Shown here: positions 1 to 64,000 of the stretch, one piece after another
Layout: every line of letters starts with the position of its first letter
How positions within the stretch are numbered: the first letter of the stretch is position 1
Sequence record: NC_061446.1
Length of the DNA: 64,000 nt
Reading direction: 5' to 3' (one strand)
Translations under genes and position numbers: made by a program
The notes under the pieces: generated by a model
The model's input: the letters and a program-made list of their open reading frames with translations, nothing else
Told to the model about the DNA's origin: nothing
Database searches by the model: none

Positions 1-620
1 CACTCTTTCACAAGCGGCAGAGGGAACAGGCCTTTGTCTTTTGCCCAATCGCCTTGCGAGTTCACATAGCTGGTGCCGTTCATTTGCTTACGCAGATAAG
101 CTGCAATCCCACCTATGTATTTCGTTCCATGCTTACACGGAAAGAAACAAACGTTTGTGCCTGTGTGCTGTGCATTAAGCAAACCACCAGCAGCACGAAC
201 AAGCGCACCCGGATAGCCACGCCACTCAACATCGAGCGGCCACTCCATGTATGACTTACGTCCGAGTGCTTTCATCAACAGACCGACAGACGGATAAGTA
301 CCAATCTTCGAGCCAATCTGATCATACGTTTTAAGCAATGCACTGAGCGAGTTCGTTCCTGCGTCTTTTAACGCCCAGCCTTTGATCTCTTGCAGTCGAG
401 CATGAGCCGCTAATTTGTTCCAGCCGCCCTTCTCGCCGCAGCCGAAGCAGTGAAAGAATCCGAGTGGTATCTCCATGCCTACAGAAGTGTAAATACCACA
501 ACTAGGAGTCTTATCACTGTGGAACGGACAGCACACCATAACAGTGTCGCCGTTATATTTCTTCTCGCCCGGCAGTTTACCTATTTCGTCAAGAATTATC
601 TGATGAACGTCTTCTGCCAT
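1..620 (-). CDS. DNA primase (N-terminal CHC2 zinc finger; runs off the window edge)
   Basis: My translation from ATG 620 (SD AGAGGA) reads MAEDVHQIILDEIGKLPGEKKYNGDTVMVCCPFHSDKTPSCGIYTSVGMEIPLGFFHCFGCGEKGG and is open to base 1. CPFHxDKTPS...CFGCG is the DnaG-type zinc-binding domain. Not in the ORF track because there is no stop inside the window. Confidence 0.9.
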   Translation of the reverse strand, partial: MAEDVHQIILDEIGKLPGEKKYNGDTVMVCCPFHSDKTPSCGIYTSVGMEIPLGFFHCFGCGEKGGWNKLAAHARLQEIKGWALKDAGTNSLSALLKTYDQIGSKIGTYPSVGLLMKALGRKSYMEWPLDVEWRGYPGALVRAAGGLLNAQHTGTNVCFFPCKHGTKYIGGIAAYLRKQMNGTSYVNSQGDWAKDKGLFPLPLVKE

Positions 621-660
621 ACCATCCTCTGTCTATTTCGTAATTTACGCATATAAGCAT

Positions 661-668
661 ATTTACAG
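661..668 (-). promoter_or_regulatory. CTGTAAAT box upstream of primase
   Basis: Reverse complement of atttacag, 40 nt upstream of the primase ATG. Same motif as at many plus-strand gene junctions. Confidence 0.55.
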
Positions 669-685
669 ATATAGGGATAACTAGA

Positions 686-1021
686 ATGGGTAACCAGCAT
701 CGTTATGTAGCTTCGGTAGAACGTCGCTTTTATGGACCTCAATGGTTGGCGCTATGCGACCTGATTAAGGTAGAGCCTCAGACGTGTGGTGCGTTCGCAA
801 AGAACGGTCATATGATGGGCCTGACTCTGCCTAAAGAGTTTGATGTTGAAGCTGCAACAAAGAGCCTGCGCCTTGTCTACTCAGTCAAGGAAGAAGACGT
901 GGCCGTGCGCTGTTACCTGTTCGGTACTCGCTACTACAAGTTCGTTTTCTTTGAACAAACAATTGCCGTAAGCGAGGATGATTATGAGAACGTTCGCAAA
1001 CGTACCAGCGCGAGTCAATGA
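686..1021 (+). CDS. hypothetical protein
   Basis: 111-aa ORF with AGGGA SD, first gene of the plus-strand block. Confidence 0.7.
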   Translation: MGNQHRYVASVERRFYGPQWLALCDLIKVEPQTCGAFAKNGHMMGLTLPKEFDVEAATKSLRLVYSVKEEDVAVRCYLFGTRYYKFVFFEQTIAVSEDDYENVRKRTSASQ

Positions 1022-2069
1022 TACTCGCGCTCTGTCTCGCATCGGCAAGATGATCGATGCGGCACTCGACGTAAAAAATCAAGAGAAGCGCTGGCCAAAG
1101 AAACGCGTCAGTCCTTCAATGTTTCCTATCTGCGCGATTCAAGAAACTGCCAAACTGATTTACCAGAAGCACAACAAGTGCATGACAGGTGAGTCTGGTA
1201 CGTTGCTGAACATCTTTGCGAAAGCAGGGACAGGGATGCACGAATCGTTACAGAACGCACTGGGTCATAGTGGTCAGATGGTTGGCCACTGGAAATGTAC
1301 GAACGAAAAATGCCCTGAATACCCAAAGACCAAAGGTAAAATGGTTGACGGTAAATATAAGAAGGGCAAGTACACGCGAACTCGAAGCACGAACAATCGC
1401 TGTCCGACGTGTGATAAACCCATGGCTTATGCAGAACTAAAAGTCCTGTATAAGTCACTCAAGGGTTACGTCGATGGACTGATTGATAATCTTGATGGCA
1501 CGTATAGCCTGATCGATTTGAAATCGACTATGGTGACCAAAGCTGCTGACGGATCTTTCTTCGTTAAGTATCACCGCTTCCAGATCGCAACATACGCATA
1601 CCTGCTGAAAAAACGTTACGGCTACAACATCGTGGATTACACTCTGGTTTACGTGCCGCGCGACAACCCGAAGAAGTTTGTCGAAAAGACCTTTGTGTTT
1701 GACGAGGCAGAGTCTAAACGTGCCAAAGACTTTATGATGGAACAAATACGCGCATGGGATGCCGCGGTAAAATCGGCGCGCACTGGTGATCTGCTGCCAG
1801 CTATTAAACGAAAGCCGTGCAAGAGCGCTGAGTATTATTGGGACGAGTTCCACGGATATGACACATGCCCTTTTGTTGACTATTGCTTTATTCAATCACA
1901 CATGATTGACTTCATGAAGAAGTTAGAGCAGCGAATCATGGCCAACCCCGACCTAACTTATATGGAAATTGTAAGCACTGGTCGGAAAACTCAACAACAA
2001 GGTTTGCTGCCGGACAAGCCGAAGAAGTCGCAACGTCCGAAGCATATCGTAAAAACATTTGAGCTATGA
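984..2069 (+). CDS. Cas4-like PD-(D/E)xK exonuclease with zinc-ribbon insertion
   Basis: SPSMFPIC, GTGMHE, GYVDGL..IDLKS and QIATY motifs. C-terminal Cys trio (PC..TCPFVDYC) as in Cas4/AddB Fe-S nucleases. Extra CxxxxC...CPTC. Start chosen from GAGG SD. Confidence 0.8.
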   Translation: MRTFANVPARVNDTRALSRIGKMIDAALDVKNQEKRWPKKRVSPSMFPICAIQETAKLIYQKHNKCMTGESGTLLNIFAKAGTGMHESLQNALGHSGQMVGHWKCTNEKCPEYPKTKGKMVDGKYKKGKYTRTRSTNNRCPTCDKPMAYAELKVLYKSLKGYVDGLIDNLDGTYSLIDLKSTMVTKAADGSFFVKYHRFQIATYAYLLKKRYGYNIVDYTLVYVPRDNPKKFVEKTFVFDEAESKRAKDFMMEQIRAWDAAVKSARTGDLLPAIKRKPCKSAEYYWDEFHGYDTCPFVDYCFIQSHMIDFMKKLEQRIMANPDLTYMEIVSTGRKTQQQGLLPDKPKKSQRPKHIVKTFEL

Positions 2070-2476
2070 GCATACAAAAAGATTATGAACGATCACTGCG
2101 CCGACTTAAGGAGTCTGTCTATCGCACTGAACAGTTAGGTTATGTTGTGCCTCGCTGTGTTGATGTTGTTCTCTCAAAGTTGAAGCCGCCTGAGACTGTA
2201 TCGTCTAGGAAGTATCTGGTCATGTTGCTGTTGTTTAGCCAGACCTGTGACAACCTACGATCTGCTTTGACAATGAGAGAGCAACTGGTAGTCAAGATGG
2301 CCATACTCAGTCGCAAACACCCAACACCAGAGATTCAACGTCGCATCAGACGTCTTGAAGAACTGGTCAATAATCAGGATAGGAATATCGAAAGCCAGAG
2401 ACTGCTGCTTGATTACAGAGCAAACGTCCTGCTTGATATCCTTGACGGGAAAGAACCCAACTCACGATACACTTGA
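2066..2476 (+). CDS. hypothetical protein (coiled-coil C-terminus)
   Basis: 136-aa ORF, ATGA overlap with the upstream gene. Confidence 0.7.
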   Translation: MSIQKDYERSLRRLKESVYRTEQLGYVVPRCVDVVLSKLKPPETVSSRKYLVMLLLFSQTCDNLRSALTMREQLVVKMAILSRKHPTPEIQRRIRRLEELVNNQDRNIESQRLLLDYRANVLLDILDGKEPNSRYT

Positions 2477-2483
2477 GGTACTC

Positions 2484-2960
2484 ATGGAAATTTATGTAAG
2501 CCTGAGTCAGGACTCTACAGACAAGAACCGCAACAAGGTATCGAGTCCGGAGTCCAACACCGGCCGCGTTGACGTGTCTGAATATGCGTCACTGGAAAAG
2601 AAACTGCGTCTGCGTGAAGAAGCTGTCGATAAAGAGAAACTCGCTCAGAAGGCTGGTGGCGGGGATTCTGTAAAGGGTAAGAAAGGCGCCAAGAAGAAAG
2701 GCGATGACAAACCCGAAGAAGACGATACTGACATTGATACCGACACTGATACAGATGGAGGCGATGATGATACAGATGACTCTTCCGATGACAGTGGAGA
2801 CGACTCCGATGGAGACGCTAAAGCTAAGAAAGGTGGAAAGAAATCTAACAAGTCTGGAGATGCGGACGACGAAGACGCAGAAGACCCTGACGCAGACGAA
2901 CCCGAAAGTGATGACGGGGATGCAGATGCTGAAAGCATTGATGACGAGGACCTCGAATAG
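2484..2960 (+). CDS. MEIYVSLS-start protein with K-rich and D-rich blocks
   Basis: GAGG SD then ATG 2484. Starts MEIYVSLSQ and has a low-complexity acidic tail. Confidence 0.8.
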   Translation: MEIYVSLSQDSTDKNRNKVSSPESNTGRVDVSEYASLEKKLRLREEAVDKEKLAQKAGGGDSVKGKKGAKKKGDDKPEEDDTDIDTDTDTDGGDDDTDDSSDDSGDDSDGDAKAKKGGKKSNKSGDADDEDAEDPDADEPESDDGDADAESIDDEDLE

Positions 2961-3456
2961 CGATCCTGTCGATGTGCCGAAGACGCACGATGCGATGATC
3001 GAAGTTCTGATCGCTATTCGCTACATGTGCACCAAGCGGATGATCTATCCTGTAGTTGCTGCTACCATAGAACAGCGTAACGACTTTCTGGTGATGAACA
3101 AGCTGACTTTCCAGATGAAGCCAAGTATGTTCTACAGCGCTATTCAGGATAGCAACTGCAAAGTGAATGTGTGTTGGCTTATGCGAGCCTTCACACGCAC
3201 TGCACTGCATTTTGGTCTGATGCCAATCATCGCGGACAGAAGCGGTGACTTCCAGCCTCTGGTGAGTCGCTTCTTCACTCAGGACGATCCTGATTTTGCG
3301 TATCGACGTTTCTATGACGTGCGTAAGCTGCCGTCAGTAACAGACATTCGCAAGCCCCGCCTGTATACGCTTAACGGAGTTAACTATGGCGTACAAGTCA
3401 CAAGCCAAGAAACCGAAGAAGTCAAAAGCTGCGAAAGAAGCAGATACTCGGAATAA
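2941..3456 (+). CDS. hypothetical protein (start uncertain, 2941 or 2995)
   Basis: The globular-looking C-terminal part of the 250-aa ORF. The upstream part is a frame shadow of the previous gene. Confidence 0.6.
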   Translation: MTRTSNSDPVDVPKTHDAMIEVLIAIRYMCTKRMIYPVVAATIEQRNDFLVMNKLTFQMKPSMFYSAIQDSNCKVNVCWLMRAFTRTALHFGLMPIIADRSGDFQPLVSRFFTQDDPDFAYRRFYDVRKLPSVTDIRKPRLYTLNGVNYGVQVTSQETEEVKSCERSRYSE

Positions 3457-4042
3457 GGCACACAAGCAAGCGAAGCGCGGTAAGCTCGCTCAGGCAGTGA
3501 AGACTCTCAGTGCTGCATCTGCCAAATCGCGCCGCATGACTAAAGGTGAGAAACGTGCAATTCAGTTGCAGCCGTTCAAACCTCAGATTGTGCCTCAGCC
3601 TCCGAAAACTCCTCTGATGGAAAAAGGTCTGTCGCTTACTGCGCTTATGCGCTCGACACCTCGCCTGATGAAAGAGAACGCGATGGAGTGTTACGTTAAC
3701 ACTGTGAAACGCGGTAAGACTAACAAAGGTCTGCCGATGATCATGGCTAACGTTCGACACAAAGATCCACTGCGCCCTAATAAAACAGTGCGCATTCACA
3801 AGCCGATGATCATCGGTCTGGATGACCCGTACAAGCCCATCTCAAAACAAAAGCGTGTGCTGGTCAGTTGTCCATGTGAGAACTATGTTTTCATGTGGGA
3901 GTATGCGAACGCCGAACACGGCTGTGCGCGAATCATTTACGGTAATGGCGAACCGCCGGACTTCACTAACCCAGGTCATGCGCCAGGTCTGTGCAAACAT
4001 CTGATGGCTTTGGCCGATCAAGTCAAACGCAATGGAGATTAG
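3386..4042 (+). CDS. SWIM zinc-finger protein with basic N-terminus
   Basis: VSCPCE...GLCKHL is the CxC-xn-CxH SWIM signature. Confidence 0.75.
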   Translation: MAYKSQAKKPKKSKAAKEADTRNKAHKQAKRGKLAQAVKTLSAASAKSRRMTKGEKRAIQLQPFKPQIVPQPPKTPLMEKGLSLTALMRSTPRLMKENAMECYVNTVKRGKTNKGLPMIMANVRHKDPLRPNKTVRIHKPMIIGLDDPYKPISKQKRVLVSCPCENYVFMWEYANAEHGCARIIYGNGEPPDFTNPGHAPGLCKHLMALADQVKRNGD

Positions 4043-4044
4043 TT

Positions 4045-4578
4045 TTGAATATCTTCACATCTGATACGCACTACGGAGCCGAACGCACTCTTCAATTTAG
4101 TCGTCGCCCATTTGGCAGTGTTCTTGAGATGGATAAAACCATGCTCGACCGCTGCAATGAGATAGCTACTGAAAAAGATACACTGTACCACGTAGGTGAC
4201 TTTGGTTCCTATGAGATGGTGCAGCATATCTGTGCGCCTGTCATTTTGATTTGCGGTAACTACGAGATCAATGACATGCACAAACAGTTTGCTTCGGACT
4301 TCGATGCTTTTCGTGCGCACCTGATGCGTTTGGGTTTTGTTGACGTTGTTCGAGACAGTCTGGAAGTGGATGGAATGTATCTCAACCACTACCCAACTAA
4401 GCGCCGCGTTGACCAGTTCAGCCTGTTCGGTCATATTCACGGATTACAGATGGTCAAACGCAATGCGTTAAACGTTGGCGTTGACTGTCATCATTACGCG
4501 CCTGTTGATGCAGAGCGCCTACAGTTCTTCCGTAATGCAATCGAAAATCATTACGACGAAGACGTGTTTGGTTCATAA
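4045..4578 (+). CDS. calcineurin-like metallophosphoesterase
   Basis: DTH, GDF, GN(Y)E, H and GHIH motifs plus NVGVD. TTG start 7 nt after GGAG. Confidence 0.85.
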   Translation: MNIFTSDTHYGAERTLQFSRRPFGSVLEMDKTMLDRCNEIATEKDTLYHVGDFGSYEMVQHICAPVILICGNYEINDMHKQFASDFDAFRAHLMRLGFVDVVRDSLEVDGMYLNHYPTKRRVDQFSLFGHIHGLQMVKRNALNVGVDCHHYAPVDAERLQFFRNAIENHYDEDVFGS

Positions 4579-4587
4579 GGAGATTGC

Positions 4588-4863
4588 ATGTTCTTTAAAA
4601 ATCCTGCCATGGGCGTTGTGCCCAATCAGCCGATCATTCACTCTATTACGGAGATGCACCGCCGTGTTGCAGAACTGAACGGTGAACTGATCGCTGCTGG
4701 CTGTACTGTGGTCGAGAACTGCGGTGAGATGTTGATTGAAGTACCTGCTGGTGCATCTGCCACTGTTGATGGAATTATGCAGCGTCACATCGACATGTTC
4801 AAAGGCCCGATTATCAGCCGCCCTGCGCGTTTGCAAATCGGAGGTGAAGATGCAGAAGCGTAA
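4588..4863 (+). CDS. hypothetical protein
   Basis: AAGGAG SD, 91 aa. Confidence 0.7.
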   Translation: MFFKNPAMGVVPNQPIIHSITEMHRRVAELNGELIAAGCTVVENCGEMLIEVPAGASATVDGIMQRHIDMFKGPIISRPARLQIGGEDAEA

Positions 4864-5284
4864 GTTCGATCCGAACGAACCCTACTCGGTATCGCTGCAC
4901 TTTGGCCCACATATCGTTCACGGTCATGCGCAAGACAGCGCGTTTGGTCAGGTGATGCAGAACATGTTGCTGCGTGAAATCAATAAGACGTGCGACAAGA
5001 TGTTCAAGACTCTGGCTGATGTTCCTGTTGCTGCTGCTCCTACGTTTGACTGTGCCGAAGTAGAGGCAAGCAACATTCTTGCGGCTGTTCAGCGTTGGCA
5101 CGAAATGATTGCCAATGAGCCGCCCGTGAAAGAGTTCGAACCTTGCTTTGTGCCAGACTGGATGCGTCCAGGTCTTCGTGCTAAAGGCATGACTGATGAA
5201 CAGATTGATAAGATCGTTATCACTGGCATCGAGCCTTCGTTTGAGGATCGCCCCGGCATCGTTCTGAGAACGGTGAGCGCCTAA
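4850..5284 (+). CDS. hypothetical protein
   Basis: GGAGG SD before ATG 4850 (MQKRKF). Confidence 0.7.
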   Translation: MQKRKFDPNEPYSVSLHFGPHIVHGHAQDSAFGQVMQNMLLREINKTCDKMFKTLADVPVAAAPTFDCAEVEASNILAAVQRWHEMIANEPPVKEFEPCFVPDWMRPGLRAKGMTDEQIDKIVITGIEPSFEDRPGIVLRTVSA

Positions 5285-5499
5285 TGGCCTGCGCTGGTTG
5301 TGGCCGTCGTAGCTCTCGCATTAGCTATCACGGCGCCTCTGCTCCTCAAGTTGAAATCGAAGAGGACGATACGTTAAGCGCTGCGCGTTTAACTCCAATG
5401 GGTTGGGTACGCACCTGCGTTAAATGCGGGAAAGTATCTGAGCCTTCACCCTTTGCAGAAAACATCAATAAGCCATGTGACTGCACTTTAGACGAGTGA
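5284..5499 (+). CDS. small Cys-rich (zinc-binding) protein
   Basis: CAGC, CVKC and CDC motifs. TAATG coupling to the upstream gene. Confidence 0.6.
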   Translation: MACAGCGRRSSRISYHGASAPQVEIEEDDTLSAARLTPMGWVRTCVKCGKVSEPSPFAENINKPCDCTLDE

Positions 5500-6230
5500 T
5501 CATGATGAACAATCTCGTTGGAACAGCGTGTGCCTTAGACTCCTGCCGCTTCTATGCAGAGAATATGGTGCACATACAATTCGGCAGTTCTCTTTGTCCT
5601 GTGTCGCCTCAACCGCCATACAATCAACCTGTCAATAATCGCAATCTGCATTCGTGGATTGAAAGTATTGAACTGGCGTTTGACAATGCAATCAGTCGTA
5701 CCGATCTGCAATTCCCGTACGCAGGCATTCTCTATCGTTTCCGTTCTATCTACGGGAACTATGTGGCTCAATACCGCGATGACATTTCGGCCGGTCGTCA
5801 GTATCGTGCGAAAGTAGGAACTCCGTTGGATGCGGTGCCAGAGCGGATTGAGGGCGAACATGCGAAAGAGTTTGCTTCCCGCTTCTTCAACTACACGGCA
5901 GGCCAAGTGACCGCGTTCTTATACATGGTCTGTCTCGATCAGTATGCTCGTGAACAAACAGACTGCTATCTGCCTGATCCGCCGCGAGCATTCGATTTGC
6001 CTCAGAACATCTTCAACGAAAGCCCTACCGCTTTCACGAAGACACACGACGTTCTGGTTAACCATCTGATGGAAGCGATGTTGCAGACGCATAGCGATAC
6101 GCTGGACATTCATGTGTCGTTGCGTGATTACGGTCTGTCTGTTATCTTCCCGCTGGTGGCTGAGTGTCGCAATGTGATTTACGCCGCCTGGCCAATCCCT
6201 AACGCCAAAGGACAAAAAGCAAATGTCTGA
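5496..6230 (+). CDS. hypothetical protein
   Basis: 244-aa ORF coupled on both sides. Confidence 0.7.
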   Translation: MIMMNNLVGTACALDSCRFYAENMVHIQFGSSLCPVSPQPPYNQPVNNRNLHSWIESIELAFDNAISRTDLQFPYAGILYRFRSIYGNYVAQYRDDISAGRQYRAKVGTPLDAVPERIEGEHAKEFASRFFNYTAGQVTAFLYMVCLDQYAREQTDCYLPDPPRAFDLPQNIFNESPTAFTKTHDVLVNHLMEAMLQTHSDTLDIHVSLRDYGLSVIFPLVAECRNVIYAAWPIPNAKGQKANV

Positions 6231-6756
6231 TGTTATTCTGTTTGACAATCAGAAAGACTGGGAAGACTTCGGTAGCGCGGTCTACGAAGAATTTCGTCTG
6301 AACGTGATGACAGGCAGTAGCAGCGCCAGTCAGATTCCTACAGTCGCACCGTTCGAAGACGTGAAACACCAACTCAGTTATTCGAACATTCTGCCTGAGG
6401 GTGAGCAATCGCCTATCGTTGTGCTGGACATTCTGGTCATGGAAGTTGAGCTGGCCGAAGGTGAATCTCGCAACTACGACGCAGACAGTCTGGACGAAGC
6501 TGTGCGCAAAGTTGTATCACTGTATCAGGCTCGCGCTCGTGACCTAGAATGCCACCTGACTGGCAACTTCATTACTGCTGATCATAAAGTCAATGGTGCG
6601 CTGTTGCGTATCTACCGCAATCAGGACTTCGTGTGTAAGGGTCATCCTGAACTTCTGCATGGCCGTCCTCTGGGCATGTTCCACTGTGACAAGTGCGGTG
6701 AGATGCAAATGGCTGGAGCATTCCACTTACCCAAAGAGGAAACTCAAAATGGTTAA
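6223..6756 (+). CDS. hypothetical protein with C-terminal zinc ribbon
   Basis: CKGH...HCDKCG near the C-terminus. Confidence 0.7.
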   Translation: MSDVILFDNQKDWEDFGSAVYEEFRLNVMTGSSSASQIPTVAPFEDVKHQLSYSNILPEGEQSPIVVLDILVMEVELAEGESRNYDADSLDEAVRKVVSLYQARARDLECHLTGNFITADHKVNGALLRIYRNQDFVCKGHPELLHGRPLGMFHCDKCGEMQMAGAFHLPKEETQNG

Positions 6757-7216
6757 AGGCGGACTGTGGCGCGTCTTCCCTGATTACGATTCAGAGGAGA
6801 TGTTGCTAAAACTCGGTGCTGCTATCGGCATCGACCGTGACAGTGACGACGTGCCTGATGAATTGCACGTTACTCTGGCTTATGATGAATCGAACCCGGA
6901 CGTTGAAGCAGAGCAAAACGATGCTGGCCAGTTCTTTGGCACCGTTGCTTCTGCTGAACTGTTTGGTGAAGGTCAAGATAAGATTCTGGTGCTCGTACTC
7001 GAATCGCCTGACCTACAACAGGAACACGCTCGTATTCATGCGTGTGGTGCTGCCAAGTTTGCACACACTCCCTATCGCCCGCATGTGACGTTACTCAAAC
7101 ATGCAAAAGACAGCCAAGCTGAATATCTCAACCAGATCATTCAGCATCCGGGACGTCCTCCAATCACTCTGCGCTTCATTGAAGAAGACCGCAAGGTGCT
7201 GGAGAAGCATAGCTAA
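6749..7216 (+). CDS. acb1: 2H phosphodiesterase, T4 gp57B/Acb1-like anti-CBASS nuclease
   Basis: Two HxT motifs (LHVTLAY, YRPHVTL) plus GLW, LVLVLES and H..HACGA segments that mirror T4 57B as recalled (GLY, IHSTICY, LVLVLDS, ALGA, YTPHITL). GAGGA SD. Confidence 0.75.
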   Translation: MVKGGLWRVFPDYDSEEMLLKLGAAIGIDRDSDDVPDELHVTLAYDESNPDVEAEQNDAGQFFGTVASAELFGEGQDKILVLVLESPDLQQEHARIHACGAAKFAHTPYRPHVTLLKHAKDSQAEYLNQIIQHPGRPPITLRFIEEDRKVLEKHS

Positions 7217-7221
7217 AACCT

Positions 7222-7247
7222 AGCGGTGGCCTTGTGCTGCCGCTTTT
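7222..7247 (+). terminator. intrinsic terminator
   Basis: AGCGGTGGC-CTTGT-GCTGCCGCT followed by TTT. Confidence 0.65.
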
Positions 7248-7267
7248 GTCATTCTGGAGAAATTTCT

Positions 7268-7585
7268 ATGGAAATCTATGTAAGCCTTTCCCATGAGATT
7301 CGCGTCGGCCGTCAAGACTCTAATCAAGTTGTTGTGCCTGAAACTACTGATGGCCAGAAACGTGCTGTTGATCAACAAGAGAAAGAACGCATTGTTGAAG
7401 AATATGGCATCGACACTCCTCAGGAAGAGATTGACGAGAAAGAGAAGGAGCGCATTGAGCGCGAAGAGGAGAAGCGCGACGAAAACAAGACCAAAGCACC
7501 GGAAGATTTAGGTCAGCGTAAGCCGGAATCTGAACTCACTGGCTCTGAGATTCAAGACCAGCACGATAACCTGACAAAGATCTAG
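7268..7585 (+). CDS. MEIYVSLS-start protein, highly charged
   Basis: GGAG SD, starts MEIYVSLSH, E/K-rich. Confidence 0.8.
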   Translation: MEIYVSLSHEIRVGRQDSNQVVVPETTDGQKRAVDQQEKERIVEEYGIDTPQEEIDEKEKERIEREEEKRDENKTKAPEDLGQRKPESELTGSEIQDQHDNLTKI

Positions 7586-7589
7586 GAAT

Positions 7590-7597
7590 CTGTAAAT
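7590..7597 (+). promoter_or_regulatory. CTGTAAAT box upstream of sigma factor gene
   Basis: Recurrent intergenic motif. Confidence 0.6.
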
Positions 7598-7630
7598 AAG
7601 AGTCAAAGCAACTAACAGGTGTATTTGACC

Positions 7631-8668
7631 ATGAACAATAAGTCGAATCTCACAGGCGGTCAGATAGAAAGCGTCATGGACACAATGCTTCATGACTGCC
7701 TGCGTGAGATTGTTGAGAACACGGACATATTCGATGTTCAACTGACCTATCTGTTGAACATGATTACGTCGAATAAAAAGCGAAAGCCGTACAACGCTGA
7801 GACGCGTGACCGTGCTATCAGCCTTCTGATTAAGGCGCTGTCTGTGCCTCGCGATCAGAAAATGATTTATATCCAGGAGCTTAAAATGGAGCGTAACTTC
7901 ATTTACGTCTTCCTGGAAAATGTAATTAAGCGATACTACACAACGTATGTAGATCTCTATCGGGGTTTCATTTCGACGCAAGATGCTGTTAAGCGCGAAG
8001 CATATTCGAAACGCCTGAATGCCTACGTGAAGATGTTTGGGGCAGAGTCTCGTTCCAAACTCTTTATCGCGTTGTGTCGTTTGAACGATCTTCTGCCGCA
8101 GTTCATGGAATACTTCCACTCGGTGGTTGCTGACTTCTATAGACTATGCAGCAAGCAAACAAAATTTTATGTTGATACGAACCGCGGTAAGCTGTATGAC
8201 AGCAAAGACGTGCGCCAAAACTTCTTGCGTAACGTTATCGTGGCTATCAACAAGTATGATTCCTCTCGCGGTGCGATTGTGAGTTATACGAAGTGGTGGA
8301 TCTTGAACGCCCAAACCTGTAGTAGCAGCGAGCATGAATACGGCATCGCCTACACTATTCCCCAGACTCAACGTAAGAAACTGGCGACAGGTGAAGATAC
8401 CACTTCTCTGAATTTCTCGGTAAGTCTCGACACTCCTGCGAACGAATCTGATGAAGGTGCGGACGCGTCCCTACATCAAAAAGTGAGTGACCATCATCAC
8501 TTAGAAGATCACGTAGATAGTGAAAGACGTACTGAAAAACTGAGGCTGCTTATTAAGCGCGTAGACCCACTCGGCGTTGCACGATTGACGATGGATGTGG
8601 GTGAGGAGTTCGATAAGTTCGAACTTGATATGATGCGCAAACATATGCAGGCTCAAGGGCTAGCCTAA
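7631..8668 (+). CDS. phage sigma70-like RNA polymerase sigma factor (region 4 truncated)
   Basis: DVRQNFLRNVIVAINKYDSSRGAIVSYTKWWILNAQ...YTIP matches region 2.2-2.4. SVSLDTP...ASLHQKVSD matches region 3.2. Only 76 aa follow SLDTP. Alternative GTG start at 7619. Confidence 0.8.
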   Translation: MNNKSNLTGGQIESVMDTMLHDCLREIVENTDIFDVQLTYLLNMITSNKKRKPYNAETRDRAISLLIKALSVPRDQKMIYIQELKMERNFIYVFLENVIKRYYTTYVDLYRGFISTQDAVKREAYSKRLNAYVKMFGAESRSKLFIALCRLNDLLPQFMEYFHSVVADFYRLCSKQTKFYVDTNRGKLYDSKDVRQNFLRNVIVAINKYDSSRGAIVSYTKWWILNAQTCSSSEHEYGIAYTIPQTQRKKLATGEDTTSLNFSVSLDTPANESDEGADASLHQKVSDHHHLEDHVDSERRTEKLRLLIKRVDPLGVARLTMDVGEEFDKFELDMMRKHMQAQGLA

Positions 8669-8670
8669 AA

Positions 8671-8678
8671 CTGTAAAC
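8671..8678 (+). promoter_or_regulatory. CTGTAAAC box upstream of SSB-recA
   Basis: Recurrent intergenic motif, 39 nt before the ATG. Confidence 0.6.
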
Positions 8679-8717
8679 AGTGATCACATAAGCACAACTC
8701 AATATTGAGGAACAACA

Positions 8718-9980
8718 ATGGCACGTGGATTTGGTGACATTCAAGATAACAGCAAACGCGATAGTTTGCGTGAATCAGAAATCTTTGAAATCTTCCCGCT
8801 GGCGAAGAAAGCAAACGGCAACTGGGTTTCAATTCGTCTGTTAGATCTCGACCTGCTTCCGATTAAGAAGCACTGGATCAAGATCATGGGCGGGAAAGAC
8901 AAAGACAAAGAGATCAAAATCCCGCGCATGTGCGTTAGCTTCGACCCGGACAATCAGAACAAACCTCTGAACGGTATGAAGTGTCCGTACTGCGGCATCG
9001 CTCACGGCAACGACGAATCTGGTGCACCGGCGCAGTACGACTATAAGTGGTACGCACAGGCAATCATTCGTGACGAGCAGGCTGCTGCGCCGCGTAAAAT
9101 GCCGAAGATGACCAAGAAAGAAGAGAAGTCAGGTAAGAAAGAAATGGGCAGCGAGTCTTGGACTCCTGTGCAGTGTATTCCTCTGTCTAACTCTCTGGCT
9201 GGTAAAATCCGCGAGCTGGGTGAACGTAACATTCACACGGTCAAAGATAAAAAGTCTGGCAAGAAGTCTAAGCAGGCATTTCAGGTTAACCATCCGAAGT
9301 ATGGCTGCGATATTGAAATCAAATACAACGCCAAAAAATCTCCAGCAGAGCGTTACACCATCGAACGTGGCGATCATACTCCACTGACGAAAGAAGAACA
9401 GGCGTACCTGACCTGGGACTTCGACAACTGGAACGAAATCTACGACATGCTGGGCCGTCTGAACGAAGAAGCTGCTATGGCTGACTTCAAGAAGATGGAC
9501 GTTATCGGCGTTAACACCAACGATTCTGACGATGGTGATGACGATGACGATGACGACGATGATATGGCGCTGGGCCGCAAAAAGAAAGGCGGCAAAGCGG
9601 ACAAGAAAAAACGTCGCAGCGATGATGACGATGACGACGAAGATGATGACGATGAAGATGATCGTCCGTCCAAGAAGTCTAAAAAGGCGACCAAGTCTCG
9701 TAAAATGTTAGACGATGACGAGGACGACGAAGACGACGAAGACGACGAAGATGATCGTCCGTCGAAGAAAAAGAAATCTTCGAAGGACAAAAAGTCCTCG
9801 AAGGTCAAGTCTAAGAAGTCCAAGAAGTCAGATGATGACGACGAAGACGACGAAGACGAAAAGCCTAAGAAGAAGAAAAAGTCTTCTGACAAGGTGAAGT
9901 CCTCCGTTAAGAAGAAAAAGAAATCTTCTGACGACGATGACGACGACGCGCCGAAGAAAAAGAAGAAAAAGAAAAAGTAA
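8718..9980 (+). CDS. gp32-like single-stranded DNA-binding protein with long D/K block tail
   Basis: IRLL..KHWI..C....CPYC...GCDIEI..Y pattern typical of gp32-family SSBs. Lies directly upstream of recA. The tail is about 150 aa of alternating poly-D/E and poly-K. Confidence 0.65.
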   Translation: MARGFGDIQDNSKRDSLRESEIFEIFPLAKKANGNWVSIRLLDLDLLPIKKHWIKIMGGKDKDKEIKIPRMCVSFDPDNQNKPLNGMKCPYCGIAHGNDESGAPAQYDYKWYAQAIIRDEQAAAPRKMPKMTKKEEKSGKKEMGSESWTPVQCIPLSNSLAGKIRELGERNIHTVKDKKSGKKSKQAFQVNHPKYGCDIEIKYNAKKSPAERYTIERGDHTPLTKEEQAYLTWDFDNWNEIYDMLGRLNEEAAMADFKKMDVIGVNTNDSDDGDDDDDDDDDMALGRKKKGGKADKKKRRSDDDDDDEDDDDEDDRPSKKSKKATKSRKMLDDDEDDEDDEDDEDDRPSKKKKSSKDKKSSKVKSKKSKKSDDDDEDDEDEKPKKKKKSSDKVKSSVKKKKKSSDDDDDDAPKKKKKKKK

Positions 9981-9988
9981 TGTGAAAC

Positions 9989-10015
9989 AGGGTGGCTAAC
10001 GCCACCCTTTCTTTT
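9989..10015 (+). terminator. intrinsic terminator
   Basis: GGGTGGC-TAAC-GCCACCC then TTTCTTTT. Confidence 0.8.
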
Positions 10016-10037
10016 CTCTAATCTGGACCACCAAACA

Positions 10038-12563
10038 ATGGCGAAAACGAACAACAAGGCTGAGAAGAAAGCTGAGAAGAAAGCTAAAGTCAAAGCCGGT
10101 AAGACAAAAGGCAAAGCAGTCGCCTCTGATGATATTGGCGGCGTAGAAGTAGCAGGCTTTGACCTCGGTAGTCTGATGGACGATGTGCTTGACGGCATCG
10201 AAAAGAAAACGAAAGTAAGCTCGCAGGACGCAGCGCGACACGCACCTCGTATCTCTACTGGTGTGCTGGCGCTTGATATGTACCTTGACGGCGGCATCGT
10301 ACCTGGTGGCTGGTACACCTTCAGCGGCGGTGAGCAGTCCTGTAAGTCAACAATGACCATGAGTATCATGGCGAGTCTGATTCGTCTGAAATACTCTGGC
10401 ATTAGCGTAGTGTTCGACTACGAAGGTTCTACCGATGCTGACTACGTTGCTGGCCAGCTCAAAACGTTTGGCGTTACTGTTGACGCGAAGACTATCTTTG
10501 GTGTGCGTGACGGTGATGACGGCAACTGGATTATCAAACCGCGTATTCGCTACTACGCGCCGGACAACGGTGAGCGCTTCTTCGATTATATGTCGATGCT
10601 GCGCCGTCGTCTGCCTGATAAGATCGTCGATAAAGACGGTAGCTCGTACTACATCTTTGAGAACAACAAAGAGAACGCCAAGAAAGTCGCAGGCAAGTAC
10701 GATAAGAAGTGGTTCAGCCGTAACAACCAGTTCAAAGTTCCTGCGTCTGACGGCCACATGCAGGCGATGGTTATCGTTGACTCATATCCTGCAATGATGC
10801 CGGATCAGGTAGATGATGACGATGGCTCAAAAGCAATGGCGCTGCAAGCGCGTATGTTCTCTGACGGCATCAAACGTTTCCGTGGCGGTATGCGTCGTAA
10901 GATGATGACTATCGTTGGCGTTAACCAGTTGCGTCAGAAGCCTGCTGTGATGTTCGGTAGCCCTGAGTATGAGCCTGGCGGTGATGCGTTGAAGTTCTAT
11001 TGCTTCGACCGTGACACTCTGATTCGTACCGACCACGGTGTGATGACTGCACCTGAGATCGCGCAACTGCTGAAAGATGGCGTTAAAGTTTGCGTTGAAT
11101 CGTTCGATGGTTATCAGCAAATCAATGGCGCGTGGAAAGTTGAAGACGCTCCGTTCCCAATCGAACTGACTGCTGGTGGCCATAGCTACATCGGTAGCGC
11201 AGAGCACCGTCAGTTTGTTCTGGTGCCGGGCGTAACTGCTGATGGCACGAACGTGTTTTATCCTGAGTGGCGTACTCTGAACGAGATGGCTACCGGTGGG
11301 CACGAAGGTGTATACGCTGGTCTGCGTGTACCGCCTGTCAAAGAACTGAAACAGAACGTACCTGATGCGTTCGATGATGCGAGCCAGCTGGTAAGTAGCT
11401 TGCTTGCTAACTGCGATCCTGTAAGCGTTCAACTGCCTCTGGCCGCGCAGGGTGATACTACCTATGCGGCGAACGTGCTGACCATTGACGTAGTTGGTGA
11501 GAGCACTGATTCTTCTGACTTCTCGTTCTGGGCCAAGAAGCTGCTGGACATTGGCGTATTCGCTTATGCTGATGAACGTGGTATTCACATGCCTGGTCTG
11601 AACAAGCATGAGCTGGAAGAAGCTGTTGCGCAGAATGCTGATGGTGCGTTCCGCGGTCTGTCTTATGCAGCCACCTGTCGTCAACGTCAAACGCAGATGC
11701 TGATCGCTATCGCTGATCGCTTCCCGGAACTGACTCGCTATGTTCTGGACTATCAGTTACAGGCAGGCGAAGCTAAAATCTATCTGGCGCCGGAGAACGA
11801 TTTTGCCGAAGCGCTCGACCTGATTTTGCATCGTGAGATTGACGGGTATGATGACCTGTATGATCTGCTGATGCAGCAACTGGCTTACGTTGAAGACTGG
11901 TACAACTTCGATAGCTCTATCGTGCCTGTGTTGTTCTCGCTGAAAGTGCTGAACAAAGAAGTTGAGTTCTGGGACGTTAACGTTGCCGAGACTTCTGTGG
12001 TTATCACTAACGGCTTCGTATCGCATAACAGCGACGTGCGTGTTCGTCTGGCTTCTCGTGCAGTGCCCGAAGGTTGGCCGAAACTCAAAGACGCGCCTGG
12101 TGTTGTTGGTGAGAAGTCTGTTACTGTTGATGGAGGTACTGACCGCTATCGTTTCATCGCTGCTAAGACCATCAAGAACAAGATGGGTGGCATCCCGAAC
12201 CAGAGCACGTGGTTGCGTCTGTGGGAAGCTGACGGTAATGGTGAAGCGCGCGGCTTCGACCCGGTGTTCGATACGTGGCACTATCTGAAAGTTCTCGGCC
12301 TGATCAACGGCACACGTAAGAGCTTTAAGATCAAAGCGCCGTGCCCTCTGGCTTCCGAAGTCAAGATGGACTGGGACGACTTCCGTACTCTTATCAACGG
12401 CACCAAGACACAAGTTGTCGATGTGTGTAAGAAGTTGAAAGTCAAACCTGCCGGCCTGCGTCTGTGGTGCTTCAAGTTCGTGCAGTCTGCGAAAGGCAAA
12501 GAAATGTTGAAAGCGTCTATCAGTAAGTCTGCGAAGACTTCTGGTGATGAAGACGACGAGTAA
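10038..12563 (+). CDS. recA: RecA/UvsX recombinase (498-aa extein) interrupted by an intein
   Basis: ISTGVLALDMYLDGG, Walker A GGEQSCKST, VIVDS, ALQARMFS, NQLRQK and PGGDALKFY|SDVRV motifs. Confidence 0.92.
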   Translation: MAKTNNKAEKKAEKKAKVKAGKTKGKAVASDDIGGVEVAGFDLGSLMDDVLDGIEKKTKVSSQDAARHAPRISTGVLALDMYLDGGIVPGGWYTFSGGEQSCKSTMTMSIMASLIRLKYSGISVVFDYEGSTDADYVAGQLKTFGVTVDAKTIFGVRDGDDGNWIIKPRIRYYAPDNGERFFDYMSMLRRRLPDKIVDKDGSSYYIFENNKENAKKVAGKYDKKWFSRNNQFKVPASDGHMQAMVIVDSYPAMMPDQVDDDDGSKAMALQARMFSDGIKRFRGGMRRKMMTIVGVNQLRQKPAVMFGSPEYEPGGDALKFYCFDRDTLIRTDHGVMTAPEIAQLLKDGVKVCVESFDGYQQINGAWKVEDAPFPIELTAGGHSYIGSAEHRQFVLVPGVTADGTNVFYPEWRTLNEMATGGHEGVYAGLRVPPVKELKQNVPDAFDDASQLVSSLLANCDPVSVQLPLAAQGDTTYAANVLTIDVVGESTDSSDFSFWAKKLLDIGVFAYADERGIHMPGLNKHELEEAVAQNADGAFRGLSYAATCRQRQTQMLIAIADRFPELTRYVLDYQLQAGEAKIYLAPENDFAEALDLILHREIDGYDDLYDLLMQQLAYVEDWYNFDSSIVPVLFSLKVLNKEVEFWDVNVAETSVVITNGFVSHNSDVRVRLASRAVPEGWPKLKDAPGVVGEKSVTVDGGTDRYRFIAAKTIKNKMGGIPNQSTWLRLWEADGNGEARGFDPVFDTWHYLKVLGLINGTRKSFKIKAPCPLASEVKMDWDDFRTLINGTKTQVVDVCKKLKVKPAGLRLWCFKFVQSAKGKEMLKASISKSAKTSGDEDDE
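11001..12029 (+). mobile_element. intein (343 aa) in RecA, with an apparently degenerate LAGLIDADG region
   Basis: Begins at Cys (CFDRDTLIRT), has a block B SAEH motif and ends VITNGFVSHN followed by Ser+1. Inserted in GGDALKFY/S, which corresponds to the RecA-b site known from Mycobacterium leprae. Confidence 0.92.
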
Positions 12564-12570
12564 TAAACGT

Positions 12571-12596
12571 GGGAGGGCTTCGGCTCTCCCTTTATT
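12571..12596 (+). terminator. intrinsic terminator
   Basis: GGGAGGGC-TTCG-GCTCTCCC then TTTATT. Confidence 0.8.
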
Positions 12597-12612
12597 CGTG
12601 TAAGGAGAACCA

Positions 12613-13035
12613 ATGCGTACTCAAATCTTTACCGCTGATATTGTTAACCTGCAAACGACCACAACCAACGAAGAAACAGGCGAAGAGATTGTCACACAAA
12701 CAATCGTGCCTAATGTCGAAGGTGAACTGACAATCAGTGTTGGTGAACTGTCTCGTCTGTCTGAAAGCCTGAGCGAGCCTACCGACTCTGACTGTCGCCT
12801 GATTGTTATCGTGTCTCCTGATGCAACGCCGGTCTTCTATGATGAAGCGCTGTCCAGCTACTTCGACCCAATCGAGCGTATCGCTGATATCCAGGCAGGC
12901 AATATCGGTACCATCAACGGTCTGCAAGTCATTCGCGGCCTGCAAGGCGATCACCCTTACGTTGCAGTTGTCGAAGTACGTGACGCTGATACCGTAGAGA
13001 TCGTTCGCTACAACGCGTCTGTAGTAAAACTGTAA
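12613..13035 (+). CDS. hypothetical protein
   Basis: AAGGAG SD, 140 aa. Confidence 0.8.
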   Translation: MRTQIFTADIVNLQTTTTNEETGEEIVTQTIVPNVEGELTISVGELSRLSESLSEPTDSDCRLIVIVSPDATPVFYDEALSSYFDPIERIADIQAGNIGTINGLQVIRGLQGDHPYVAVVEVRDADTVEIVRYNASVVKL

Positions 13036-13037
13036 AT
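13030..13037 (+). promoter_or_regulatory. CTGTAAAT box (overlaps a stop codon)
   Basis: Recurrent motif, here also the Leu codon plus stop. Confidence 0.45.
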
Positions 13038-13089
13038 ACTGATCAACAACCGAACACATTGCTGTGTGTAGTCTCGCCCTATTTGGGCA

Positions 13090-13121
13090 GGGGAGAGCCG
13101 GATGGCCTCCCCATTTTTTTT
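13090..13121 (+). terminator. intrinsic terminator
   Basis: GGGGAG(A)GCC-GGAT-GGCCTCCCC, then A and T8. Confidence 0.8.
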
Positions 13122-13144
13122 GTCTGCGCCAGTAGGAGAACAGC

Positions 13145-14137
13145 ATGTCTCAATCAACACCACAAACGTTTCTCGATCTATTTCTGAAAGACGTTAGAAA
13201 GTTTCTGCCTATGTTTGACAAAGGCCTCGATGCTTACTTCTTGAAATGTAAAGGCAAGCCTGGTCAGTCTGGTGTGTCGTTGCATCAATATCTGAAATGG
13301 TTGAATCCTATAGCCAAACCACCAGAGAACGCGAGCAAACTGGCTGTAGTTATCTCTGGGTATCTGCATTACTTCTGGCAGTTGTCTAAACCCAACTTCG
13401 TATTCGAACCGGTGCTTATGAATCACATGGCTGATTCAGAGCTGCCAGAGACGATACCCGCCGAGATACTGCAACGCCTCCCGTATTGGTGTCAGTGGAT
13501 AACGTTGCCTATCAATCTTGCGACTGCTGGAAATACAATGCGGTTGGACTTTGATGGAGCTTTCGTAGGCTATACTGAGATCGAAAGACGACCAGCGCTG
13601 GTTCTCGTCGCACCTTTTGTTTCTTCTGATGACAGCATCAAAACGAATGGCTTCACACCTTCGGTAACATCTTACGTCTATCTGGATGAACCTGTTAATC
13701 ACCTATCGTTTGTGAAGAACAGCCATCTGCTCAACGTCAGTGACCGAATGCCTGACGTGTTCTTTCGTGAGTTGATGTTTGGCGCATATCACTACCTGAC
13801 AAAGATTGTTAACTGTGTCATGTATATATGCTCACAGCAACAAGCGTTGTACCAAGAAGGTCATTCTCAACCTAAGCCTCAACGTTTAGGCAAAAGCTAT
13901 CGCATCATGCCACCGAAGACTGATCGCATGATCACGGTAGGTGCTGAGATGACCAAGATTCTCAAAGACTTTGAAGCAGAAGTCGAAGCATGTACTCGCG
14001 CTTTCAATGGACGCAAACCGCACATACGAAAAGCGCACTACCATCACTTTTGGACAGGACCGAGGGTAGGTCTTCGTAGCCTCGTCTGCAAGTGGTTGCC
14101 ACCAAGTATTGTTCGCGGCACTATCGTAGAACAATAA
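13145..14137 (+). CDS. conserved phage hypothetical protein
   Basis: 330 aa. The C-terminal PHIRKAHYHHFWTG...KWLPP motif is common in phage proteins of unknown function. Confidence 0.8.
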   Translation: MSQSTPQTFLDLFLKDVRKFLPMFDKGLDAYFLKCKGKPGQSGVSLHQYLKWLNPIAKPPENASKLAVVISGYLHYFWQLSKPNFVFEPVLMNHMADSELPETIPAEILQRLPYWCQWITLPINLATAGNTMRLDFDGAFVGYTEIERRPALVLVAPFVSSDDSIKTNGFTPSVTSYVYLDEPVNHLSFVKNSHLLNVSDRMPDVFFRELMFGAYHYLTKIVNCVMYICSQQQALYQEGHSQPKPQRLGKSYRIMPPKTDRMITVGAEMTKILKDFEAEVEACTRAFNGRKPHIRKAHYHHFWTGPRVGLRSLVCKWLPPSIVRGTIVEQ

Positions 14138-14181
14138 CTTTAACTCAACTCCACGTATGGGCGTTATGCCCGGAGGTCAAT

Positions 14182-14940
14182 ATGTCTCGTGTACAAACTC
14201 TATGGATTCCTGATATGGAATCGTATGAACCTTACATCCGCTCTCTGTGTCATATGGCGCGGGCGCTGGAAAACAATGGACTGAACTACGGCAAGATGAA
14301 GCGTGTCGTGTTCATCGGTCTGTCAAAGCGTAGTGTTGAGTCCTACGTTAAACAGCTTCTCAATTCAAACACGTTGCCGAATACGCTCGTTTGCTTCGGC
14401 ATCGACGAACCACCTGTTAGTCATCGTGAGTTCTCCTTCATCGGTTCGCATGTTGTGCTGATGCACGACCTGACATATGCAGGAGACAACGCGATGGGCC
14501 GCGTGTCGCAGCGTGTTCTCGAAATCATCCTGAGCCTGAAACAAAAGCCTGAGGATCGTGAACTTAAAAACGGTGCGCTATCTCTTGTGTATCAGAACCC
14601 GATGCTGTGGTCCTATATCAGAGACAACGGCGCCAGCATGTACAACCACAACCCACGTATTCAATACGCAGAAGGTCTGGTATCGTCTATTGGCGTTGAG
14701 CAACTCATGTCCTGCAAAGACAACGAAGACTATCACAAGCTCCACGCACCTGTTATTACGATCGGCCTGGAGTTCTTCCACGTCAAGCCTGATGAATTGC
14801 TTGCGCGACTCTGCAACCTGATGTGGTCACTCGGATCAACCACCAGCGAGTTTAAGGACAATTATAAGATCGTGCTGCATGACGACTTCCGCCTCGCTTT
14901 CTTCGAAGAATTTCTGCTGAGAGAGTTTAAGGGGTTTTAA
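14182..14940 (+). CDS. hypothetical protein
   Basis: GGAGG SD before ATG 14182. Confidence 0.8.
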   Translation: MSRVQTLWIPDMESYEPYIRSLCHMARALENNGLNYGKMKRVVFIGLSKRSVESYVKQLLNSNTLPNTLVCFGIDEPPVSHREFSFIGSHVVLMHDLTYAGDNAMGRVSQRVLEIILSLKQKPEDRELKNGALSLVYQNPMLWSYIRDNGASMYNHNPRIQYAEGLVSSIGVEQLMSCKDNEDYHKLHAPVITIGLEFFHVKPDELLARLCNLMWSLGSTTSEFKDNYKIVLHDDFRLAFFEEFLLREFKGF

Positions 14941-15016
14941 GACTATTCTGAGTTTCGTCATTAATTTCTCCAAGTTAGCAAGAAGTGCTGACTAAATAGT
15001 TATTTGGAGAAATAAC

Positions 15017-15277
15017 ATGTGCGAACGTAGCCTCGTACGGTTGAAGTACATCGCACGGTCATCGAACTGGTGCAATAATAAAGTAAACGCTTGTAGTAAG
15101 CGGAAGGCGACGAACGTACAATGCGAAGATTTTTTAGCAGTAACAAAAGATTGTCGCAGTGTGCAGGACTCGTCCAATGTTGTTTCCTTCTTCAAAGGCC
15201 AAGAGCTGGTGGGTCAAGCTGTTTGGCAAGAGAAGAAGGGAGAACACATACTTCAATTCCGACTACTACTCGCATAA
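15017..15277 (+). CDS. hypothetical Cys-containing protein
   Basis: GGAG SD, 86 aa. Confidence 0.55.
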   Translation: MCERSLVRLKYIARSSNWCNNKVNACSKRKATNVQCEDFLAVTKDCRSVQDSSNVVSFFKGQELVGQAVWQEKKGEHILQFRLLLA

Positions 15278-15336
15278 CTTTCCTAATAGGGCTATCAGAG
15301 CAATCTGGTGGCCCTTCTTCATTTCTAGGAGCTGTC

Positions 15337-15603
15337 ATGCCGTACCACCTGCAACTGCAAGAGAAACACTTTAGAGCTATTGAAGACCATGCAGATCAAA
15401 TCATCGGTCTGTCTGCTTTGGTATCGAAGTTAGCTGAGGACGATATTGTCGTTGTCAATGTGTCCGTGTCGCGTCCACAAGACGCGGGTGTTCCCATTAC
15501 CGTTGTTCGTGACGGCTGCGAGCGATACTTGGAGGTGCAAAGAGCGCCGTGGCCTATCTCACCTGATTCACCTTCTATCGAAATAGCAATCGTTCAATAC
15601 TGA
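15337..15603 (+). CDS. hypothetical protein
   Basis: AGGAG SD before ATG 15337 (MPYHLQ). Confidence 0.7.
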   Translation: MPYHLQLQEKHFRAIEDHADQIIGLSALVSKLAEDDIVVVNVSVSRPQDAGVPITVVRDGCERYLEVQRAPWPISPDSPSIEIAIVQY

Positions 15604-15608
15604 CGCTT

Positions 15609-15633
15609 AGGCTGCCCTCGTTGGCGGCCTTTT
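15609..15633 (+). terminator. intrinsic terminator
   Basis: AGGCTGCC-CTCGTT-GGCGGCCT then TTT. Confidence 0.65.
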
Positions 15634-15683
15634 CTATTTCTATGCTAATTTCATCTTGCATTCACTCGCACTGGAGAGACACT

Positions 15684-16334
15684 ATGGAAATCTACGTTTC
15701 ACTATCGAAGCAGGAAGAACCGCCGATAGTAACAGAGATCGACCAAAAGGCGCCTCGCATTAATGACAACAGCAAAGTGGGCCAAGTATTCGACGTTCAC
15801 GTTCTACAGCAAATGAGTTACCTCGATATGAAGAACATTCGTGGTGACGCAGGAGCGAAGTACGCCAAAGCTATTGCTGATTGGCTCAATAGTCAGAGGT
15901 CGATCGACAATAAGTTTCGCGTATCAAACAGAAGTAAAATCTCGATTGCTGTAAAGAATACGCAACAGTTGGCTGCGCGTTATCGCAACATCTATCTGTT
16001 AAGTCCTGAAAGCAATAAAGATCGCTGCTGGTTGCTGGTGGGTGAAGGCCCGCACGACAACAAGCAGACTGTGGAGATTGGTCGGAGTCTTCAAATGGAT
16101 GTGCTATATGCTTCCGTTCGTACTATGCTTGCGTCACACTTACCGACCGACGAGTGGCCAGGCGACAATACATACGAACATGTTCAATTGGAGTTGGACA
16201 AACGGGGCAAACATGGTGGTCGCGTGACTAAGCGTCATTACACGTTTGCAAAAGAAAATGAAAATACACTGATCACGATGATGCAGGACGGGTTGTCCAT
16301 TGCAGAAATCACCGATTGGGTTCTGAAACAGTAA
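15684..16334 (+). CDS. MEIYVSLS-start protein
   Basis: GGAG SD, starts MEIYVSLSK. Confidence 0.8.
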   Translation: MEIYVSLSKQEEPPIVTEIDQKAPRINDNSKVGQVFDVHVLQQMSYLDMKNIRGDAGAKYAKAIADWLNSQRSIDNKFRVSNRSKISIAVKNTQQLAARYRNIYLLSPESNKDRCWLLVGEGPHDNKQTVEIGRSLQMDVLYASVRTMLASHLPTDEWPGDNTYEHVQLELDKRGKHGGRVTKRHYTFAKENENTLITMMQDGLSIAEITDWVLKQ

Positions 16335-16343
16335 GAGGAATCT

Positions 16344-17594
16344 ATGTCCCTGATTAAAATCGAAGGCATTGCATCCACATCTGCTCCGACCAAGGCGCAG
16401 AAAGATGCTGCCGTTTATTTGTTTGGCTCCAAAGGTCATTCAATCGTTGCAGTGCTCGACAAATTCAGTCGCGCCAAAGAACTGCGTACAGCTCACCTTG
16501 ACGGTCTGCTCAAGCTGATGAAAGAAGGCGAAGATGACGAGATCATCAAGTTCGCTGCGTCAACTCCAGGCAAGAAAACAATCGCTAACGCCAAGGCCTT
16601 TGCTGTGGCAAAGACTCTGACTGCTGCGATCAAAGCGCTGAAACTGATCCGTGTACCTGTTAAGTGGGTAGAAGGTCATTCTGATGCGGCTGCTGCTCGT
16701 GCTCAGGAGACTAAAGAGATTCGCGCACGTAAGACTGCGGGTAATAAGCCTGAGAAGCCTATCAAGCTCGACAACCCAGGTGCACCGGAAGCGGAAGATG
16801 TAAGTCCGGCCGCATTGTTTGATGCCGCATTGAAAAACAAAAACAAAGCGCCGTTCGAGGCTGTCAACAAAGCAGTTGCAGCCTCCGTAAAACAGTTTGG
16901 TCTGAAAACTGAACTGGACCTAAGCAAGCGCGGTAAGGCGATGATTCTGATTAAGCTGGGTCGCGGTATCGAAGGCACAATCACCTTCCCATCAAATACG
17001 CGTAAGCTCGATTGGCCTCACGATGATCCGAACCAGTTCTATCTCTCTGCTCAGAATGCCGAAGAGATGGATGTTGTTATGGACTACGTGCCGGCAACTT
17101 TCAAGAACGCGCCAAAGACTATTGCCAAAGCATTCGAATCTCTGTGGGAAAAAGCAATGCGCGGTGAGAACGGTGACTTACCTGTATCTCGCCCTGGTAA
17201 GAAGGCTACTCGCACAAAAAAGTCTGAGCCCGCTGCTAATCCTAAGGCGCCTCTGCCCTACACGCCGTCTGGTAAATCCGACATCACTTTGGTGGACGAA
17301 CTGGCAGAAGTTACAGCACGTAAAATCTCTGCTAAACCTTTGCAGGCGCGTGAGGAATATTTCAATGCCCTGCGTAACACTCTGCATTCCAATCTGCGCA
17401 ATTCTGTAGTCAACACTACATCTGACGGTGTGACTGTAGCTATGGGCAGCAAGCTGTATACAATCCGTCTGGCCGACAATACGTGGACCATTCAGACTGG
17501 TGCTACAGGTAAGCCGAAGAAGATTGGTGCAACGTTCGATATTGTTGACGTGCTTGGCATGATCGATAAAAGCATTTTGCGCCCTAAAGGGTAA
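16344..17594 (+). CDS. K/A-rich hypothetical protein
   Basis: GAGGA SD, 416 aa, basic and Pro-rich linkers. Confidence 0.8.
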   Translation: MSLIKIEGIASTSAPTKAQKDAAVYLFGSKGHSIVAVLDKFSRAKELRTAHLDGLLKLMKEGEDDEIIKFAASTPGKKTIANAKAFAVAKTLTAAIKALKLIRVPVKWVEGHSDAAAARAQETKEIRARKTAGNKPEKPIKLDNPGAPEAEDVSPAALFDAALKNKNKAPFEAVNKAVAASVKQFGLKTELDLSKRGKAMILIKLGRGIEGTITFPSNTRKLDWPHDDPNQFYLSAQNAEEMDVVMDYVPATFKNAPKTIAKAFESLWEKAMRGENGDLPVSRPGKKATRTKKSEPAANPKAPLPYTPSGKSDITLVDELAEVTARKISAKPLQAREEYFNALRNTLHSNLRNSVVNTTSDGVTVAMGSKLYTIRLADNTWTIQTGATGKPKKIGATFDIVDVLGMIDKSILRPKG

Positions 17595-17596
17595 CC

Positions 17597-17623
17597 AAAA
17601 GGGTGGCTTCGGCCGCCCTTTTT
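17597..17623 (+). terminator. intrinsic terminator, potentially bidirectional
   Basis: AAAAGGGTGGC-TTCG-GCCGCCCTTTTT, with A/T tracts on both sides. Confidence 0.8.
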
Positions 17624-17639
17624 CATTTATTTCTGTGCC

Positions 17640-17820
17640 ATTCGTAAATAACCTATCTGCTTCCCTAGCCAGTTCTCCTCGACACACAATCTCCTATCCT
17701 GTCCTGTATCTCAAAACATCTCTATCTCCACTGGTACTACTCAAAAATGCACCAGCGCCTACAGTCATCCTGTTCTCTAATTCAACCTTGCAGACTCGGT
17801 CGTCTGTGTTGTACTTCTCA
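17640..17820. ncRNA. candidate GGA-repeat (CsrB/RsmB-like) small RNA on the minus strand, or UCCU-rich leader on the plus strand
   Basis: G-poor non-coding stretch with seven TCC triplets in 17662-17770. The minus strand reads CAGGATG...CAGGACAGGATAGGAG...GAGGAG...AGGGAA. Confidence 0.35.
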
Positions 17821-17833
17821 AGAGGAAAATGTG

Positions 17834-19681
17834 ATGATTGAAGTAAACTGCTTTGCTGATCTGCGTACAACCAAACCTGAGAAAGCTGGCGCTCTGGCTT
17901 TACTCGCTCGCTACTACGACAAAGACAGTAAGTTCCGTGGTGGTGGTGGTTGGTTCATCGGTTACCCTCAGAAAGACGTTCCGGCAGACGATGGTGGTAT
18001 TATCGCTGTAGGTAAAGACGACAAAGGCAACCCGTTTTTCTGGCAGCGCGTTGTCAATGACCCTGAAGAGATCAACATTCTGCACTTCGGTGGTCGCTGT
18101 GACGGCAAGACAGATGACAGCGATGCGTATCGTCGCAACTTCATGTGGGTGTTCAACATGAAAGACGGAAGTGACACGCTGGGCGTCAAGTTGCCTTCGG
18201 GCACAACTGTTCTTAACCCTATGGACTTCACTGACCTGGGCGAGATTCCTGTGTTTGCTATGTATGGCGATACACGCTGTCTCAAAGGCTGGCGTCCTCG
18301 TGTCAAAGTCATTAGTAATCAGGGAGACAAGCAGGTAATCAAAGTCAAGGCGCGTCGTACCGTCATTCAGGGCATCAACTGGAACGGTCAGTGCTATCCA
18401 AAAGTTGACGGCAAGAAGGTTGAAGTGGCGACCATTGCTGGTGCAGTAATGCCTGAGCAACGTAGCAACAACCAAATCTTCTTTGAGAACATCTGTGCTA
18501 TGGGTCAGTACGTAGGTGTTCACTGTTTCCGCGCAGAGAACACGGGCGGCTCTGCACTCAAATTTCAGGACACTATCGACACGTCAATCACTGAGATCTA
18601 TGGCTCGAAGATTTTCGGTGCTGTGATTGAAGCCAAGTGGTCGAACACGAAAGAAGCTGGCTGGAACCACTCTACTGCTGTGCGCCTTGAGAACGGTAAC
18701 TTCCAGTATGGCTACGGTCCTGCTGTACTCGATATGCCGCGTATGACTCAAGCGTTCATGAAGAACATCTGGATTGAGCACACGCGCTTCCCCGGTAATC
18801 TGAATGACGGTCAGTGGGTATTCGAAGGCAACTCTATCGAAAGCTCTGACAACCCTCTGAATCTCGCCAACACTCGTTGCGTTATTAACGGCTTCTACTT
18901 CCAGGGCAAAGGCACCATGACTCTGGAACGCGCTAAGAGTCCTGATAACTGGCTGTCAGGCTACGAGCGCGGTAACATCCGCACTGAGACATACGGCATC
19001 ATCATGACCGATGCGTGTTTCCGTCCGGGTTACTACACTGGCTATAAAGTAACGAACACAACTGATCAGGATAAGTGGTTCTATATCGGTGACTTTTCGT
19101 TCCCTAAAGTCGGCCAGATTTGGCAGATTGAGTTCCTGTCCAATCACGGTGCTCAGGTGCCCAACGCCAAGCTGCAACAACCGGCAGACATGGAAGGTAT
19201 GGGACGTCGTGTTATTACTATGCAACGCTGCACGGTACCTAATGCGAAGGTCTATGCCGATATGCACTGCATGGGCAAAGATGCAATTGTCGATGTTGTG
19301 TACCAGCGCCTGTGGGATACTCACGGTAAGGTGTTTATCAAAGTCGCAGCCAAAGCAGGCGATGTGATTTTCAACTTGACTACTACAGGTCCGACTCGTT
19401 TCGAAGAAGGCGTCTGTACTCTCTACTCGGATGGTCCTGTTGAGTGCGTTGGTGATCTGCTGACAGAAATGACCACCAGCGTTGAAAAGAACCTGAAAGA
19501 CTATGCTCGACCACAATCTCGTTTCAGTCTTCATAATGGACTGGCTGGTATTGGTGCAAACGAGCAAGGCGTCATCACAATGCAGACTAAAGAAGGCTCT
19601 GCACCTAAAGACCCTACCAAGCCTACTGGCTATACGACGATCAACATCAACGGTGTTGATCGACTCGTTCCCTACTATTGA
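17834..19681 (+). CDS. amsF: AmsF/WceF-like exopolysaccharide-modifying enzyme (tailspike-like beta-helix)
   Basis: FADLRTTKPEKAG..RYYDKDS.F.GGG.FIG...DDGG..A.G...W.RVVND..N..HFG..DG..DD N-terminus and WNHSTA motif, as recalled for Erwinia AmsF and Pantoea WceF. GAGG SD. Confidence 0.75.
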   Translation: MIEVNCFADLRTTKPEKAGALALLARYYDKDSKFRGGGGWFIGYPQKDVPADDGGIIAVGKDDKGNPFFWQRVVNDPEEINILHFGGRCDGKTDDSDAYRRNFMWVFNMKDGSDTLGVKLPSGTTVLNPMDFTDLGEIPVFAMYGDTRCLKGWRPRVKVISNQGDKQVIKVKARRTVIQGINWNGQCYPKVDGKKVEVATIAGAVMPEQRSNNQIFFENICAMGQYVGVHCFRAENTGGSALKFQDTIDTSITEIYGSKIFGAVIEAKWSNTKEAGWNHSTAVRLENGNFQYGYGPAVLDMPRMTQAFMKNIWIEHTRFPGNLNDGQWVFEGNSIESSDNPLNLANTRCVINGFYFQGKGTMTLERAKSPDNWLSGYERGNIRTETYGIIMTDACFRPGYYTGYKVTNTTDQDKWFYIGDFSFPKVGQIWQIEFLSNHGAQVPNAKLQQPADMEGMGRRVITMQRCTVPNAKVYADMHCMGKDAIVDVVYQRLWDTHGKVFIKVAAKAGDVIFNLTTTGPTRFEEGVCTLYSDGPVECVGDLLTEMTTSVEKNLKDYARPQSRFSLHNGLAGIGANEQGVITMQTKEGSAPKDPTKPTGYTTININGVDRLVPYY

Positions 19682-19687
19682 TCACAC

Positions 19688-19710
19688 GAGGGGCGCAATG
19701 CCCCTCTTTT
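19688..19710 (+). terminator. intrinsic terminator
   Basis: GAGGGGC-GCAAT-GCCCCTC then TTTT. Confidence 0.8.
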
Positions 19711-19758
19711 CATTCTGTGACTTAACTCAAACGCAACGCTCCAGAGATGCAACTATGC

Positions 19759-19809
19759 AAATAATAGGCTGAAATAGGTCTATATATGCACATGCGCCTG
19801 TGATACACT
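19759..19809 (+). promoter_or_regulatory. early-type sigma70 promoter with conserved upstream box
   Basis: AAATAATAGGCTGAAA-N6-TATATA-N17-TACACT with TGn extension. Confidence 0.7.
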
Positions 19810-19862
19810 ATATGCAGACGCTACACGTCGTAGCGCATACAACTCATGCTAAGGGGCATACA

Positions 19863-20561
19863 ATGAAAGCAGCAAACTTTGATAAAGCATTCAACGCGAA
19901 AGACGAAGCAACCTTAAACGCATACGCTGATCGTATTCAGCAAGCGCTTAACGCTCTGGGCCGTTATGACCTGAAGATCAAAATCATCTTCGGTACCGAC
20001 CCGTTCAGCGAGTTCCCTGATTTTGTGAATGACCCGAACGGTTTTCGTGTCGTCCAGAACAACGAAGAAGTTTTCGACATATACACGCCGACCGAGAAAC
20101 AAATTGAAGGTGATTCGTCTGATGTTTTCGTCTACGCGGCAATCGGCGGCGTAGAAGCCTCCAAGTGGGGAAAAGAAGTTTCCGATAATGATGTAGAAGA
20201 AATTGCCGCTGACCTGAACGAAGAAATCGAACGTGCAGGCCGTGTGTTTTATGAAGAAGACCGCGCAATGCTGCAAGAGATTGCCGACAAGCTCAATTCT
20301 CAAATGCAGCGCACCGACGCTCGCGTGATCGTTACAAACGGTGCCGAAGACAATCTCATTCTTATGGTTGTCGGTTATGCTGAGGGTGAAGTCAGTGACG
20401 AGTACGGTTTCTTCTTAGACCTGCCGTACACTGATGAAGACGCCGCTGATACAAACTACGTCCTGCACTATGCAGGTTACCCAGATATGAACGATCACAC
20501 GTTCACTTCTGAGTCGCTTGATGAAATCTCAAAAGAGATCGAAACACTCGACCTGCTGTAA
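19863..20561 (+). CDS. acidic hypothetical protein
   Basis: AAGGGG SD before ATG 19863. Confidence 0.8.
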   Translation: MKAANFDKAFNAKDEATLNAYADRIQQALNALGRYDLKIKIIFGTDPFSEFPDFVNDPNGFRVVQNNEEVFDIYTPTEKQIEGDSSDVFVYAAIGGVEASKWGKEVSDNDVEEIAADLNEEIERAGRVFYEEDRAMLQEIADKLNSQMQRTDARVIVTNGAEDNLILMVVGYAEGEVSDEYGFFLDLPYTDEDAADTNYVLHYAGYPDMNDHTFTSESLDEISKEIETLDLL

Positions 20562-20576
20562 TCGCTAACACTGACT

Positions 20577-20600
20577 GCGGGGTTACGGCCCCGCTTACTT
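20577..20600 (+). terminator. probable terminator hairpin
   Basis: GCGGGGT-TACG-GCCCCGC then TTACTT. Confidence 0.6.
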
Positions 20601-20622
20601 ATTTCTATAGAGAGACACGACC

Positions 20623-21243
20623 ATGACTATGCACATCACTACTTTCTTTGTTAAACGTTCTTACGCTTCTCTGGCTGCTGGTTCATTCACTATCGGCGCC
20701 AAGCAAGTGCAAGAGCTGGTGGAATCTGAAATCTTCATCGTGTACGCAAACACGGGACTGGGCAACGCATTCGCCGTACGCAACATCACTCTGACGCCTG
20801 TTGATGAAGCAAACGTGCGTGTTGAGTTCGACCCGCTGACCGACGTTCACGCAATGCCGTCTAGTGTTCTGCCCAAAGAGAGTCTGACTGAAAGCACACA
20901 GCAATATCTCATGGCGCCGGATGACGTGGCCGCTGCCCCTCGCTTCTGCGTATCTAACCACGCATCTGGCAACGAGCCGAACATGTTGTGTCTGAATCAT
21001 GACGTGCGTGAACGCCTGATTCAATATAAGGGCGGCATGATCAGCCTGACAGAGCTGGTACTTGTGCTTCACGACCAAGATATTTCAGTGACCGACATTC
21101 ATCAACATCGTCGCAACAAAGAGAAGTACGTGGCGCAGATCACAGAGCGCACCTCACACGTTATCGAACTGTCGAAAGACAACGGCGTTAAGCAGCACGA
21201 TAGCGACTTCCCGTTGCTTGCTCGCCTGAACGTGTATCTCTAA
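20623..21243 (+). CDS. hypothetical protein
   Basis: 206-aa ORF. The N-terminus contains SYASLA. Confidence 0.75.
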   Translation: MTMHITTFFVKRSYASLAAGSFTIGAKQVQELVESEIFIVYANTGLGNAFAVRNITLTPVDEANVRVEFDPLTDVHAMPSSVLPKESLTESTQQYLMAPDDVAAAPRFCVSNHASGNEPNMLCLNHDVRERLIQYKGGMISLTELVLVLHDQDISVTDIHQHRRNKEKYVAQITERTSHVIELSKDNGVKQHDSDFPLLARLNVYL

Positions 21244-21248
21244 TCAAC

Positions 21249-21299
21249 ATAGCTTTGGACAAAAGCGCCATTGTGCTCTAACGTTCAATGGCGTACTAT
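21249..21299 (+). promoter_or_regulatory. early-type sigma70 promoter with conserved upstream box
   Basis: ..TTGGACAAAA-N6-TTGTGC-N17-TACTAT. Confidence 0.65.
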
Positions 21300-21346
21300 G
21301 TAATCTCTAGCGCAATGACGCGCTCAATCAAGAAAGAGGCAATATC

Positions 21347-21592
21347 ATGTCAGAGAAACAAATCACACTCGATCTTATCGCAGACGTAGCATCGCCGACT
21401 GAAATCATCTTTGAAGATGGTGAGTCTTCTAACGACTGGCTCAAGCCGTATGACCTGCGCCTGGCTGTTACGCAGACTGTCGGCCCGAACGGCTATCCCG
21501 AAGTTGCAATCATCGGCCATGAAGATGATCTGCGTCGCTTCTTGGCTGAGAAGCTGCCTGACACTGACGGCGAACTCGAAGACGTGCGTTAA
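21347..21592 (+). CDS. small acidic hypothetical protein
   Basis: GAGG SD, 81 aa. Confidence 0.75.
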   Translation: MSEKQITLDLIADVASPTEIIFEDGESSNDWLKPYDLRLAVTQTVGPNGYPEVAIIGHEDDLRRFLAEKLPDTDGELEDVR

Positions 21593-21641
21593 TCTTATGG
21601 GGCCTCGTGCCCCATTTCTACTTTCTGCCTGAGATACGACT

Positions 21642-22130
21642 ATGAAAAACCAATATCTGATTCTTCGCATGAGCCCTGCTGATTTATACGACAATCAATT
21701 TCTGATGCGCGGCTTCAATCGCAAACGTATCGAAAACGTCATTGGCGTTATCGTTGTTGTTGATCACTCCGACAGCATGTATCACCTGTCGCGTGTTCAA
21801 GTTGACCTGTTGCAGTCTGACACACAGCAGAACTGGGCAAGACTGAGTTGGTCTAGCATAGATCGTGAGAGCATTGACTTAGGCATGCGCAGCCTGCCGC
21901 CTGAGCTGGCTATTGCCATTCGTGCTATGCGAAACAATCGTATGTATCACACCGTCGATACAAAAATCCCTGTGGCGTTTCGTGATCGTCACACTAACTT
22001 CGCCTACACGCCGAGCGCCGTACGCAAGATTGCTAACAGAGAAACGAAGTCACTCGACGACTTCACTGTAGAAGAAATCGTAGCGCACCTGAAACAACGT
22101 CTTGGCGTTGAGATTGAAATCAAACTGTAA
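21642..22130 (+). CDS. hypothetical protein
   Basis: 162-aa ORF after a hairpin at 21597-21615. Confidence 0.75.
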   Translation: MKNQYLILRMSPADLYDNQFLMRGFNRKRIENVIGVIVVVDHSDSMYHLSRVQVDLLQSDTQQNWARLSWSSIDRESIDLGMRSLPPELAIAIRAMRNNRMYHTVDTKIPVAFRDRHTNFAYTPSAVRKIANRETKSLDDFTVEEIVAHLKQRLGVEIEIKL

Positions 22131-22177
22131 ACACTTAAGGCTCACATTACGTGGGCCGTTTCTATTTGGAGAATGCT

Positions 22178-22438
22178 ATGATTTATGAACGCGAAGAACT
22201 CGCTGCAATGCCGCTTGACGTGCTGTACAATCTCGCTGGCGCTAAAGGTCTGTTAGACGATCTGACCGACGATGACGATGCGCCTGATCGTGAAGCGCTG
22301 ACTGAGATGATTCTCGAATCGCAGTCACTCGAACAGCAGGCAGACGAAGACGACGCAGCCAAGCGTCAGGCAGAAGATGATCGCGACCCGCGTATCAATC
22401 GTCGTGATGGTCAAGACGGCTCGGATGATTACTGCTAA
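22178..22438 (+). CDS. acidic protein with HeH/Rho-N-like helical module
   Basis: REELAAMPLDVLYNLAGAKGL...REALTEMIL. GGAG SD. Confidence 0.65.
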   Translation: MIYEREELAAMPLDVLYNLAGAKGLLDDLTDDDDAPDREALTEMILESQSLEQQADEDDAAKRQAEDDRDPRINRRDGQDGSDDYC

Positions 22439-22656
22439 TGTCACCTACTGAACTGAACGAATATCTACATCTGGTGCTGACGCCTGTTGCTATGGCTTGG
22501 CGTGAACAGTTTCCCAAAAAGAAACAAGTGATCGCTTCGGTGAAAACGCCGTACTCTTGTCGCATCAAGTTCGTCGAAGACCAAGAGGTTGAAAAACAGT
22601 GGCAGGCATTCTGCCGTACTCACGGTCTCAAGAACGAAGAAACACTCGAAATCTAA
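22438..22656 (+). CDS. hypothetical protein
   Basis: TAATG coupling, 72 aa. Confidence 0.7.
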   Translation: MSPTELNEYLHLVLTPVAMAWREQFPKKKQVIASVKTPYSCRIKFVEDQEVEKQWQAFCRTHGLKNEETLEI

Positions 22657-22660
22657 ATCA

Positions 22661-22689
22661 AAGGGCTGCCATTGCTGGTGGCCCTTTTT
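22661..22689 (+). terminator. intrinsic terminator
   Basis: AAGGGCTGCCA-TTGC-TGGTGGCCCTT then TTT. Confidence 0.75.
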
Positions 22690-22694
22690 CATTT

Positions 22695-22702
22695 CTGTAA
22701 AT
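22695..22702 (+). promoter_or_regulatory. CTGTAAAT box immediately after a terminator
   Basis: Recurrent motif, 32 nt before ATG 22735. Confidence 0.6.
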
Positions 22703-22734
22703 AACTCGTACAACAATCAACGCGAGTCACTACA

Positions 22735-23100
22735 ATGCGCCGCTTCATTCTCGTTCTCAATGTCACTCAGGCAGAGCTAGACGTCCGCCACTTCATGCAA
22801 ATCAAACTCAACATCATAAGCACCCTGCGCCGAGCCGCCTGTGTTCTGCTTGTTGTGCGTGAGACGAAACAGGTCATGTGTGTTTCAGAGCTGACCTTTC
22901 AAACTGCGTCAGGCAATCTCAAGCGTGTTGACTTCGACGCACCTCGCGATGTTACTGCGCACGTAATCAAATACAACGAACTGATGATGGCTATGGCAAA
23001 CAACGCCAGAGACCTAAGCGTTCGTCACTTTGGCCGACAGGTCGAGCTAGATACAGCCGACACCAAACGCCTGTTCACTCAACTGGAGATTATTGCATGA
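22735..23100 (+). CDS. hypothetical protein
   Basis: 121-aa ORF. Confidence 0.7.
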   Translation: MRRFILVLNVTQAELDVRHFMQIKLNIISTLRRAACVLLVVRETKQVMCVSELTFQTASGNLKRVDFDAPRDVTAHVIKYNELMMAMANNARDLSVRHFGRQVELDTADTKRLFTQLEIIA

Positions 23101-23342
23101 GTCAGTCATTAGGCGCCTCGCTTGGCGCTCGCTTTGCTGTTAGCTCACAAGAGAATATCGAACGCCGTAAGAAGCGTGACCCGAAAAACAAAACGCTGAC
23201 CTGCGCTGGCACAACGGCACAATACAACGCAATCGGAGTGCTGGCAAACAAACTTGATGTAAGCCGCTCGCGTGTTATTGAAATGGCCCTCGAAGAACTG
23301 TTGGCTAAACACAATATCAAAGTCGGCGGTGACAATGACTGA
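23097..23342 (+). CDS. ribbon-helix-helix (CopG/Arc-like) DNA-binding protein
   Basis: TLTCAG strand, helix, then VSRSRVIEMALEELL. Confidence 0.7.
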   Translation: MSQSLGASLGARFAVSSQENIERRKKRDPKNKTLTCAGTTAQYNAIGVLANKLDVSRSRVIEMALEELLAKHNIKVGGDND

Positions 23343-23697
23343 CACGCATATCTACTGCCGTCTGTATGGTGTGCAGCATCGTCTAAAGATTACCGCCTTC
23401 AACTTTATGAAGCAGCCGAACATGATCACTGTCGATTCGTCTGATGTTCTCAAGATGATGCCGCTGATTAATGTTGGTGCAGCCTATGATACATACACGC
23501 CGTACGATGTACTCAAGGCAGGACAGGCTGACTTCAAGATTCGTCTGATCGAAAGAACTGATGCGCATGTCTGGCGCTATGTGTTCGAAGACTATCGTGG
23601 TCAGATGTTTGAAACGTTCTTGATTCGGAGACACTATGAAACGCCTAGGGATTGTAACGGTGTTGTCATTAAAGGACAAACAACCCAAATCATGTGA
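23335..23697 (+). CDS. hypothetical protein
   Basis: ATG 23335 (MTDTHIY) overlapping the upstream stop. Confidence 0.7.
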   Translation: MTDTHIYCRLYGVQHRLKITAFNFMKQPNMITVDSSDVLKMMPLINVGAAYDTYTPYDVLKAGQADFKIRLIERTDAHVWRYVFEDYRGQMFETFLIRRHYETPRDCNGVVIKGQTTQIM

Positions 23698-24271
23698 TCT
23701 CGATATTGTGCCTGTGTCGAAAGACGAAGAATGGGGCTCGCTGAGTCCCTTTCATTTAGGGCCGTGTCGAACGCCTGACGGTACGATGTTTCTCAACATG
23801 GAGAATCTCTGGCAGTACAGCAAAGTGTACGACGACCATGTTATCAATTCGAATGACCTGTTCCTTGGTGAGATCTCAAGTGACTGGTGGCAGTGGCATT
23901 TAAAGGGAAGTAAATCACAACAGGCGCATCGCTATCCTATGGGGAAAGGCCAGAAGGCTTTATTCTCCAAATGGGGCGACTTGCGCCTTTCGTACATTTC
24001 GGCGCGTAAACAAATCTATGTGCCTGAATATGCGAAGCTGGTGGTGCAGCAGCCGAAATTTAGACGCTTGTTGAAAGAGTACAGGAAAGGTGCGCACATA
24101 GTTTTACGTGACTATGACACCTACGATATTCTTCGAGCCTACCCAGATGCGCGTAGCCCGTGGGTATCGGCAATCGAAAACGACAACGCAAAGTTCGGCC
24201 ATGCTTTTGTTATCGCCCTGTGCCTGTTATTTCACGAAAGACCACTCTGGTACAATCAATGGATAATATGA
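23636..24271 (+). CDS. DUF6939-like protein (possible NADAR-like fold)
   Basis: LSPFHLGP, ENLWQYSKVY, YISARKQIYVPEY and GHAFVIA motifs. GGAG SD. Confidence 0.6.
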   Translation: MKRLGIVTVLSLKDKQPKSCDLDIVPVSKDEEWGSLSPFHLGPCRTPDGTMFLNMENLWQYSKVYDDHVINSNDLFLGEISSDWWQWHLKGSKSQQAHRYPMGKGQKALFSKWGDLRLSYISARKQIYVPEYAKLVVQQPKFRRLLKEYRKGAHIVLRDYDTYDILRAYPDARSPWVSAIENDNAKFGHAFVIALCLLFHERPLWYNQWII

Positions 24272-24576
24272 AATACGAAGCCTGCATCGATCTATTCACA
24301 CGCGCCGGAAACATGAACCTCCCGATTCTGCCTAAGTGTGAACTACAGGCAACTCTATTCGATCAGTATACGAAAAAGCGAATACCAGTTCGCTTTAATG
24401 CCACAAACGTAATCAAGGTCAATGGGGCTACGTGCGGCAGCCTGCAAATCTTCGACTGTGTTAATCTGATCATCTGGTCATCGTTCGATGTTAGTCGCTT
24501 TACGCTGCATATAGAGCGAGTACACAAGGCAGACGTGTCGGAGAGCGCCCAGCAGTCTGTCGAACTCTGCAAATAA
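24268..24576 (+). CDS. hypothetical protein
   Basis: ATGA overlap. Its stop lies inside the next promoter box. Confidence 0.7.
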   Translation: MKYEACIDLFTRAGNMNLPILPKCELQATLFDQYTKKRIPVRFNATNVIKVNGATCGSLQIFDCVNLIIWSSFDVSRFTLHIERVHKADVSESAQQSVELCK

Positions 24577-24621
24577 CTGGTCAAAATAGCCGTTCTTTTC
24601 AGTACCAGTTTATGTTATACT
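24571..24621 (+). promoter_or_regulatory. early-type sigma70 promoter with conserved upstream box
   Basis: AAATAACTGGTCAAAA-N6-TTCTTT-N17-TATACT (TGn). Confidence 0.75.
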
Positions 24622-24667
24622 GAGAGCAAGCGCTATTGCTCATAAAACTCAAGCTGAGGAACTTAAC

Positions 24668-24985
24668 ATGTCGTCTTCTACTACTCTGACTTTCATTTTC
24701 CCTGAAATGACTACTCTGGAAGTTTCTATCGGCAACGGCGTTGTGCCACAATATCTGGGTCTCGCGGAAAACCGAGACATAACATTCAGCGACATTAAGG
24801 CGTTGCGCCTGATGCAAGACTCAAACGTTATCGGAGTAATGAGTCGCTTCGACCAGTCGATGCTGAATATGTTGATTGCTCGCCACGAAACGAACGAGCA
24901 TATCCGCTGCCGTGAGGCTATTGATAATGGCAGCGAGTATTTCCCATCTACTTGTCTCTACCTGAAAGTAGCGCATCACCGCTAA
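24668..24985 (+). CDS. hypothetical protein
   Basis: TGAGGA SD. Confidence 0.75.
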   Translation: MSSSTTLTFIFPEMTTLEVSIGNGVVPQYLGLAENRDITFSDIKALRLMQDSNVIGVMSRFDQSMLNMLIARHETNEHIRCREAIDNGSEYFPSTCLYLKVAHHR

Positions 24986-24993
24986 GATTTGTG

Positions 24994-25016
24994 AAGGGCA
25001 TTTGCGAGTGCCCTTT
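24994..25016 (+). terminator. probable terminator
   Basis: AAGGGCATT-TGCG-AGTGCCCTT then T. Confidence 0.6.
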
Positions 25017-25048
25017 GAAAATCAAACCCACGTTCTGAGGAGAACAAA

Positions 25049-25405
25049 ATGACTTCTACTGAAATGCCACGCGATGCCCGCGCTTTTGACGACCTCGACA
25101 ACAACGGCTTCTTGCGTATCACTAACTGCCTGTCGATCATTCTTTCTCGTGGTGATTTAGAACTCGTTACTGATATTGCAGATCGCACCGTCACTGTTAA
25201 GTATCGCACGGGAGCTGTGAACAAACTCGGACATGGACACGTCGTTCTGCGTTTCCCGTCAGAAGTGCTTCAATCTGATATTCTCGAAGACTTCGAAGTG
25301 ACTGTCGATAAAGATATTGTGATTCTTATCGAACGCCAGTACAGTTCAGCCGCAACGTTTCAGCGTATTGCAGGCGTGATTGAAGGTCTGATGTACAAAC
25401 TGTGA
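25049..25405 (+). CDS. hypothetical protein
   Basis: GAGGAG SD. Confidence 0.75.
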   Translation: MTSTEMPRDARAFDDLDNNGFLRITNCLSIILSRGDLELVTDIADRTVTVKYRTGAVNKLGHGHVVLRFPSEVLQSDILEDFEVTVDKDIVILIERQYSSAATFQRIAGVIEGLMYKL

Positions 25406-25469
25406 TTGTTGCTCGCAGGTTCTTACGAGAGCCTGCTGTCAACATAACCCATAAGCTGAGGAGCTTAAC

Positions 25470-25877
25470 ATGAAACAGTACCCGCAGCGTTATCGCGTCT
25501 ACACGTTGAAAGAAATCGAAACGGAACTGGAGCTGCGTGACAGCCCATTCTTGCAGTTCACGCCGCAGAAAGTTCGCTATGTCGGCCTCGAACCTACCCA
25601 GCAGGTGATTCAGCAATCGAACATTGCGGGCCCTCTATCTGATATTGAAGGCTGGGCAGATACTGAGTGGACGTATCTGTATGAAACCGAAGAATGGATT
25701 CCAATCTTCGTCGCTGTGAACAATGCGCCTGTCGAAGCGCTATGTGTTATCGAGCCTGATACCTCTGAGTTCCGTACAGACGGTACCATGTTCGTTTATC
25801 CGAAAGGCACTGAGTGCAAACAGTACGTGCCTTACGATGAAGCAGTTCACGGCGATCTGCTTGAACGCGACGAATAA
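25470..25877 (+). CDS. hypothetical protein
   Basis: GAGGAG SD. Confidence 0.75.
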   Translation: MKQYPQRYRVYTLKEIETELELRDSPFLQFTPQKVRYVGLEPTQQVIQQSNIAGPLSDIEGWADTEWTYLYETEEWIPIFVAVNNAPVEALCVIEPDTSEFRTDGTMFVYPKGTECKQYVPYDEAVHGDLLERDE

Positions 25878-25883
25878 CAAACA

Positions 25884-25914
25884 GGGATGCTCACGCTGGT
25901 GGGTGTCCCATTTT
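25884..25914 (+). terminator. intrinsic terminator
   Basis: GGGATGCTCAC-GCTG-GTGGGTGTCCC then ATTTT. Confidence 0.7.
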
Positions 25915-25933
25915 ACGTTCAGGGAGGTTTCCG

Positions 25934-26386
25934 ATGGAAATATTCGATCGCTCAAATGTAGTAAGCGCAATCATGCGCAACCTGAAAGACGTGCGGAAGA
26001 TAAAAGACCTACGCACGTTCGACGACAAGGTATACTTTCAGCTTAACGATAAAGGCTACTTTGTTTCTGGCAAATATCCTGAGTTGAAAGTTATCTGTCA
26101 AGGTCAGTATGACTACGAGATGATGGCACAACTCAACTTTGTGTATCAGCGCAAAAAGAAGCCGAGCACGGACACGCCTCTACGTTTGGCTCGCATGGCT
26201 ATGGGCGTATCGCTTGTTGAGGTGGCCAAGCAGCTTGATATAGATGCAGGTAATCTAAGTCGAATTGAACGGGGCATTCAGATCCCAGCGATGGACTTAG
26301 CGGAGCGCATCGCCAAGTATTTCAACAACACAATAACTGCTATTCAAATTTGTCATCCAACTTATAAGGGGAAAACCAATGCTTGA
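25934..26386 (+). CDS. XRE-family HTH regulator with N-terminal extra domain
   Basis: LRLARMAMGVSLVEVAKQLDIDAGNLSRIERG..P...L..IAKYF. Confidence 0.85.
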   Translation: MEIFDRSNVVSAIMRNLKDVRKIKDLRTFDDKVYFQLNDKGYFVSGKYPELKVICQGQYDYEMMAQLNFVYQRKKKPSTDTPLRLARMAMGVSLVEVAKQLDIDAGNLSRIERGIQIPAMDLAERIAKYFNNTITAIQICHPTYKGKTNA

Positions 26387-26918
26387 TCAAATCACTCACA
26401 TCATTCAAGTGATGATGACCAGTCTGAAAGATGTTCGTGCTGTCGAAGAAGTTCGCATCATCGGCAACATGGCAGTGCGCTTCCGTATGAACGGTAAAAC
26501 GTTTGACGTGCGCGGTCACTGCCCGCTGTTCTCTGTACATGAGATTGAAGGCTCCTGCATGGCCGGCACTAAACTTGCCTATGAGATTGAGCGCCAATTG
26601 AATGGCGGCCCAATTGAAAGTCAAGACGAAGAAGACTTCGCGCCTGACTCGCATGAGGAAGCGGTTAACGATCTGCTGTGTGCTCATGTTGACAGTATGG
26701 ACGAGGAACGTGTTCGTGCGTACAACGAAGAATGCGGTGGTCCTGACTTAGACCCAATCAATGGTCAGCGCGTTTGGCTCAAGACGCATCTGATTCATCG
26801 CAGCGCTGAAATGTCCCGCATGTTTGAAGAGGTGCTGTTCATGGAAGGCAAAGAGCGTTACGAGCAACTGCGTAAAGCCATCAAAGCTGTTTACGACCCT
26901 AAACCAAAAGTAGCCTAA
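26379..26918 (+). CDS. hypothetical protein
   Basis: 179-aa ORF with SD. Confidence 0.75.
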   Translation: MLDQITHIIQVMMTSLKDVRAVEEVRIIGNMAVRFRMNGKTFDVRGHCPLFSVHEIEGSCMAGTKLAYEIERQLNGGPIESQDEEDFAPDSHEEAVNDLLCAHVDSMDEERVRAYNEECGGPDLDPINGQRVWLKTHLIHRSAEMSRMFEEVLFMEGKERYEQLRKAIKAVYDPKPKVA

Positions 26919-26931
26919 GAGGAAGTTAGCA

Positions 26932-27369
26932 ATGAGCGAAATAGATATTCTGATCCGAGAGTTCGAGCGGGCGTATCTCAAGTCACTGGAATCACCTTGG
27001 GGTAACGTTGCATATCACGTTCACGACCTTCACCCTGAGATGAAGAACATCCAACTGTACTTGCGCTTTCGCACTCAGTTTCAATGTCTCTGGAATCGGC
27101 CTGTGTTAGTGCTGTCAACAATCAACGTGACAAATCCAGGGCAAGGCGAGTTCTCGAAGTTACTCGCACGTACCAAAGAGATGTGTCGTCAACGTGACTG
27201 GATTCTGCAAGTCGAAAACGTATTGACGCCGAAGTTCAGAAAGTTTCTACAGCGTGGTGGATTCAAACCATTCGGCATTGATAAAGATGTGCCAATCGGC
27301 AGCCTTTATTGGTTCCACGACGAAACAATCCCGCAGCAATGTGCGATGTACAGGGAGAGGGGCATATGA
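26932..27369 (+). CDS. GNAT-like acetyltransferase
   Basis: LSTINV.NPGQGEFSKLL (acetyl-CoA loop) and KFLQRGGF motif B pattern. Confidence 0.55.
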   Translation: MSEIDILIREFERAYLKSLESPWGNVAYHVHDLHPEMKNIQLYLRFRTQFQCLWNRPVLVLSTINVTNPGQGEFSKLLARTKEMCRQRDWILQVENVLTPKFRKFLQRGGFKPFGIDKDVPIGSLYWFHDETIPQQCAMYRERGI

Positions 27370-27809
27370 CAATCTGGTGGCCAACTATCATATTCTGTCT
27401 AACGCCTCTGCTGGCTTGCTATGCAACTATCCCATGGTTCCGCGCTGCTGTTGATAGACGTTTGCGATTCAAGTCTATGGACTATGATGCCCTGACTGAG
27501 ATCTTCGCCGACGGCATGCCTGAGCGTATGCGCATTGAATGTCTACAGGCAAAGTACAACGCGCATCAAGCGGACCATTCTCATGTGGACATTTACCCAC
27601 ACAAAGAGGGTGTCGCAACTATTCGCTTTCGCGTTGACCCTGAGTTTCCTATTGCGCGTATGTTTCATGACGTGCTGGTGGGCAACTACAACGCGTTAGG
27701 GATCAAAACAAAGAAAGCACCTGTGATAAGCATCAACCAGTCAGTGTATCGTGTGCTTGATTTTGAGTATGACGATCAGTACCTGTTGATTTACGTGAAG
27801 CACAACTAA
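27366..27809 (+). CDS. N-terminally membrane-anchored protein
   Basis: MTIWWPTIIFCLTPLLACYATIPW hydrophobic segment. Confidence 0.7.
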   Translation: MTIWWPTIIFCLTPLLACYATIPWFRAAVDRRLRFKSMDYDALTEIFADGMPERMRIECLQAKYNAHQADHSHVDIYPHKEGVATIRFRVDPEFPIARMFHDVLVGNYNALGIKTKKAPVISINQSVYRVLDFEYDDQYLLIYVKHN

Positions 27810-27818
27810 GGCATTATC

Positions 27819-28118
27819 ATGGTCACCCAACAACAACTCAAAGAGTTTTCTGCATTGCCTTCTTTGGACAGGAAAGTGTTTCTGCGTAGTAAGCAAGTAG
27901 AGATGTTGGGTGCCCTCCCTGAGGTCGAAGCGATAGTTCGTGAGATGTTGTGTCGCGCTGTCGTGGTAGACGTAGCCCAAGCGGAGATGGCACTCCTAGC
28001 AGCACGTCAAATGTGTGAGAGCAAGGACGTCAAGCAAGCCATTGACGAATTACTTCAATTCGCGGCGAAGATACATGATGCCGCAACTGATACCCTTTTT
28101 CTTGGAGATATAGCATGA
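27819..28118 (+). CDS. hypothetical protein
   Basis: 99-aa ORF with SD. Confidence 0.7.
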   Translation: MVTQQQLKEFSALPSLDRKVFLRSKQVEMLGALPEVEAIVREMLCRAVVVDVAQAEMALLAARQMCESKDVKQAIDELLQFAAKIHDAATDTLFLGDIA

Positions 28119-29173
28119 ATACCATTTCTGGCGCAATGATTGACGAAGACGTTCTCGATTGGCTCGACAATTTCAATATGCACAAGCAGAAGAATATCTG
28201 CGAAGCGATTAACCAGCTGGCTTATGCTAACCGCACCGAGCTGTCTATTCCCAATATGGACTCGGACGAAGACATTGCGGCACTGTCTCACTCTGACCTC
28301 TTCAAAATCTTAACGCTGGCCAGCCCGAACTCAAAGTACGATCTCACTCTGTCCAACGTTCAACTGCTTGGTCTGGCAATGAGCGCGATGGGTGTCATTG
28401 AATACAGCATGCCTGAACTGAACAGCCCGATTATGATTGCTCGTAAGTTCGCAGACGCGCATCGCAAAAACATTATCGGCTCTACTGGTGACCGCGATAA
28501 GATCATCAAGGCGCTTAATGAGTGGCTGTGCGGTTTGCGTGATATTGATTTATCGAACGCAGGTACAGACGCAGCACCTGAAACTGCGGGTATGTATCTG
28601 TGTGTAGACGAACACGAACAGATTCGTTACGGCCGCCTGTACCCTAATAGCAGTGAGGGCTGGACGTTCTGTGAGTCGTATGAAGATGGCAGTTCGACTC
28701 TGTGGTATAGCGATAGCACTGAGCATACTGCCGAAGATGATCTGCCTATCACATTGTTGTCTCAATGGGTGCTGGTGGCTGAGTGGCATAGCCGTAACGT
28801 TAAAGCCGCGCAGAAAGCATTGCCTATGGAAGTGCGTGATACCCATCGTATCTTTATGTTCCTGCGCAGTCTCAGCCCGCATGTGAAAGCCGAGCTGGTG
28901 GCACACTTTGCAGGTGTGCTTGACTACAAAGACCCAACATCGGTAGACTCTATTGGTCGTCTGACTGAACACGACTGGCAGATGGCTGCGACAAGTATTG
29001 CAGATGACAGCAAGCTGCCTGAAGGTGCCTCAACATGGAAAGAAGCTACCGCCTGGGTGTGCTTCGTAGCGACGCTTGAATCCCTGGGTTTCAATTTCCA
29101 AACACGTCAGTTTGACCCGCAGTTCGACTATCAGGCAAATGACGACCATCTGGAGGAAGAAGAGGAAGAATGA
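28115..29173 (+). CDS. hypothetical protein with acidic tail
   Basis: 352-aa ORF, GGAG SD. Confidence 0.8.
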   Translation: MNTISGAMIDEDVLDWLDNFNMHKQKNICEAINQLAYANRTELSIPNMDSDEDIAALSHSDLFKILTLASPNSKYDLTLSNVQLLGLAMSAMGVIEYSMPELNSPIMIARKFADAHRKNIIGSTGDRDKIIKALNEWLCGLRDIDLSNAGTDAAPETAGMYLCVDEHEQIRYGRLYPNSSEGWTFCESYEDGSSTLWYSDSTEHTAEDDLPITLLSQWVLVAEWHSRNVKAAQKALPMEVRDTHRIFMFLRSLSPHVKAELVAHFAGVLDYKDPTSVDSIGRLTEHDWQMAATSIADDSKLPEGASTWKEATAWVCFVATLESLGFNFQTRQFDPQFDYQANDDHLEEEEEE

Positions 29174-29376
29174 ACAGACGAATGATCGCTTTGCTTGCGC
29201 TGGTGATCTTCTGCTTGGTGGGAGCAGTTGCTTCCGCCGAAGCAGCAAACCACTACAACATTATGTTGTGCCTTGGCCTGACACTTATGTTTCTGGCAGG
29301 CTTCTTTATCTGTGTAGAATGTTTCCGTAAGACTTCATGGGAACAACAAAACAAAAAGGACAAAAAGAATGGCTAA
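29170..29376 (+). CDS. small two-TM membrane protein
   Basis: Two hydrophobic segments and a basic tail. Confidence 0.7.
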   Translation: MNRRMIALLALVIFCLVGAVASAEAANHYNIMLCLGLTLMFLAGFFICVECFRKTSWEQQNKKDKKNG

Positions 29377-29902
29377 ATCACTCGGCGTTTACCTGACGTA
29401 TATTCTGCGTCATAAGCCGCAGGACATTGGTATCGCTATGGACACGCAAGGCTGGGTGTCTGTCTCTGACCTGTTAGAGAAAGCGAAGTATGTTAAGCCG
29501 GTCACTCTCGATATGCTAATCGCAGAAGTAGACGCAGACGAGAAGGGTCGCTTTGAGTTCAATCGTGACCGGACAAAGATTCGCTGTGTTCAGGGGCACT
29601 CGGTCGAGCATGTTATCATCAACATGGAAGAATGGACTGAGCTGGCTCCGCTGTACCATGGCACGGCAGAAAAGAACGTGTCGTCAATCATGCACGAAGG
29701 TATTCTGAAACGCAAACGCAAGCACGTCCATATCAGCAACGACATTGAGACGGCACAACGTGTTGGTCAACGTCATGGTGAGCCTGTTGTGTTTGAGATT
29801 GACGCTCAGGCCATGATCACTCACGGCTACAAGTTCTACCGCGCAGAAAACGGTGTCATCCTAACTGACCACGTACCGTCCCGCTATATCAAGTTGGTGT
29901 AG
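29369..29902 (+). CDS. kptA: RNA 2'-phosphotransferase, KptA/Tpt1 family
   Basis: LTYILRHKP, GWV, KGRFE, IRCVQGHS, LYHGT, KHVHIS and GQRHG..V motifs. Confidence 0.93.
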   Translation: MAKSLGVYLTYILRHKPQDIGIAMDTQGWVSVSDLLEKAKYVKPVTLDMLIAEVDADEKGRFEFNRDRTKIRCVQGHSVEHVIINMEEWTELAPLYHGTAEKNVSSIMHEGILKRKRKHVHISNDIETAQRVGQRHGEPVVFEIDAQAMITHGYKFYRAENGVILTDHVPSRYIKLV

Positions 29903-29904
29903 TT

Positions 29905-30306
29905 ATGGAAAAGACGTACATGAGTCATTGGGGATCGCGCTATGTGCGGTCGTCATCGGGCCGGTGGTTCTCAGTTCATGGGCGTGAAGGAACAATGGTG
30001 ACCAATCGGTATGGAACTACGTTCTACCGTAGCGGTTCAGAAGTGTGGCGCGACATAACCAAAGGGTGGGAGATAGCTCTGGAGCGCGAACTGCATAGTC
30101 GAACTCGAAAGGACTTTGAGGCTATTAATGAGAAGTTCCTTCACTGGGGTAAGATAGTCAGAACGATGATTGAGCAGGGGATTACAGAGAACAACTCACA
30201 TACTCAAGACTTAGCTGAGATGCTTGAGGCGCTGCGCATCAAATCTTACGGCCCCAAAATCGAGCAACTACGCATAATACTGGATGAAACAGCCATTAAA
30301 AGCTGA
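29905..30306 (+). CDS. hypothetical protein
   Basis: 133-aa ORF. Confidence 0.7.
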   Translation: MEKTYMSHWGSRYVRSSSGRWFSVHGREGTMVTNRYGTTFYRSGSEVWRDITKGWEIALERELHSRTRKDFEAINEKFLHWGKIVRTMIEQGITENNSHTQDLAEMLEALRIKSYGPKIEQLRIILDETAIKS

Positions 30307-30324
30307 GTCTGATTGTGTTATAAT
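30274..30324 (+). promoter_or_regulatory. early-type sigma70 promoter with upstream box, embedded in a gene end
   Basis: ATAATACTGGATGAAA-N6-TTAAAA-N17-TATAAT (TGn). Confidence 0.7.
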
Positions 30325-30367
30325 AGAGATGAACGCTAGACATTCGTTTAGCTACTTACATGAGGAT

Positions 30368-30709
30368 ATGTATATGAAAAAGTCAAAAGTTAAAGCAGAA
30401 GCTGTGGCACCTACCATTGAAGGCCGCCCATTCACTTTGTACAACACCTCGCCTATTCCTGATGAATCGACAACACCATTCGCTGATCGTGATACATTTC
30501 TTCCTATGCTGCGTAAAGTTCAGGACGCTGCTCAACTGGAACGCATTCGTGGTTTATCCTGCTGTCCGTATTGCCGTGAGACAATGATGCTTGGTGAATA
30601 CACCAAAGACAACTGGCTCTGGTCATACTGCTATCAGCACATGATTGAACACCACAACGTAACGCCGTCCGCAGAATTTATTGCTTACGTCGAAGCTGCT
30701 TCCAAGTAA
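30368..30709 (+). CDS. hypothetical zinc-ribbon-type protein
   Basis: GLSCCPYC...H motif, TGAGGA SD. Confidence 0.7.
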   Translation: MYMKKSKVKAEAVAPTIEGRPFTLYNTSPIPDESTTPFADRDTFLPMLRKVQDAAQLERIRGLSCCPYCRETMMLGEYTKDNWLWSYCYQHMIEHHNVTPSAEFIAYVEAASK

Positions 30710-30729
30710 CCTGAAATTTAGCTGAGGAT

Positions 30730-32142
30730 ATGTACATGAAAAAGATTAAACACACCTTCCGCCTGACTGACTTGGTTCGTATTACCGATGAACTTCCTTC
30801 GACCAAGAGCGCTTTCACTTCTGGTGAAGATGCAATTGTTGTTGGTCGTGATGAAACAGAAGATAAGTATAAACTTCACATCAAGCATGAAGGCGAATGT
30901 GCTTGGTATCACGCCGAGCACCTGACGCTTATCAAACACAACCAGAGCGAATTGCTCGACAAGTGGGAAGCTGGTAAGTATGGCAAGAAGAAAAAGAAAG
31001 AGCGCAAGATTCCTGACGAACTGCGCAACTTCACTGCTATTCTGCCTGTGACCTGTAACGCTGATTGCTCTTTCTGTCCTGAGAAAGAGATGGAGAATAA
31101 GGCTGATCAGAAAGCATGGTTAAACAATCTGATTGCGGCAATCAAGGCACACGGCCATCGCGTTGATCACGTATCAATCTCTGGTGGTGAGCCTACACTT
31201 CGCATGAAGTACCTGTTCGAAACGGTCGACCGCATTCGTAAAGAGACAGGTATGCGTAAAGTGGGTCTGACGTCTAACGGTCAGTTCCTTGAGAAGCACA
31301 ACCAGACGATGACGTTCCTTGATCTTAACACGGACGAGATGCTGGAAAGCAAACTGTCGCATTTGAATATCAGTATGCACTCGTTTGATCGTGAGAAAGC
31401 AAACAAGATCATGGGCGTCAAGTATACGTGGACGATTGAAGACCTCGTTCGCTTCCGTCGTCAGTTAGGCCGCAAGCTGAGTTTTCACATCAACTTCGTT
31501 ATCAACAAAGAGAACATCGACAACATCGAGTGGGAGTTCCATCAGGCAAACGAACTGATGAAAGCAAACCCGTGGATTGATGTTGTGTTTCGTGTAGATT
31601 ACGACAACAAGAAGCTGAGTAAAGAATTGCGCAAGTACGGTATGGCCCACGAAGAATACCGTAATGCCACGCGTGGATCAATCGGGGAGGCTAAAGAAGC
31701 AGAGAAGAAGTTGAAGAAGAAACCAAAGCTGGTGGAGTTGTTTGACTCCATATTCGACGGCAGTTTCTACGATGACCTGACCGAAGAAACTATGCCTGGC
31801 TTTGACGACACGTTCACTACTGGCTGCCCGTCATGCTTCACGCACCGTAGCACCGACCTCAATAATAGCTTCGCTTACCTGAAAGCATCTTCATATGAAC
31901 CGAATGAAGATGAAGAAGAATATACCGAGATGGTGTTTCATATGGACGGCAACCTTTACTTCGACTGGTCACGCAAAGAGCCTGTGCCAGAAGTGAAAGT
32001 GAAGAAAGCCAAACCCGTCAAAGTGAAGAAAGCGAAGAAAGCGGAGCCACAAGGCTATCCAGATAGCTGTAACTTCGGTTCTTCTCGTTGTGGATTTACT
32101 GGCGGTAACGGACGTTGTGGTTTCGGTAGTGGTATGTGCTGA
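30730..32142 (+). CDS. radical SAM enzyme with N-terminal SH3-like domain and C-terminal Cys/Gly tail
   Basis: CNADCSFC, SISGGEPT, LTSNG, NISMHS and HINFVINKEN motifs. Confidence 0.9.
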   Translation: MYMKKIKHTFRLTDLVRITDELPSTKSAFTSGEDAIVVGRDETEDKYKLHIKHEGECAWYHAEHLTLIKHNQSELLDKWEAGKYGKKKKKERKIPDELRNFTAILPVTCNADCSFCPEKEMENKADQKAWLNNLIAAIKAHGHRVDHVSISGGEPTLRMKYLFETVDRIRKETGMRKVGLTSNGQFLEKHNQTMTFLDLNTDEMLESKLSHLNISMHSFDREKANKIMGVKYTWTIEDLVRFRRQLGRKLSFHINFVINKENIDNIEWEFHQANELMKANPWIDVVFRVDYDNKKLSKELRKYGMAHEEYRNATRGSIGEAKEAEKKLKKKPKLVELFDSIFDGSFYDDLTEETMPGFDDTFTTGCPSCFTHRSTDLNNSFAYLKASSYEPNEDEEEYTEMVFHMDGNLYFDWSRKEPVPEVKVKKAKPVKVKKAKKAEPQGYPDSCNFGSSRCGFTGGNGRCGFGSGMC

Positions 32143-32155
32143 TAAGGAAAACTAA

Positions 32156-32761
32156 ATGGCCACTCAATTAGAAGTAAACAAGTTTATGGCCGAGTTTGAA
32201 AAGAAATTCGGTCTGTCTATCCCGTTGCTTGCTCAAGACGAGTTCTTTGAGGATGTTCTTGAACGTGCAAATCTCGCCAACTTCATTGATTGCTTAAACG
32301 ATGAATCTCTTCTTGAGATGTTCGTTGAGGAAGACGAGCCTGACCCGCTCAGCGGTGTTGAGTTCGTCGAAAAAGAACTTGATCGAATCGCAGAGGAACT
32401 AGACTCGGATCATGGCTTCCGTGTTTTGCGTGTTGCATTTGCCAACTGGCCTGGTACAATCAAGGATATTGAAACTTTGATGATCTCAGTTATGGACGAC
32501 ATGGATCTTCTCGATGATCACCCTGACGTTATCGTTGAGCCTACTGTGGATATTGCACTGAAAGCCGACGAACTGAAAACACTGTTCTCTGTAGTTCAAG
32601 AGTATACCGGTTCAGAATCGCTTCGTCTGTACTCGATGCTTATCGTTCGCAAGCTGGAACGTTTTGCTACGGGCCGTCCGGTGCCTGAGAAGTTTGCGCG
32701 ACTCGATCAGACCAGCAGCGAGCATGAACTCAAGGCAGCACTTGCCGAGCTTGGAGAATAA
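32156..32761 (+). CDS. acidic hypothetical protein
   Basis: AAGGA SD, 201 aa. Confidence 0.75.
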   Translation: MATQLEVNKFMAEFEKKFGLSIPLLAQDEFFEDVLERANLANFIDCLNDESLLEMFVEEDEPDPLSGVEFVEKELDRIAEELDSDHGFRVLRVAFANWPGTIKDIETLMISVMDDMDLLDDHPDVIVEPTVDIALKADELKTLFSVVQEYTGSESLRLYSMLIVRKLERFATGRPVPEKFARLDQTSSEHELKAALAELGE

Positions 32762-32762
32762 C

Positions 32763-33119
32763 ATGACGCGTAACTATTACTATGACAGCCCTTTCTTCTA
32801 CGGGCTTATCGTGTGGCGTAGACGCCTAGCTGTTGTCTGCGCAATGCTGATTGCTATTCTCGTCATTCATGGACGTACACCACCTGCTGTAGAAGATATG
32901 TGGTTCTGGACAGGCATCATCTTCGGTATCGTTGGCGGCATCTGCTATATTCGCATGTGGTCTTATGAACAATATCTGCTTGCTGCGATGGGCCCGCTTG
33001 ATAACAACACTGTTGTCGGTTCATTGAACTTCGATAAGATCGAGCGCAAACATGCAATCTGGTACGAGAAGAAATTTGGCCACAAGCCGCCTAAAACTAA
33101 CACATGGAGTATCGACTAA
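32763..33119 (+). CDS. two-TM membrane protein
   Basis: GGAG SD, two hydrophobic helices. Confidence 0.75.
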   Translation: MTRNYYYDSPFFYGLIVWRRRLAVVCAMLIAILVIHGRTPPAVEDMWFWTGIIFGIVGGICYIRMWSYEQYLLAAMGPLDNNTVVGSLNFDKIERKHAIWYEKKFGHKPPKTNTWSID

Positions 33120-33586
33120 TGCCACGCATGTTTACTGATACACACCGCAAGAAATACTTTCGTCGCGCTGAGGACCCGCAGTATCACGGACATAAGTGCG
33201 AGGGAATCTATCGTGAAGCGATGGACACGCTACAGAAGTTGCACTACTACAAGCAGGCTATCGGTGCGATGCGTATGCGCGAGCGTATGACTGTAAATAC
33301 GTCTCGAAAGTTTCAAGAGTGGGAACGTCTCGGTACTTTGATTAAGGGCAACCCGAGTTACGAGGAGTTGCGTTCAGAGGTCAACCTGTGTGCGTTCAGA
33401 CTCAAGCGTCTTCGCATTGAATATACCGAAGAGCATTCACGACGACACAATCAACCATTGAGTTTTGAAGTGAGAGATGCGGACAACAATCGCGTTGATG
33501 TGTTCGTAACCCACGAAGCAGCGAGATACTGCAAACTGCATTCCGGTCTCGGTGCAAACATCATTCGTTATGAGGAACAGAAATAA
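33119..33586 (+). CDS. hypothetical basic protein
   Basis: TAATG coupling, GGAG SD. Confidence 0.75.
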   Translation: MPRMFTDTHRKKYFRRAEDPQYHGHKCEGIYREAMDTLQKLHYYKQAIGAMRMRERMTVNTSRKFQEWERLGTLIKGNPSYEELRSEVNLCAFRLKRLRIEYTEEHSRRHNQPLSFEVRDADNNRVDVFVTHEAARYCKLHSGLGANIIRYEEQK

Positions 33587-33587
33587 A

Positions 33588-33851
33588 ATGGCCGTAGGCT
33601 TTGTGAAAGATGATGGCGTAAACGATACCATCGAAACAAACGTAATGAACGAGATTGACCGCGCTCGTTCTGAACTTCAAGGCGTAGGTTCTGATTACTG
33701 CGTCAACCCTGACTGCGGTGAAAAGATTCCTGTGATGCGCAAGCTCGCTATGCCGAATGCGCGTTACTGCATTAACTGTCAGGCAAGTCATGATGGTTCT
33801 GCCCATGCAGGCTATAATCGTCGCGGCTCCAAAGATTCTCAACTGAGGTAG
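33588..33851 (+). CDS. ybiI: DksA/TraR-family C4 zinc-finger protein, YbiI homologue
   Basis: C..DCGEKIP..R..AMP..RYCINCQ finger. C-terminus GYNRRGSKDSQLR as in enterobacterial YbiI. Confidence 0.9.
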   Translation: MAVGFVKDDGVNDTIETNVMNEIDRARSELQGVGSDYCVNPDCGEKIPVMRKLAMPNARYCINCQASHDGSAHAGYNRRGSKDSQLR

Positions 33852-33853
33852 TT

Positions 33854-34078
33854 ATGGATATTAAAGCTAACCCGGAAGTGACATACACGCTCGAAGCATT
33901 CCTTCCTGCTTCGGGCAACTGGTCGTCTATTAAGTCTGGCATTAAAGAAGAGATTGAGATCTCTGAACTGTTAGGCCAGTTGAAGATTGATCCGAAGTGC
34001 CCACGCAGTCCCGCCACTGCGTTTCGTATGGTGAAAGTGACGCGTGACGTCGTTCAATTCATGGGGATAGACAAATGA
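33854..34078 (+). CDS. hypothetical protein
   Basis: GAGG SD, 74 aa. Confidence 0.7.
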   Translation: MDIKANPEVTYTLEAFLPASGNWSSIKSGIKEEIEISELLGQLKIDPKCPRSPATAFRMVKVTRDVVQFMGIDK

Positions 34079-34215
34079 GCGATGAATGCAAAGAACCGTA
34101 CTCGCGCTGCTCTGATTGCCGTACACCTCTAGCAGAAGATGAAGTGTATGGCGAATGGGATGACCTGTGTGAAAATTGCTCCGCTGATCGTGAAGACGAA
34201 GGCGAATCAACCTAA
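34075..34215 (+). CDS. 46-aa acidic zinc-ribbon microprotein (below the ORF-track cutoff)
   Basis: MSDECKEPYSRCSDCRTPLAEDEVYGEWDDLCENCSADREDEGEST. ATGA overlap, CxxC x2. Confidence 0.7.
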   Translation: MSDECKEPYSRCSDCRTPLAEDEVYGEWDDLCENCSADREDEGEST

Positions 34216-34228
34216 ATAGGAGAGCACT

Positions 34229-34870
34229 GTGGATAGTATCATTCAATTCCTCATGGACGAGGACGAAGTGCAAGACGCACTTACTGCATATCGCACTGAC
34301 CCTACTGACGAGAGCAAGCGTCGTGTGATTGAAACGATTCTTGCTGAACGCAAAACAGCAAAACGTATTGAGCCTGATTCTCCTGTAGTTAAGCCTAAGC
34401 CTGTTCATCGGTATGTGCTTATACCGAACGTCACAACAATACACAAAGAAAATGTGACGAGAAACACTGGCAAAGGCGTTTCTACTCTTTCGCGCAACAT
34501 AGACCCAGAACGCAAGTCAATTGCGGCACTTGCTCGACGCGCTGCTGATCGCATTCATGAGCTTGGCGGATCTGCTGTCTACGTTCGCTTTGACTTTGAC
34601 GAATGGCAGGCGCTGTTTGAGAACGAAGGTCATGTTGGCACAGTCAACATGTTCAACAATATCCAAGAGTACGATGACTTGGATAAGATTGCCGATGTGC
34701 TAAATACTTTTATTGCGCGTGTGGGTAATGTAGATAGCCCTGAGTATGCTGCAAAACTTTTGCGTAAGATGTACGCTGTAGCGCAAGGCAAGATTGACGA
34801 TACTATCGGTAAGTCAATCATTCGCATGGTAGATACGTCAGGCACCAAGAACGTGCCCAGCGTACTGTAA
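34229..34870 (+). CDS. hypothetical protein
   Basis: AGGAG SD, GTG start. Confidence 0.8.
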   Translation: MDSIIQFLMDEDEVQDALTAYRTDPTDESKRRVIETILAERKTAKRIEPDSPVVKPKPVHRYVLIPNVTTIHKENVTRNTGKGVSTLSRNIDPERKSIAALARRAADRIHELGGSAVYVRFDFDEWQALFENEGHVGTVNMFNNIQEYDDLDKIADVLNTFIARVGNVDSPEYAAKLLRKMYAVAQGKIDDTIGKSIIRMVDTSGTKNVPSVL

Positions 34871-34903
34871 AGAACAAACAGTCGAATAACGAGGACAATA
34901 AAA

Positions 34904-35263
34904 ATGATCAGACAAGTTCCTATCAGAATCTCCAGCAAAGAGCCTAACACTTCAATCGAAGAAGTTGCTCTTGTTCGCGGCTTCAAAAACTACACCGTTG
35001 TTGTTCGCGGTCCGTGGCGTCTTATTCGTTGTACCGATACTGTTGACCTCAAAGTCGTGCTTATCGGTCCTTACGACGTAATGCCAAACATTACAGGCTA
35101 CGAGATTCTGACCTCTGCCGGTTTCTCGTCAGTCGATGCTGCGTTAGCTCTTGGTGCAAAACACTATGAAGTTAAGACGTGGCAGAAGCAACAACGCGCT
35201 CGCCTGAAAGCAGCAAAAGCACAACCGCGCCTCGGCCGTACTAACGCACTCGATGATCTTTAA
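34904..35263 (+). CDS. hypothetical protein
   Basis: GAGGA SD. Confidence 0.75.
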   Translation: MIRQVPIRISSKEPNTSIEEVALVRGFKNYTVVVRGPWRLIRCTDTVDLKVVLIGPYDVMPNITGYEILTSAGFSSVDAALALGAKHYEVKTWQKQQRARLKAAKAQPRLGRTNALDDL

Positions 35264-35273
35264 GGAGCAAACA

Positions 35274-36044
35274 ATGAAACAGTTATTCGTAGGCAGTCAC
35301 CCGAACACCGTGAAATTCTCTGACCTCGATGGACGTGATCGCGTCTGTGAGATTCGTGTCATGATCGCCAACGCGTACACTACTCTGCGTGATGCTATCG
35401 GCGAACAGGCCAAAAACGAAACGAATACCTTCCACGGACCGTGGTTAGTGTTTCGCAATCTCATGAACGAACACCCGGCAGCGTGTCTGGAAGAATATCG
35501 TCATGCTGCAATCTACTTCGACGCAGACACTGAAGGCCAGATTACTGAAATCTGCGATCTGATTGAACAGCACATCGAACTGACCCGTCAGGCTCTTAGT
35601 CTGAAAGGCGTTCATCAACATCAGGCCGATGTAATGATCGGTATCTCAAGCACTGCCGGTAAGATGGAAACAACTGTGATGCGGGGCCTGGGTAAAACGC
35701 GCGGCAACAACCCGCATCTGATCATGGCCGATAGCGTTCGCAAGTATATCGAGCTGACCGCTGAGAAAGAATCAGTGTTTGCTTTCTGCGTTCTGCTGAC
35801 CAAGAAGTTGAAGTCAGATTGCTATGACCGTTACGAAGATATGACTCAGGAAGAAATGATTGAGTGTGTACACGGTCTTATTCTCGCTTCGTCCCAGAGC
35901 GTGAAGTGCATCCGCGAACACGTCGAGTCTGCCGCTAACGAACTCTCTATGACGTATGCGCAGTTCGTTGCCGACGTTAACTCTGACTTCGACGCAGAAG
36001 ATGATCAGGCGGCTGACGATGAAAACTACGCTCTCCGCAATTAA
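35274..36044 (+). CDS. hypothetical protein
   Basis: AAGGAG SD before ATG 35274. Confidence 0.8.
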   Translation: MKQLFVGSHPNTVKFSDLDGRDRVCEIRVMIANAYTTLRDAIGEQAKNETNTFHGPWLVFRNLMNEHPAACLEEYRHAAIYFDADTEGQITEICDLIEQHIELTRQALSLKGVHQHQADVMIGISSTAGKMETTVMRGLGKTRGNNPHLIMADSVRKYIELTAEKESVFAFCVLLTKKLKSDCYDRYEDMTQEEMIECVHGLILASSQSVKCIREHVESAANELSMTYAQFVADVNSDFDAEDDQAADDENYALRN

Positions 36045-36222
36045 ACGTTACTGGCGCGAAGCCCTGATACTTGTCACGTTGCTTGTCATTGCTATCGCGC
36101 TTCCTTATTTCGAAGTACGCAGTCCTGCATTAACCATGCTGGTGACTGTTATTGTTGCTGCGTACTTCTTTGCTACTTGGGCATGTAAACCGCGTTACGG
36201 AGATAACAGTGAAAAAGAATGA
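36019..36222 (+). CDS. small two-TM membrane protein
   Basis: Two hydrophobic segments. Confidence 0.65.
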   Translation: MKTTLSAIKRYWREALILVTLLVIAIALPYFEVRSPALTMLVTVIVAAYFFATWACKPRYGDNSEKE

Positions 36223-36760
36223 AGTGGTACTGAGTGCAAGCGAAGTCGCTGACGGCGTGGACAAAATCAATCAGGCGCTGCTGGAGGTTGGTCTGCGTTG
36301 TAACATCGGTGATGTTGGGTACGAGCCGACATATACTGATGACCTCGGTGAAACACAGGGTGGTTGGTACGCGCAGTTTGATAAGAAGTCCCGCGACAAG
36401 CTGCGTCAATCAAAGCAGGTATCGTGGCACAACACGGGAATGATTGGCGGTGATACACTTGAGGAGATTCTCAAAGTGATTGCCTGTCTGAAATTCCGTA
36501 ATCACAAGAAAGAACCGACTCTGGTTCAAGTTGAAAAGATAATGTACACGATGACTAAAGAAGGCGCCACAAAGAAAGCTCTTGAAGTCTACAACTCAGC
36601 CGCACCTTTGTCTGACGAAGACCTCAAGTTGTGTATTGATCACTTCCGCACACTGGAAGAGTTAATCAAAGTTGACCCGATGTTGAAGCTGGCGCAGCCT
36701 TATGTTGTAAACAACCTCTATCAACTCGAAAACTATCTACACGCTCGTAAGAGCAAGTAA
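36209..36760 (+). CDS. hypothetical protein
   Basis: GGAG SD, GTG start 36209. Confidence 0.75.
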   Translation: MKKNEVVLSASEVADGVDKINQALLEVGLRCNIGDVGYEPTYTDDLGETQGGWYAQFDKKSRDKLRQSKQVSWHNTGMIGGDTLEEILKVIACLKFRNHKKEPTLVQVEKIMYTMTKEGATKKALEVYNSAAPLSDEDLKLCIDHFRTLEELIKVDPMLKLAQPYVVNNLYQLENYLHARKSK

Positions 36761-36767
36761 TAATCAT

Positions 36768-36795
36768 GGGAGGCCCTTAGCGGGGTTTCCCTTTT
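36768..36795 (+). terminator. intrinsic terminator
   Basis: GGGAGGCCCT-TAGC-GGGGTTTCCC then TTTT. Confidence 0.75.
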
Positions 36796-36817
36796 GTCAT
36801 TTCTGGAGCATTTTCGC

Positions 36818-37798
36818 ATGAGATTCGGATTCGCCTGCAAGCTGATTGACGCAAACGGCAAACAGCCTTACCCAAACAAAAGCATTAGCTACGCCCACTT
36901 CTCTAAACTTGACCTCGACGCACAACGTCAACGCCTGCGTGAGATAGTCACGGTCAACCTGACCTCGCTTTACGATATGATCGCACACGTTGCAATGTTG
37001 CGTACTGACATGCGCATGTTCCGTATCACAAGCGAATTACTCCCGCTCTACACTCACCCGAAGGTATCTCACCTGTACGATGAACTTGAACTCGCCTCGT
37101 ACATTGAACACTGGCTGTGGAAGTGCGGTAGCCTTGCTCGTAACTCTGGCGTTCGTCTTTCGTTTCACCCAGGCCAGTTCACGGTACTTGCATCTGATCG
37201 TCCTGATGTTGTTGTCAACTCGATACGCGAACTTGAGTACCACGCCTACTGTGCCTATCACATGGGTTACGGTCGTCGCTTTCAGGACTTCAAGATCAAC
37301 ATTCACCTCAGCGGTAGACTCGGAGCGAAAGGCTTCCGTGCTGCTCACTCAAAACTTTCTGACCATTGCCGTAAGATGCTCACAGTGGAGAACGACGAGA
37401 TCACTTCGAGCGTAGAAGATTGCTTGGAGCTGGCGGACCTATGTCCGATTGTACTCGACATTCACCATCACTGGGTAATGACAAACGAATACATTCAACC
37501 AGACGATGATCGTGTTCAACGTGTCATTGAGTCTTGGCGCGGCATTACTCCCGTTGCTCACTACTCAGTTTCAAAGCCAGAGTTCGTGCCGTCTCGTGGT
37601 CTGCCTGATCAAAACAAGCTGACTGCTAATCGTATGCAGTTACGCGCCCACGCAGATTACTATCACAACGAAGACGTGAACGACTGGGCCCTCAGTTTCT
37701 CTGAATTTGACCTGATGTGCGAGTCAAAAGCGAAGAATAGAGCGCGAATGAAATTGGCATGTTTTACGCTCAACTCAGCAAATAACTGGACAAAATAA
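36818..37798 (+). CDS. uvsE: UV DNA damage endonuclease (UvsE/UVDE)
   Basis: MRFGFAC, MFRITSEL.P, RLSFHPGQF, ENDE, LDIHHHW, HYS, HADY and DLMCESKAK motifs. Confidence 0.93.
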   Translation: MRFGFACKLIDANGKQPYPNKSISYAHFSKLDLDAQRQRLREIVTVNLTSLYDMIAHVAMLRTDMRMFRITSELLPLYTHPKVSHLYDELELASYIEHWLWKCGSLARNSGVRLSFHPGQFTVLASDRPDVVVNSIRELEYHAYCAYHMGYGRRFQDFKINIHLSGRLGAKGFRAAHSKLSDHCRKMLTVENDEITSSVEDCLELADLCPIVLDIHHHWVMTNEYIQPDDDRVQRVIESWRGITPVAHYSVSKPEFVPSRGLPDQNKLTANRMQLRAHADYYHNEDVNDWALSFSEFDLMCESKAKNRARMKLACFTLNSANNWTK

Positions 37799-37831
37799 GG
37801 CTTGTTTTCGAAGGTTGCCCTATGATACACT
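37780..37831 (+). promoter_or_regulatory. early-type sigma70 promoter with conserved upstream box
   Basis: AAATAACTGGACAAAA-N6-TTGTTT-N18-TACACT (TGn). Confidence 0.75.
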
Positions 37832-37887
37832 GTTTATGAGCGCTATCGCTCGTTTTTCTCATATAAGAAGACAGAGGAAATAAGACA

Positions 37888-38190
37888 ATGTTCAATACGA
37901 CAACTATCGCAACGAAAGCAAGCATTGCACCGACCGTTAAACACTCTTTTGGCATCGAGGGTATCGCACCTACAAATCGTATCTCCTGTGTTTGGCCTGG
38001 CGCTCTGGAAGTTCCGTTGCACATTAAACGTTGGTGCCGTGCCAACGAAATCATGAATGACCTTGACGCTTACATGCGTGTTCGCTTTAAAGGTCGTCGC
38101 GCGGATATTCTGAATTTGGTTGCTGTTCATCTGGCACCAAATAACCCTGAACTTGCGGTTCGCATTCTCGCAACTATCACTGAGGCCTAA
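37888..38190 (+). CDS. hypothetical protein
   Basis: GAGGA SD. Confidence 0.75.
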   Translation: MFNTTTIATKASIAPTVKHSFGIEGIAPTNRISCVWPGALEVPLHIKRWCRANEIMNDLDAYMRVRFKGRRADILNLVAVHLAPNNPELAVRILATITEA

Positions 38191-38191
38191 A

Positions 38192-38455
38192 ATGAAAGTC
38201 CAACCACTGGAAGCTATGTACGGTGCTACGAACACCAATACTCCGCTAATAGAAAAGCGCGGCTTCCGTCCTGTCGAATCAAAATATGTCGATGGCACGG
38301 AGGTTAGATTACAACGGCTATCACACGATGTACATGAACGTGTGGTTGTTGGTTACGATCAATTTGGTCGTGCTGTGTATGGAACACGGACACCGCAATC
38401 AACGTTCGAAGTGCGTGACAGCAAGGAAAGCGAACCGAATAAAACGGCGCCCTAG
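38192..38455 (+). CDS. hypothetical protein
   Basis: GAGG SD before ATG 38192. Confidence 0.65.
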   Translation: MKVQPLEAMYGATNTNTPLIEKRGFRPVESKYVDGTEVRLQRLSHDVHERVVVGYDQFGRAVYGTRTPQSTFEVRDSKESEPNKTAP

Positions 38456-38530
38456 CAAGCTCACAACCAGAAGCCATAGAATAACCCAAACTATAAATTC
38501 ATGCGCTGACCTATCGTGGGGTGTCTTAAA

Positions 38531-38908
38531 ATGATCGTCATTTGTAATAGTTCAAAACAGTTTTGTGCGGATCGCCTAGCACACGGGGATGCTTTTGTTT
38601 TTGGGAAGACGCGCATGTTACTACGCGCTGACTTCATCGTCCTGACCGACAAGAACAATAGCTTCTATGTAGTACGCAAATCTGATGTTGTTTGGTCGCC
38701 TGAGCTTACAGGTGCTACGCATGTGATTAAAATCCGGGCGTATGCCCAGATTAAGCCGTTCGAACTCAACGCAGCATGTCCACAATTCAATAGCCGCGTA
38801 TTCGGAACAATCGCGTTCCGTAATCCGCACTTTGAGCATAGACTCTCGGGTCTTAAATATGTAGAGACAAACTTCGGAGGTTTACATGGCACGGTATCAT
38901 GTGTTTAG
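38531..38908 (+). CDS. hypothetical protein
   Basis: ORF with GGGG SD-like element. Confidence 0.65.
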   Translation: MIVICNSSKQFCADRLAHGDAFVFGKTRMLLRADFIVLTDKNNSFYVVRKSDVVWSPELTGATHVIKIRAYAQIKPFELNAACPQFNSRVFGTIAFRNPHFEHRLSGLKYVETNFGGLHGTVSCV

Positions 38909-39137
38909 TGCGACCCATAAGTATTACGGCGAAGCATATGAAGGTACGTGGCTGAAAGAGATCGCTCTCAACGGCCAACAAGTTACCATCGCTGAGTTTC
39001 CAAACTTCAACGCTGCCAAAGAGTGCGCTGACAAGCTGCATGAGGTTTGCGATATAGGGTGGATCGTCTACAACGCTTTTTCCGAAAGAGCGATGTACGA
39101 CACCCGTACAGAGCAAGGCGAGTCTGTAAATACATAG
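38886..39137 (+). CDS. hypothetical protein
   Basis: GGAGG SD, 83 aa. Confidence 0.75.
   Translation: MARYHVFSATHKYYGEAYEGTWLKEIALNGQQVTIAEFPNFNAAKECADKLHEVCDIGWIVYNAFSERAMYDTRTEQGESVNT
39124..39131 (+). promoter_or_regulatory. CTGTAAAT box at a gene end
   Basis: Recurrent motif, upstream of the secreted-protein gene. Confidence 0.5.
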
Positions 39138-39209
39138 CAGCCTCGCCTGCACCTTTTCTTACCGTGAGGCTTACGGGCTTCACATAAATTCATATCAATG
39201 AGGTTCAAA

Positions 39210-39722
39210 ATGAAATTCACTTCAATCGCTATCGCACTGGTTCTGGCTGCTTCTTCCGCTAACGCTGCAAACTACAAGGCACCAGCTCCGGCCGCAGGTA
39301 TGCAGTCGTCTGGCATGACTATTTCTGATCAGCTGGATGATAGCTGCCTGAGTAAACTCGCTGCTGCGAGTGACCTGCGCGATGCTGTTGTTGACTTCGC
39401 TGTGTCGCGTGATGCTATCGACACTGTTGCACTTTGGCCTCTGGTCTGTTCGCCGACTGTTGAAGCCAAGTCTATCGACGTTGAGCGTATGGGCTCCGAC
39501 CTGACGATCACTTACGTTAACAAAGACGCGTCCGTTCCTAAACTCACGTTGGTTCTGCAACGCGTCCGCTCCGAGAACGAAGACGATGCTCCTGCATATC
39601 AGATCGTTCAGGTTGGTGATATGAATGCTATGGGCTACGAAGAACAGTCTGCTGTTAAAGACTGGCTGCTCGAATGCTACGCGCTCACCGTTCAAGATAG
39701 TATGGCGGTGGTGCTGAACTGA
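39210..39722 (+). CDS. exported (Sec signal peptide) protein
   Basis: MKFTSIAIALVLAASSANA|A is a classic signal peptide with an AxA cleavage site. Confidence 0.8.
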   Translation: MKFTSIAIALVLAASSANAANYKAPAPAAGMQSSGMTISDQLDDSCLSKLAAASDLRDAVVDFAVSRDAIDTVALWPLVCSPTVEAKSIDVERMGSDLTITYVNKDASVPKLTLVLQRVRSENEDDAPAYQIVQVGDMNAMGYEEQSAVKDWLLECYALTVQDSMAVVLN

Positions 39723-40027
39723 TGAAAGGAAAGAAGTTAGACATATTCCTGCAACAACGCACGGCAATAAACAAGGTTGCATCCAGTCCACAAGACTGGG
39801 AGACCTATAAAGAAATGCTGCTGAACATAAGGCTCGCCGTTGCCGTTGACCCACGACCTGATGCTGCTGTACGTCACTTGGCTCGTACATGGCATGCAGA
39901 AAAGAAATATGCGCTCCCTGTCTGTCAGGCTACGCTTCTGAAACTTATGACGTTGAAGAAAGCGAACCAAACGCTTGAAGAAATGATCGCGTTATACATT
40001 GACCTTGAGGAAGGAACTCAGAAATGA
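39722..40027 (+). CDS. hypothetical protein
   Basis: TGATG coupling. Confidence 0.7.
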   Translation: MKGKKLDIFLQQRTAINKVASSPQDWETYKEMLLNIRLAVAVDPRPDAAVRHLARTWHAEKKYALPVCQATLLKLMTLKKANQTLEEMIALYIDLEEGTQK

Positions 40028-41208
40028 CCGAAAAGAATGAACAACTGGCCGATGCCGTGCGTCGTCTGTTTAACTCAGGTAGCGTTGAAGTGCGTGATGC
40101 GTTACGCGCAGTAGCAAACACCGTGCTCGCTAAAGACGTTGCTCTGCCTTATGAAGGTGACGAGCCGTCTGTAGAGACAACGTATCGTCTGCTGGAAGGT
40201 ATTCACTTCTCCGGTGACGGTAAAACGCTTCTGCCGTCAGATGAAATCTACGCGCTGGATAAACTGCTGTCGAAGAAGTGGCGCGATACGTTCTTCTCCG
40301 CCGTGTCGAACATGGCTCTGACTATGCACTGCACCGACCCGCGCACCGCAGACAAAGGCTACTGGCCACCGAATAACAGTTCCTGCTGTGAGCTGGTTAC
40401 TCGCGCATTCATCTGGTGTGTAGCGCAATACGGTCTGGAGAATCTTCTCGAAAAAGACACCTCAGTTGTTAGTCACACGCGCCTGCCTCAGTTCATCATC
40501 GCATTGCAGACCGAAGGCAAAGACGAAGGCTATGCGCGTCACTTTAGTCTGTATCATCCTCATAACGATACAGGCAATATCGACACAACCAACTATTGGC
40601 CGGACGAGTACAAAGCCCAGCAGGAAGAAAAACGCATCGCAAGTCGTCCTGCTGAATACGAGTCCGTTCGCTATATGGGATTCGACGAACTGGCCGACCT
40701 GTGTACTCGTCTGAATCTCATTGGACCAAACTCCAAAGTTCGCTGTGATTGCGATGAAGACGAAGAGGAGATCGATTGCGATTGCCAGCCTATGATGGTG
40801 GAAGACTTCGATAAGGACCTCGACGAGCTGCAACAAGTCTTCTATGAAAAGTACGGTGACCCGGACGACGACATTGAAGAAGATGAAAGCGACTGGATTA
40901 CTGGTGTGTCGGTTATGGAAGTCACTGTCGATCTTCCTGTTGTGCGTCTGCCTGAGCCTGCGCGAAACAATCGCTCGCATCTGCCTCGTCGTGGTCAGAA
41001 GAAAGCACTGCCCAAGTCAGTATCACGCAAAGTCACACTGACTCACGATCAGCAAATCTGGCATGAGCTGGACAGCAAACAAGAGTTCGGTGATCGCCGC
41101 TTCGCTATCACTCTCGTATCTCGCCACACGTGCGGTGTTGATCGAGCTATCGCTACTAACCGCGAAGCGCTGGCAGTCGCGTACACTCTTATCAACATCG
41201 ACAAATAA
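40024..41208 (+). CDS. hypothetical protein with acidic region and HeH-like segment
   Basis: 394 aa. MGFDELADLCTRLNL...DLDELQQVFYEKYG. Confidence 0.8.
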   Translation: MTEKNEQLADAVRRLFNSGSVEVRDALRAVANTVLAKDVALPYEGDEPSVETTYRLLEGIHFSGDGKTLLPSDEIYALDKLLSKKWRDTFFSAVSNMALTMHCTDPRTADKGYWPPNNSSCCELVTRAFIWCVAQYGLENLLEKDTSVVSHTRLPQFIIALQTEGKDEGYARHFSLYHPHNDTGNIDTTNYWPDEYKAQQEEKRIASRPAEYESVRYMGFDELADLCTRLNLIGPNSKVRCDCDEDEEEIDCDCQPMMVEDFDKDLDELQQVFYEKYGDPDDDIEEDESDWITGVSVMEVTVDLPVVRLPEPARNNRSHLPRRGQKKALPKSVSRKVTLTHDQQIWHELDSKQEFGDRRFAITLVSRHTCGVDRAIATNREALAVAYTLINIDK

Positions 41209-41253
41209 CTGGTCAAAATAGCGCTTCTTCGCGGGGCGCTTTTCTGCTATAAT
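41203..41253 (+). promoter_or_regulatory. early-type sigma70 promoter with conserved upstream box
   Basis: AAATAACTGGTCAAAA-N6-TTCTTC-N17-TATAAT (TGn). Confidence 0.8.
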
Positions 41254-41320
41254 AGCAGCTAGAGCAACATCGCTCTCAACGTCACTTTTAACTATACGTT
41301 TATAACGGGAATTGTCATTT

Positions 41321-41623
41321 ATGTCACGCACTATTTCACGCAAGAAAGCAGTAAGCCTTATGTCCACAACTTACAACGCAAAACATCCTGAGTATCTTCC
41401 GCGCCTGCTGGCCGAAGATATGGACTCGACTCACCTGTTCGAGTTTCGTGAGATGGTCGTTGCTAAGATTCAGGCTGGCGAAGACCCGACTAAAGTTGTC
41501 GATGATATGATCGACACGGCGATTCGCGTTACTCAGGTTCGTCGTCGCACCAGCAACGATTACAACCCGAAGATTGCCGACGTGCTTACTGATGAACTGC
41601 GTGATATGCTCCGTAAACTCTAA
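41321..41623 (+). CDS. hypothetical protein (start uncertain)
   Basis: ORF downstream of the promoter. Alternative ATG at 41360. Confidence 0.65.
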   Translation: MSRTISRKKAVSLMSTTYNAKHPEYLPRLLAEDMDSTHLFEFREMVVAKIQAGEDPTKVVDDMIDTAIRVTQVRRRTSNDYNPKIADVLTDELRDMLRKL

Positions 41624-41631
41624 GGATAAAA

Positions 41632-42186
41632 ATGAAAAGCTACGGTTACTTTTATATTCTGAATCACATCGCTATGGCCGTAGATGCACCCAACAAGGAA
41701 GTTGGGTTTAAAGCTCTGGTAGAACTGGACATGTTCAATCGCGCATCTATTCTGACTCGCCCTGACGCTAACCCGCGCGCTGCAAAGATTGTGCGTGATC
41801 TGACCGAGGCGCTTTATCCCTCTGCAACGGATATTCATCCGACTGTCGCGCAACGCATGATGCTGGTGCAAGCGCTGCACGATCAAGAACTCGAATCTAT
41901 CGTTGGCAGTATTCGTTTCTTTGTGCCTTTCGCATATACGAAAGAACAACTGACTGACCAGTTCGGTTTCTTTGATAACGGTGACGGCTTGAATGTGCCG
42001 TACTTCTTGCGTCATCTGTTCATGGAAGATCAAGCAGTCTTCCTTGACGGCAAGCTGACCAGCTTCGCTAATTCGTGTATTCACGGAGAAGTGTCGCAAA
42101 CTGCTCGGCAGTATGGTCTGCTTCCTGCTCAGGCTTACGGCAAGAACGATATTCCTGAGCGCTTCAAACATCTGCCTCTGTTTTAG
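41632..42186 (+). CDS. hypothetical protein
   Basis: AAGGA SD. Confidence 0.8.
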   Translation: MKSYGYFYILNHIAMAVDAPNKEVGFKALVELDMFNRASILTRPDANPRAAKIVRDLTEALYPSATDIHPTVAQRMMLVQALHDQELESIVGSIRFFVPFAYTKEQLTDQFGFFDNGDGLNVPYFLRHLFMEDQAVFLDGKLTSFANSCIHGEVSQTARQYGLLPAQAYGKNDIPERFKHLPLF

Positions 42187-42195
42187 GAGACACCC

Positions 42196-42654
42196 ATGGG
42201 AGTTGTTAAAGGCATAACCGCCACCACGTTCCCTTCTCGTGGACGTGACGAGGGCCAGAAGATTGCTCTCAAGTGTCGCTGGGGAATCTACCCAGCAACT
42301 GTCGTTCGTCAAGACAACGATCAGCCGTATAACGAAATCTGGAAGATCGATGCAAAGAATCTTCCACGTCGTTACTTCTCAACGACTGACGACCTGTTCG
42401 TGTCTCGACACTTCCTCGATAACTTCGCAAAGCACTCGCCTATCTGTCCGAAGGGCGAGTACGAAGACCAATTCGTCGATGTTGTGTTTGACCGCGACAC
42501 GGAGAATAAATGCGAAGGCGTTGTTATGACGCATCGTGATTTGCTTGTAGTGATTCTGATTACTACAGGCCCTCACGCAGGCCGCTACGTCACTGACAAA
42601 GAGTGTCAGTACGCGCCGAAGCCTCGCAAAGTAAAAGAACTAATCGACAATTAA
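42196..42654 (+). CDS. hypothetical protein with tandem beta-rich domains
   Basis: AGGAG SD. The FPSRG... and CPKGE... halves are similar, and it ends GRYVTDKECQY. Confidence 0.8.
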   Translation: MGVVKGITATTFPSRGRDEGQKIALKCRWGIYPATVVRQDNDQPYNEIWKIDAKNLPRRYFSTTDDLFVSRHFLDNFAKHSPICPKGEYEDQFVDVVFDRDTENKCEGVVMTHRDLLVVILITTGPHAGRYVTDKECQYAPKPRKVKELIDN

Positions 42655-42664
42655 GGATATAAGA

Positions 42665-43201
42665 ATGCAATTCAAAGTAATGCCTGACCTCAATCGCTTC
42701 CCTGAATTTAAAATGCCAGAGCGCGCCTCTGGGCAGGCTGCCGGTGTTGACCTGTTCGCTCAGGAAGACATGATCATTACTGAACAGACAACTCTGTTTG
42801 AGCTGGGATTCAAAGCTGCTGTGCCTGAAGGTTACGTGGGCATCATCTTCCCTCGCAGCGGTCTGGGTGCTAAGTTCAACTGTGAACTGTCTAACACTCT
42901 GGGCGTCATTGATAGCGACTATCGCGGTCAGTGGATGGCTGCTCTGCATCTCGGCGGTAAAGGTACGAAAGGCAACGCACTCGAAGATGTGCGCACTATT
43001 CTGCGTGGTGTTGCGCCCGCTGTTGCTTCTCTCGTCGAAGGTCCCGATACACAACTCGGTCTGCTGATCAAACGCGGAGAAGCGTATGCTCAGGTGTTGT
43101 TCTTTGAAGTGCCTTTGATGGAAATCGCACAGGTAGATTCATTGGACGACACTGAACGTGGTGAGGGTGGCTTCGGTTCAACCACACCTGCTCGTGGCTA
43201 A
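42665..43201 (+). CDS. dut: trimeric dUTPase with insertion
   Basis: AGVDL, PRSGLG, GVIDSDYRG, AQV and ERGEGGFGST (motifs 1-5). Confidence 0.95.
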   Translation: MQFKVMPDLNRFPEFKMPERASGQAAGVDLFAQEDMIITEQTTLFELGFKAAVPEGYVGIIFPRSGLGAKFNCELSNTLGVIDSDYRGQWMAALHLGGKGTKGNALEDVRTILRGVAPAVASLVEGPDTQLGLLIKRGEAYAQVLFFEVPLMEIAQVDSLDDTERGEGGFGSTTPARG

Positions 43202-43409
43202 TCTGCTGTACGTGCTAATCGCCTACTATCTGGTGGGCGTTATTCAGTTCTTTCGTGAACTGCGTTCCATTCCAAACGACGATCCCGTAGTCACTCAGTT
43301 TAATCGCAGTATGGATAATGAGTCCAACCTGCAGGTACTTTGGATAGGGATCAAACTCGCTGTTACTGTGATATTCATTCACATTCCGTGCTGGATATTT
43401 CGTATATAG
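43194..43409 (+). CDS. small two-TM membrane protein
   Basis: GTG start overlapping the dut end, two hydrophobic segments. Confidence 0.55.
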   Translation: MANLLYVLIAYYLVGVIQFFRELRSIPNDDPVVTQFNRSMDNESNLQVLWIGIKLAVTVIFIHIPCWIFRI

Positions 43410-43424
43410 TGATGCTACTCACAC

Positions 43425-43450
43425 GAGGAGCCTTACGTGGGCTCCTCATT
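43425..43450 (+). terminator. hairpin / probable terminator
   Basis: GAGGAGCC...GGCTCCTC stem with a TACG-type loop. Confidence 0.55.
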
Positions 43451-43467
43451 ATCGTAATATAAACACT

Positions 43468-43782
43468 ATGGCAAAGAAAACTTATCTGCTACCTCGTGAG
43501 CGACCAAGCCCGCTGCCTAACTTACGAGCCTATCTCGCGTTCCTCGCTAGGAAGCCTAATGCTAATCGCGCAGTATTAGAATCGTATTGCAAAGCAAGTC
43601 TGGCCCAAATGGCTCGCAGCCGTTTCTTTGTAGGTAAGCTCTTTGGCTACAAAGTGTATACGAAATCGAACAAGCTCGCATACACGGTTGTGTGGATTGA
43701 CCCCTACAACTATGACTGTCTTGTTCTGAACCATCAAAGGAGAGAAGTAGAGTTCAAAAACCTTTACGGCCTGCTTTTATAG
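43468..43782 (+). CDS. basic hypothetical protein
   Basis: 104-aa ORF with no clear SD. Confidence 0.6.
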   Translation: MAKKTYLLPRERPSPLPNLRAYLAFLARKPNANRAVLESYCKASLAQMARSRFFVGKLFGYKVYTKSNKLAYTVVWIDPYNYDCLVLNHQRREVEFKNLYGLLL

Positions 43783-43820
43783 TTAGGTCCTAGCGCCTTC
43801 ACACTAGGGGAAAACTTCCG

Positions 43821-44498
43821 ATGATAACTGTTCTTAACAATCGTACCGACGAGGTAATTAAACGCCTGAACGTAGCAGTATGGGCTTGTGTGGCCGTTAT
43901 GTTTGCTGTGTATATCGCAGTAACGAGCAACGCAAACGCCAGTATGTCTACAGGCCCTGACAACGCCATTGATATGTCTTCCGCCGTGTCACTTGATCCC
44001 TCCAATCGAGTGGCTACTAAATATAAGGAGATAGAAAAGGCAGTAGCAGTAAAAGACGAACGAAGGCCCAAACGTTATGTAACGAGAGAGCGCCTCCGGC
44101 AACTCTATGCTCACTTGCCCCATCCGTCTGACTTAGGCAAGCAGATTGATTTGGCCGCAGAGAAGTACAACGTAGATGCAAAACTGCTTCTATCAATCTG
44201 CGTGTCCGAGTCGCATCTCCGTGCAAAGGTCAGGAACAAGTCTGGAGCTACAGGTCTGTGTCAAATCATGCCTGATATGCACGGACGTTCTACACGGGAA
44301 CTCATGGACTACCGAATCAATGTTGATCAGGCAGCCCAGATTGTTGCGTTACTAAACAAGCAGTGTAAAGGCAAACGCGCTTGCGTCATTCAAAGCTACA
44401 ACACTGGTTGGGGAGCATATTTGAGAGGGGTACGTGCCCCACAATATTTAGCGAAAGTCCAGACTGAGTATCGCCGCAAGCATACTCCTTCTTCCTAA
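43821..44498 (+). CDS. SLT-family lytic transglycosylase with N-terminal membrane anchor
   Basis: ICVSESH (catalytic Glu), SGATGLCQIMP, INVDQAA and SYNTG motifs. Hydrophobic Ala-rich N-terminal helix. Confidence 0.9.
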   Translation: MITVLNNRTDEVIKRLNVAVWACVAVMFAVYIAVTSNANASMSTGPDNAIDMSSAVSLDPSNRVATKYKEIEKAVAVKDERRPKRYVTRERLRQLYAHLPHPSDLGKQIDLAAEKYNVDAKLLLSICVSESHLRAKVRNKSGATGLCQIMPDMHGRSTRELMDYRINVDQAAQIVALLNKQCKGKRACVIQSYNTGWGAYLRGVRAPQYLAKVQTEYRRKHTPSS

Positions 44499-44512
44499 TA
44501 GAGGATATAATA

Positions 44513-45199
44513 ATGAACATCAATATCACCGCGCTGTACAAAATGCAATTCCAGTTGCTGAAACCTTTATCGCCTCGTCAGGAGTATGCGCTCGTTGTCC
44601 TGCTCTGCGAGAACATCAATGAAGGTGATGTGGCTGCACTGGCAGAAGTAATCGTTCGTGACTATCCGCATGTAGCGCGTCTGTATGATGCGTTCGCTGC
44701 CGCCAACCAGTACGACAACGCCGTGCCGTTTATCGTTCCTGTGTTGAACTCGGAAGAAGTTACCGAAGAGATCTTCTGCATTCGTGATCATGCGCTTGTC
44801 GTTGCACCTGACCTGCGCGAATCTCTGTGTCAGGCTCTGACTCGCGTTGTGTTGATGCGCGAAACGCCTGATGAATTGCTCATGCGCGAAGGCGCCGAAG
44901 TGATTCTGGTTACAGATGCTATACCGTATCTGCTTGGCCAGTTCATGGATTGTATGCTCGATGCGTACAATTGCGGCGTGCTGCCTATGGTTGTTCGTCC
45001 TACGAAAGACCAGCAGGCCATGCGTGATGATCGTCTGTTGTCGTTTGAAATGTTACGCGACAATAACATGTTCTCTGGAAGTCTGGACTTCACTAAAGCT
45101 CTACAGCCGAGCGAGAAAGCGAAAGCAATTGCTGCCCAGCTTATCTCTCGACTGCGTACTGTCAAGCCAGCACGTGGCTTCGACGCGGTAACACAATAA
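44513..45199 (+). CDS. hypothetical protein
   Basis: GAGGA SD. Confidence 0.8.
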   Translation: MNINITALYKMQFQLLKPLSPRQEYALVVLLCENINEGDVAALAEVIVRDYPHVARLYDAFAAANQYDNAVPFIVPVLNSEEVTEEIFCIRDHALVVAPDLRESLCQALTRVVLMRETPDELLMREGAEVILVTDAIPYLLGQFMDCMLDAYNCGVLPMVVRPTKDQQAMRDDRLLSFEMLRDNNMFSGSLDFTKALQPSEKAKAIAAQLISRLRTVKPARGFDAVTQ

Positions 45200-45204
45200 A
45201 TCCA

Positions 45205-45234
45205 ACGGGAGACCTTAACTGGTTTCCCGTTTTT
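45205..45234 (+). terminator. intrinsic terminator
   Basis: ACGGGAGACC-TTAACT-GGTTTCCCGT then TTTT. Confidence 0.75.
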
Positions 45235-45265
45235 CATTTCTGCGCAAATTTTTGAGACTACGACA

Positions 45266-46234
45266 ATGAACGAACAATTCGAATCAATCCCTGCTGATAA
45301 AACCTGTCTGCCATTCTATTCTTCCGTTGCACTGAACACTTACTTCAACGACCGTATCAAGCGTCTCAGTCTGACTAAGGTGTGGGCATACGTTGAGCGT
45401 AACAACTGCCCTGCTTTTGGTGATGATCAGATAATGGAAGCTCTGCACTATCACTCAACGGTGCATATGAAGCATGTAACTGCTCTCGCTCTTTGGTTGC
45501 TTGACTGCGAAGCCGTTCATGATTGGCAGTACAGCAACGGCGCAGTACCGTTAGCTATCGCCTGTATGTTCCACGACATGAACCATTCGCTTGGTCAGAA
45601 AGATGATGCGTACAATGTTCAGCAAGCTATTGCTGCTCTGGAGAAAGCTGCGCACCACGAACTGGCCGACGCCGTGCTGATTGATAACTGCGACATTGCC
45701 TCTGACCTGATTCGTGTTACGCAATTCCCGTACTCGGATGATCGCAAGCCGAAGAACATGATTGAACGTTGCATTCGTGACGCGGACATTCTTTACGGTA
45801 TGCAGCCGTTCGTTATCGACTACGTTATGTATGGTCTGCGTGACGAAGTGAATAGCAATCCTGACATGCCCTATACCTTCACGCAGAAAGAATGGGCTGC
45901 CGGCCGTGTCAACTTCCTGCGTAGCGTTGAGATGTTTACGCAGACCGGCAAAGACGCGATGGACTGGTTGCTTGACAAAGAAAACGATCACAACCATCAG
46001 GCGAAGATTGAAAGCTGGATGACCGACAGTATTGATTTTGTCGTCACCAGTGCGCGACACGTCAAAGCGAACGATGTTCTGTTTATCGACACGCCCGAAG
46101 ATACGTTGAAAGCTCGTCGCTTGGTCGAGCGTATCACAGACATGGGTGTGGGCTTCAACGTCTATTTCAATGACGGCACTTCGGTTCATCTGCGTAACGG
46201 CGAGCACTGCATTCGCGTTGAAAGACGCAAATAA
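45266..46234 (+). CDS. HD-domain metal-dependent phosphohydrolase
   Basis: HYHSTVH..HV, MFHDMNH and RDADIL motifs. Confidence 0.85.
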   Translation: MNEQFESIPADKTCLPFYSSVALNTYFNDRIKRLSLTKVWAYVERNNCPAFGDDQIMEALHYHSTVHMKHVTALALWLLDCEAVHDWQYSNGAVPLAIACMFHDMNHSLGQKDDAYNVQQAIAALEKAAHHELADAVLIDNCDIASDLIRVTQFPYSDDRKPKNMIERCIRDADILYGMQPFVIDYVMYGLRDEVNSNPDMPYTFTQKEWAAGRVNFLRSVEMFTQTGKDAMDWLLDKENDHNHQAKIESWMTDSIDFVVTSARHVKANDVLFIDTPEDTLKARRLVERITDMGVGFNVYFNDGTSVHLRNGEHCIRVERRK

Positions 46235-46279
46235 TCGGCTGAAATAACCATGCTGTCTAAAGTGCGCCTATGCTACAAT
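46229..46279 (+). promoter_or_regulatory. early-type sigma70 promoter with conserved upstream box
   Basis: AAATAATCGGCTGAAA-N6-TGCTGT-N17-TACAAT (TGn). Confidence 0.7.
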
Positions 46280-46311
46280 ATGCGTAGACGCACTAACAAA
46301 GAGAAAACGAT

Positions 46312-47016
46312 ATGAAGCCATTAAAACGAATCCCTTTGAGTTCCGATACAAATCTGTTTGCTATTAACGCCATAGTCCACATGACTGCATTTCTATATTT
46401 GGACGTTACTGTGCATTCCGAACATTTCGGAGACAGAGAAATAATGCTGCCAGTTCGGGTCAATCACAATGTGTCACCTCATGAGCGTCTGGCGGGTGTA
46501 CAGTATGCCGCTTATATACCTGTGTTGGCGTGTCATCCGATATCCGACACCGAGTTTCATACAGAGCTTGGTTACACGGAGGTGAATGTCAAACACTTAT
46601 CCATGGACTATACCAAATGCAGTCACTGGGCATACATCGGCCTTTTGCCTGACGTAGCTGAGTCTGATATGCGGGACAAGCGTTACGTCGCACCTCTGCG
46701 CGTATATACAGTCCCGCATGAAAAGGGTATGCCTGATATATACAAACGGCACATTGCTCGCGGTGCAGCGATACGTCCTGACTATCTGCGCACTTCGGCC
46801 CTGGACAATATTGACAATGAAACCTGGGAACAACTGCGGGTCCGTCCAGATCGCGGTACCTCGTGGTCGGACTTCTTGGACGCAATAACTAACGGACGCC
46901 TGACTCCTAAAGACAATCTATCCGAATGTCTTGAAAGCATAGATCAGGAGTTCATGCCGGAGAGTGTAGTTAAACGTCTGCGTCAGGCTCAGATTCAAAG
47001 ACGCATGAGAGGTTAA
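46312..47016 (+). CDS. hypothetical protein
   Basis: 234-aa ORF. Confidence 0.75.
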   Translation: MKPLKRIPLSSDTNLFAINAIVHMTAFLYLDVTVHSEHFGDREIMLPVRVNHNVSPHERLAGVQYAAYIPVLACHPISDTEFHTELGYTEVNVKHLSMDYTKCSHWAYIGLLPDVAESDMRDKRYVAPLRVYTVPHEKGMPDIYKRHIARGAAIRPDYLRTSALDNIDNETWEQLRVRPDRGTSWSDFLDAITNGRLTPKDNLSECLESIDQEFMPESVVKRLRQAQIQRRMRG

Positions 47017-47018
47017 TC

Positions 47019-47249
47019 ATGATGCACGATATATACAAGGTGAGTGCTGTCCTGTTTTACCTGCTTGGCGCTATGGCTTTCCTTGCACATATCGTCGGCT
47101 TCGTGAAGAACTGGATGAAGATAAAAGAGATGCGGCAGAAAGCTAAGGCGAAGATCGATAAAGTGAAAACGCCGCACGAACTCATTAAACGCCGTTTGCG
47201 TAAAGCAGAAGAACGCGCACGGTATCGCCCACGTAAACTGAGAGACTGA
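47019..47249 (+). CDS. single-TM protein with basic tail
   Basis: GAGG SD, one hydrophobic helix. Confidence 0.7.
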   Translation: MMHDIYKVSAVLFYLLGAMAFLAHIVGFVKNWMKIKEMRQKAKAKIDKVKTPHELIKRRLRKAEERARYRPRKLRD

Positions 47250-47251
47250 CA

Positions 47252-47560
47252 ATGCCTACTATTACTCGTAACGACACACTGGAAAAGAAAGTACAACGCG
47301 CACTGGAAATCTGCTGGAACGAAACAGCAAAGAACAATTCGGGGCCGACGACTTATGCTTTTCTCGCTTCTTCATTTGCTGCTGATGGTCGCAGCCTGTT
47401 CGAAAATGAATTGAAGATGATCGGCGTCATGCTACGTGACGGTCTTAACATCAACCTGTATGGTCGCTATGCAGCAACTACCTACACAAGCAACAAGGGA
47501 ATCATGATCGCATTCCAGCCTGTTGCTGACCTCGAAGATATTGTGGAGATGACTCTATAA
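47252..47560 (+). CDS. hypothetical protein
   Basis: 102-aa ORF. Confidence 0.7.
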   Translation: MPTITRNDTLEKKVQRALEICWNETAKNNSGPTTYAFLASSFAADGRSLFENELKMIGVMLRDGLNINLYGRYAATTYTSNKGIMIAFQPVADLEDIVEMTL

Positions 47561-48108
47561 TGAAACAGATTGATTTGTTTGCGTGGCCCGACTGTGGCCG
47601 TACAATGTATGAAGCGTACACGCTGCTGGAGCCTGAGATTCGAACGCCTGACTTCGCAGCACGCCAGATGCGCTACACACATGCGGCGTTTGGCAATAGC
47701 GGCGCAATTGGCGGCGCACTCTTTCCGCAGAAGCTGAACAAGAAGATTGTCAGCCTGCACGAATTTATCATCGGACCGAGTCCTGCGTTTCAGCGTGAGA
47801 TAACTGCTGGCTCTGGTGATGTGGCAAACATGATGGACCCTCAGTATCTGTACAACCTGTATCTGCATACAGAGACCGTTGCAATTCGTGTGTCTGAGTT
47901 CTACAACTTCACCGAGCAGGGCCCGCTGTCTGCATTACACCTGTTCACTGTAGCGACGGTCTATGAGATGCGCCTGATAGTTTACTTTGCCGATGACGGC
48001 ATCGAAACAGATCGTGGCCGTGAAGATTGGTTGCAGAGTATTCGCGGCTATTTCTCTAACCGCAGTAAGTTCCGCATCAAAGCAGAAAAAACTTTATTCA
48101 CTAAATAA
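47560..48108 (+). CDS. hypothetical protein
   Basis: TAATG coupling, GGAG SD. Confidence 0.75.
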   Translation: MKQIDLFAWPDCGRTMYEAYTLLEPEIRTPDFAARQMRYTHAAFGNSGAIGGALFPQKLNKKIVSLHEFIIGPSPAFQREITAGSGDVANMMDPQYLYNLYLHTETVAIRVSEFYNFTEQGPLSALHLFTVATVYEMRLIVYFADDGIETDRGREDWLQSIRGYFSNRSKFRIKAEKTLFTK

Positions 48109-48144
48109 CCGCAGCGCTTACGGGCGTCGCACAGGAGAAACATT

Positions 48145-49410
48145 ATGTCATTCGATATGCGCCAGAACGTACTCATGGTTCGCTCTTTGATCAACGGCCA
48201 ACCGTTCTATTATTTCTACAACGCAGAGGGCTTGGAGTTCAGCCTGTCTGGTTACCAGCTCAAAGAGATTTACGCCTGCCACTTCGAGGGTCGTATGTCT
48301 GCTGTCACTACTTACTGGGGCTTCACAAACAAACCGAACTATGAATCTTTCGAGTTTGCGGATAACGGTGACTTGCTGTGGCATGTTTCTCTGAATGCTG
48401 TGTGCCACACGTATCTGCCTCTTGAGATGGTTATCGGTCATGAAGGCTTCAACGTGATTAACGGATTCATGATCGAAGATCACAAACGCATGGTGATGAA
48501 GATTCATCAAAAGGCAGTGGGTCGTAGCGTTGAAAAACTTACATGGTTCCATGATATGTCCGAAGAGCGTATGCGTGAAATGCTGAATGCTCTTGGTCAC
48601 GGTCCGATGCGTATTGAACGTGCTGATCGTGAAGAACTGATTAGGATTCATCGGGACTGGCAGCGTAAGCACGACGAAGAATTTAAATACACGCACAACG
48701 CCTGTGGTATTGACCCGGATGACAAACTCCCTGCTGACCTGTACGACGATCACGGCAAGTGGTTGCGCCAGCGACACATGGCAAAAGGCAAAACGCTTGA
48801 GATGATGGCCAGCGAACTTGCGAACATCGTCCGCATCTTTGATCTGTACATCGGCGATGATGACTTCGACCACATGAATCCTGATTGGGACGAAGGTCTG
48901 CGTCGTGTTGCCCAAGCATTCATCTACGGACCTAATGCCAAAGAGCGTTTCGATGAAGTGAAGTATAATCCGCAGTTCGTTATCAATGGTATCTATGCGT
49001 TGGCGAAAGACTTGAACTGGATTCATGTTAACGAAGAAACTCAGGACTATAAAGAGTCGTTGATTCGTCGCCTGATGCAAGAACTGAAAAACGAAGTTGA
49101 ACGTCCTGATGGTGTGTTCGTTCTTGAAGAAGGAAAAGTCTATTTGAAAGCCGTGTCCGCCACTGCCGATGATGTGGATGACGAAGAGGACGAAGAAGAG
49201 GACGATGATTCTTCCGCTCGCGCAGAAGTGCGTACCTACCTCGAAGGTCTCAGTGAAGAAAAGCTGCGTACAGTGGCAATCGATCACAAGCTGGCCAAGA
49301 AAATGAAGATAGCTAAAATGGCCAAGAGCGAGCTTGTGGATGTGTGTGCTGACTATTTTGGCTCAGACTTTCCTGAGGACGAAGAAGAGGAAGAAGAAGA
49401 ACACGAATAG
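48145..49410 (+). CDS. hypothetical protein with acidic linker and C-terminal HeH-like module
   Basis: AGGAG SD. YLEGLSEEKLRTVAIDHKL..KMAKSELVDVCADYFG. Confidence 0.85.
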   Translation: MSFDMRQNVLMVRSLINGQPFYYFYNAEGLEFSLSGYQLKEIYACHFEGRMSAVTTYWGFTNKPNYESFEFADNGDLLWHVSLNAVCHTYLPLEMVIGHEGFNVINGFMIEDHKRMVMKIHQKAVGRSVEKLTWFHDMSEERMREMLNALGHGPMRIERADREELIRIHRDWQRKHDEEFKYTHNACGIDPDDKLPADLYDDHGKWLRQRHMAKGKTLEMMASELANIVRIFDLYIGDDDFDHMNPDWDEGLRRVAQAFIYGPNAKERFDEVKYNPQFVINGIYALAKDLNWIHVNEETQDYKESLIRRLMQELKNEVERPDGVFVLEEGKVYLKAVSATADDVDDEEDEEEDDDSSARAEVRTYLEGLSEEKLRTVAIDHKLAKKMKIAKMAKSELVDVCADYFGSDFPEDEEEEEEEHE

Positions 49411-49479
49411 ACTGAAAGAACTAATTAAACACGCAACACGTTAATCGTCCAACCATACCTAACATTGTAGGGAACAAAA

Positions 49480-49902
49480 ATGAAATTCGAACAAAACATT
49501 CTGGTAGTAAACCGCATCGGCCTTATCATGAACGACGAGCTTGTTCAGAAGTGGGGAGATGCAGCAAACGCTGATCGTAACGCTGCTGCTTATGCGACTG
49601 CAATCATTCTCGCTAAACTCCAGCAGCGCGTGTCCGTCGCTCTGCATACCGAGAATCCTGAGGCGTGTGCTCGTCCTGAGTTGCTTTGGACAGACTATGG
49701 CTCTATCTCGGTGAGCGGCCTGTTTATCATCGCCTCTACTTCGGATAAAGAGGTGCTCAATCACTACGAAGACCACGACTATCTTAACCATCTGCACACA
49801 ATCAAGCGTGTTGCCGAAGAGAACGGGTTCAAGTTAACGGTCGTTCCAGTGAAAGCAAACTTCCCGTTCTCTAACACCGAAATCCCGGCCAGTATGAAGT
49901 GA
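49480..49902 (+). CDS. hypothetical protein
   Basis: AGGGA SD. Confidence 0.75.
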   Translation: MKFEQNILVVNRIGLIMNDELVQKWGDAANADRNAAAYATAIILAKLQQRVSVALHTENPEACARPELLWTDYGSISVSGLFIIASTSDKEVLNHYEDHDYLNHLHTIKRVAEENGFKLTVVPVKANFPFSNTEIPASMK

Positions 49903-49910
49903 GGTGATCT

Positions 49911-50210
49911 ATGAAGCGTGAACACATTCCGATGATCGATGCCGCTATCGTTTTAACGATGGAAGAAAGTCGTAGCTTTATGGGTCAACGCCCGGACGGC
50001 TTTGTCTATCTGCCGAGCAAGGAAGCACTGGAGAAGTTCGAAGCGCATATTCAGAAGCACCGAAGCTACGACAGCTACAGCACTATCTTGCACCGCGAGC
50101 TTCACGCTATCAGCGCTGAGGGCATTGAGGCGCTTGTTGCTGATATTGAGCGAGACGTAGACAAGCCGTGGATGTGGTCAGACGTAGACTACCGCATCAA
50201 GCTGTGGTAA
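49911..50210 (+). CDS. hypothetical protein
   Basis: GAGGTG SD. Confidence 0.75.
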   Translation: MKREHIPMIDAAIVLTMEESRSFMGQRPDGFVYLPSKEALEKFEAHIQKHRSYDSYSTILHRELHAISAEGIEALVADIERDVDKPWMWSDVDYRIKLW

Positions 50211-50212
50211 GC

Positions 50213-50263
50213 AAATAACTGGTCAAAATGACGGTAGTATCTGAAACCGCATTGTGATATACT
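50213..50263 (+). promoter_or_regulatory. early-type sigma70 promoter with conserved upstream box
   Basis: AAATAACTGGTCAAAA-N6-TAGTAT-N17-TATACT (TGn). Confidence 0.8.
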
Positions 50264-50315
50264 AGAAGCGTAGCGAATGCTGCGCTTTTTAACTTATGTC
50301 TGAGGAGACAATCAA

Positions 50316-50780
50316 ATGCTGCAAGAAACTCAAGCCACCCTGTCCGATATCGAACTGCAAGACCGCATGGTAGATGCTGCCGCTCAGAAACTTATCGAAC
50401 TGAAACCTGAGTGGGTTGACGTTTGCGCTGCGGCACTTCGCTTATACCTGACCGTGTGTGAACAACTCGGCGGTGAAATTCCTGAACTGCGTTTCGTTCA
50501 TAACAGCCGTCCAACTCGTTTGCAGTTCCGTCTGGCGGAGAGTGTTGAAGGTGAGGAGTTTGTTGCCAACGAAATCAACAAAGAACACCAGATGGCTATG
50601 GCCGAAGCAATTCTCGATGTTGCCGAAGCAAACGAAGACGGCCACTCGCTGATGGATTTAGCTATCGCCTCTGGTCGCCTGTTCATGATCGGCTATGACG
50701 GGCTTGCAGGTACGCTTGATAAGATTTGCTTCCGTAGTCATAAAAAGAACTACACCATGAATCTGGTCAAAGGGGCTTAA
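50316..50780 (+). CDS. hypothetical protein with internal domain duplication
   Basis: GAGGAG SD, two similar halves of about 70 aa. Confidence 0.8.
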   Translation: MLQETQATLSDIELQDRMVDAAAQKLIELKPEWVDVCAAALRLYLTVCEQLGGEIPELRFVHNSRPTRLQFRLAESVEGEEFVANEINKEHQMAMAEAILDVAEANEDGHSLMDLAIASGRLFMIGYDGLAGTLDKICFRSHKKNYTMNLVKGA

Positions 50781-50781
50781 C

Positions 50782-51441
50782 ATGAAACCTGACTACACTC
50801 TGCTGAAACGTAGTAAGATGCACGAAGATGTTTTTGCTTTCGTGTTCGACGGCGAATTGCTTACTCAATTCAAAACTGTCCAGTTGTATAAAGCTCTGGC
50901 CGAAACGCTTAAAGCAAACTGCATCAATGAAGTCGATATTCTGTGGCGCGACGGCACTCGTACGGTTCAACAACTGGTTGTTCATCACACCCGAGAGTTC
51001 GTACAGTTCGACACAATCGTTCATGATTATAGCGTGTGCTTAATGCTTCGCGCTCAAGGCGTTGGCCACTCGCTTGCTGTACCTGTCGATGTTCGTTCTA
51101 TGTATGATGCTGATGGTCCGATGATCAGTGAGATTCGCATTGATTGTGACACTGCTGCCGATCTTATGCGTCATATTAAAGTCACGCCGTACATCGACCC
51201 GGACGATATAGATGAAGACGCCGACTGGGATGACGATCTTGATCAGACCGAGTTCCATGACATAGAAACAGAATCTATCGCCGATAGCAAATTGCAGATA
51301 GGTGATTGGGGTTATCGCGCACACGATTGGGCGGTTACTCTGGCTGACGAACAGGTAGACCGCATTCACTTCCTAGAAGTTGGCGTCGATTCCGATATTG
51401 AACTTCCTCGTGCGGCTGACGCGAAGGACGAATTTTTCTAA
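50782..51441 (+). CDS. hypothetical protein
   Basis: AGGGG SD. Confidence 0.8.
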   Translation: MKPDYTLLKRSKMHEDVFAFVFDGELLTQFKTVQLYKALAETLKANCINEVDILWRDGTRTVQQLVVHHTREFVQFDTIVHDYSVCLMLRAQGVGHSLAVPVDVRSMYDADGPMISEIRIDCDTAADLMRHIKVTPYIDPDDIDEDADWDDDLDQTEFHDIETESIADSKLQIGDWGYRAHDWAVTLADEQVDRIHFLEVGVDSDIELPRAADAKDEFF

Positions 51442-51632
51442 TGAAAAGCACAAACGATTTGGTCAAAGAGTTACGCAGACACGGCCAGCTTACTATTGAC
51501 GAGCGCGAGAAGCACTTGCTGCCAGATTTAACGTTCACGCTTGATTGCATGTGTATAACGTACAAGAAGCGGGAAGTAGAGACTACCAAGCGTGGTCGTG
51601 TCATAACAATAAAGTTGACCAACGTTCATTAA
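51441..51632 (+). CDS. small basic hypothetical protein
   Basis: TAATG coupling, 63 aa. Confidence 0.65.
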   Translation: MKSTNDLVKELRRHGQLTIDEREKHLLPDLTFTLDCMCITYKKREVETTKRGRVITIKLTNVH

Positions 51633-51777
51633 CAATCCAGAGTTTGGCTCGCCCGTCCAGAAATGCTCAATTCCCCAAGTGAGGTGTCTCGCGCAGAGGC
51701 ATGACGGTGCGGGTCCTTTTTGAAGCGTACCGATCAAGTGTGTTTCACAAAGAACCCAAAACAAACAGGAGGCTGTT

Positions 51778-52176
51778 ATGAAATTTTTAGAAACGCGTAA
51801 AGAGACTCAGGTCGTTCTTATGGCAGGTGCTCTGGCTGGTGTGATTGAGGCGTTCGGTCGTGATGACGAAGACGAAGGTAAGAAGTTGATTGTAACGGCT
51901 CTGCATCAGGTAGGTCTGACATTCGACGAGTTTCGTAAAATGATGACCGAAGTCTCACCTGAGGTAGAAGCGGAGATCAACGCTGTGACCGACGCTGTTA
52001 TTGATTCGGACATTGACTTTGATGACCCTCAGCCTGTATGTTGCTCTGAATGCGATTCGCCAGTAGGCGATTGTGACTGTGAGCAGGAAGACGAAGACCT
52101 CGACACAATGGAAGAACGTCCAGGCAATCGCAATGAAGACGGGCAGACTGACGAAAATGGCTGGAGCAAAGAATGA
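51778..52176 (+). CDS. acidic protein with Cys cluster
   Basis: AGGAGG SD. CCSEC...CDC. Confidence 0.8.
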   Translation: MKFLETRKETQVVLMAGALAGVIEAFGRDDEDEGKKLIVTALHQVGLTFDEFRKMMTEVSPEVEAEINAVTDAVIDSDIDFDDPQPVCCSECDSPVGDCDCEQEDEDLDTMEERPGNRNEDGQTDENGWSKE

Positions 52177-52385
52177 GCCGACGCCCAACGCAAGATGAAG
52201 TAGACGGCCAGATAGCTGCCTCAGAAGAACAACGCTATAGCGAGCGTGAGGCACAATACGCTGATTGGTCAGATGACGATTTGCGTAATGCACTGCTGGA
52301 GAACGGTCTAGTCTTTGATGACGATGACTTAGACGACTACAGCCGACAAGACTGTCTCAGACTGCTTCTGGGCAGTGGCTACTAA
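52173..52385 (+). CDS. small acidic protein with HeH-like module
   Basis: YADWSDDDLRNALLENGL...YSRQDCLRLLL. ATGA overlap. Confidence 0.7.
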   Translation: MSRRPTQDEVDGQIAASEEQRYSEREAQYADWSDDDLRNALLENGLVFDDDDLDDYSRQDCLRLLLGSGY

Positions 52386-52387
52386 GC

Positions 52388-52438
52388 ATAAAACTGGACA
52401 AAATGACGGTTGTGTCGAAACAGCGTCCGTGATAGAAT
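52388..52438 (+). promoter_or_regulatory. early-type sigma70 promoter driving a non-coding region
   Basis: ATAAAACTGGACAAAA-N6-TTGTGT-N17-TAGAAT (TGn). Confidence 0.75.
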
Positions 52439-52442
52439 ATAG

Positions 52443-52590
52443 ATGTAGGGCGCATATCGTGAGGAGTGCGCTCTATATGCGAATGACGCGATTCGCAGTA
52501 CGAGAGAAGTTTTTGACCGTGTGTTTTCGTTTTTCCCGGACACACGGTCCTTTTTCAAGTGCCTTCGAAGTTTGAGGGTGCTTGCGAAAG
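52443..52590 (+). ncRNA. candidate structured small RNA
   Basis: Own promoter, no SD-led ORF. Hairpins at 52446-52475, 52478-52497, 52515-52549 (then CTTTTT) and 52556-52584. Confidence 0.5.
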
Positions 52591-52634
52591 GGTTCTATAC
52601 TCTTTGAACACTGCCAGCTATCTGGGAAGTATGC

Positions 52635-52686
52635 AGAAAACTGGACAAAATCGTGGTTGTTATCTGACGGCCACCTGAGCTATACT
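52635..52686 (+). promoter_or_regulatory. early-type sigma70 promoter with conserved upstream box
   Basis: AGAAAACTGGACAAAA-N6-TTGTTA-N18-TATACT. Confidence 0.75.
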
Positions 52687-52745
52687 ATATGCAGACGCAT
52701 TGAGCGTCGCAAACAACATATCACTTATACTGAGGAGTATTAAAC

Positions 52746-54389
<1,644 letters not shown>

Positions 54390-54477
54390 GTTCGACCTGT
54401 AATACAAAACACTGATGGTAGATGCGGTTCAGACAGAGCCGCATCTCTGACAACTAAGCTGATTGAGGAATCACACT

Positions 54478-55737
54478 ATGTCAAACGCAAACAAAATCCT
54501 GTTAAACGCTCGTGTTCGTCGTCTGGACGGTACTGTAACTTTCATCAACAAAGTAAACGCGAACGGTTATAGCACCGACGCGAAGGGACCTCAGATCCCG
54601 GTCAAGCGTCTTGTAGTCGCAGGCAAAACTCTGAAAGAGATTGAGTCGCCGTTCTCGAAAGAGGAGCACGTAATCGTGCAGGGCGTATCAGTCAAACTGA
54701 ACAAGCGCCAGCAGCGTGAACTTGCTGATGGCTCGCTCGATGTTAAGTCTCTGAACCCTGACTTCGGTAAGCTGGTCTTCATCGACCCCGAAACAGGCAA
54801 AGCGACGGACGGTAAAGCCGTGAAGTCGAAAGCGAAAGATAAAGACGGTGTGAAAGCGGGTGTGAAAGCTACTCGCCAGCGCAACAAAGATATGCGCACT
54901 AAGAAAGAACGTAAGGCAGAAGTCGCTGCGTCGAATGACGAGCTGGACATGTTGCCGTCTGATAAGATTGATCGTAAAGCAGAGCTGGCCGGTATCATCG
55001 ACGCGACTGTGGCTGATGCGACAACTAAAGAACGTCGCAAGCTGTTGTCCGAAGCATTCGATATGGACTGGAAAGATGTGAAGAAGCATGGCGGTAAAGG
55101 CGTCATCAAACATCTGGGTCGCAAAGCCGCGCAGTCTGCTGTGAATAAACTGAGCGCGTGCGTAACGCAGGATGCTTTCATTAAGCAGATGCCTGTTGCG
55201 TTGAAGCGCCTGATTCAGGACGGTACGTTGACGCTTAACAAAGCGCAGATTGAGCGCGTACTAAGTGCGCTTGACCTTGACGTGAAGTTCTACAACATTG
55301 CTATGCAAACATTGCTGGGCAATCTCAAGCTGACTCTCGATCAGTCTGCTGCCGCTCCGAAAGCTGATAAGAAAGTGAAGAAGGCGAAGAAAGCAAAAGC
55401 TACTTACGCCTCGGAGAAAGAGCAAAAGCGCCGTGTTAAGAAAATGAAACACTCGCTGATCGCCCCGCCGAAGAAAATGCTGAAAGAAGCGAAGGCGCAT
55501 ATGAAAGCTGCCAAAGCGGCTATCGCACAAAAGCTGGGTATCTCTTCAAAAGAAGTTCAGCGGGGCCTGCTGGTGTATCGCGCAAACGGCGATGAACTGA
55601 TGTTTGTTGCCTGTGATATGACAGGCCCTGTGTTCATCGGTAACGATGGTGAAGTGGTGGTGATTGCCTACGCAAACGTAGAGACCGCCTTCGACTTCAC
55701 TCTGAGCAAAACTTCTGAACTGGACGCCACTGTATGA
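54478..55737 (+). CDS. K-rich paralogue of the upstream gene
   Basis: GAGGA SD before ATG 54478. Shares the N-terminal LDGT..I..A.GY domain and a C-terminal beta domain. Confidence 0.85.
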   Translation: MSNANKILLNARVRRLDGTVTFINKVNANGYSTDAKGPQIPVKRLVVAGKTLKEIESPFSKEEHVIVQGVSVKLNKRQQRELADGSLDVKSLNPDFGKLVFIDPETGKATDGKAVKSKAKDKDGVKAGVKATRQRNKDMRTKKERKAEVAASNDELDMLPSDKIDRKAELAGIIDATVADATTKERRKLLSEAFDMDWKDVKKHGGKGVIKHLGRKAAQSAVNKLSACVTQDAFIKQMPVALKRLIQDGTLTLNKAQIERVLSALDLDVKFYNIAMQTLLGNLKLTLDQSAAAPKADKKVKKAKKAKATYASEKEQKRRVKKMKHSLIAPPKKMLKEAKAHMKAAKAAIAQKLGISSKEVQRGLLVYRANGDELMFVACDMTGPVFIGNDGEVVVIAYANVETAFDFTLSKTSELDATV

Positions 55738-56117
55738 CAAACAATGAAATTCTTTTGTCAGGTATGTTTGCTCAACTGTATGCGCGGCTGATGACGGCCG
55801 CCGTACTAAAGACCTACGTGTATTACTCAGACTTGGCGCCGATTGTGTTCGGCGTTCAACTGTCGGTAATTAGCAGTGCGCAGTACGACGCTCTTTGGTC
55901 ACTGGTTAAAGAAACCATGAACGTCGATATAGCACACGGCAGGCCACCGCTTGCCGCGCTGTATGTGTCAAGGGCATCTGATAGCAAGCTGCCCGCTAAG
56001 AAGTTCTTTCGTGAGTACCACAAGCTCACGGGCAAGAATTTGTCAGAAGCTGAATGGCAAGCACTCGTCGAAAATGTGTGGGAACACTATCAACCAAATC
56101 TTCGGGGTCTTGTATGA
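55734..56117 (+). CDS. probable winged-helix-type protein
   Basis: YYSDLA....RPPLAALYV....PAKKFF pattern seen in phage and restriction-associated wHTH domains. Confidence 0.55.
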   Translation: MTNNEILLSGMFAQLYARLMTAAVLKTYVYYSDLAPIVFGVQLSVISSAQYDALWSLVKETMNVDIAHGRPPLAALYVSRASDSKLPAKKFFREYHKLTGKNLSEAEWQALVENVWEHYQPNLRGLV

Positions 56118-56575
56118 AAAAGTCAAAGGTAAGAATCAGCCGTGGAGGGTATCGACCCTCATCTCCAGAAGAGGCACAAAAGCTGGTGGCCGAGTTTATT
56201 CTCGGTACCATCGGAGTTAACCCGACTGTTATCAGTCAGCAAATGCTGTTGAACGTTGCGAACTACAATTACCTGACGTCTATCCCAGATACAGGTAAGG
56301 CTAATCAAGCGAACCAGAGCGCATTGCATAAAACTGTAAAAGAACTTAATGCGTTCTGTAGACTACACAAGATTCAACTGGGATTGCTAATTATGCCGCA
56401 TACGTCTGCCAGCGATTATGTTGGTGACGAGGTTGTAGCGATTCCGTGGGAGCATGTGCAGAAAAACGCATTGAGCCAGTCGGCCATCACATCTCTGTTT
56501 GAAACAGTTGAAGCTGATGGTTATCCGCAGTTTGTGACTGATGCGAAAACAGTAGAGGGATACAATGTTCTATGA
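56114..56575 (+). CDS. hypothetical protein
   Basis: ATGA overlap (MKKSKV). Confidence 0.75.
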   Translation: MKKSKVRISRGGYRPSSPEEAQKLVAEFILGTIGVNPTVISQQMLLNVANYNYLTSIPDTGKANQANQSALHKTVKELNAFCRLHKIQLGLLIMPHTSASDYVGDEVVAIPWEHVQKNALSQSAITSLFETVEADGYPQFVTDAKTVEGYNVL

Positions 56576-57845
56576 TCACGTATTCAACCACGACGAAAAG
56601 CAATTGCTTCTGTCGGTGGCTGAGTCTAAGTATCTGGTGCGGTTAGACTGCCCAGATTATTTGAAGAAGTCGAAACACGCAATTGAAGTTCGTCATACCG
56701 TAACCAACCGCGGCGAGCAACGCCGTAGCGGAACAATAACAACTGCGTTTGTGCCTCGTATTCATTCAGCAACCGTACAGCGTTTGGTGCGTGAAGTGCG
56801 CGACACTCAAAGCAAAAGCGCGTCGTCCAGTCTCGCTGCATTATTCGAGCTTGGACTTGGTGTACCGAAGCAGCACGATATTGCGGTATACCTGAAAGAC
56901 TACTGCCAGGAAAATGATAAGAAGGGTGTGGGTATCAAGTATATCCGCAAACTGATTAACGAGTACCACCGCAAGCACCGCCATAGTTTTGCAGGTAGTC
57001 GCTGGCTGATGCCTGCTGCATATACAGCGAACATGCTGAACATGCAGTCCTTCATTCATCTGAAAGAAGGTGGTTACTCGAAGAAAGTGAAGGTACCTGA
57101 CGGCATTCCCGTTGTGTTCATCTATCAGAACACCAACCACGAGAAAGCGACCTTTACTTTGTGTGACGCATTCACGATAAGCCCGCTCGGCTATCCGATG
57201 CCGTTCGCACAGATAGCTTTACGACCTGAGTTCAAAGCTGCACCGAAAGAGTTCAAGTCGAAAGCACTTCGTGGCAGAAGCATGTACGCGATGGTCATGG
57301 GCATTGTCTACTGGGAAGAAGGTGATGCGCTTGATAACTTCCGTGAGCTACAGGAAATTGACGACGACCCGTACCTGACGCTATTGACTAACGACAAGTA
57401 TGCTGATCGCCGTAGCCCTGAGTATCAGGAACTGCTGGACCAGCGCATTGCGTTAAACGAACAGGCGCCGAAGTGGAACGAGATTATTGCTAAGTACGGC
57501 AATACAACTCGCGTACTCAAGCCTGAGCAGGCAGAAAAGCTGGAACAAGCAAATGAGTTCTTCCAGCAGCGTAAAGAGTTCATGGACGCTTTCGACAAGT
57601 TCGAAAAGAAAGAGAACCATCACGCTGCGAAGCAATTTGCTGCGGCCAAAGCGCTGTTTGCTGCCGTTGATTGTGGCACTATCATGGACCGCACAACGTA
57701 CATGTCAGTGTCGTCCGGTCTTGACGATGTGAACAACATTCTCACCAAGTGGGGATTCACTACAGTCAACACTGTTAATAGTAGTTTGAAGAAGTCTATC
57801 CTTACTTACGACCGCAAAGGCGCAAGTCGCGTCTGGTCCCTGTAG
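56565..57845 (+). CDS. hypothetical protein (one Sel1-like segment)
   Basis: GAGGGA SD. LAALFELGLGVPKQHDIAVY. Confidence 0.8.
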   Translation: MFYDHVFNHDEKQLLLSVAESKYLVRLDCPDYLKKSKHAIEVRHTVTNRGEQRRSGTITTAFVPRIHSATVQRLVREVRDTQSKSASSSLAALFELGLGVPKQHDIAVYLKDYCQENDKKGVGIKYIRKLINEYHRKHRHSFAGSRWLMPAAYTANMLNMQSFIHLKEGGYSKKVKVPDGIPVVFIYQNTNHEKATFTLCDAFTISPLGYPMPFAQIALRPEFKAAPKEFKSKALRGRSMYAMVMGIVYWEEGDALDNFRELQEIDDDPYLTLLTNDKYADRRSPEYQELLDQRIALNEQAPKWNEIIAKYGNTTRVLKPEQAEKLEQANEFFQQRKEFMDAFDKFEKKENHHAAKQFAAAKALFAAVDCGTIMDRTTYMSVSSGLDDVNNILTKWGFTTVNTVNSSLKKSILTYDRKGASRVWSL

Positions 57846-57872
57846 ACAACATATCTGAGGAGATAATACAAC

Positions 57873-60800
57873 ATGTCTAATAATAATCTGGGCGCTGCTG
57901 CATCATTTGGTACCGAGACGCAAAAGCAAATCGCTAACGAACAGCGCCGCGCTAATTCGTCTGAAAGCGGTCATGTGAACAAATGCACCATCGTTGTTCT
58001 GACTGCGTTGAACGCGCATAACCGTTTCTCGTATCTGAGCGCGGACGAACAACTCTGTGAAAAGCCGATTGAAGGCAAAGTAATGGACCGTCTGCCGAAC
58101 CTGATCGAACGTGCATCCGGCGCGTCAACCGACCAGAACAGCGCGTACTACATTCTGCATCCGAACAACGGCGTACCGACTCGCATTGACGAGCGTATCA
58201 AAGTGGGTGAAGGTGACGCGGTCATTATTTCGTATACTGTAAATAAAGCAGTGTCAGAGATGCACGGCAGTTTGTCTCTCGCATTGTTTAGTGCGGGCGA
58301 AAGCGACCTTGCAGACCTGGCCGCCGAGTTTGGTATTCACGCCATCTCGATTGTTGAAGAAAGCAAAGCTGGTGGTTATATTCAAGCGCTTGCCGCACAG
58401 GTAGAAGCTCTGAATATTGTAAATATCACAAGCATTGATGAAACTGACGGCGCTCTCGATAAAGCAGTAATCGACTACAGCGCGTTGCCGGCCAATCCTG
58501 TTACTGTGCTGTCCGGCGCTGTGCGTACTTTCATCATGCAAACTATTAGCAGCGAAATCGTTGCTGCAATTCCAAATAACGGAGAAATGAACGTGAAACA
58601 ACCTACCAACTCAACGCCTGTCGATCTGAACGAAGACTTCGACGCAGAAGACGAAGTTGTTGATCAGCAGGACGGCGGTGAAGACGAAGCTGCGGTCGGC
58701 ACGGACCTGTTTGGCTACAAGGCTGAAACGCTGAGTGTTGAGCAAATGTCCGAAGCGCTCGAAGCTATCGACTACGATCTGTCTGCTATGGACGAAGACG
58801 GCATCCGCGAATCGTTCGAAACTGAGCAGGCCATCTGGCTGGCAAAATCTGATGACGCCGCTGCTGATGAAGCAGACGACGCCGAAGACGAGGAAGAAGA
58901 AGAGGACGACGAAGACGAAGAAGGCTTCGACGCTGTTCAGTTCCTCGCTTCTCTGCTGATGGCCGAAGACTTCGACCGCGATGCGCTGAAAGTCCTGATC
59001 CGCACTCAAGACCTGAAGGTAATGAAGTCGGACACTGTTGAAACGCTGTCTGCTAAACTGCTGGAGCTGGTCGAAGGCGCAACCGAAGAAGAGATGTTTG
59101 AACTGATCAACACCTTCATCGACGCGCTGCAAGAGCGTGAAATCGGATGCCCGAACATGCTGGCAACCATCGCTGAGGAAGAAGACAGCGAAGAAGATGC
59201 CGATGAAGAAGACGGCGACGAAGAAGAAGAGGAAGATTCTGAGGAGGAGGAAGATGAAGACTCCGAAGAAGAAACCGAAGAAGACAGCGAAGAAGAAGAC
59301 GCTGACGAACTGCAAGACCAGATCGAAGCTGTTACCGACCCGCTTGACTACTTCCAGTTCCCAGGTGGCGCCCTGTCTGCTGAACAGCGCATGGCTGCTG
59401 TCGAAGCGATGGGCGAAAACGTTGAAGGTCTGACTATCGTTCAGGTAATGAAAGCGTTCACTCGCATTCAGGGCCAGACGAACGAAATCGCGGTAGAAGA
59501 AGATGCCGAGCTGTCTAACGTCGAACAACTGACAGCGCTGCTGGGCCAGTACGACGAAGCGACCGTGCAGCATGTCGCTGAAAGCCTGGGCATCCTCGTT
59601 GACGAATGCGAAACCGTTGACGAAATGATCGAAGCGATTGCAAACGGCGGTAACGAAGACGACTTCGCTGCTGTTGAAGAAATCGCAACCAACTACGGTG
59701 TTGACCTGTCCGAAGTTGCCGACGGCGAGGAGCTGGACTTTGTTGACGCTCTGCTGGCTGTGCTGCCTTCGTTCCTGAACGACGATGAAGTTGACGAGCA
59801 GGACGAAGACGAAGAAGACAGCGAAGAAGAAGACGCTGACGACGAAGAAGAAGACGCTGACGACGAAGATGAAGTCGAAGTCGAAGTCGAAGCTGAGAGC
59901 GACGCCACTGCTGAAAACGATCATCTGAAATTCGTTAAGTCTGTTGACACCTCCAATCGCGTCGGCCCGATGCTGACTGTCGATATGGACCAAACGCTGA
60001 TCATCAACTTCACTCTGACCGACGGTGACACCTACTCGCCGATTGAAAGCGAACTGTCTGACATTAACGGCTTCAACTACCGCTACCCGTTCAACCTGGG
60101 CAAAGCTGGTAAAGCACCGGGTGCGATGCATCTGCCGGCGCAGTCTCTGCTGGATATCATTGAGCGCACCAGCACTACGCGCTTCATGGCTAACCCGTCA
60201 ACGTTCGATGTTGCTGCGTGGGCTGAAAGCCTTGAAGCAACTCTGGAAGATGAAATCGCTTCCTCACTGTACGCCGGCCGCATCGAAGAAGGTCTGGACC
60301 CGAGCGAAGCTGGTCTGATTGTTGGTGACTTCATCGACGACGAAGAAATGCAGCAGGCGAGCGAACTCGGTTACATCGACGCTGACCAGTTCGACGAGCT
60401 GCAAGGTGATCATCTGCCGATTGCTGGTCTGTACAGTGCTAAGTCTCGCGTTCGTCCTGTGCAGGTTGATACTGCCCACGTCGCGCTGCACACCACTGTG
60501 ATGAACGTCGCTGTTCCTGGCTTCTGGGGTGACTCTGATGTTTCTCTGCTGGTGCAGGCTGCTGTTAACCGCGTTATCGCGCTGGCCGGTACTGTTGAAA
60601 ACATCCGTGTGTACGCTGGCTTCACGTTCGAATCTGCCGCACTGCTGAACAACGACCGCCTGTTTGCGGCGCTGACTGCTCTGCGCACTATGGAAGGCGT
60701 ACAGTCTTACTCTGCGGCTGACGCTGCAAACTTCGACGACGCCGAAGACGTGATCGAAGTAGCTAGTGCGCTCGACACCCGTGACCTGCCACTGTCTATT

Positions 60801-60917
60801 CTGTCTGGCGGTCTGGCTGCTGCAACGTTCGATAACGGTGGCGACCTGACTGTGCTGGTACAGTGTTCTCCGGAAGACGAAGAGTCCGAAGAAGAAGACG
60901 AAGGCGACGACGAGTAA
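57873..60917 (+). CDS. 1014-aa hyperacidic multidomain protein with repeated helical modules
   Basis: GAGGAG SD, several poly-E/D tracts separated by 30-40 aa helical repeats. Confidence 0.85.
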   Translation: MSNNNLGAAASFGTETQKQIANEQRRANSSESGHVNKCTIVVLTALNAHNRFSYLSADEQLCEKPIEGKVMDRLPNLIERASGASTDQNSAYYILHPNNGVPTRIDERIKVGEGDAVIISYTVNKAVSEMHGSLSLALFSAGESDLADLAAEFGIHAISIVEESKAGGYIQALAAQVEALNIVNITSIDETDGALDKAVIDYSALPANPVTVLSGAVRTFIMQTISSEIVAAIPNNGEMNVKQPTNSTPVDLNEDFDAEDEVVDQQDGGEDEAAVGTDLFGYKAETLSVEQMSEALEAIDYDLSAMDEDGIRESFETEQAIWLAKSDDAAADEADDAEDEEEEEDDEDEEGFDAVQFLASLLMAEDFDRDALKVLIRTQDLKVMKSDTVETLSAKLLELVEGATEEEMFELINTFIDALQEREIGCPNMLATIAEEEDSEEDADEEDGDEEEEEDSEEEEDEDSEEETEEDSEEEDADELQDQIEAVTDPLDYFQFPGGALSAEQRMAAVEAMGENVEGLTIVQVMKAFTRIQGQTNEIAVEEDAELSNVEQLTALLGQYDEATVQHVAESLGILVDECETVDEMIEAIANGGNEDDFAAVEEIATNYGVDLSEVADGEELDFVDALLAVLPSFLNDDEVDEQDEDEEDSEEEDADDEEEDADDEDEVEVEVEAESDATAENDHLKFVKSVDTSNRVGPMLTVDMDQTLIINFTLTDGDTYSPIESELSDINGFNYRYPFNLGKAGKAPGAMHLPAQSLLDIIERTSTTRFMANPSTFDVAAWAESLEATLEDEIASSLYAGRIEEGLDPSEAGLIVGDFIDDEEMQQASELGYIDADQFDELQGDHLPIAGLYSAKSRVRPVQVDTAHVALHTTVMNVAVPGFWGDSDVSLLVQAAVNRVIALAGTVENIRVYAGFTFESAALLNNDRLFAALTALRTMEGVQSYSAADAANFDDAEDVIEVASALDTRDLPLSILSGGLAAATFDNGGDLTVLVQCSPEDEESEEEDEGDDE

Positions 60918-60929
60918 TATCGTCTGATT

Positions 60930-60960
60930 GAGTGGCTCGAAAGGGCCACTCGCTTTTCTT
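60930..60960 (+). terminator. intrinsic terminator
   Basis: GAGTGGCTC-GAAA-GGGCCACTC then GCTTTTCTT. Confidence 0.75.
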
Positions 60961-60966
60961 GGGGAT

Positions 60967-60974
60967 CTGTAAAC
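60967..60974 (+). promoter_or_regulatory. CTGTAAAC box abutting ATG 60975
   Basis: Recurrent motif directly after a terminator. Confidence 0.55.
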
Positions 60975-61802
60975 ATGACACAAGAAGTAGACCACGGAGC
61001 TAACATCGTTCGGATGATTGGTGAGCGTGACGAAAAAATCCACACGCTTACTAACGAGCTTGCAGAAGCCGTAGGTGATAAGAAAGACGTGGAACACGTT
61101 TTAGAGGATGAGGTTCACAGCAACACAGTGTTGCGTGTCGCCCTTCAACGTAAGGTTCGCCAACACGCCACTGAAATCGCTCTGCGTGATGAACGCATTC
61201 GTGAAGTTACTGGATTCTGCAACGAGCAGACCGAAGAAGTTCGCGCTCTGAAAGCTGAACTCGAATCTGTAAAGAGTAAGCAAGAAGCGGCAAACCCGCT
61301 GCCTTTTGCTCTGCATATGATAATGTGTGCTGGCATCAACCACTACTACACAATCGTTATGCAACTCGCACACGGTACTGTAAATCGTGAAACGAATCGG
61401 GTGGCGCGAGACCTTGCCGAGCAGAACAAGTTGGACACGGTAGGTAAACAGCCTTCGCTTTATCGCTCTGTTGCAATGTATTGCTCTGCTGCTGGCACTG
61501 ACGTACCGCCGGGCGCAACGTTACGTGAATCGCTTAAAGCTCACATCGAAGCAAATATTGACCTGTTCCTGAAAGACCCGCAATTCGAAATCGCTCGCTC
61601 GATGTTACGCCTTGTGTGGGCAGCGAATAAGAAAGCGGCACATATGGGTTTCGGTGCGGGTAACATCTGCCGCTCATTCAACTGGATGCCTGCCGCAGAA
61701 GTTGGCAGTCTTGAAACACTGGATGATGAAGACGACTACGAAGAATTGTTCTGCGAGTCGCTTCAAACAATTTGTTTCGATTTGATTAATCATAGCTTTT
61801 AA
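60975..61802 (+). CDS. coiled-coil hypothetical protein
   Basis: Heptad-like N-terminal 110 aa. Confidence 0.8.
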   Translation: MTQEVDHGANIVRMIGERDEKIHTLTNELAEAVGDKKDVEHVLEDEVHSNTVLRVALQRKVRQHATEIALRDERIREVTGFCNEQTEEVRALKAELESVKSKQEAANPLPFALHMIMCAGINHYYTIVMQLAHGTVNRETNRVARDLAEQNKLDTVGKQPSLYRSVAMYCSAAGTDVPPGATLRESLKAHIEANIDLFLKDPQFEIARSMLRLVWAANKKAAHMGFGAGNICRSFNWMPAAEVGSLETLDDEDDYEELFCESLQTICFDLINHSF

Positions 61803-61806
61803 TAAT

Positions 61807-61839
61807 CTGTAAAAGTTACCTGTAATCGAAACTGTAAAC
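61807..61839 (+). promoter_or_regulatory. triple CTGTAA array
   Basis: CTGTAAAA 61807, CTGTAATC 61820 and CTGTAAAC 61832. Confidence 0.65.
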
Positions 61840-61897
61840 ACTAATTGAAGTTCGAACCGAGCGACAAGCTCACATTTATAAATACCGGAGCATTACA

Positions 61898-62443
61898 ATG
61901 GCTAAAGCATCAAAGAGCACCTCACTGACACCTACCCTGGTATCTCGCATCGCTAAGAAATCTGGTTCTATCAGCACTTCTAAAGTTAAGCCGACTGACC
62001 TGCCGCATGACATCCTGATCGAAGCTGTTCAGGCTGTTGAGCTGATTGGCTTTATCACTGACCGCACCGAGAACAGCGTAACCATCCGTCACAAACGCGG
62101 CCACGGTTCTTCTGCTCAGATCGTTTCTACCTTCGGCCCGAACCAGTTGCTGTCTGTGCTGGGCGAAGCTGGTTCTCACGGTAGCGTAGTTGCTCAAATC
62201 AATGCGCCGGTTCGTGAGTACAAAGGCTTCAAAGTTAAATATGTCGGCGCGATGATTCACGCGACCTCTGTTGAAACAGGCGAAGTGGTTCACATCAACA
62301 CCGCACTGCCGGGCTTCACCGTTCGCGCAACTGTAAACGAAAACGCGGCCGCTAAGAAGTACGGCATCGCTGCTCCGGCAAAAGCAAAGAAAGCTGAAAA
62401 AGGCGACAAGCCTGCGAAGCTGGTAAAGAAAGTAAAAAAGTAA
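61898..62443 (+). CDS. basic protein with K/A-rich tail
   Basis: GGAG SD, ends AKAKKAEKGDKPAKLVKKVKK. Confidence 0.85.
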   Translation: MAKASKSTSLTPTLVSRIAKKSGSISTSKVKPTDLPHDILIEAVQAVELIGFITDRTENSVTIRHKRGHGSSAQIVSTFGPNQLLSVLGEAGSHGSVVAQINAPVREYKGFKVKYVGAMIHATSVETGEVVHINTALPGFTVRATVNENAAAKKYGIAAPAKAKKAEKGDKPAKLVKKVKK

Positions 62444-62481
62444 TAAAGTCTGACGAAGACTTTTAACTGACTTTCTGAAAT

Positions 62482-62545
62482 CTGTAAACATTAAGTATGC
62501 AGCGAGATAAAATGTTCTCGCTGCCTGTATCTCGAATCTGTAAAT
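62482..62545 (+). promoter_or_regulatory. two CTGTAAAY boxes
   Basis: CTGTAAAC 62482 and CTGTAAAT 62538. The latter shares TAATTGAAG downstream with the 61832 copy. Confidence 0.65.
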
Positions 62546-62591
62546 CTTAATTGAAGCAACATCGCTTCTACTCAAACAGGAAAAACAAATC

Positions 62592-63392
62592 ATGGCTAAA
62601 GCTGCTAAAGCAACCGTAAACACCGCATCTCTGGTTCTGGCTAAAATGCTGGGTGTTGTAGTGGAAAACGCGACTGATAAAGAAATCGCTGCGCTGCTCG
62701 CATCTGCCGGTCTGACCGTGTCTGGTGGCAAAGTTGTTAAAGCTGACAAGGGCGGTAAAGCTGCTAAAGGCAAAAAGGCCAAGGCACCTACCGTCGCTGA
62801 AATCGTCGCTGCTGTGAAGGACGAAGAAGAACTGGACATCTCCGGCGTCGATGAAGACACTCTGCGCGAAGCAGTTGTCAAAGCCAAACTGTCTACCGCT
62901 AAGAAAGCTAAAGCGCTGGACGAAGACGACCTGCGCGATCTGCTGAACGAAAAGCTGGGCGGCGAGTCCGATGAGGACGAAGACGAAGAAGAAGAAGAGG
63001 AAGACGAAGACGAGGACGAAGAGTCCGACGACGAAGATGAAGACGGCGACGACGAAGAGGACGAAGACGACGACTCTGATGATGAAGAAGAGGACGAAGA
63101 CGACGAAGACGAAGACGGCGACGATGAAGACGAAGAGGACGACGAAGACGAGGAAGATGAAGACGAAGACGAGGATGAAGACCTCGACCTCGACTCCCTC
63201 GACGAAGACGAACTCCGCGCGCTGGTAATCGAACACAAGCTGGCGACTGCCAAGAAAGCGAAAAAGATGGACGAAGATGAACTGCGCGAACTCTGCGAAG
63301 AACACTTCGGCGGTGAAGACGACGAAGACGAAGAAGAAGACGAAGACGACGAAGACTTCGACGATGAAGACGAAGACGAAGACGACGAGTAA
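62592..63392 (+). CDS. polyampholyte protein with two HeH-like modules and poly-D/E tracts
   Basis: CAGGA SD. DEDTLREAVVKAKL..KKAKALDEDDLRDLL and DEDELRALVIEHKL..KKAKKMDEDELRELC. Confidence 0.85.
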   Translation: MAKAAKATVNTASLVLAKMLGVVVENATDKEIAALLASAGLTVSGGKVVKADKGGKAAKGKKAKAPTVAEIVAAVKDEEELDISGVDEDTLREAVVKAKLSTAKKAKALDEDDLRDLLNEKLGGESDEDEDEEEEEEDEDEDEESDDEDEDGDDEEDEDDDSDDEEEDEDDEDEDGDDEDEEDDEDEEDEDEDEDEDLDLDSLDEDELRALVIEHKLATAKKAKKMDEDELRELCEEHFGGEDDEDEEEDEDDEDFDDEDEDEDDE

Positions 63393-63442
63393 TAACTTCT
63401 GATCCGGCGCGCCCCTCTAGTTCTGCTGAATGAGCGAGGGGC

Positions 63443-63470
63443 AAATATTCGATAAAACTTTCGAATATTT
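63443..63470. promoter_or_regulatory. perfect 10-bp inverted repeat (operator-like)
   Basis: AAATATTCGA-N8-TCGAATATTT upstream of an AT-rich promoter region with TATAAT. Confidence 0.5.
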
Positions 63471-63607
63471 TTGTAAAAAGTTTTAAAAATCCTTGTAGAC
63501 CTATGTTGAATATAATAATGTACGTCTACAGGGAAACAAACCTGAACAAATTTATCTTTCATCCAGCGGTGAAAAACGCCGCATCAAATATAAAGTAAGG
63601 ATATCGT

Positions 63608-64000
63608 ATGTCTAAGAAAATCATCAGCGGCCTGAACAAAGAAATCAAAGCCCTGGACAAATCTGAAAAAGCCCTGGTTAAAACTGCTGCCGGTCTGAAC
63701 AAAGAAGCCGAAGCGATTGCTGCACGTCGCGAAGGCCTGGCTGCTCAGGTTGAAGCGCTGGCGAGCGGTGGTGAAGCTGCTCCGGCTAAAGCAAAAGGCA
63801 AAGCGGCTAAAGCTGAGAAAGCTGCTAAGCCTGCTAAAGCAGAAAAAGCTGGTAAGAAAGCAAAAGCTGAAAAGCCGGCCAAAGCTGAAAAAGCTGGCAA
63901 GAAAGCTAAAGCAGAAAAACCTGCTAAAGCTGAGAAAGCCGCAAAAGCTGAAAAGCCTGCTAAAGCAGACAAAAAAGCAAAAGCTGAAAAGCCGGCGAAA
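63608..64000 (+). CDS. histone H1-like / AlgP-like PAK-repeat protein (runs off the window edge)
   Basis: TAAGGA SD. MSKKIISGLNKEIKALDK coiled coil, then AKAEKPAKAEKAGKKAKAEKPAK repeats, open to 64000. Not in the ORF track. Confidence 0.85.
   Translation, partial: MSKKIISGLNKEIKALDKSEKALVKTAAGLNKEAEAIAARREGLAAQVEALASGGEAAPAKAKGKAAKAEKAAKPAKAEKAGKKAKAEKPAKAEKAGKKAKAEKPAKAEKAAKAEKPAKADKKAKAEKPAK

Follow-up and report, generated by a model that had tools for sequence, protein, structure and literature searches.

In phage T4, the internal proteins IPI, IPII and IPIII carry a peptide of about 8–10 residues at their extreme N-terminus. The proteins themselves are unrelated, fast-evolving accessory proteins, and a further protein, Alt, is also packaged and processed. 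The T4 capsid-targeting peptide ends in Glu, within a prohead-protease consensus that is over-represented in the T4 scaffold. The eight-residue N-terminal tag that we describe here for Erwinia phage pEa_SNUABM_30 (pEa30) resembles the T4 peptide in two further respects: it sits on small accessory enzymes and on charged proteins, and it ends in a tripeptide class that is over-represented in the scaffold-like protein gp138. Unlike T4, however, pEa30 belongs to an unrelated lineage with an HK97-type capsid protein of 366 aa and a separate acidic scaffold. Its tag is strand-like and ends in Ser-Leu-Ser, its prohead protease has no detectable similarity to T4 gp21, and its packaging and cleavage are predictions.

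Other systems are similar in part. Propeptides of the phiKZ/SPN3US type are long, variable segments whose only defining feature is a small-x-Glu cleavage site. Passages in the literature on phiKZ-like and SPN3US-like jumbo phages describe a prohead protease that trims N-terminal segments of head-internal or ejected proteins (PMC5694885, PMC7411985, PMC10052503). The tag in pEa30, in contrast, is a fixed eight-residue peptide at the very N-terminus and ends in Ser-Leu-Ser, without small-x-Glu. Encapsulin cargo-loading peptides are short, have a small, hydrophobic core with Ser/Gly-Leu, and bring unrelated enzymes into an HK97-fold shell through a flexible linker. Unlike the tag, they are usually C-terminal, uncleaved, and bind the shell protein directly, at a pocket of its inner face. 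In Staphylococcus phage 80alpha, capsid and scaffold begin with a common short leader, a copy of the leader of ribosomal protein L27, which the host protease Prp removes. Only these two proteins bear that leader, which imitates a host protein, whereas about 3% of the proteome, mostly accessory proteins, has the tag. We know of no host counterpart of the tag, and the literature we searched contains no description of such an N-terminal tag, in keeping with the preliminary description, which had called it apparently undescribed. The same searches returned nothing on the Lu11 prohead protease or on processing in phiRSL1.

The window, the 64,000 nucleotides that we analysed, covers positions 186001–250000 of NC_061446.1, the 260-kb genome of pEa30 (Alexandravirus). 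It encodes MEIYVSLS at 2484, 7268 and 15684 (ATG GAA ATY TAY GTW ...), as was first noticed from the letters alone. Each start lies 6–9 nt behind a Shine-Dalgarno sequence (GAGG or GGAG), and all three are RefSeq gene starts, those of gp224, gp234 and gp243 (Table 1). The three proteins are not related to each other past residue 8, again as first described; two are acidic and of low complexity, and the third is 216 aa long. Their neighbours code for a sigma factor, SSB, UvsX and RNA ligase, that is, for replication and recombination functions and not for structural proteins.

Table 1. Positions of the tagged genes and of a related feature in the window
Feature	Position	Strand	Remark
Tag MEIYVSLS, codons 1–8 of gp224	2484..2507	+	AD1 and Alexandra orthologues keep MEIYVSLS
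gp224, 158 aa, extremely acidic, low-complexity, tagged	2484..2960	+	annotated hypothetical
Tag MEIYVSLS, codons 1–8 of gp234	7268..7291	+	orthologue starts compared
gp234, 105 aa, Glu/Lys-rich, tagged	7268..7585	+	flanked by RNA ligase and sigma-factor genes
Tag MEIYVSLS, codons 1–8 of gp243	15684..15707	+	homologues compared
gp243, 216 aa, tagged	15684..16334	+	tag, polar linker of about 30 residues, conserved domain without assigned fold
gp244, possible carrier of a second, related N-terminal motif (MSLIKIEGIASTSA)	16344..17594	+	Alexandra: ...GVQSLSA

Gp224 consists of Asp/Thr and Asp/Ser runs with patches of Lys and matches phrog_30142, to which no function is assigned. Gp234 has no match in PHROG or NCBIfam. 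Its orthologues begin with MEIFVSLA in AD1 and with MEMIVSLS in Alexandra, where the annotated start lies 12 codons too far upstream. In gp243 the tag is kept in five homologues at 57–99% identity (among them MKILVSLS, MEILISLS and MQISISFV), while insertions and deletions just past the tag change the length of the linker. An AlphaFold2 model of gp243 from a six-sequence alignment places a strand at residues 2–8 and disorder at 9–37 at low confidence (pLDDT about 50). A model of another tagged protein, gp188, from nine sequences has a mean pLDDT of about 50 as well, and both models are uninformative.

The three genes named at first are thus carriers, but three was too narrow a count. A search of the genome and its relatives for the motif found at least eight tagged proteins in pEa30 (gp117, gp188, gp190, gp200, gp201, gp224, gp234 and gp243) and dozens across the phage group. 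At least five proteins outside the window start with M-x-I-x-[VI]-S-L-S, one of them a Nudix hydrolase (gp117), and gp212 has a form of the tag that is longer by one residue. The tag is also present in Y3, Yoloswag, JA11 and Yersinia phage fHe-Yen9-02, with 4–8 tagged proteins per 24-kb syntenic region in these four phages; phiR1-37, considered as a related Yersinia phage, turned out not to be the related one. The consensus is M-x-phi-x-phi-S-L-S in the enterobacterial phages and M-x-V-x-I-A-L-A in Lu11-like phages; the Lu11/PaBG-like phages have an A-L-A form of the tag. One exact coding version occurs in 10 of 2.9 million IMG/VR contigs, all from this phage group, and a scan of IMG/VR with the clamp loader added almost no diversity.

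The tag is strictly N-terminal. Its position matrix scores above 20 bits solely at residue 2 of seven of 335 ORFs, a set that omits gp224 although gp224 has the identical octapeptide. The Nudix hydrolase gp117 (MMINVSLS) scores 10.1, and the best internal match anywhere scores 10.7. That true starts might lie upstream is contradicted for the tagged gene gp188, which has an in-frame stop two codons 5' of its start. Features of Sec, Tat or lipoprotein signals (a hydrophobic core of at least 10 residues, twin Arg, a lipobox Cys) were looked for in the tagged N-termini and are lacking: the residues right after the tag are polar or charged, with no Cys and no Arg-Arg. Among 57 distinct coding versions, all six Ser codons are used at Ser6 and also at Ser8, and all six Leu codons at Leu7; switches between AGY and TCN require at least two base changes. 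Hence, selection acts on the peptide, as the preliminary description proposed from the codons of the three window genes, and the case is stronger across relatives. Residue 9, just past the tag, is variable (K, A, R, Q, H, S, V, D or N).

The tag is also modular, judging from the sequences of its carriers: a linker of variable length follows it, and the carriers are unrelated and often lineage-specific. The pEa30 Nudix protein, for example, has the tag and a 16-residue linker, and the PaBG Nudix protein has neither. pEa30 lacks homologues of many proteins that are tagged in its relatives. Past the tag we find acidic low-complexity sequence, a Nudix fold, coiled coils and Lys-rich sequence, a weak match to GNAT acetyltransferases, a kinase-like protein (its GxxGxGKS motif was read by eye from the sequence) and a domain known from giant multi-domain phage proteins. 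A Tyr-Arg-Gly motif had pointed to an ADP-ribosyltransferase in gp188; this was dropped, as gp188 has no match in NCBIfam, PHROG or PDB and its homologues are close relatives only. A tag on pEa30 gp142 was likewise rejected, because the upstream reading frame is not conserved in pEa30; the tagged extension of gp142 occurs only in Yoloswag, PaBG and two metagenomic relatives.

Two looser variants had also been suggested. The one at 20623 has no recognisable counterpart at the syntenic position in AD1 or Alexandra and found no support. The one at 16344, at the start of gp244, fits a second N-terminal motif, M-x-L-I-K-I-[NE]. This motif also starts gp189 of pEa30 as well as gp83, gp219 and gp220 of PaBG, and mass spectrometry has detected PaBG gp83 in the virion (PMC7412058).

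An indirect link to head assembly comes from the head module. Gp138, encoded between the capsid and prohead protease genes, is acidic and annotated as an 'ATPase', but looks like a scaffold or core protein. Its own composition predicts 1.16 copies of [AS]LS, but it contains 8 (p = 3e-5, rank 1 of 335 ORFs), an enrichment that was noticed first and tested afterwards. As a yardstick, the known gp21 cleavage motif occurs 16 times in the T4 scaffold gp22, where 5.7 are expected. One of the gp138 sites, LVSLS-R, looks like the tag itself; conservation of this site extends to JA11, Yoloswag, PaBG and Lu11. The scaffolds of the Lu11-like relatives with their A-L-A tags are enriched in A[LI]A (8 vs 1.6 in Lu11) and not in [AS]LS, and in the enterobacterial clade it is the other way round. 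This joint shift from Ser to Ala in tag and scaffold could be a matter of base composition and not of co-evolution, and it involves only two or three independent clades. The N-terminus of the protease contains S-x-S-F, or A-T-A-F in Lu11-like phages, and the N-terminal extension of the capsid protein contains a conserved L-A-L-S. Finally, divergent relatives have tagged genes within the head module itself: one for a 120-aa protein immediately 5' of the scaffold gene, and the gp142 family adjoining the protease gene.

The protease, gp140, matches phrog_18299, a head maturation protease (E = 6e-126), and has invariant His and Ser residues. An hhalign comparison of a 13-sequence protease profile with T4 gp21 gave a probability of 0.2%, that is, no similarity, and searches of PDB sequences with gp140 alone and with the profile returned only spurious zinc-finger matches. 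Virion proteins of PaBG do undergo proteolytic processing, and a mass loss of about 20% has been reported for its capsid protein (PMC7412058). Cleavage of that protein at its conserved L-A-L-S, close to residue 33, would remove only about 9%, and residues 70–90 have no small-Leu-small site nearby. Because of this misfit, the tripeptide is a candidate cleavage site only.

Our results show that the tag is real, selected as a peptide and found across the clade, and that its terminal tripeptide belongs to the same class as the motif enriched in the scaffold-like protein. MEIYVSLS is best explained, as far as sequence comparison goes, as one form of an eight-residue sorting peptide of the Lu11/PaBG/Y3/Alexandra jumbo phages. 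By analogy with the capsid-targeting sequence of T4, this peptide may be a prohead-targeting propeptide, a reading to which we give a probability of roughly 45%. The alternating hydrophobic residues would form a short beta-strand on a flexible linker. The strand would dock onto the prohead core (gp138, the capsid interior or the prohead protease gp140), and docking would build the attached protein into the head. The protease may then recognise the small-Leu-small end and remove the tag, and may also cut up the scaffold. The cargo, which would comprise the Nudix hydrolase, acetyltransferase-like and kinase-like enzymes, Lys-rich proteins and acidic disordered proteins, would remain with the DNA and probably be delivered to the next host. 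The analogy with T4, already drawn in the preliminary description, is plausible and finds indirect support in the tripeptide enrichment in the scaffold, the joint change between clades and the tagged head-module genes. The lack of detectable similarity of the protease to gp21 or any solved structure counts against packaging. So do the position of the window genes among replication and recombination genes and the very acidic cargo, which would be unusual within a DNA-filled head. The 14 proteins of the PaBG gel proteome include none with a MEIYVSLS-type tag (PMC7412058), and the absence of a type-1 tag from gp191, gp261 and gp263, PaBG virion proteins by mass spectrometry with no assigned function, is a further point against packaging.

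The surroundings of the window genes would fit an uncleaved docking motif for a hub outside the capsid, such as the sliding clamp, the replisome or the transcription machinery, which would recruit accessory proteins by beta-strand addition. Gp200 and gp201 are encoded beside the clamp-loader gene, and among the genes of the phage group is one for a clamp of the DNA polymerase III beta type (PaBG gp207). E. coli Hda has its clamp-binding motif at the N-terminus, and the hydrophobic-Ser-Leu core of the tag loosely recalls such motifs. Yet the consensus (Gln-Leu-[Ser/Asp]-Leu-Phe-like) is not fitted: Gln-Leu is missing at the matching positions, and all 36 distinct tags have Ser where the consensus has its final aromatic residue. 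No tag is found on polymerase, ligase, helicase or any other annotated replication enzyme, a docking motif would not need a strict N-terminal position that includes Met1, and both the scaffold enrichment and the tagged head-module genes are left unexplained. We consider docking unlikely. We think even less of a cytoplasmic degradation or processing signal, by which a host protease or a phage peptidase would either make accessory proteins short-lived or activate them, with no role in packaging. An exposed, hydrophobic N-terminal signal in front of a disordered linker would suit this idea, many carriers are small accessory proteins, and the pEa30 'peptidase' gp207 (phrog_17197), a conserved protein, has several tagged genes in the neighbourhood of its own. 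However, the tag, which starts with Met followed by Glu, Gln or Lys, matches no known N-degron, gp207 matches no curated NCBIfam family, and neither the tripeptide enrichment in the scaffold nor its joint change with the tag would be accounted for.

Two other explanations seem very improbable to us. If conservation lay in the mRNA, as a translation-initiation element, a repressor site or a recombination joint at the 5' ends of genes, one could understand why codons 1–5 of the three window genes are alike in DNA, why codon 2 is mostly A-rich (GAA, AAA or CAA) and why several tagged genes have a common CTGGAG Shine-Dalgarno site right behind a terminator-like hairpin. The free use of Ser and Leu codons at positions 6–8, including the AGY/TCN switches, speaks against it, and apart from these Shine-Dalgarno and hairpin elements the regions 5' of tagged genes are unrelated. 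The tag could also be the first strand of a small common fold, its carriers being distant paralogues. For a few residues past the tag gp234 (SLS-H-E-I-R-V-G), gp190 (SLS-R-E-V-Q-M-G) and gp201 (SLS-K-I-T-V-G) do look alike. The remaining sequences, however, range from acidic low-complexity and Lys-rich proteins to Nudix and coiled coils, the linker varies in length, and the PaBG Nudix orthologue is untagged.

A bolder reading is doubtful: the octapeptide may be a portable, self-sufficient head-loading signal, or else mark a wholly new, capsid-independent route of N-terminal sorting in infected cells. As a loading signal, the tag would add a beta-strand to the prohead core of an HK97-type jumbo capsid, and any protein fused to it would be packaged and delivered into the next host. 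With it the phages would bring along an exchangeable set of enzymes and charged proteins, to be active ahead of all phage gene expression. In that case there would be a second capsid-loading system, of independent origin and with a chemistry unlike that of T4.

A role in head loading would also bear on annotation: gp138, labelled 'ATPase', looks like the scaffold or core protein, and in relatives several genes have been given misplaced starts. Even if the tag were a docking motif or a degron, it would still be an N-terminal signal of the whole clade, borne by about 3% of the proteome, that the literature we searched does not describe. If the tag does load heads, then the packaged and injected proteins of a whole group of jumbo phages, which infect Erwinia, Dickeya, Yersinia and Pseudomonas and have many metagenomic relatives, could be read from sequence. 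The tag would then point to the first-acting counter-defence proteins and offer a very short handle to put chosen proteins into large phage heads. A lineage with an HK97-type capsid would then also exemplify, independently, the principle known from T4.

Our results show that a short N-terminal peptide is shared by many otherwise unrelated proteins of Erwinia phage pEa_SNUABM_30 (pEa30) and its relatives. Over its first 20 kb the window is 100% identical to positions 186001-206000 of NC_061446.1 (259,771 bp, genus Alexandravirus), which places the whole window at record positions 186001-250000. Relatives with 80-97% DNA identity are jumbo phages of Erwinia and Dickeya (AD1, Alexandra and many pEa_SNUABM isolates). 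The three MEIYVSLS starts named in the preliminary description are confirmed, each behind a ribosome-binding signal, and the observation can be greatly extended. All three genes (gp224, gp234 and gp243; gene numbers without a phage name refer to pEa30) are labeled "hypothetical" in RefSeq. Only gp224 matches a PHROG family, one without assigned function, and searches of curated families and PDB sequences with the window proteins gave nothing useful. In gp224, Asp-Thr and Asp-Ser runs are repeated and Lys-Lys-Gly patches are interspersed, a composition that recalls DNA-mimic or polyanionic proteins. A low-confidence AlphaFold2 model of gp243 places residues 2-8 in a strand, followed by about 30 disordered residues.

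When the remainder of the pEa30 genome was scanned at every possible start, further carriers were found (see table). A position matrix built on 36 distinct tags and run on 335 called ORFs scores 20.6-23.4 bits at residue 2 in seven of them; gp224, which has the identical octapeptide, is not among the 335. The weaker forms gp212 and gp117 reach 12.3 and 10.1 bits, and the highest internal match in the proteome is 10.7 bits. Judging from these scores, the tag is confined to the N-terminus, and the initiator Met is part of it. Tagged gp190 and the very Lys-rich gp189 correspond to one protein of about 550 aa in Yersinia phage fHe-Yen9-02 and in Yoloswag; in the Alexandravirus lineage the gene has been split, or there are two separate genes. 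GC-rich, terminator-like hairpins with a T-run occur in the window and also upstream of gp200 and gp201. In several tagged genes the hairpin stands directly 5' of the Shine-Dalgarno sequence CTGGAG, and these genes may be their own transcription units or lie downstream of attenuators.

Locations and features of tagged genes, head genes and tag-like N-termini (window and record positions refer to pEa30; L numbers are loci, with positions within the locus)
Feature	Location	Strand	Length	Start or remark
gp224	window 2484-2960	+	158 aa	MEIYVSLS; GAGG/GGAG upstream, normal spacing; extremely acidic, low-complexity
gp234	from window 7268	+	105 aa	MEIYVSLS; GAGG/GGAG upstream, normal spacing; Glu and Lys rich
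gp243	from window 15684	+	216 aa	MEIYVSLS; GAGG/GGAG upstream, normal spacing; C-terminal two-thirds conserved
gp190				MQIYVSLS; whole-genome start scan
gp188				MQIFVSLS; TTG start, in-frame stop two codons upstream
gp201				MEIFVSLS; whole-genome start scan
gp200				MKILISLS; whole-genome start scan
gp117				MMINVSLS; Nudix hydrolase
gp212				MTRIKISLS; one extra residue
Terminator-like hairpins	window 7224-7262, 15608-15640			
gp189	record 162455-164197 (L006:12455-14197), gp189 and gp190 together			M-x-L-I-K-I-[NE] at record 163585
gp244	window 16344-17594			M-x-L-I-K-I-[NE]
PaBG gp83	L014:2703			M-x-L-I-K-I-[NE]
PaBG gp219	L117:41296			M-x-L-I-K-I-[NE]
PaBG gp220	L117:41730			M-x-L-I-K-I-[NE]
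gp138	record 104805-106820 (L005:4805-6820), outside window	-	671 aa	scaffold-like
gp130	record 98338-99012 (L005)	-		MLILLSES; between two tail-tube paralogues
JA11 gp121	L013:11556			MLFFVSVS
Alexandra gp243	L008:8668-9033			annotated start MCCRF...
Yoloswag gp200	L011:11989-12474			annotated from internal Met
gp142-family tagged extension	L015:264-1268 (Yoloswag), L117:44714-46105 (PaBG), L067:1914, L096:3081			Lys-rich

The tag is found throughout the clade. AD1 and Alexandra retain it on their orthologues of gp224 and gp234 (including MEIFVSLA and MEMIVSLS). In Alexandra gp243 the annotated start lies 12 codons 5' of a conserved MEMIVSLS with its own GGAG, and is probably misplaced. Each syntenic 24-kb region of Y3, fHe-Yen9-02, Yoloswag and JA11 encodes four to eight different proteins starting M-x-[ILV]-x-[IV]-S-[LMI]-S, and such starts likewise occur in 19 IMG/VR loci. 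An exact IMG/VR search with one coding version of the tag found ten contigs only, all from the tag-bearing phage group. Position 4 is nearly free (Y, F, L, M, V, Q, K or E), hydrophobic residues fill positions 3, 5 and 7, and Ser occupies positions 6 and 8; read from these residues, the pattern is that of a beta-strand with constraint on both faces. Yoloswag gp200, an orthologue in the tagged gp201 family, lacks, in its upstream frame, any of the usual start codons from which a tag could be read, which would mean either loss of the tag or an unusual start.

Where could such a peptide direct a protein? The head module, in the order protease gp140, gp139, gp138, gp137 and capsid protein gp136, offers a candidate. 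gp138 is annotated as "ATPase" in pEa30, JA11, Yoloswag and Lu11 and as a ribosomal-like protein in PaBG, and we found no ATPase features in it. It has Cys-x-x-Cys pairs and an Asp/Glu run of about 150 residues, both conserved from pEa30 to Lu11. Because of this composition and its location between the capsid and protease genes, gp138 looks like a scaffold or core protein, not an ATPase. It contains eight [AS]LS tripeptides against 0.69 expected from the proteome rate or 1.16 from its own composition (rank 1 of 335 ORFs; p = 3e-5, the enrichment having been spotted before the test). ALS also comes out near the top of the non-acidic tripeptides when all those of gp138 are scanned without bias. 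One site, Q-L-V-S-L-S-R, is tag-like and kept in JA11, Yoloswag, PaBG and Lu11. The degree of enrichment is similar to that of the gp21 cleavage motif in the T4 scaffold gp22 (16 against 5.7 expected, p = 3e-4), a motif with little or no enrichment in the non-head proteins tested. A conserved L-A-L-S stands in the N-terminal extension of the capsid protein in four of five phages; the fifth, JA11, has R-I-L-S.

A scan of IMG/VR with a capsid-protein alignment yielded 79 loci, down to 33% identity. In the divergent Lu11/PaBG-like phages, N-terminal tags are mostly M-x-V-x-I-A-L-A. They occur on a 120-aa protein whose gene immediately precedes the scaffold gene in Lu11 and in eight or more metagenomic relatives, and on proteins of 157, 164, about 540 and 603 aa. 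The gp142 family, which adjoins the protease gene, is tagged in Yoloswag, PaBG and two metagenomic phages. The tagged extension, absent from pEa30, uses a reading frame that runs over the last part of the glycosyltransferase gene upstream, and the annotated starts miss it. Scaffolds of these phages are enriched in A[LI]A (eight against 1.6 expected in Lu11; 5-7 against 1.2-1.7 in others) and not in [AS]LS, while the enterobacterial clade shows the reverse. The protease N-terminus, S-x-S-F, likewise reads A-T-A-F in the Lu11/PaBG-like phages, so that tag, scaffold sites and protease shift between Ser and Ala in the same direction. The shift fits a single factor that reads all three, the prohead protease being the simplest candidate, but could also be a general Ser-to-Ala drift with base composition; the comparison covers no more than two or three independent clades. 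In the protease, His and Ser residues are invariant and a zinc ribbon is inserted; no similarity to T4 gp21 or to solved structures was detected.

For PaBG, a published study reports 14 virion proteins from gel bands, proteolytic processing of virion proteins and a mass loss of about 20% for the capsid protein (PMC7412058). The three PaBG virion proteins without assigned function that we examined (gp191, gp261 and gp263) all lack the tag. A loss of this size would place the cut near residue 70-90, a stretch that contains no small-Leu-small site. Hence, the tripeptide may be a binding motif rather than a cleavage site, or one site among several. A second N-terminal motif, M-x-L-I-K-I-[NE], also occurs on unrelated proteins; mass spectrometry identifies one of them, PaBG gp83, as a virion protein, and its gene adjoins the scaffold gene. 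gp212 looks like a hybrid of this motif and the tag. Given the starts of gp130 and its JA11 counterpart gp121, which are tag-like with a variable middle residue, and that of PaBG gp262 (990 aa, tail region, MYIPVSLA), tag-like N-termini may not be restricted to head cargo.

The best-supported mechanism is that the tag would target proteins to the prohead in the manner of the T4 capsid-targeting sequence, as the preliminary description proposed; we give this a probability of roughly 45%. Its removal by the prohead protease is less certain. The setting of the window genes also points away from head targeting, their neighbors encoding a Cas4-like nuclease, an RNA ligase, a sigma factor, SSB and a UvsX-like recombinase, a replication-gene neighborhood. 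We consider it unlikely that the tag docks proteins to a hub other than the capsid, and slightly less likely still that it is a cytoplasmic degradation or processing signal.

Two further explanations are highly improbable, and the rest of the probability we assign to no explanation. One is that the tag acts as an element of the mRNA. Its 57 distinct coding versions use all six Ser codons at both Ser6 and Ser8 and all six Leu codons at Leu7, which argues for selection on the peptide, as had been claimed from the three window genes. The other is that tagged proteins are hidden paralogues; beyond residue 8, gp224, gp234 and gp243 have nothing in common.

The tag is also modular. Homologues of gp243 with 57-99% identity keep it and have insertions or deletions immediately after it. 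The pEa30 Nudix protein consists of the tag, a 16-residue linker and the fold; PaBG Nudix begins at the fold start. Many tagged proteins of the relatives have no pEa30 homologue. Among them are Lys-rich proteins, one with a weak GNAT acetyltransferase match (E about 1e-3 to 4e-3), a kinase-like protein in which we noted a GxxGxGKS motif by reading the sequence, and one with a domain (phrog_21376, 1e-27) found elsewhere inside giant multi-domain phage proteins. The tagged set resembles a changeable collection of accessory proteins with only an address in common. We found no description of the tag in the searchable literature. If it is a targeting peptide, it would be an independent invention of a lineage of jumbo phages whose capsid is of the HK97 type.
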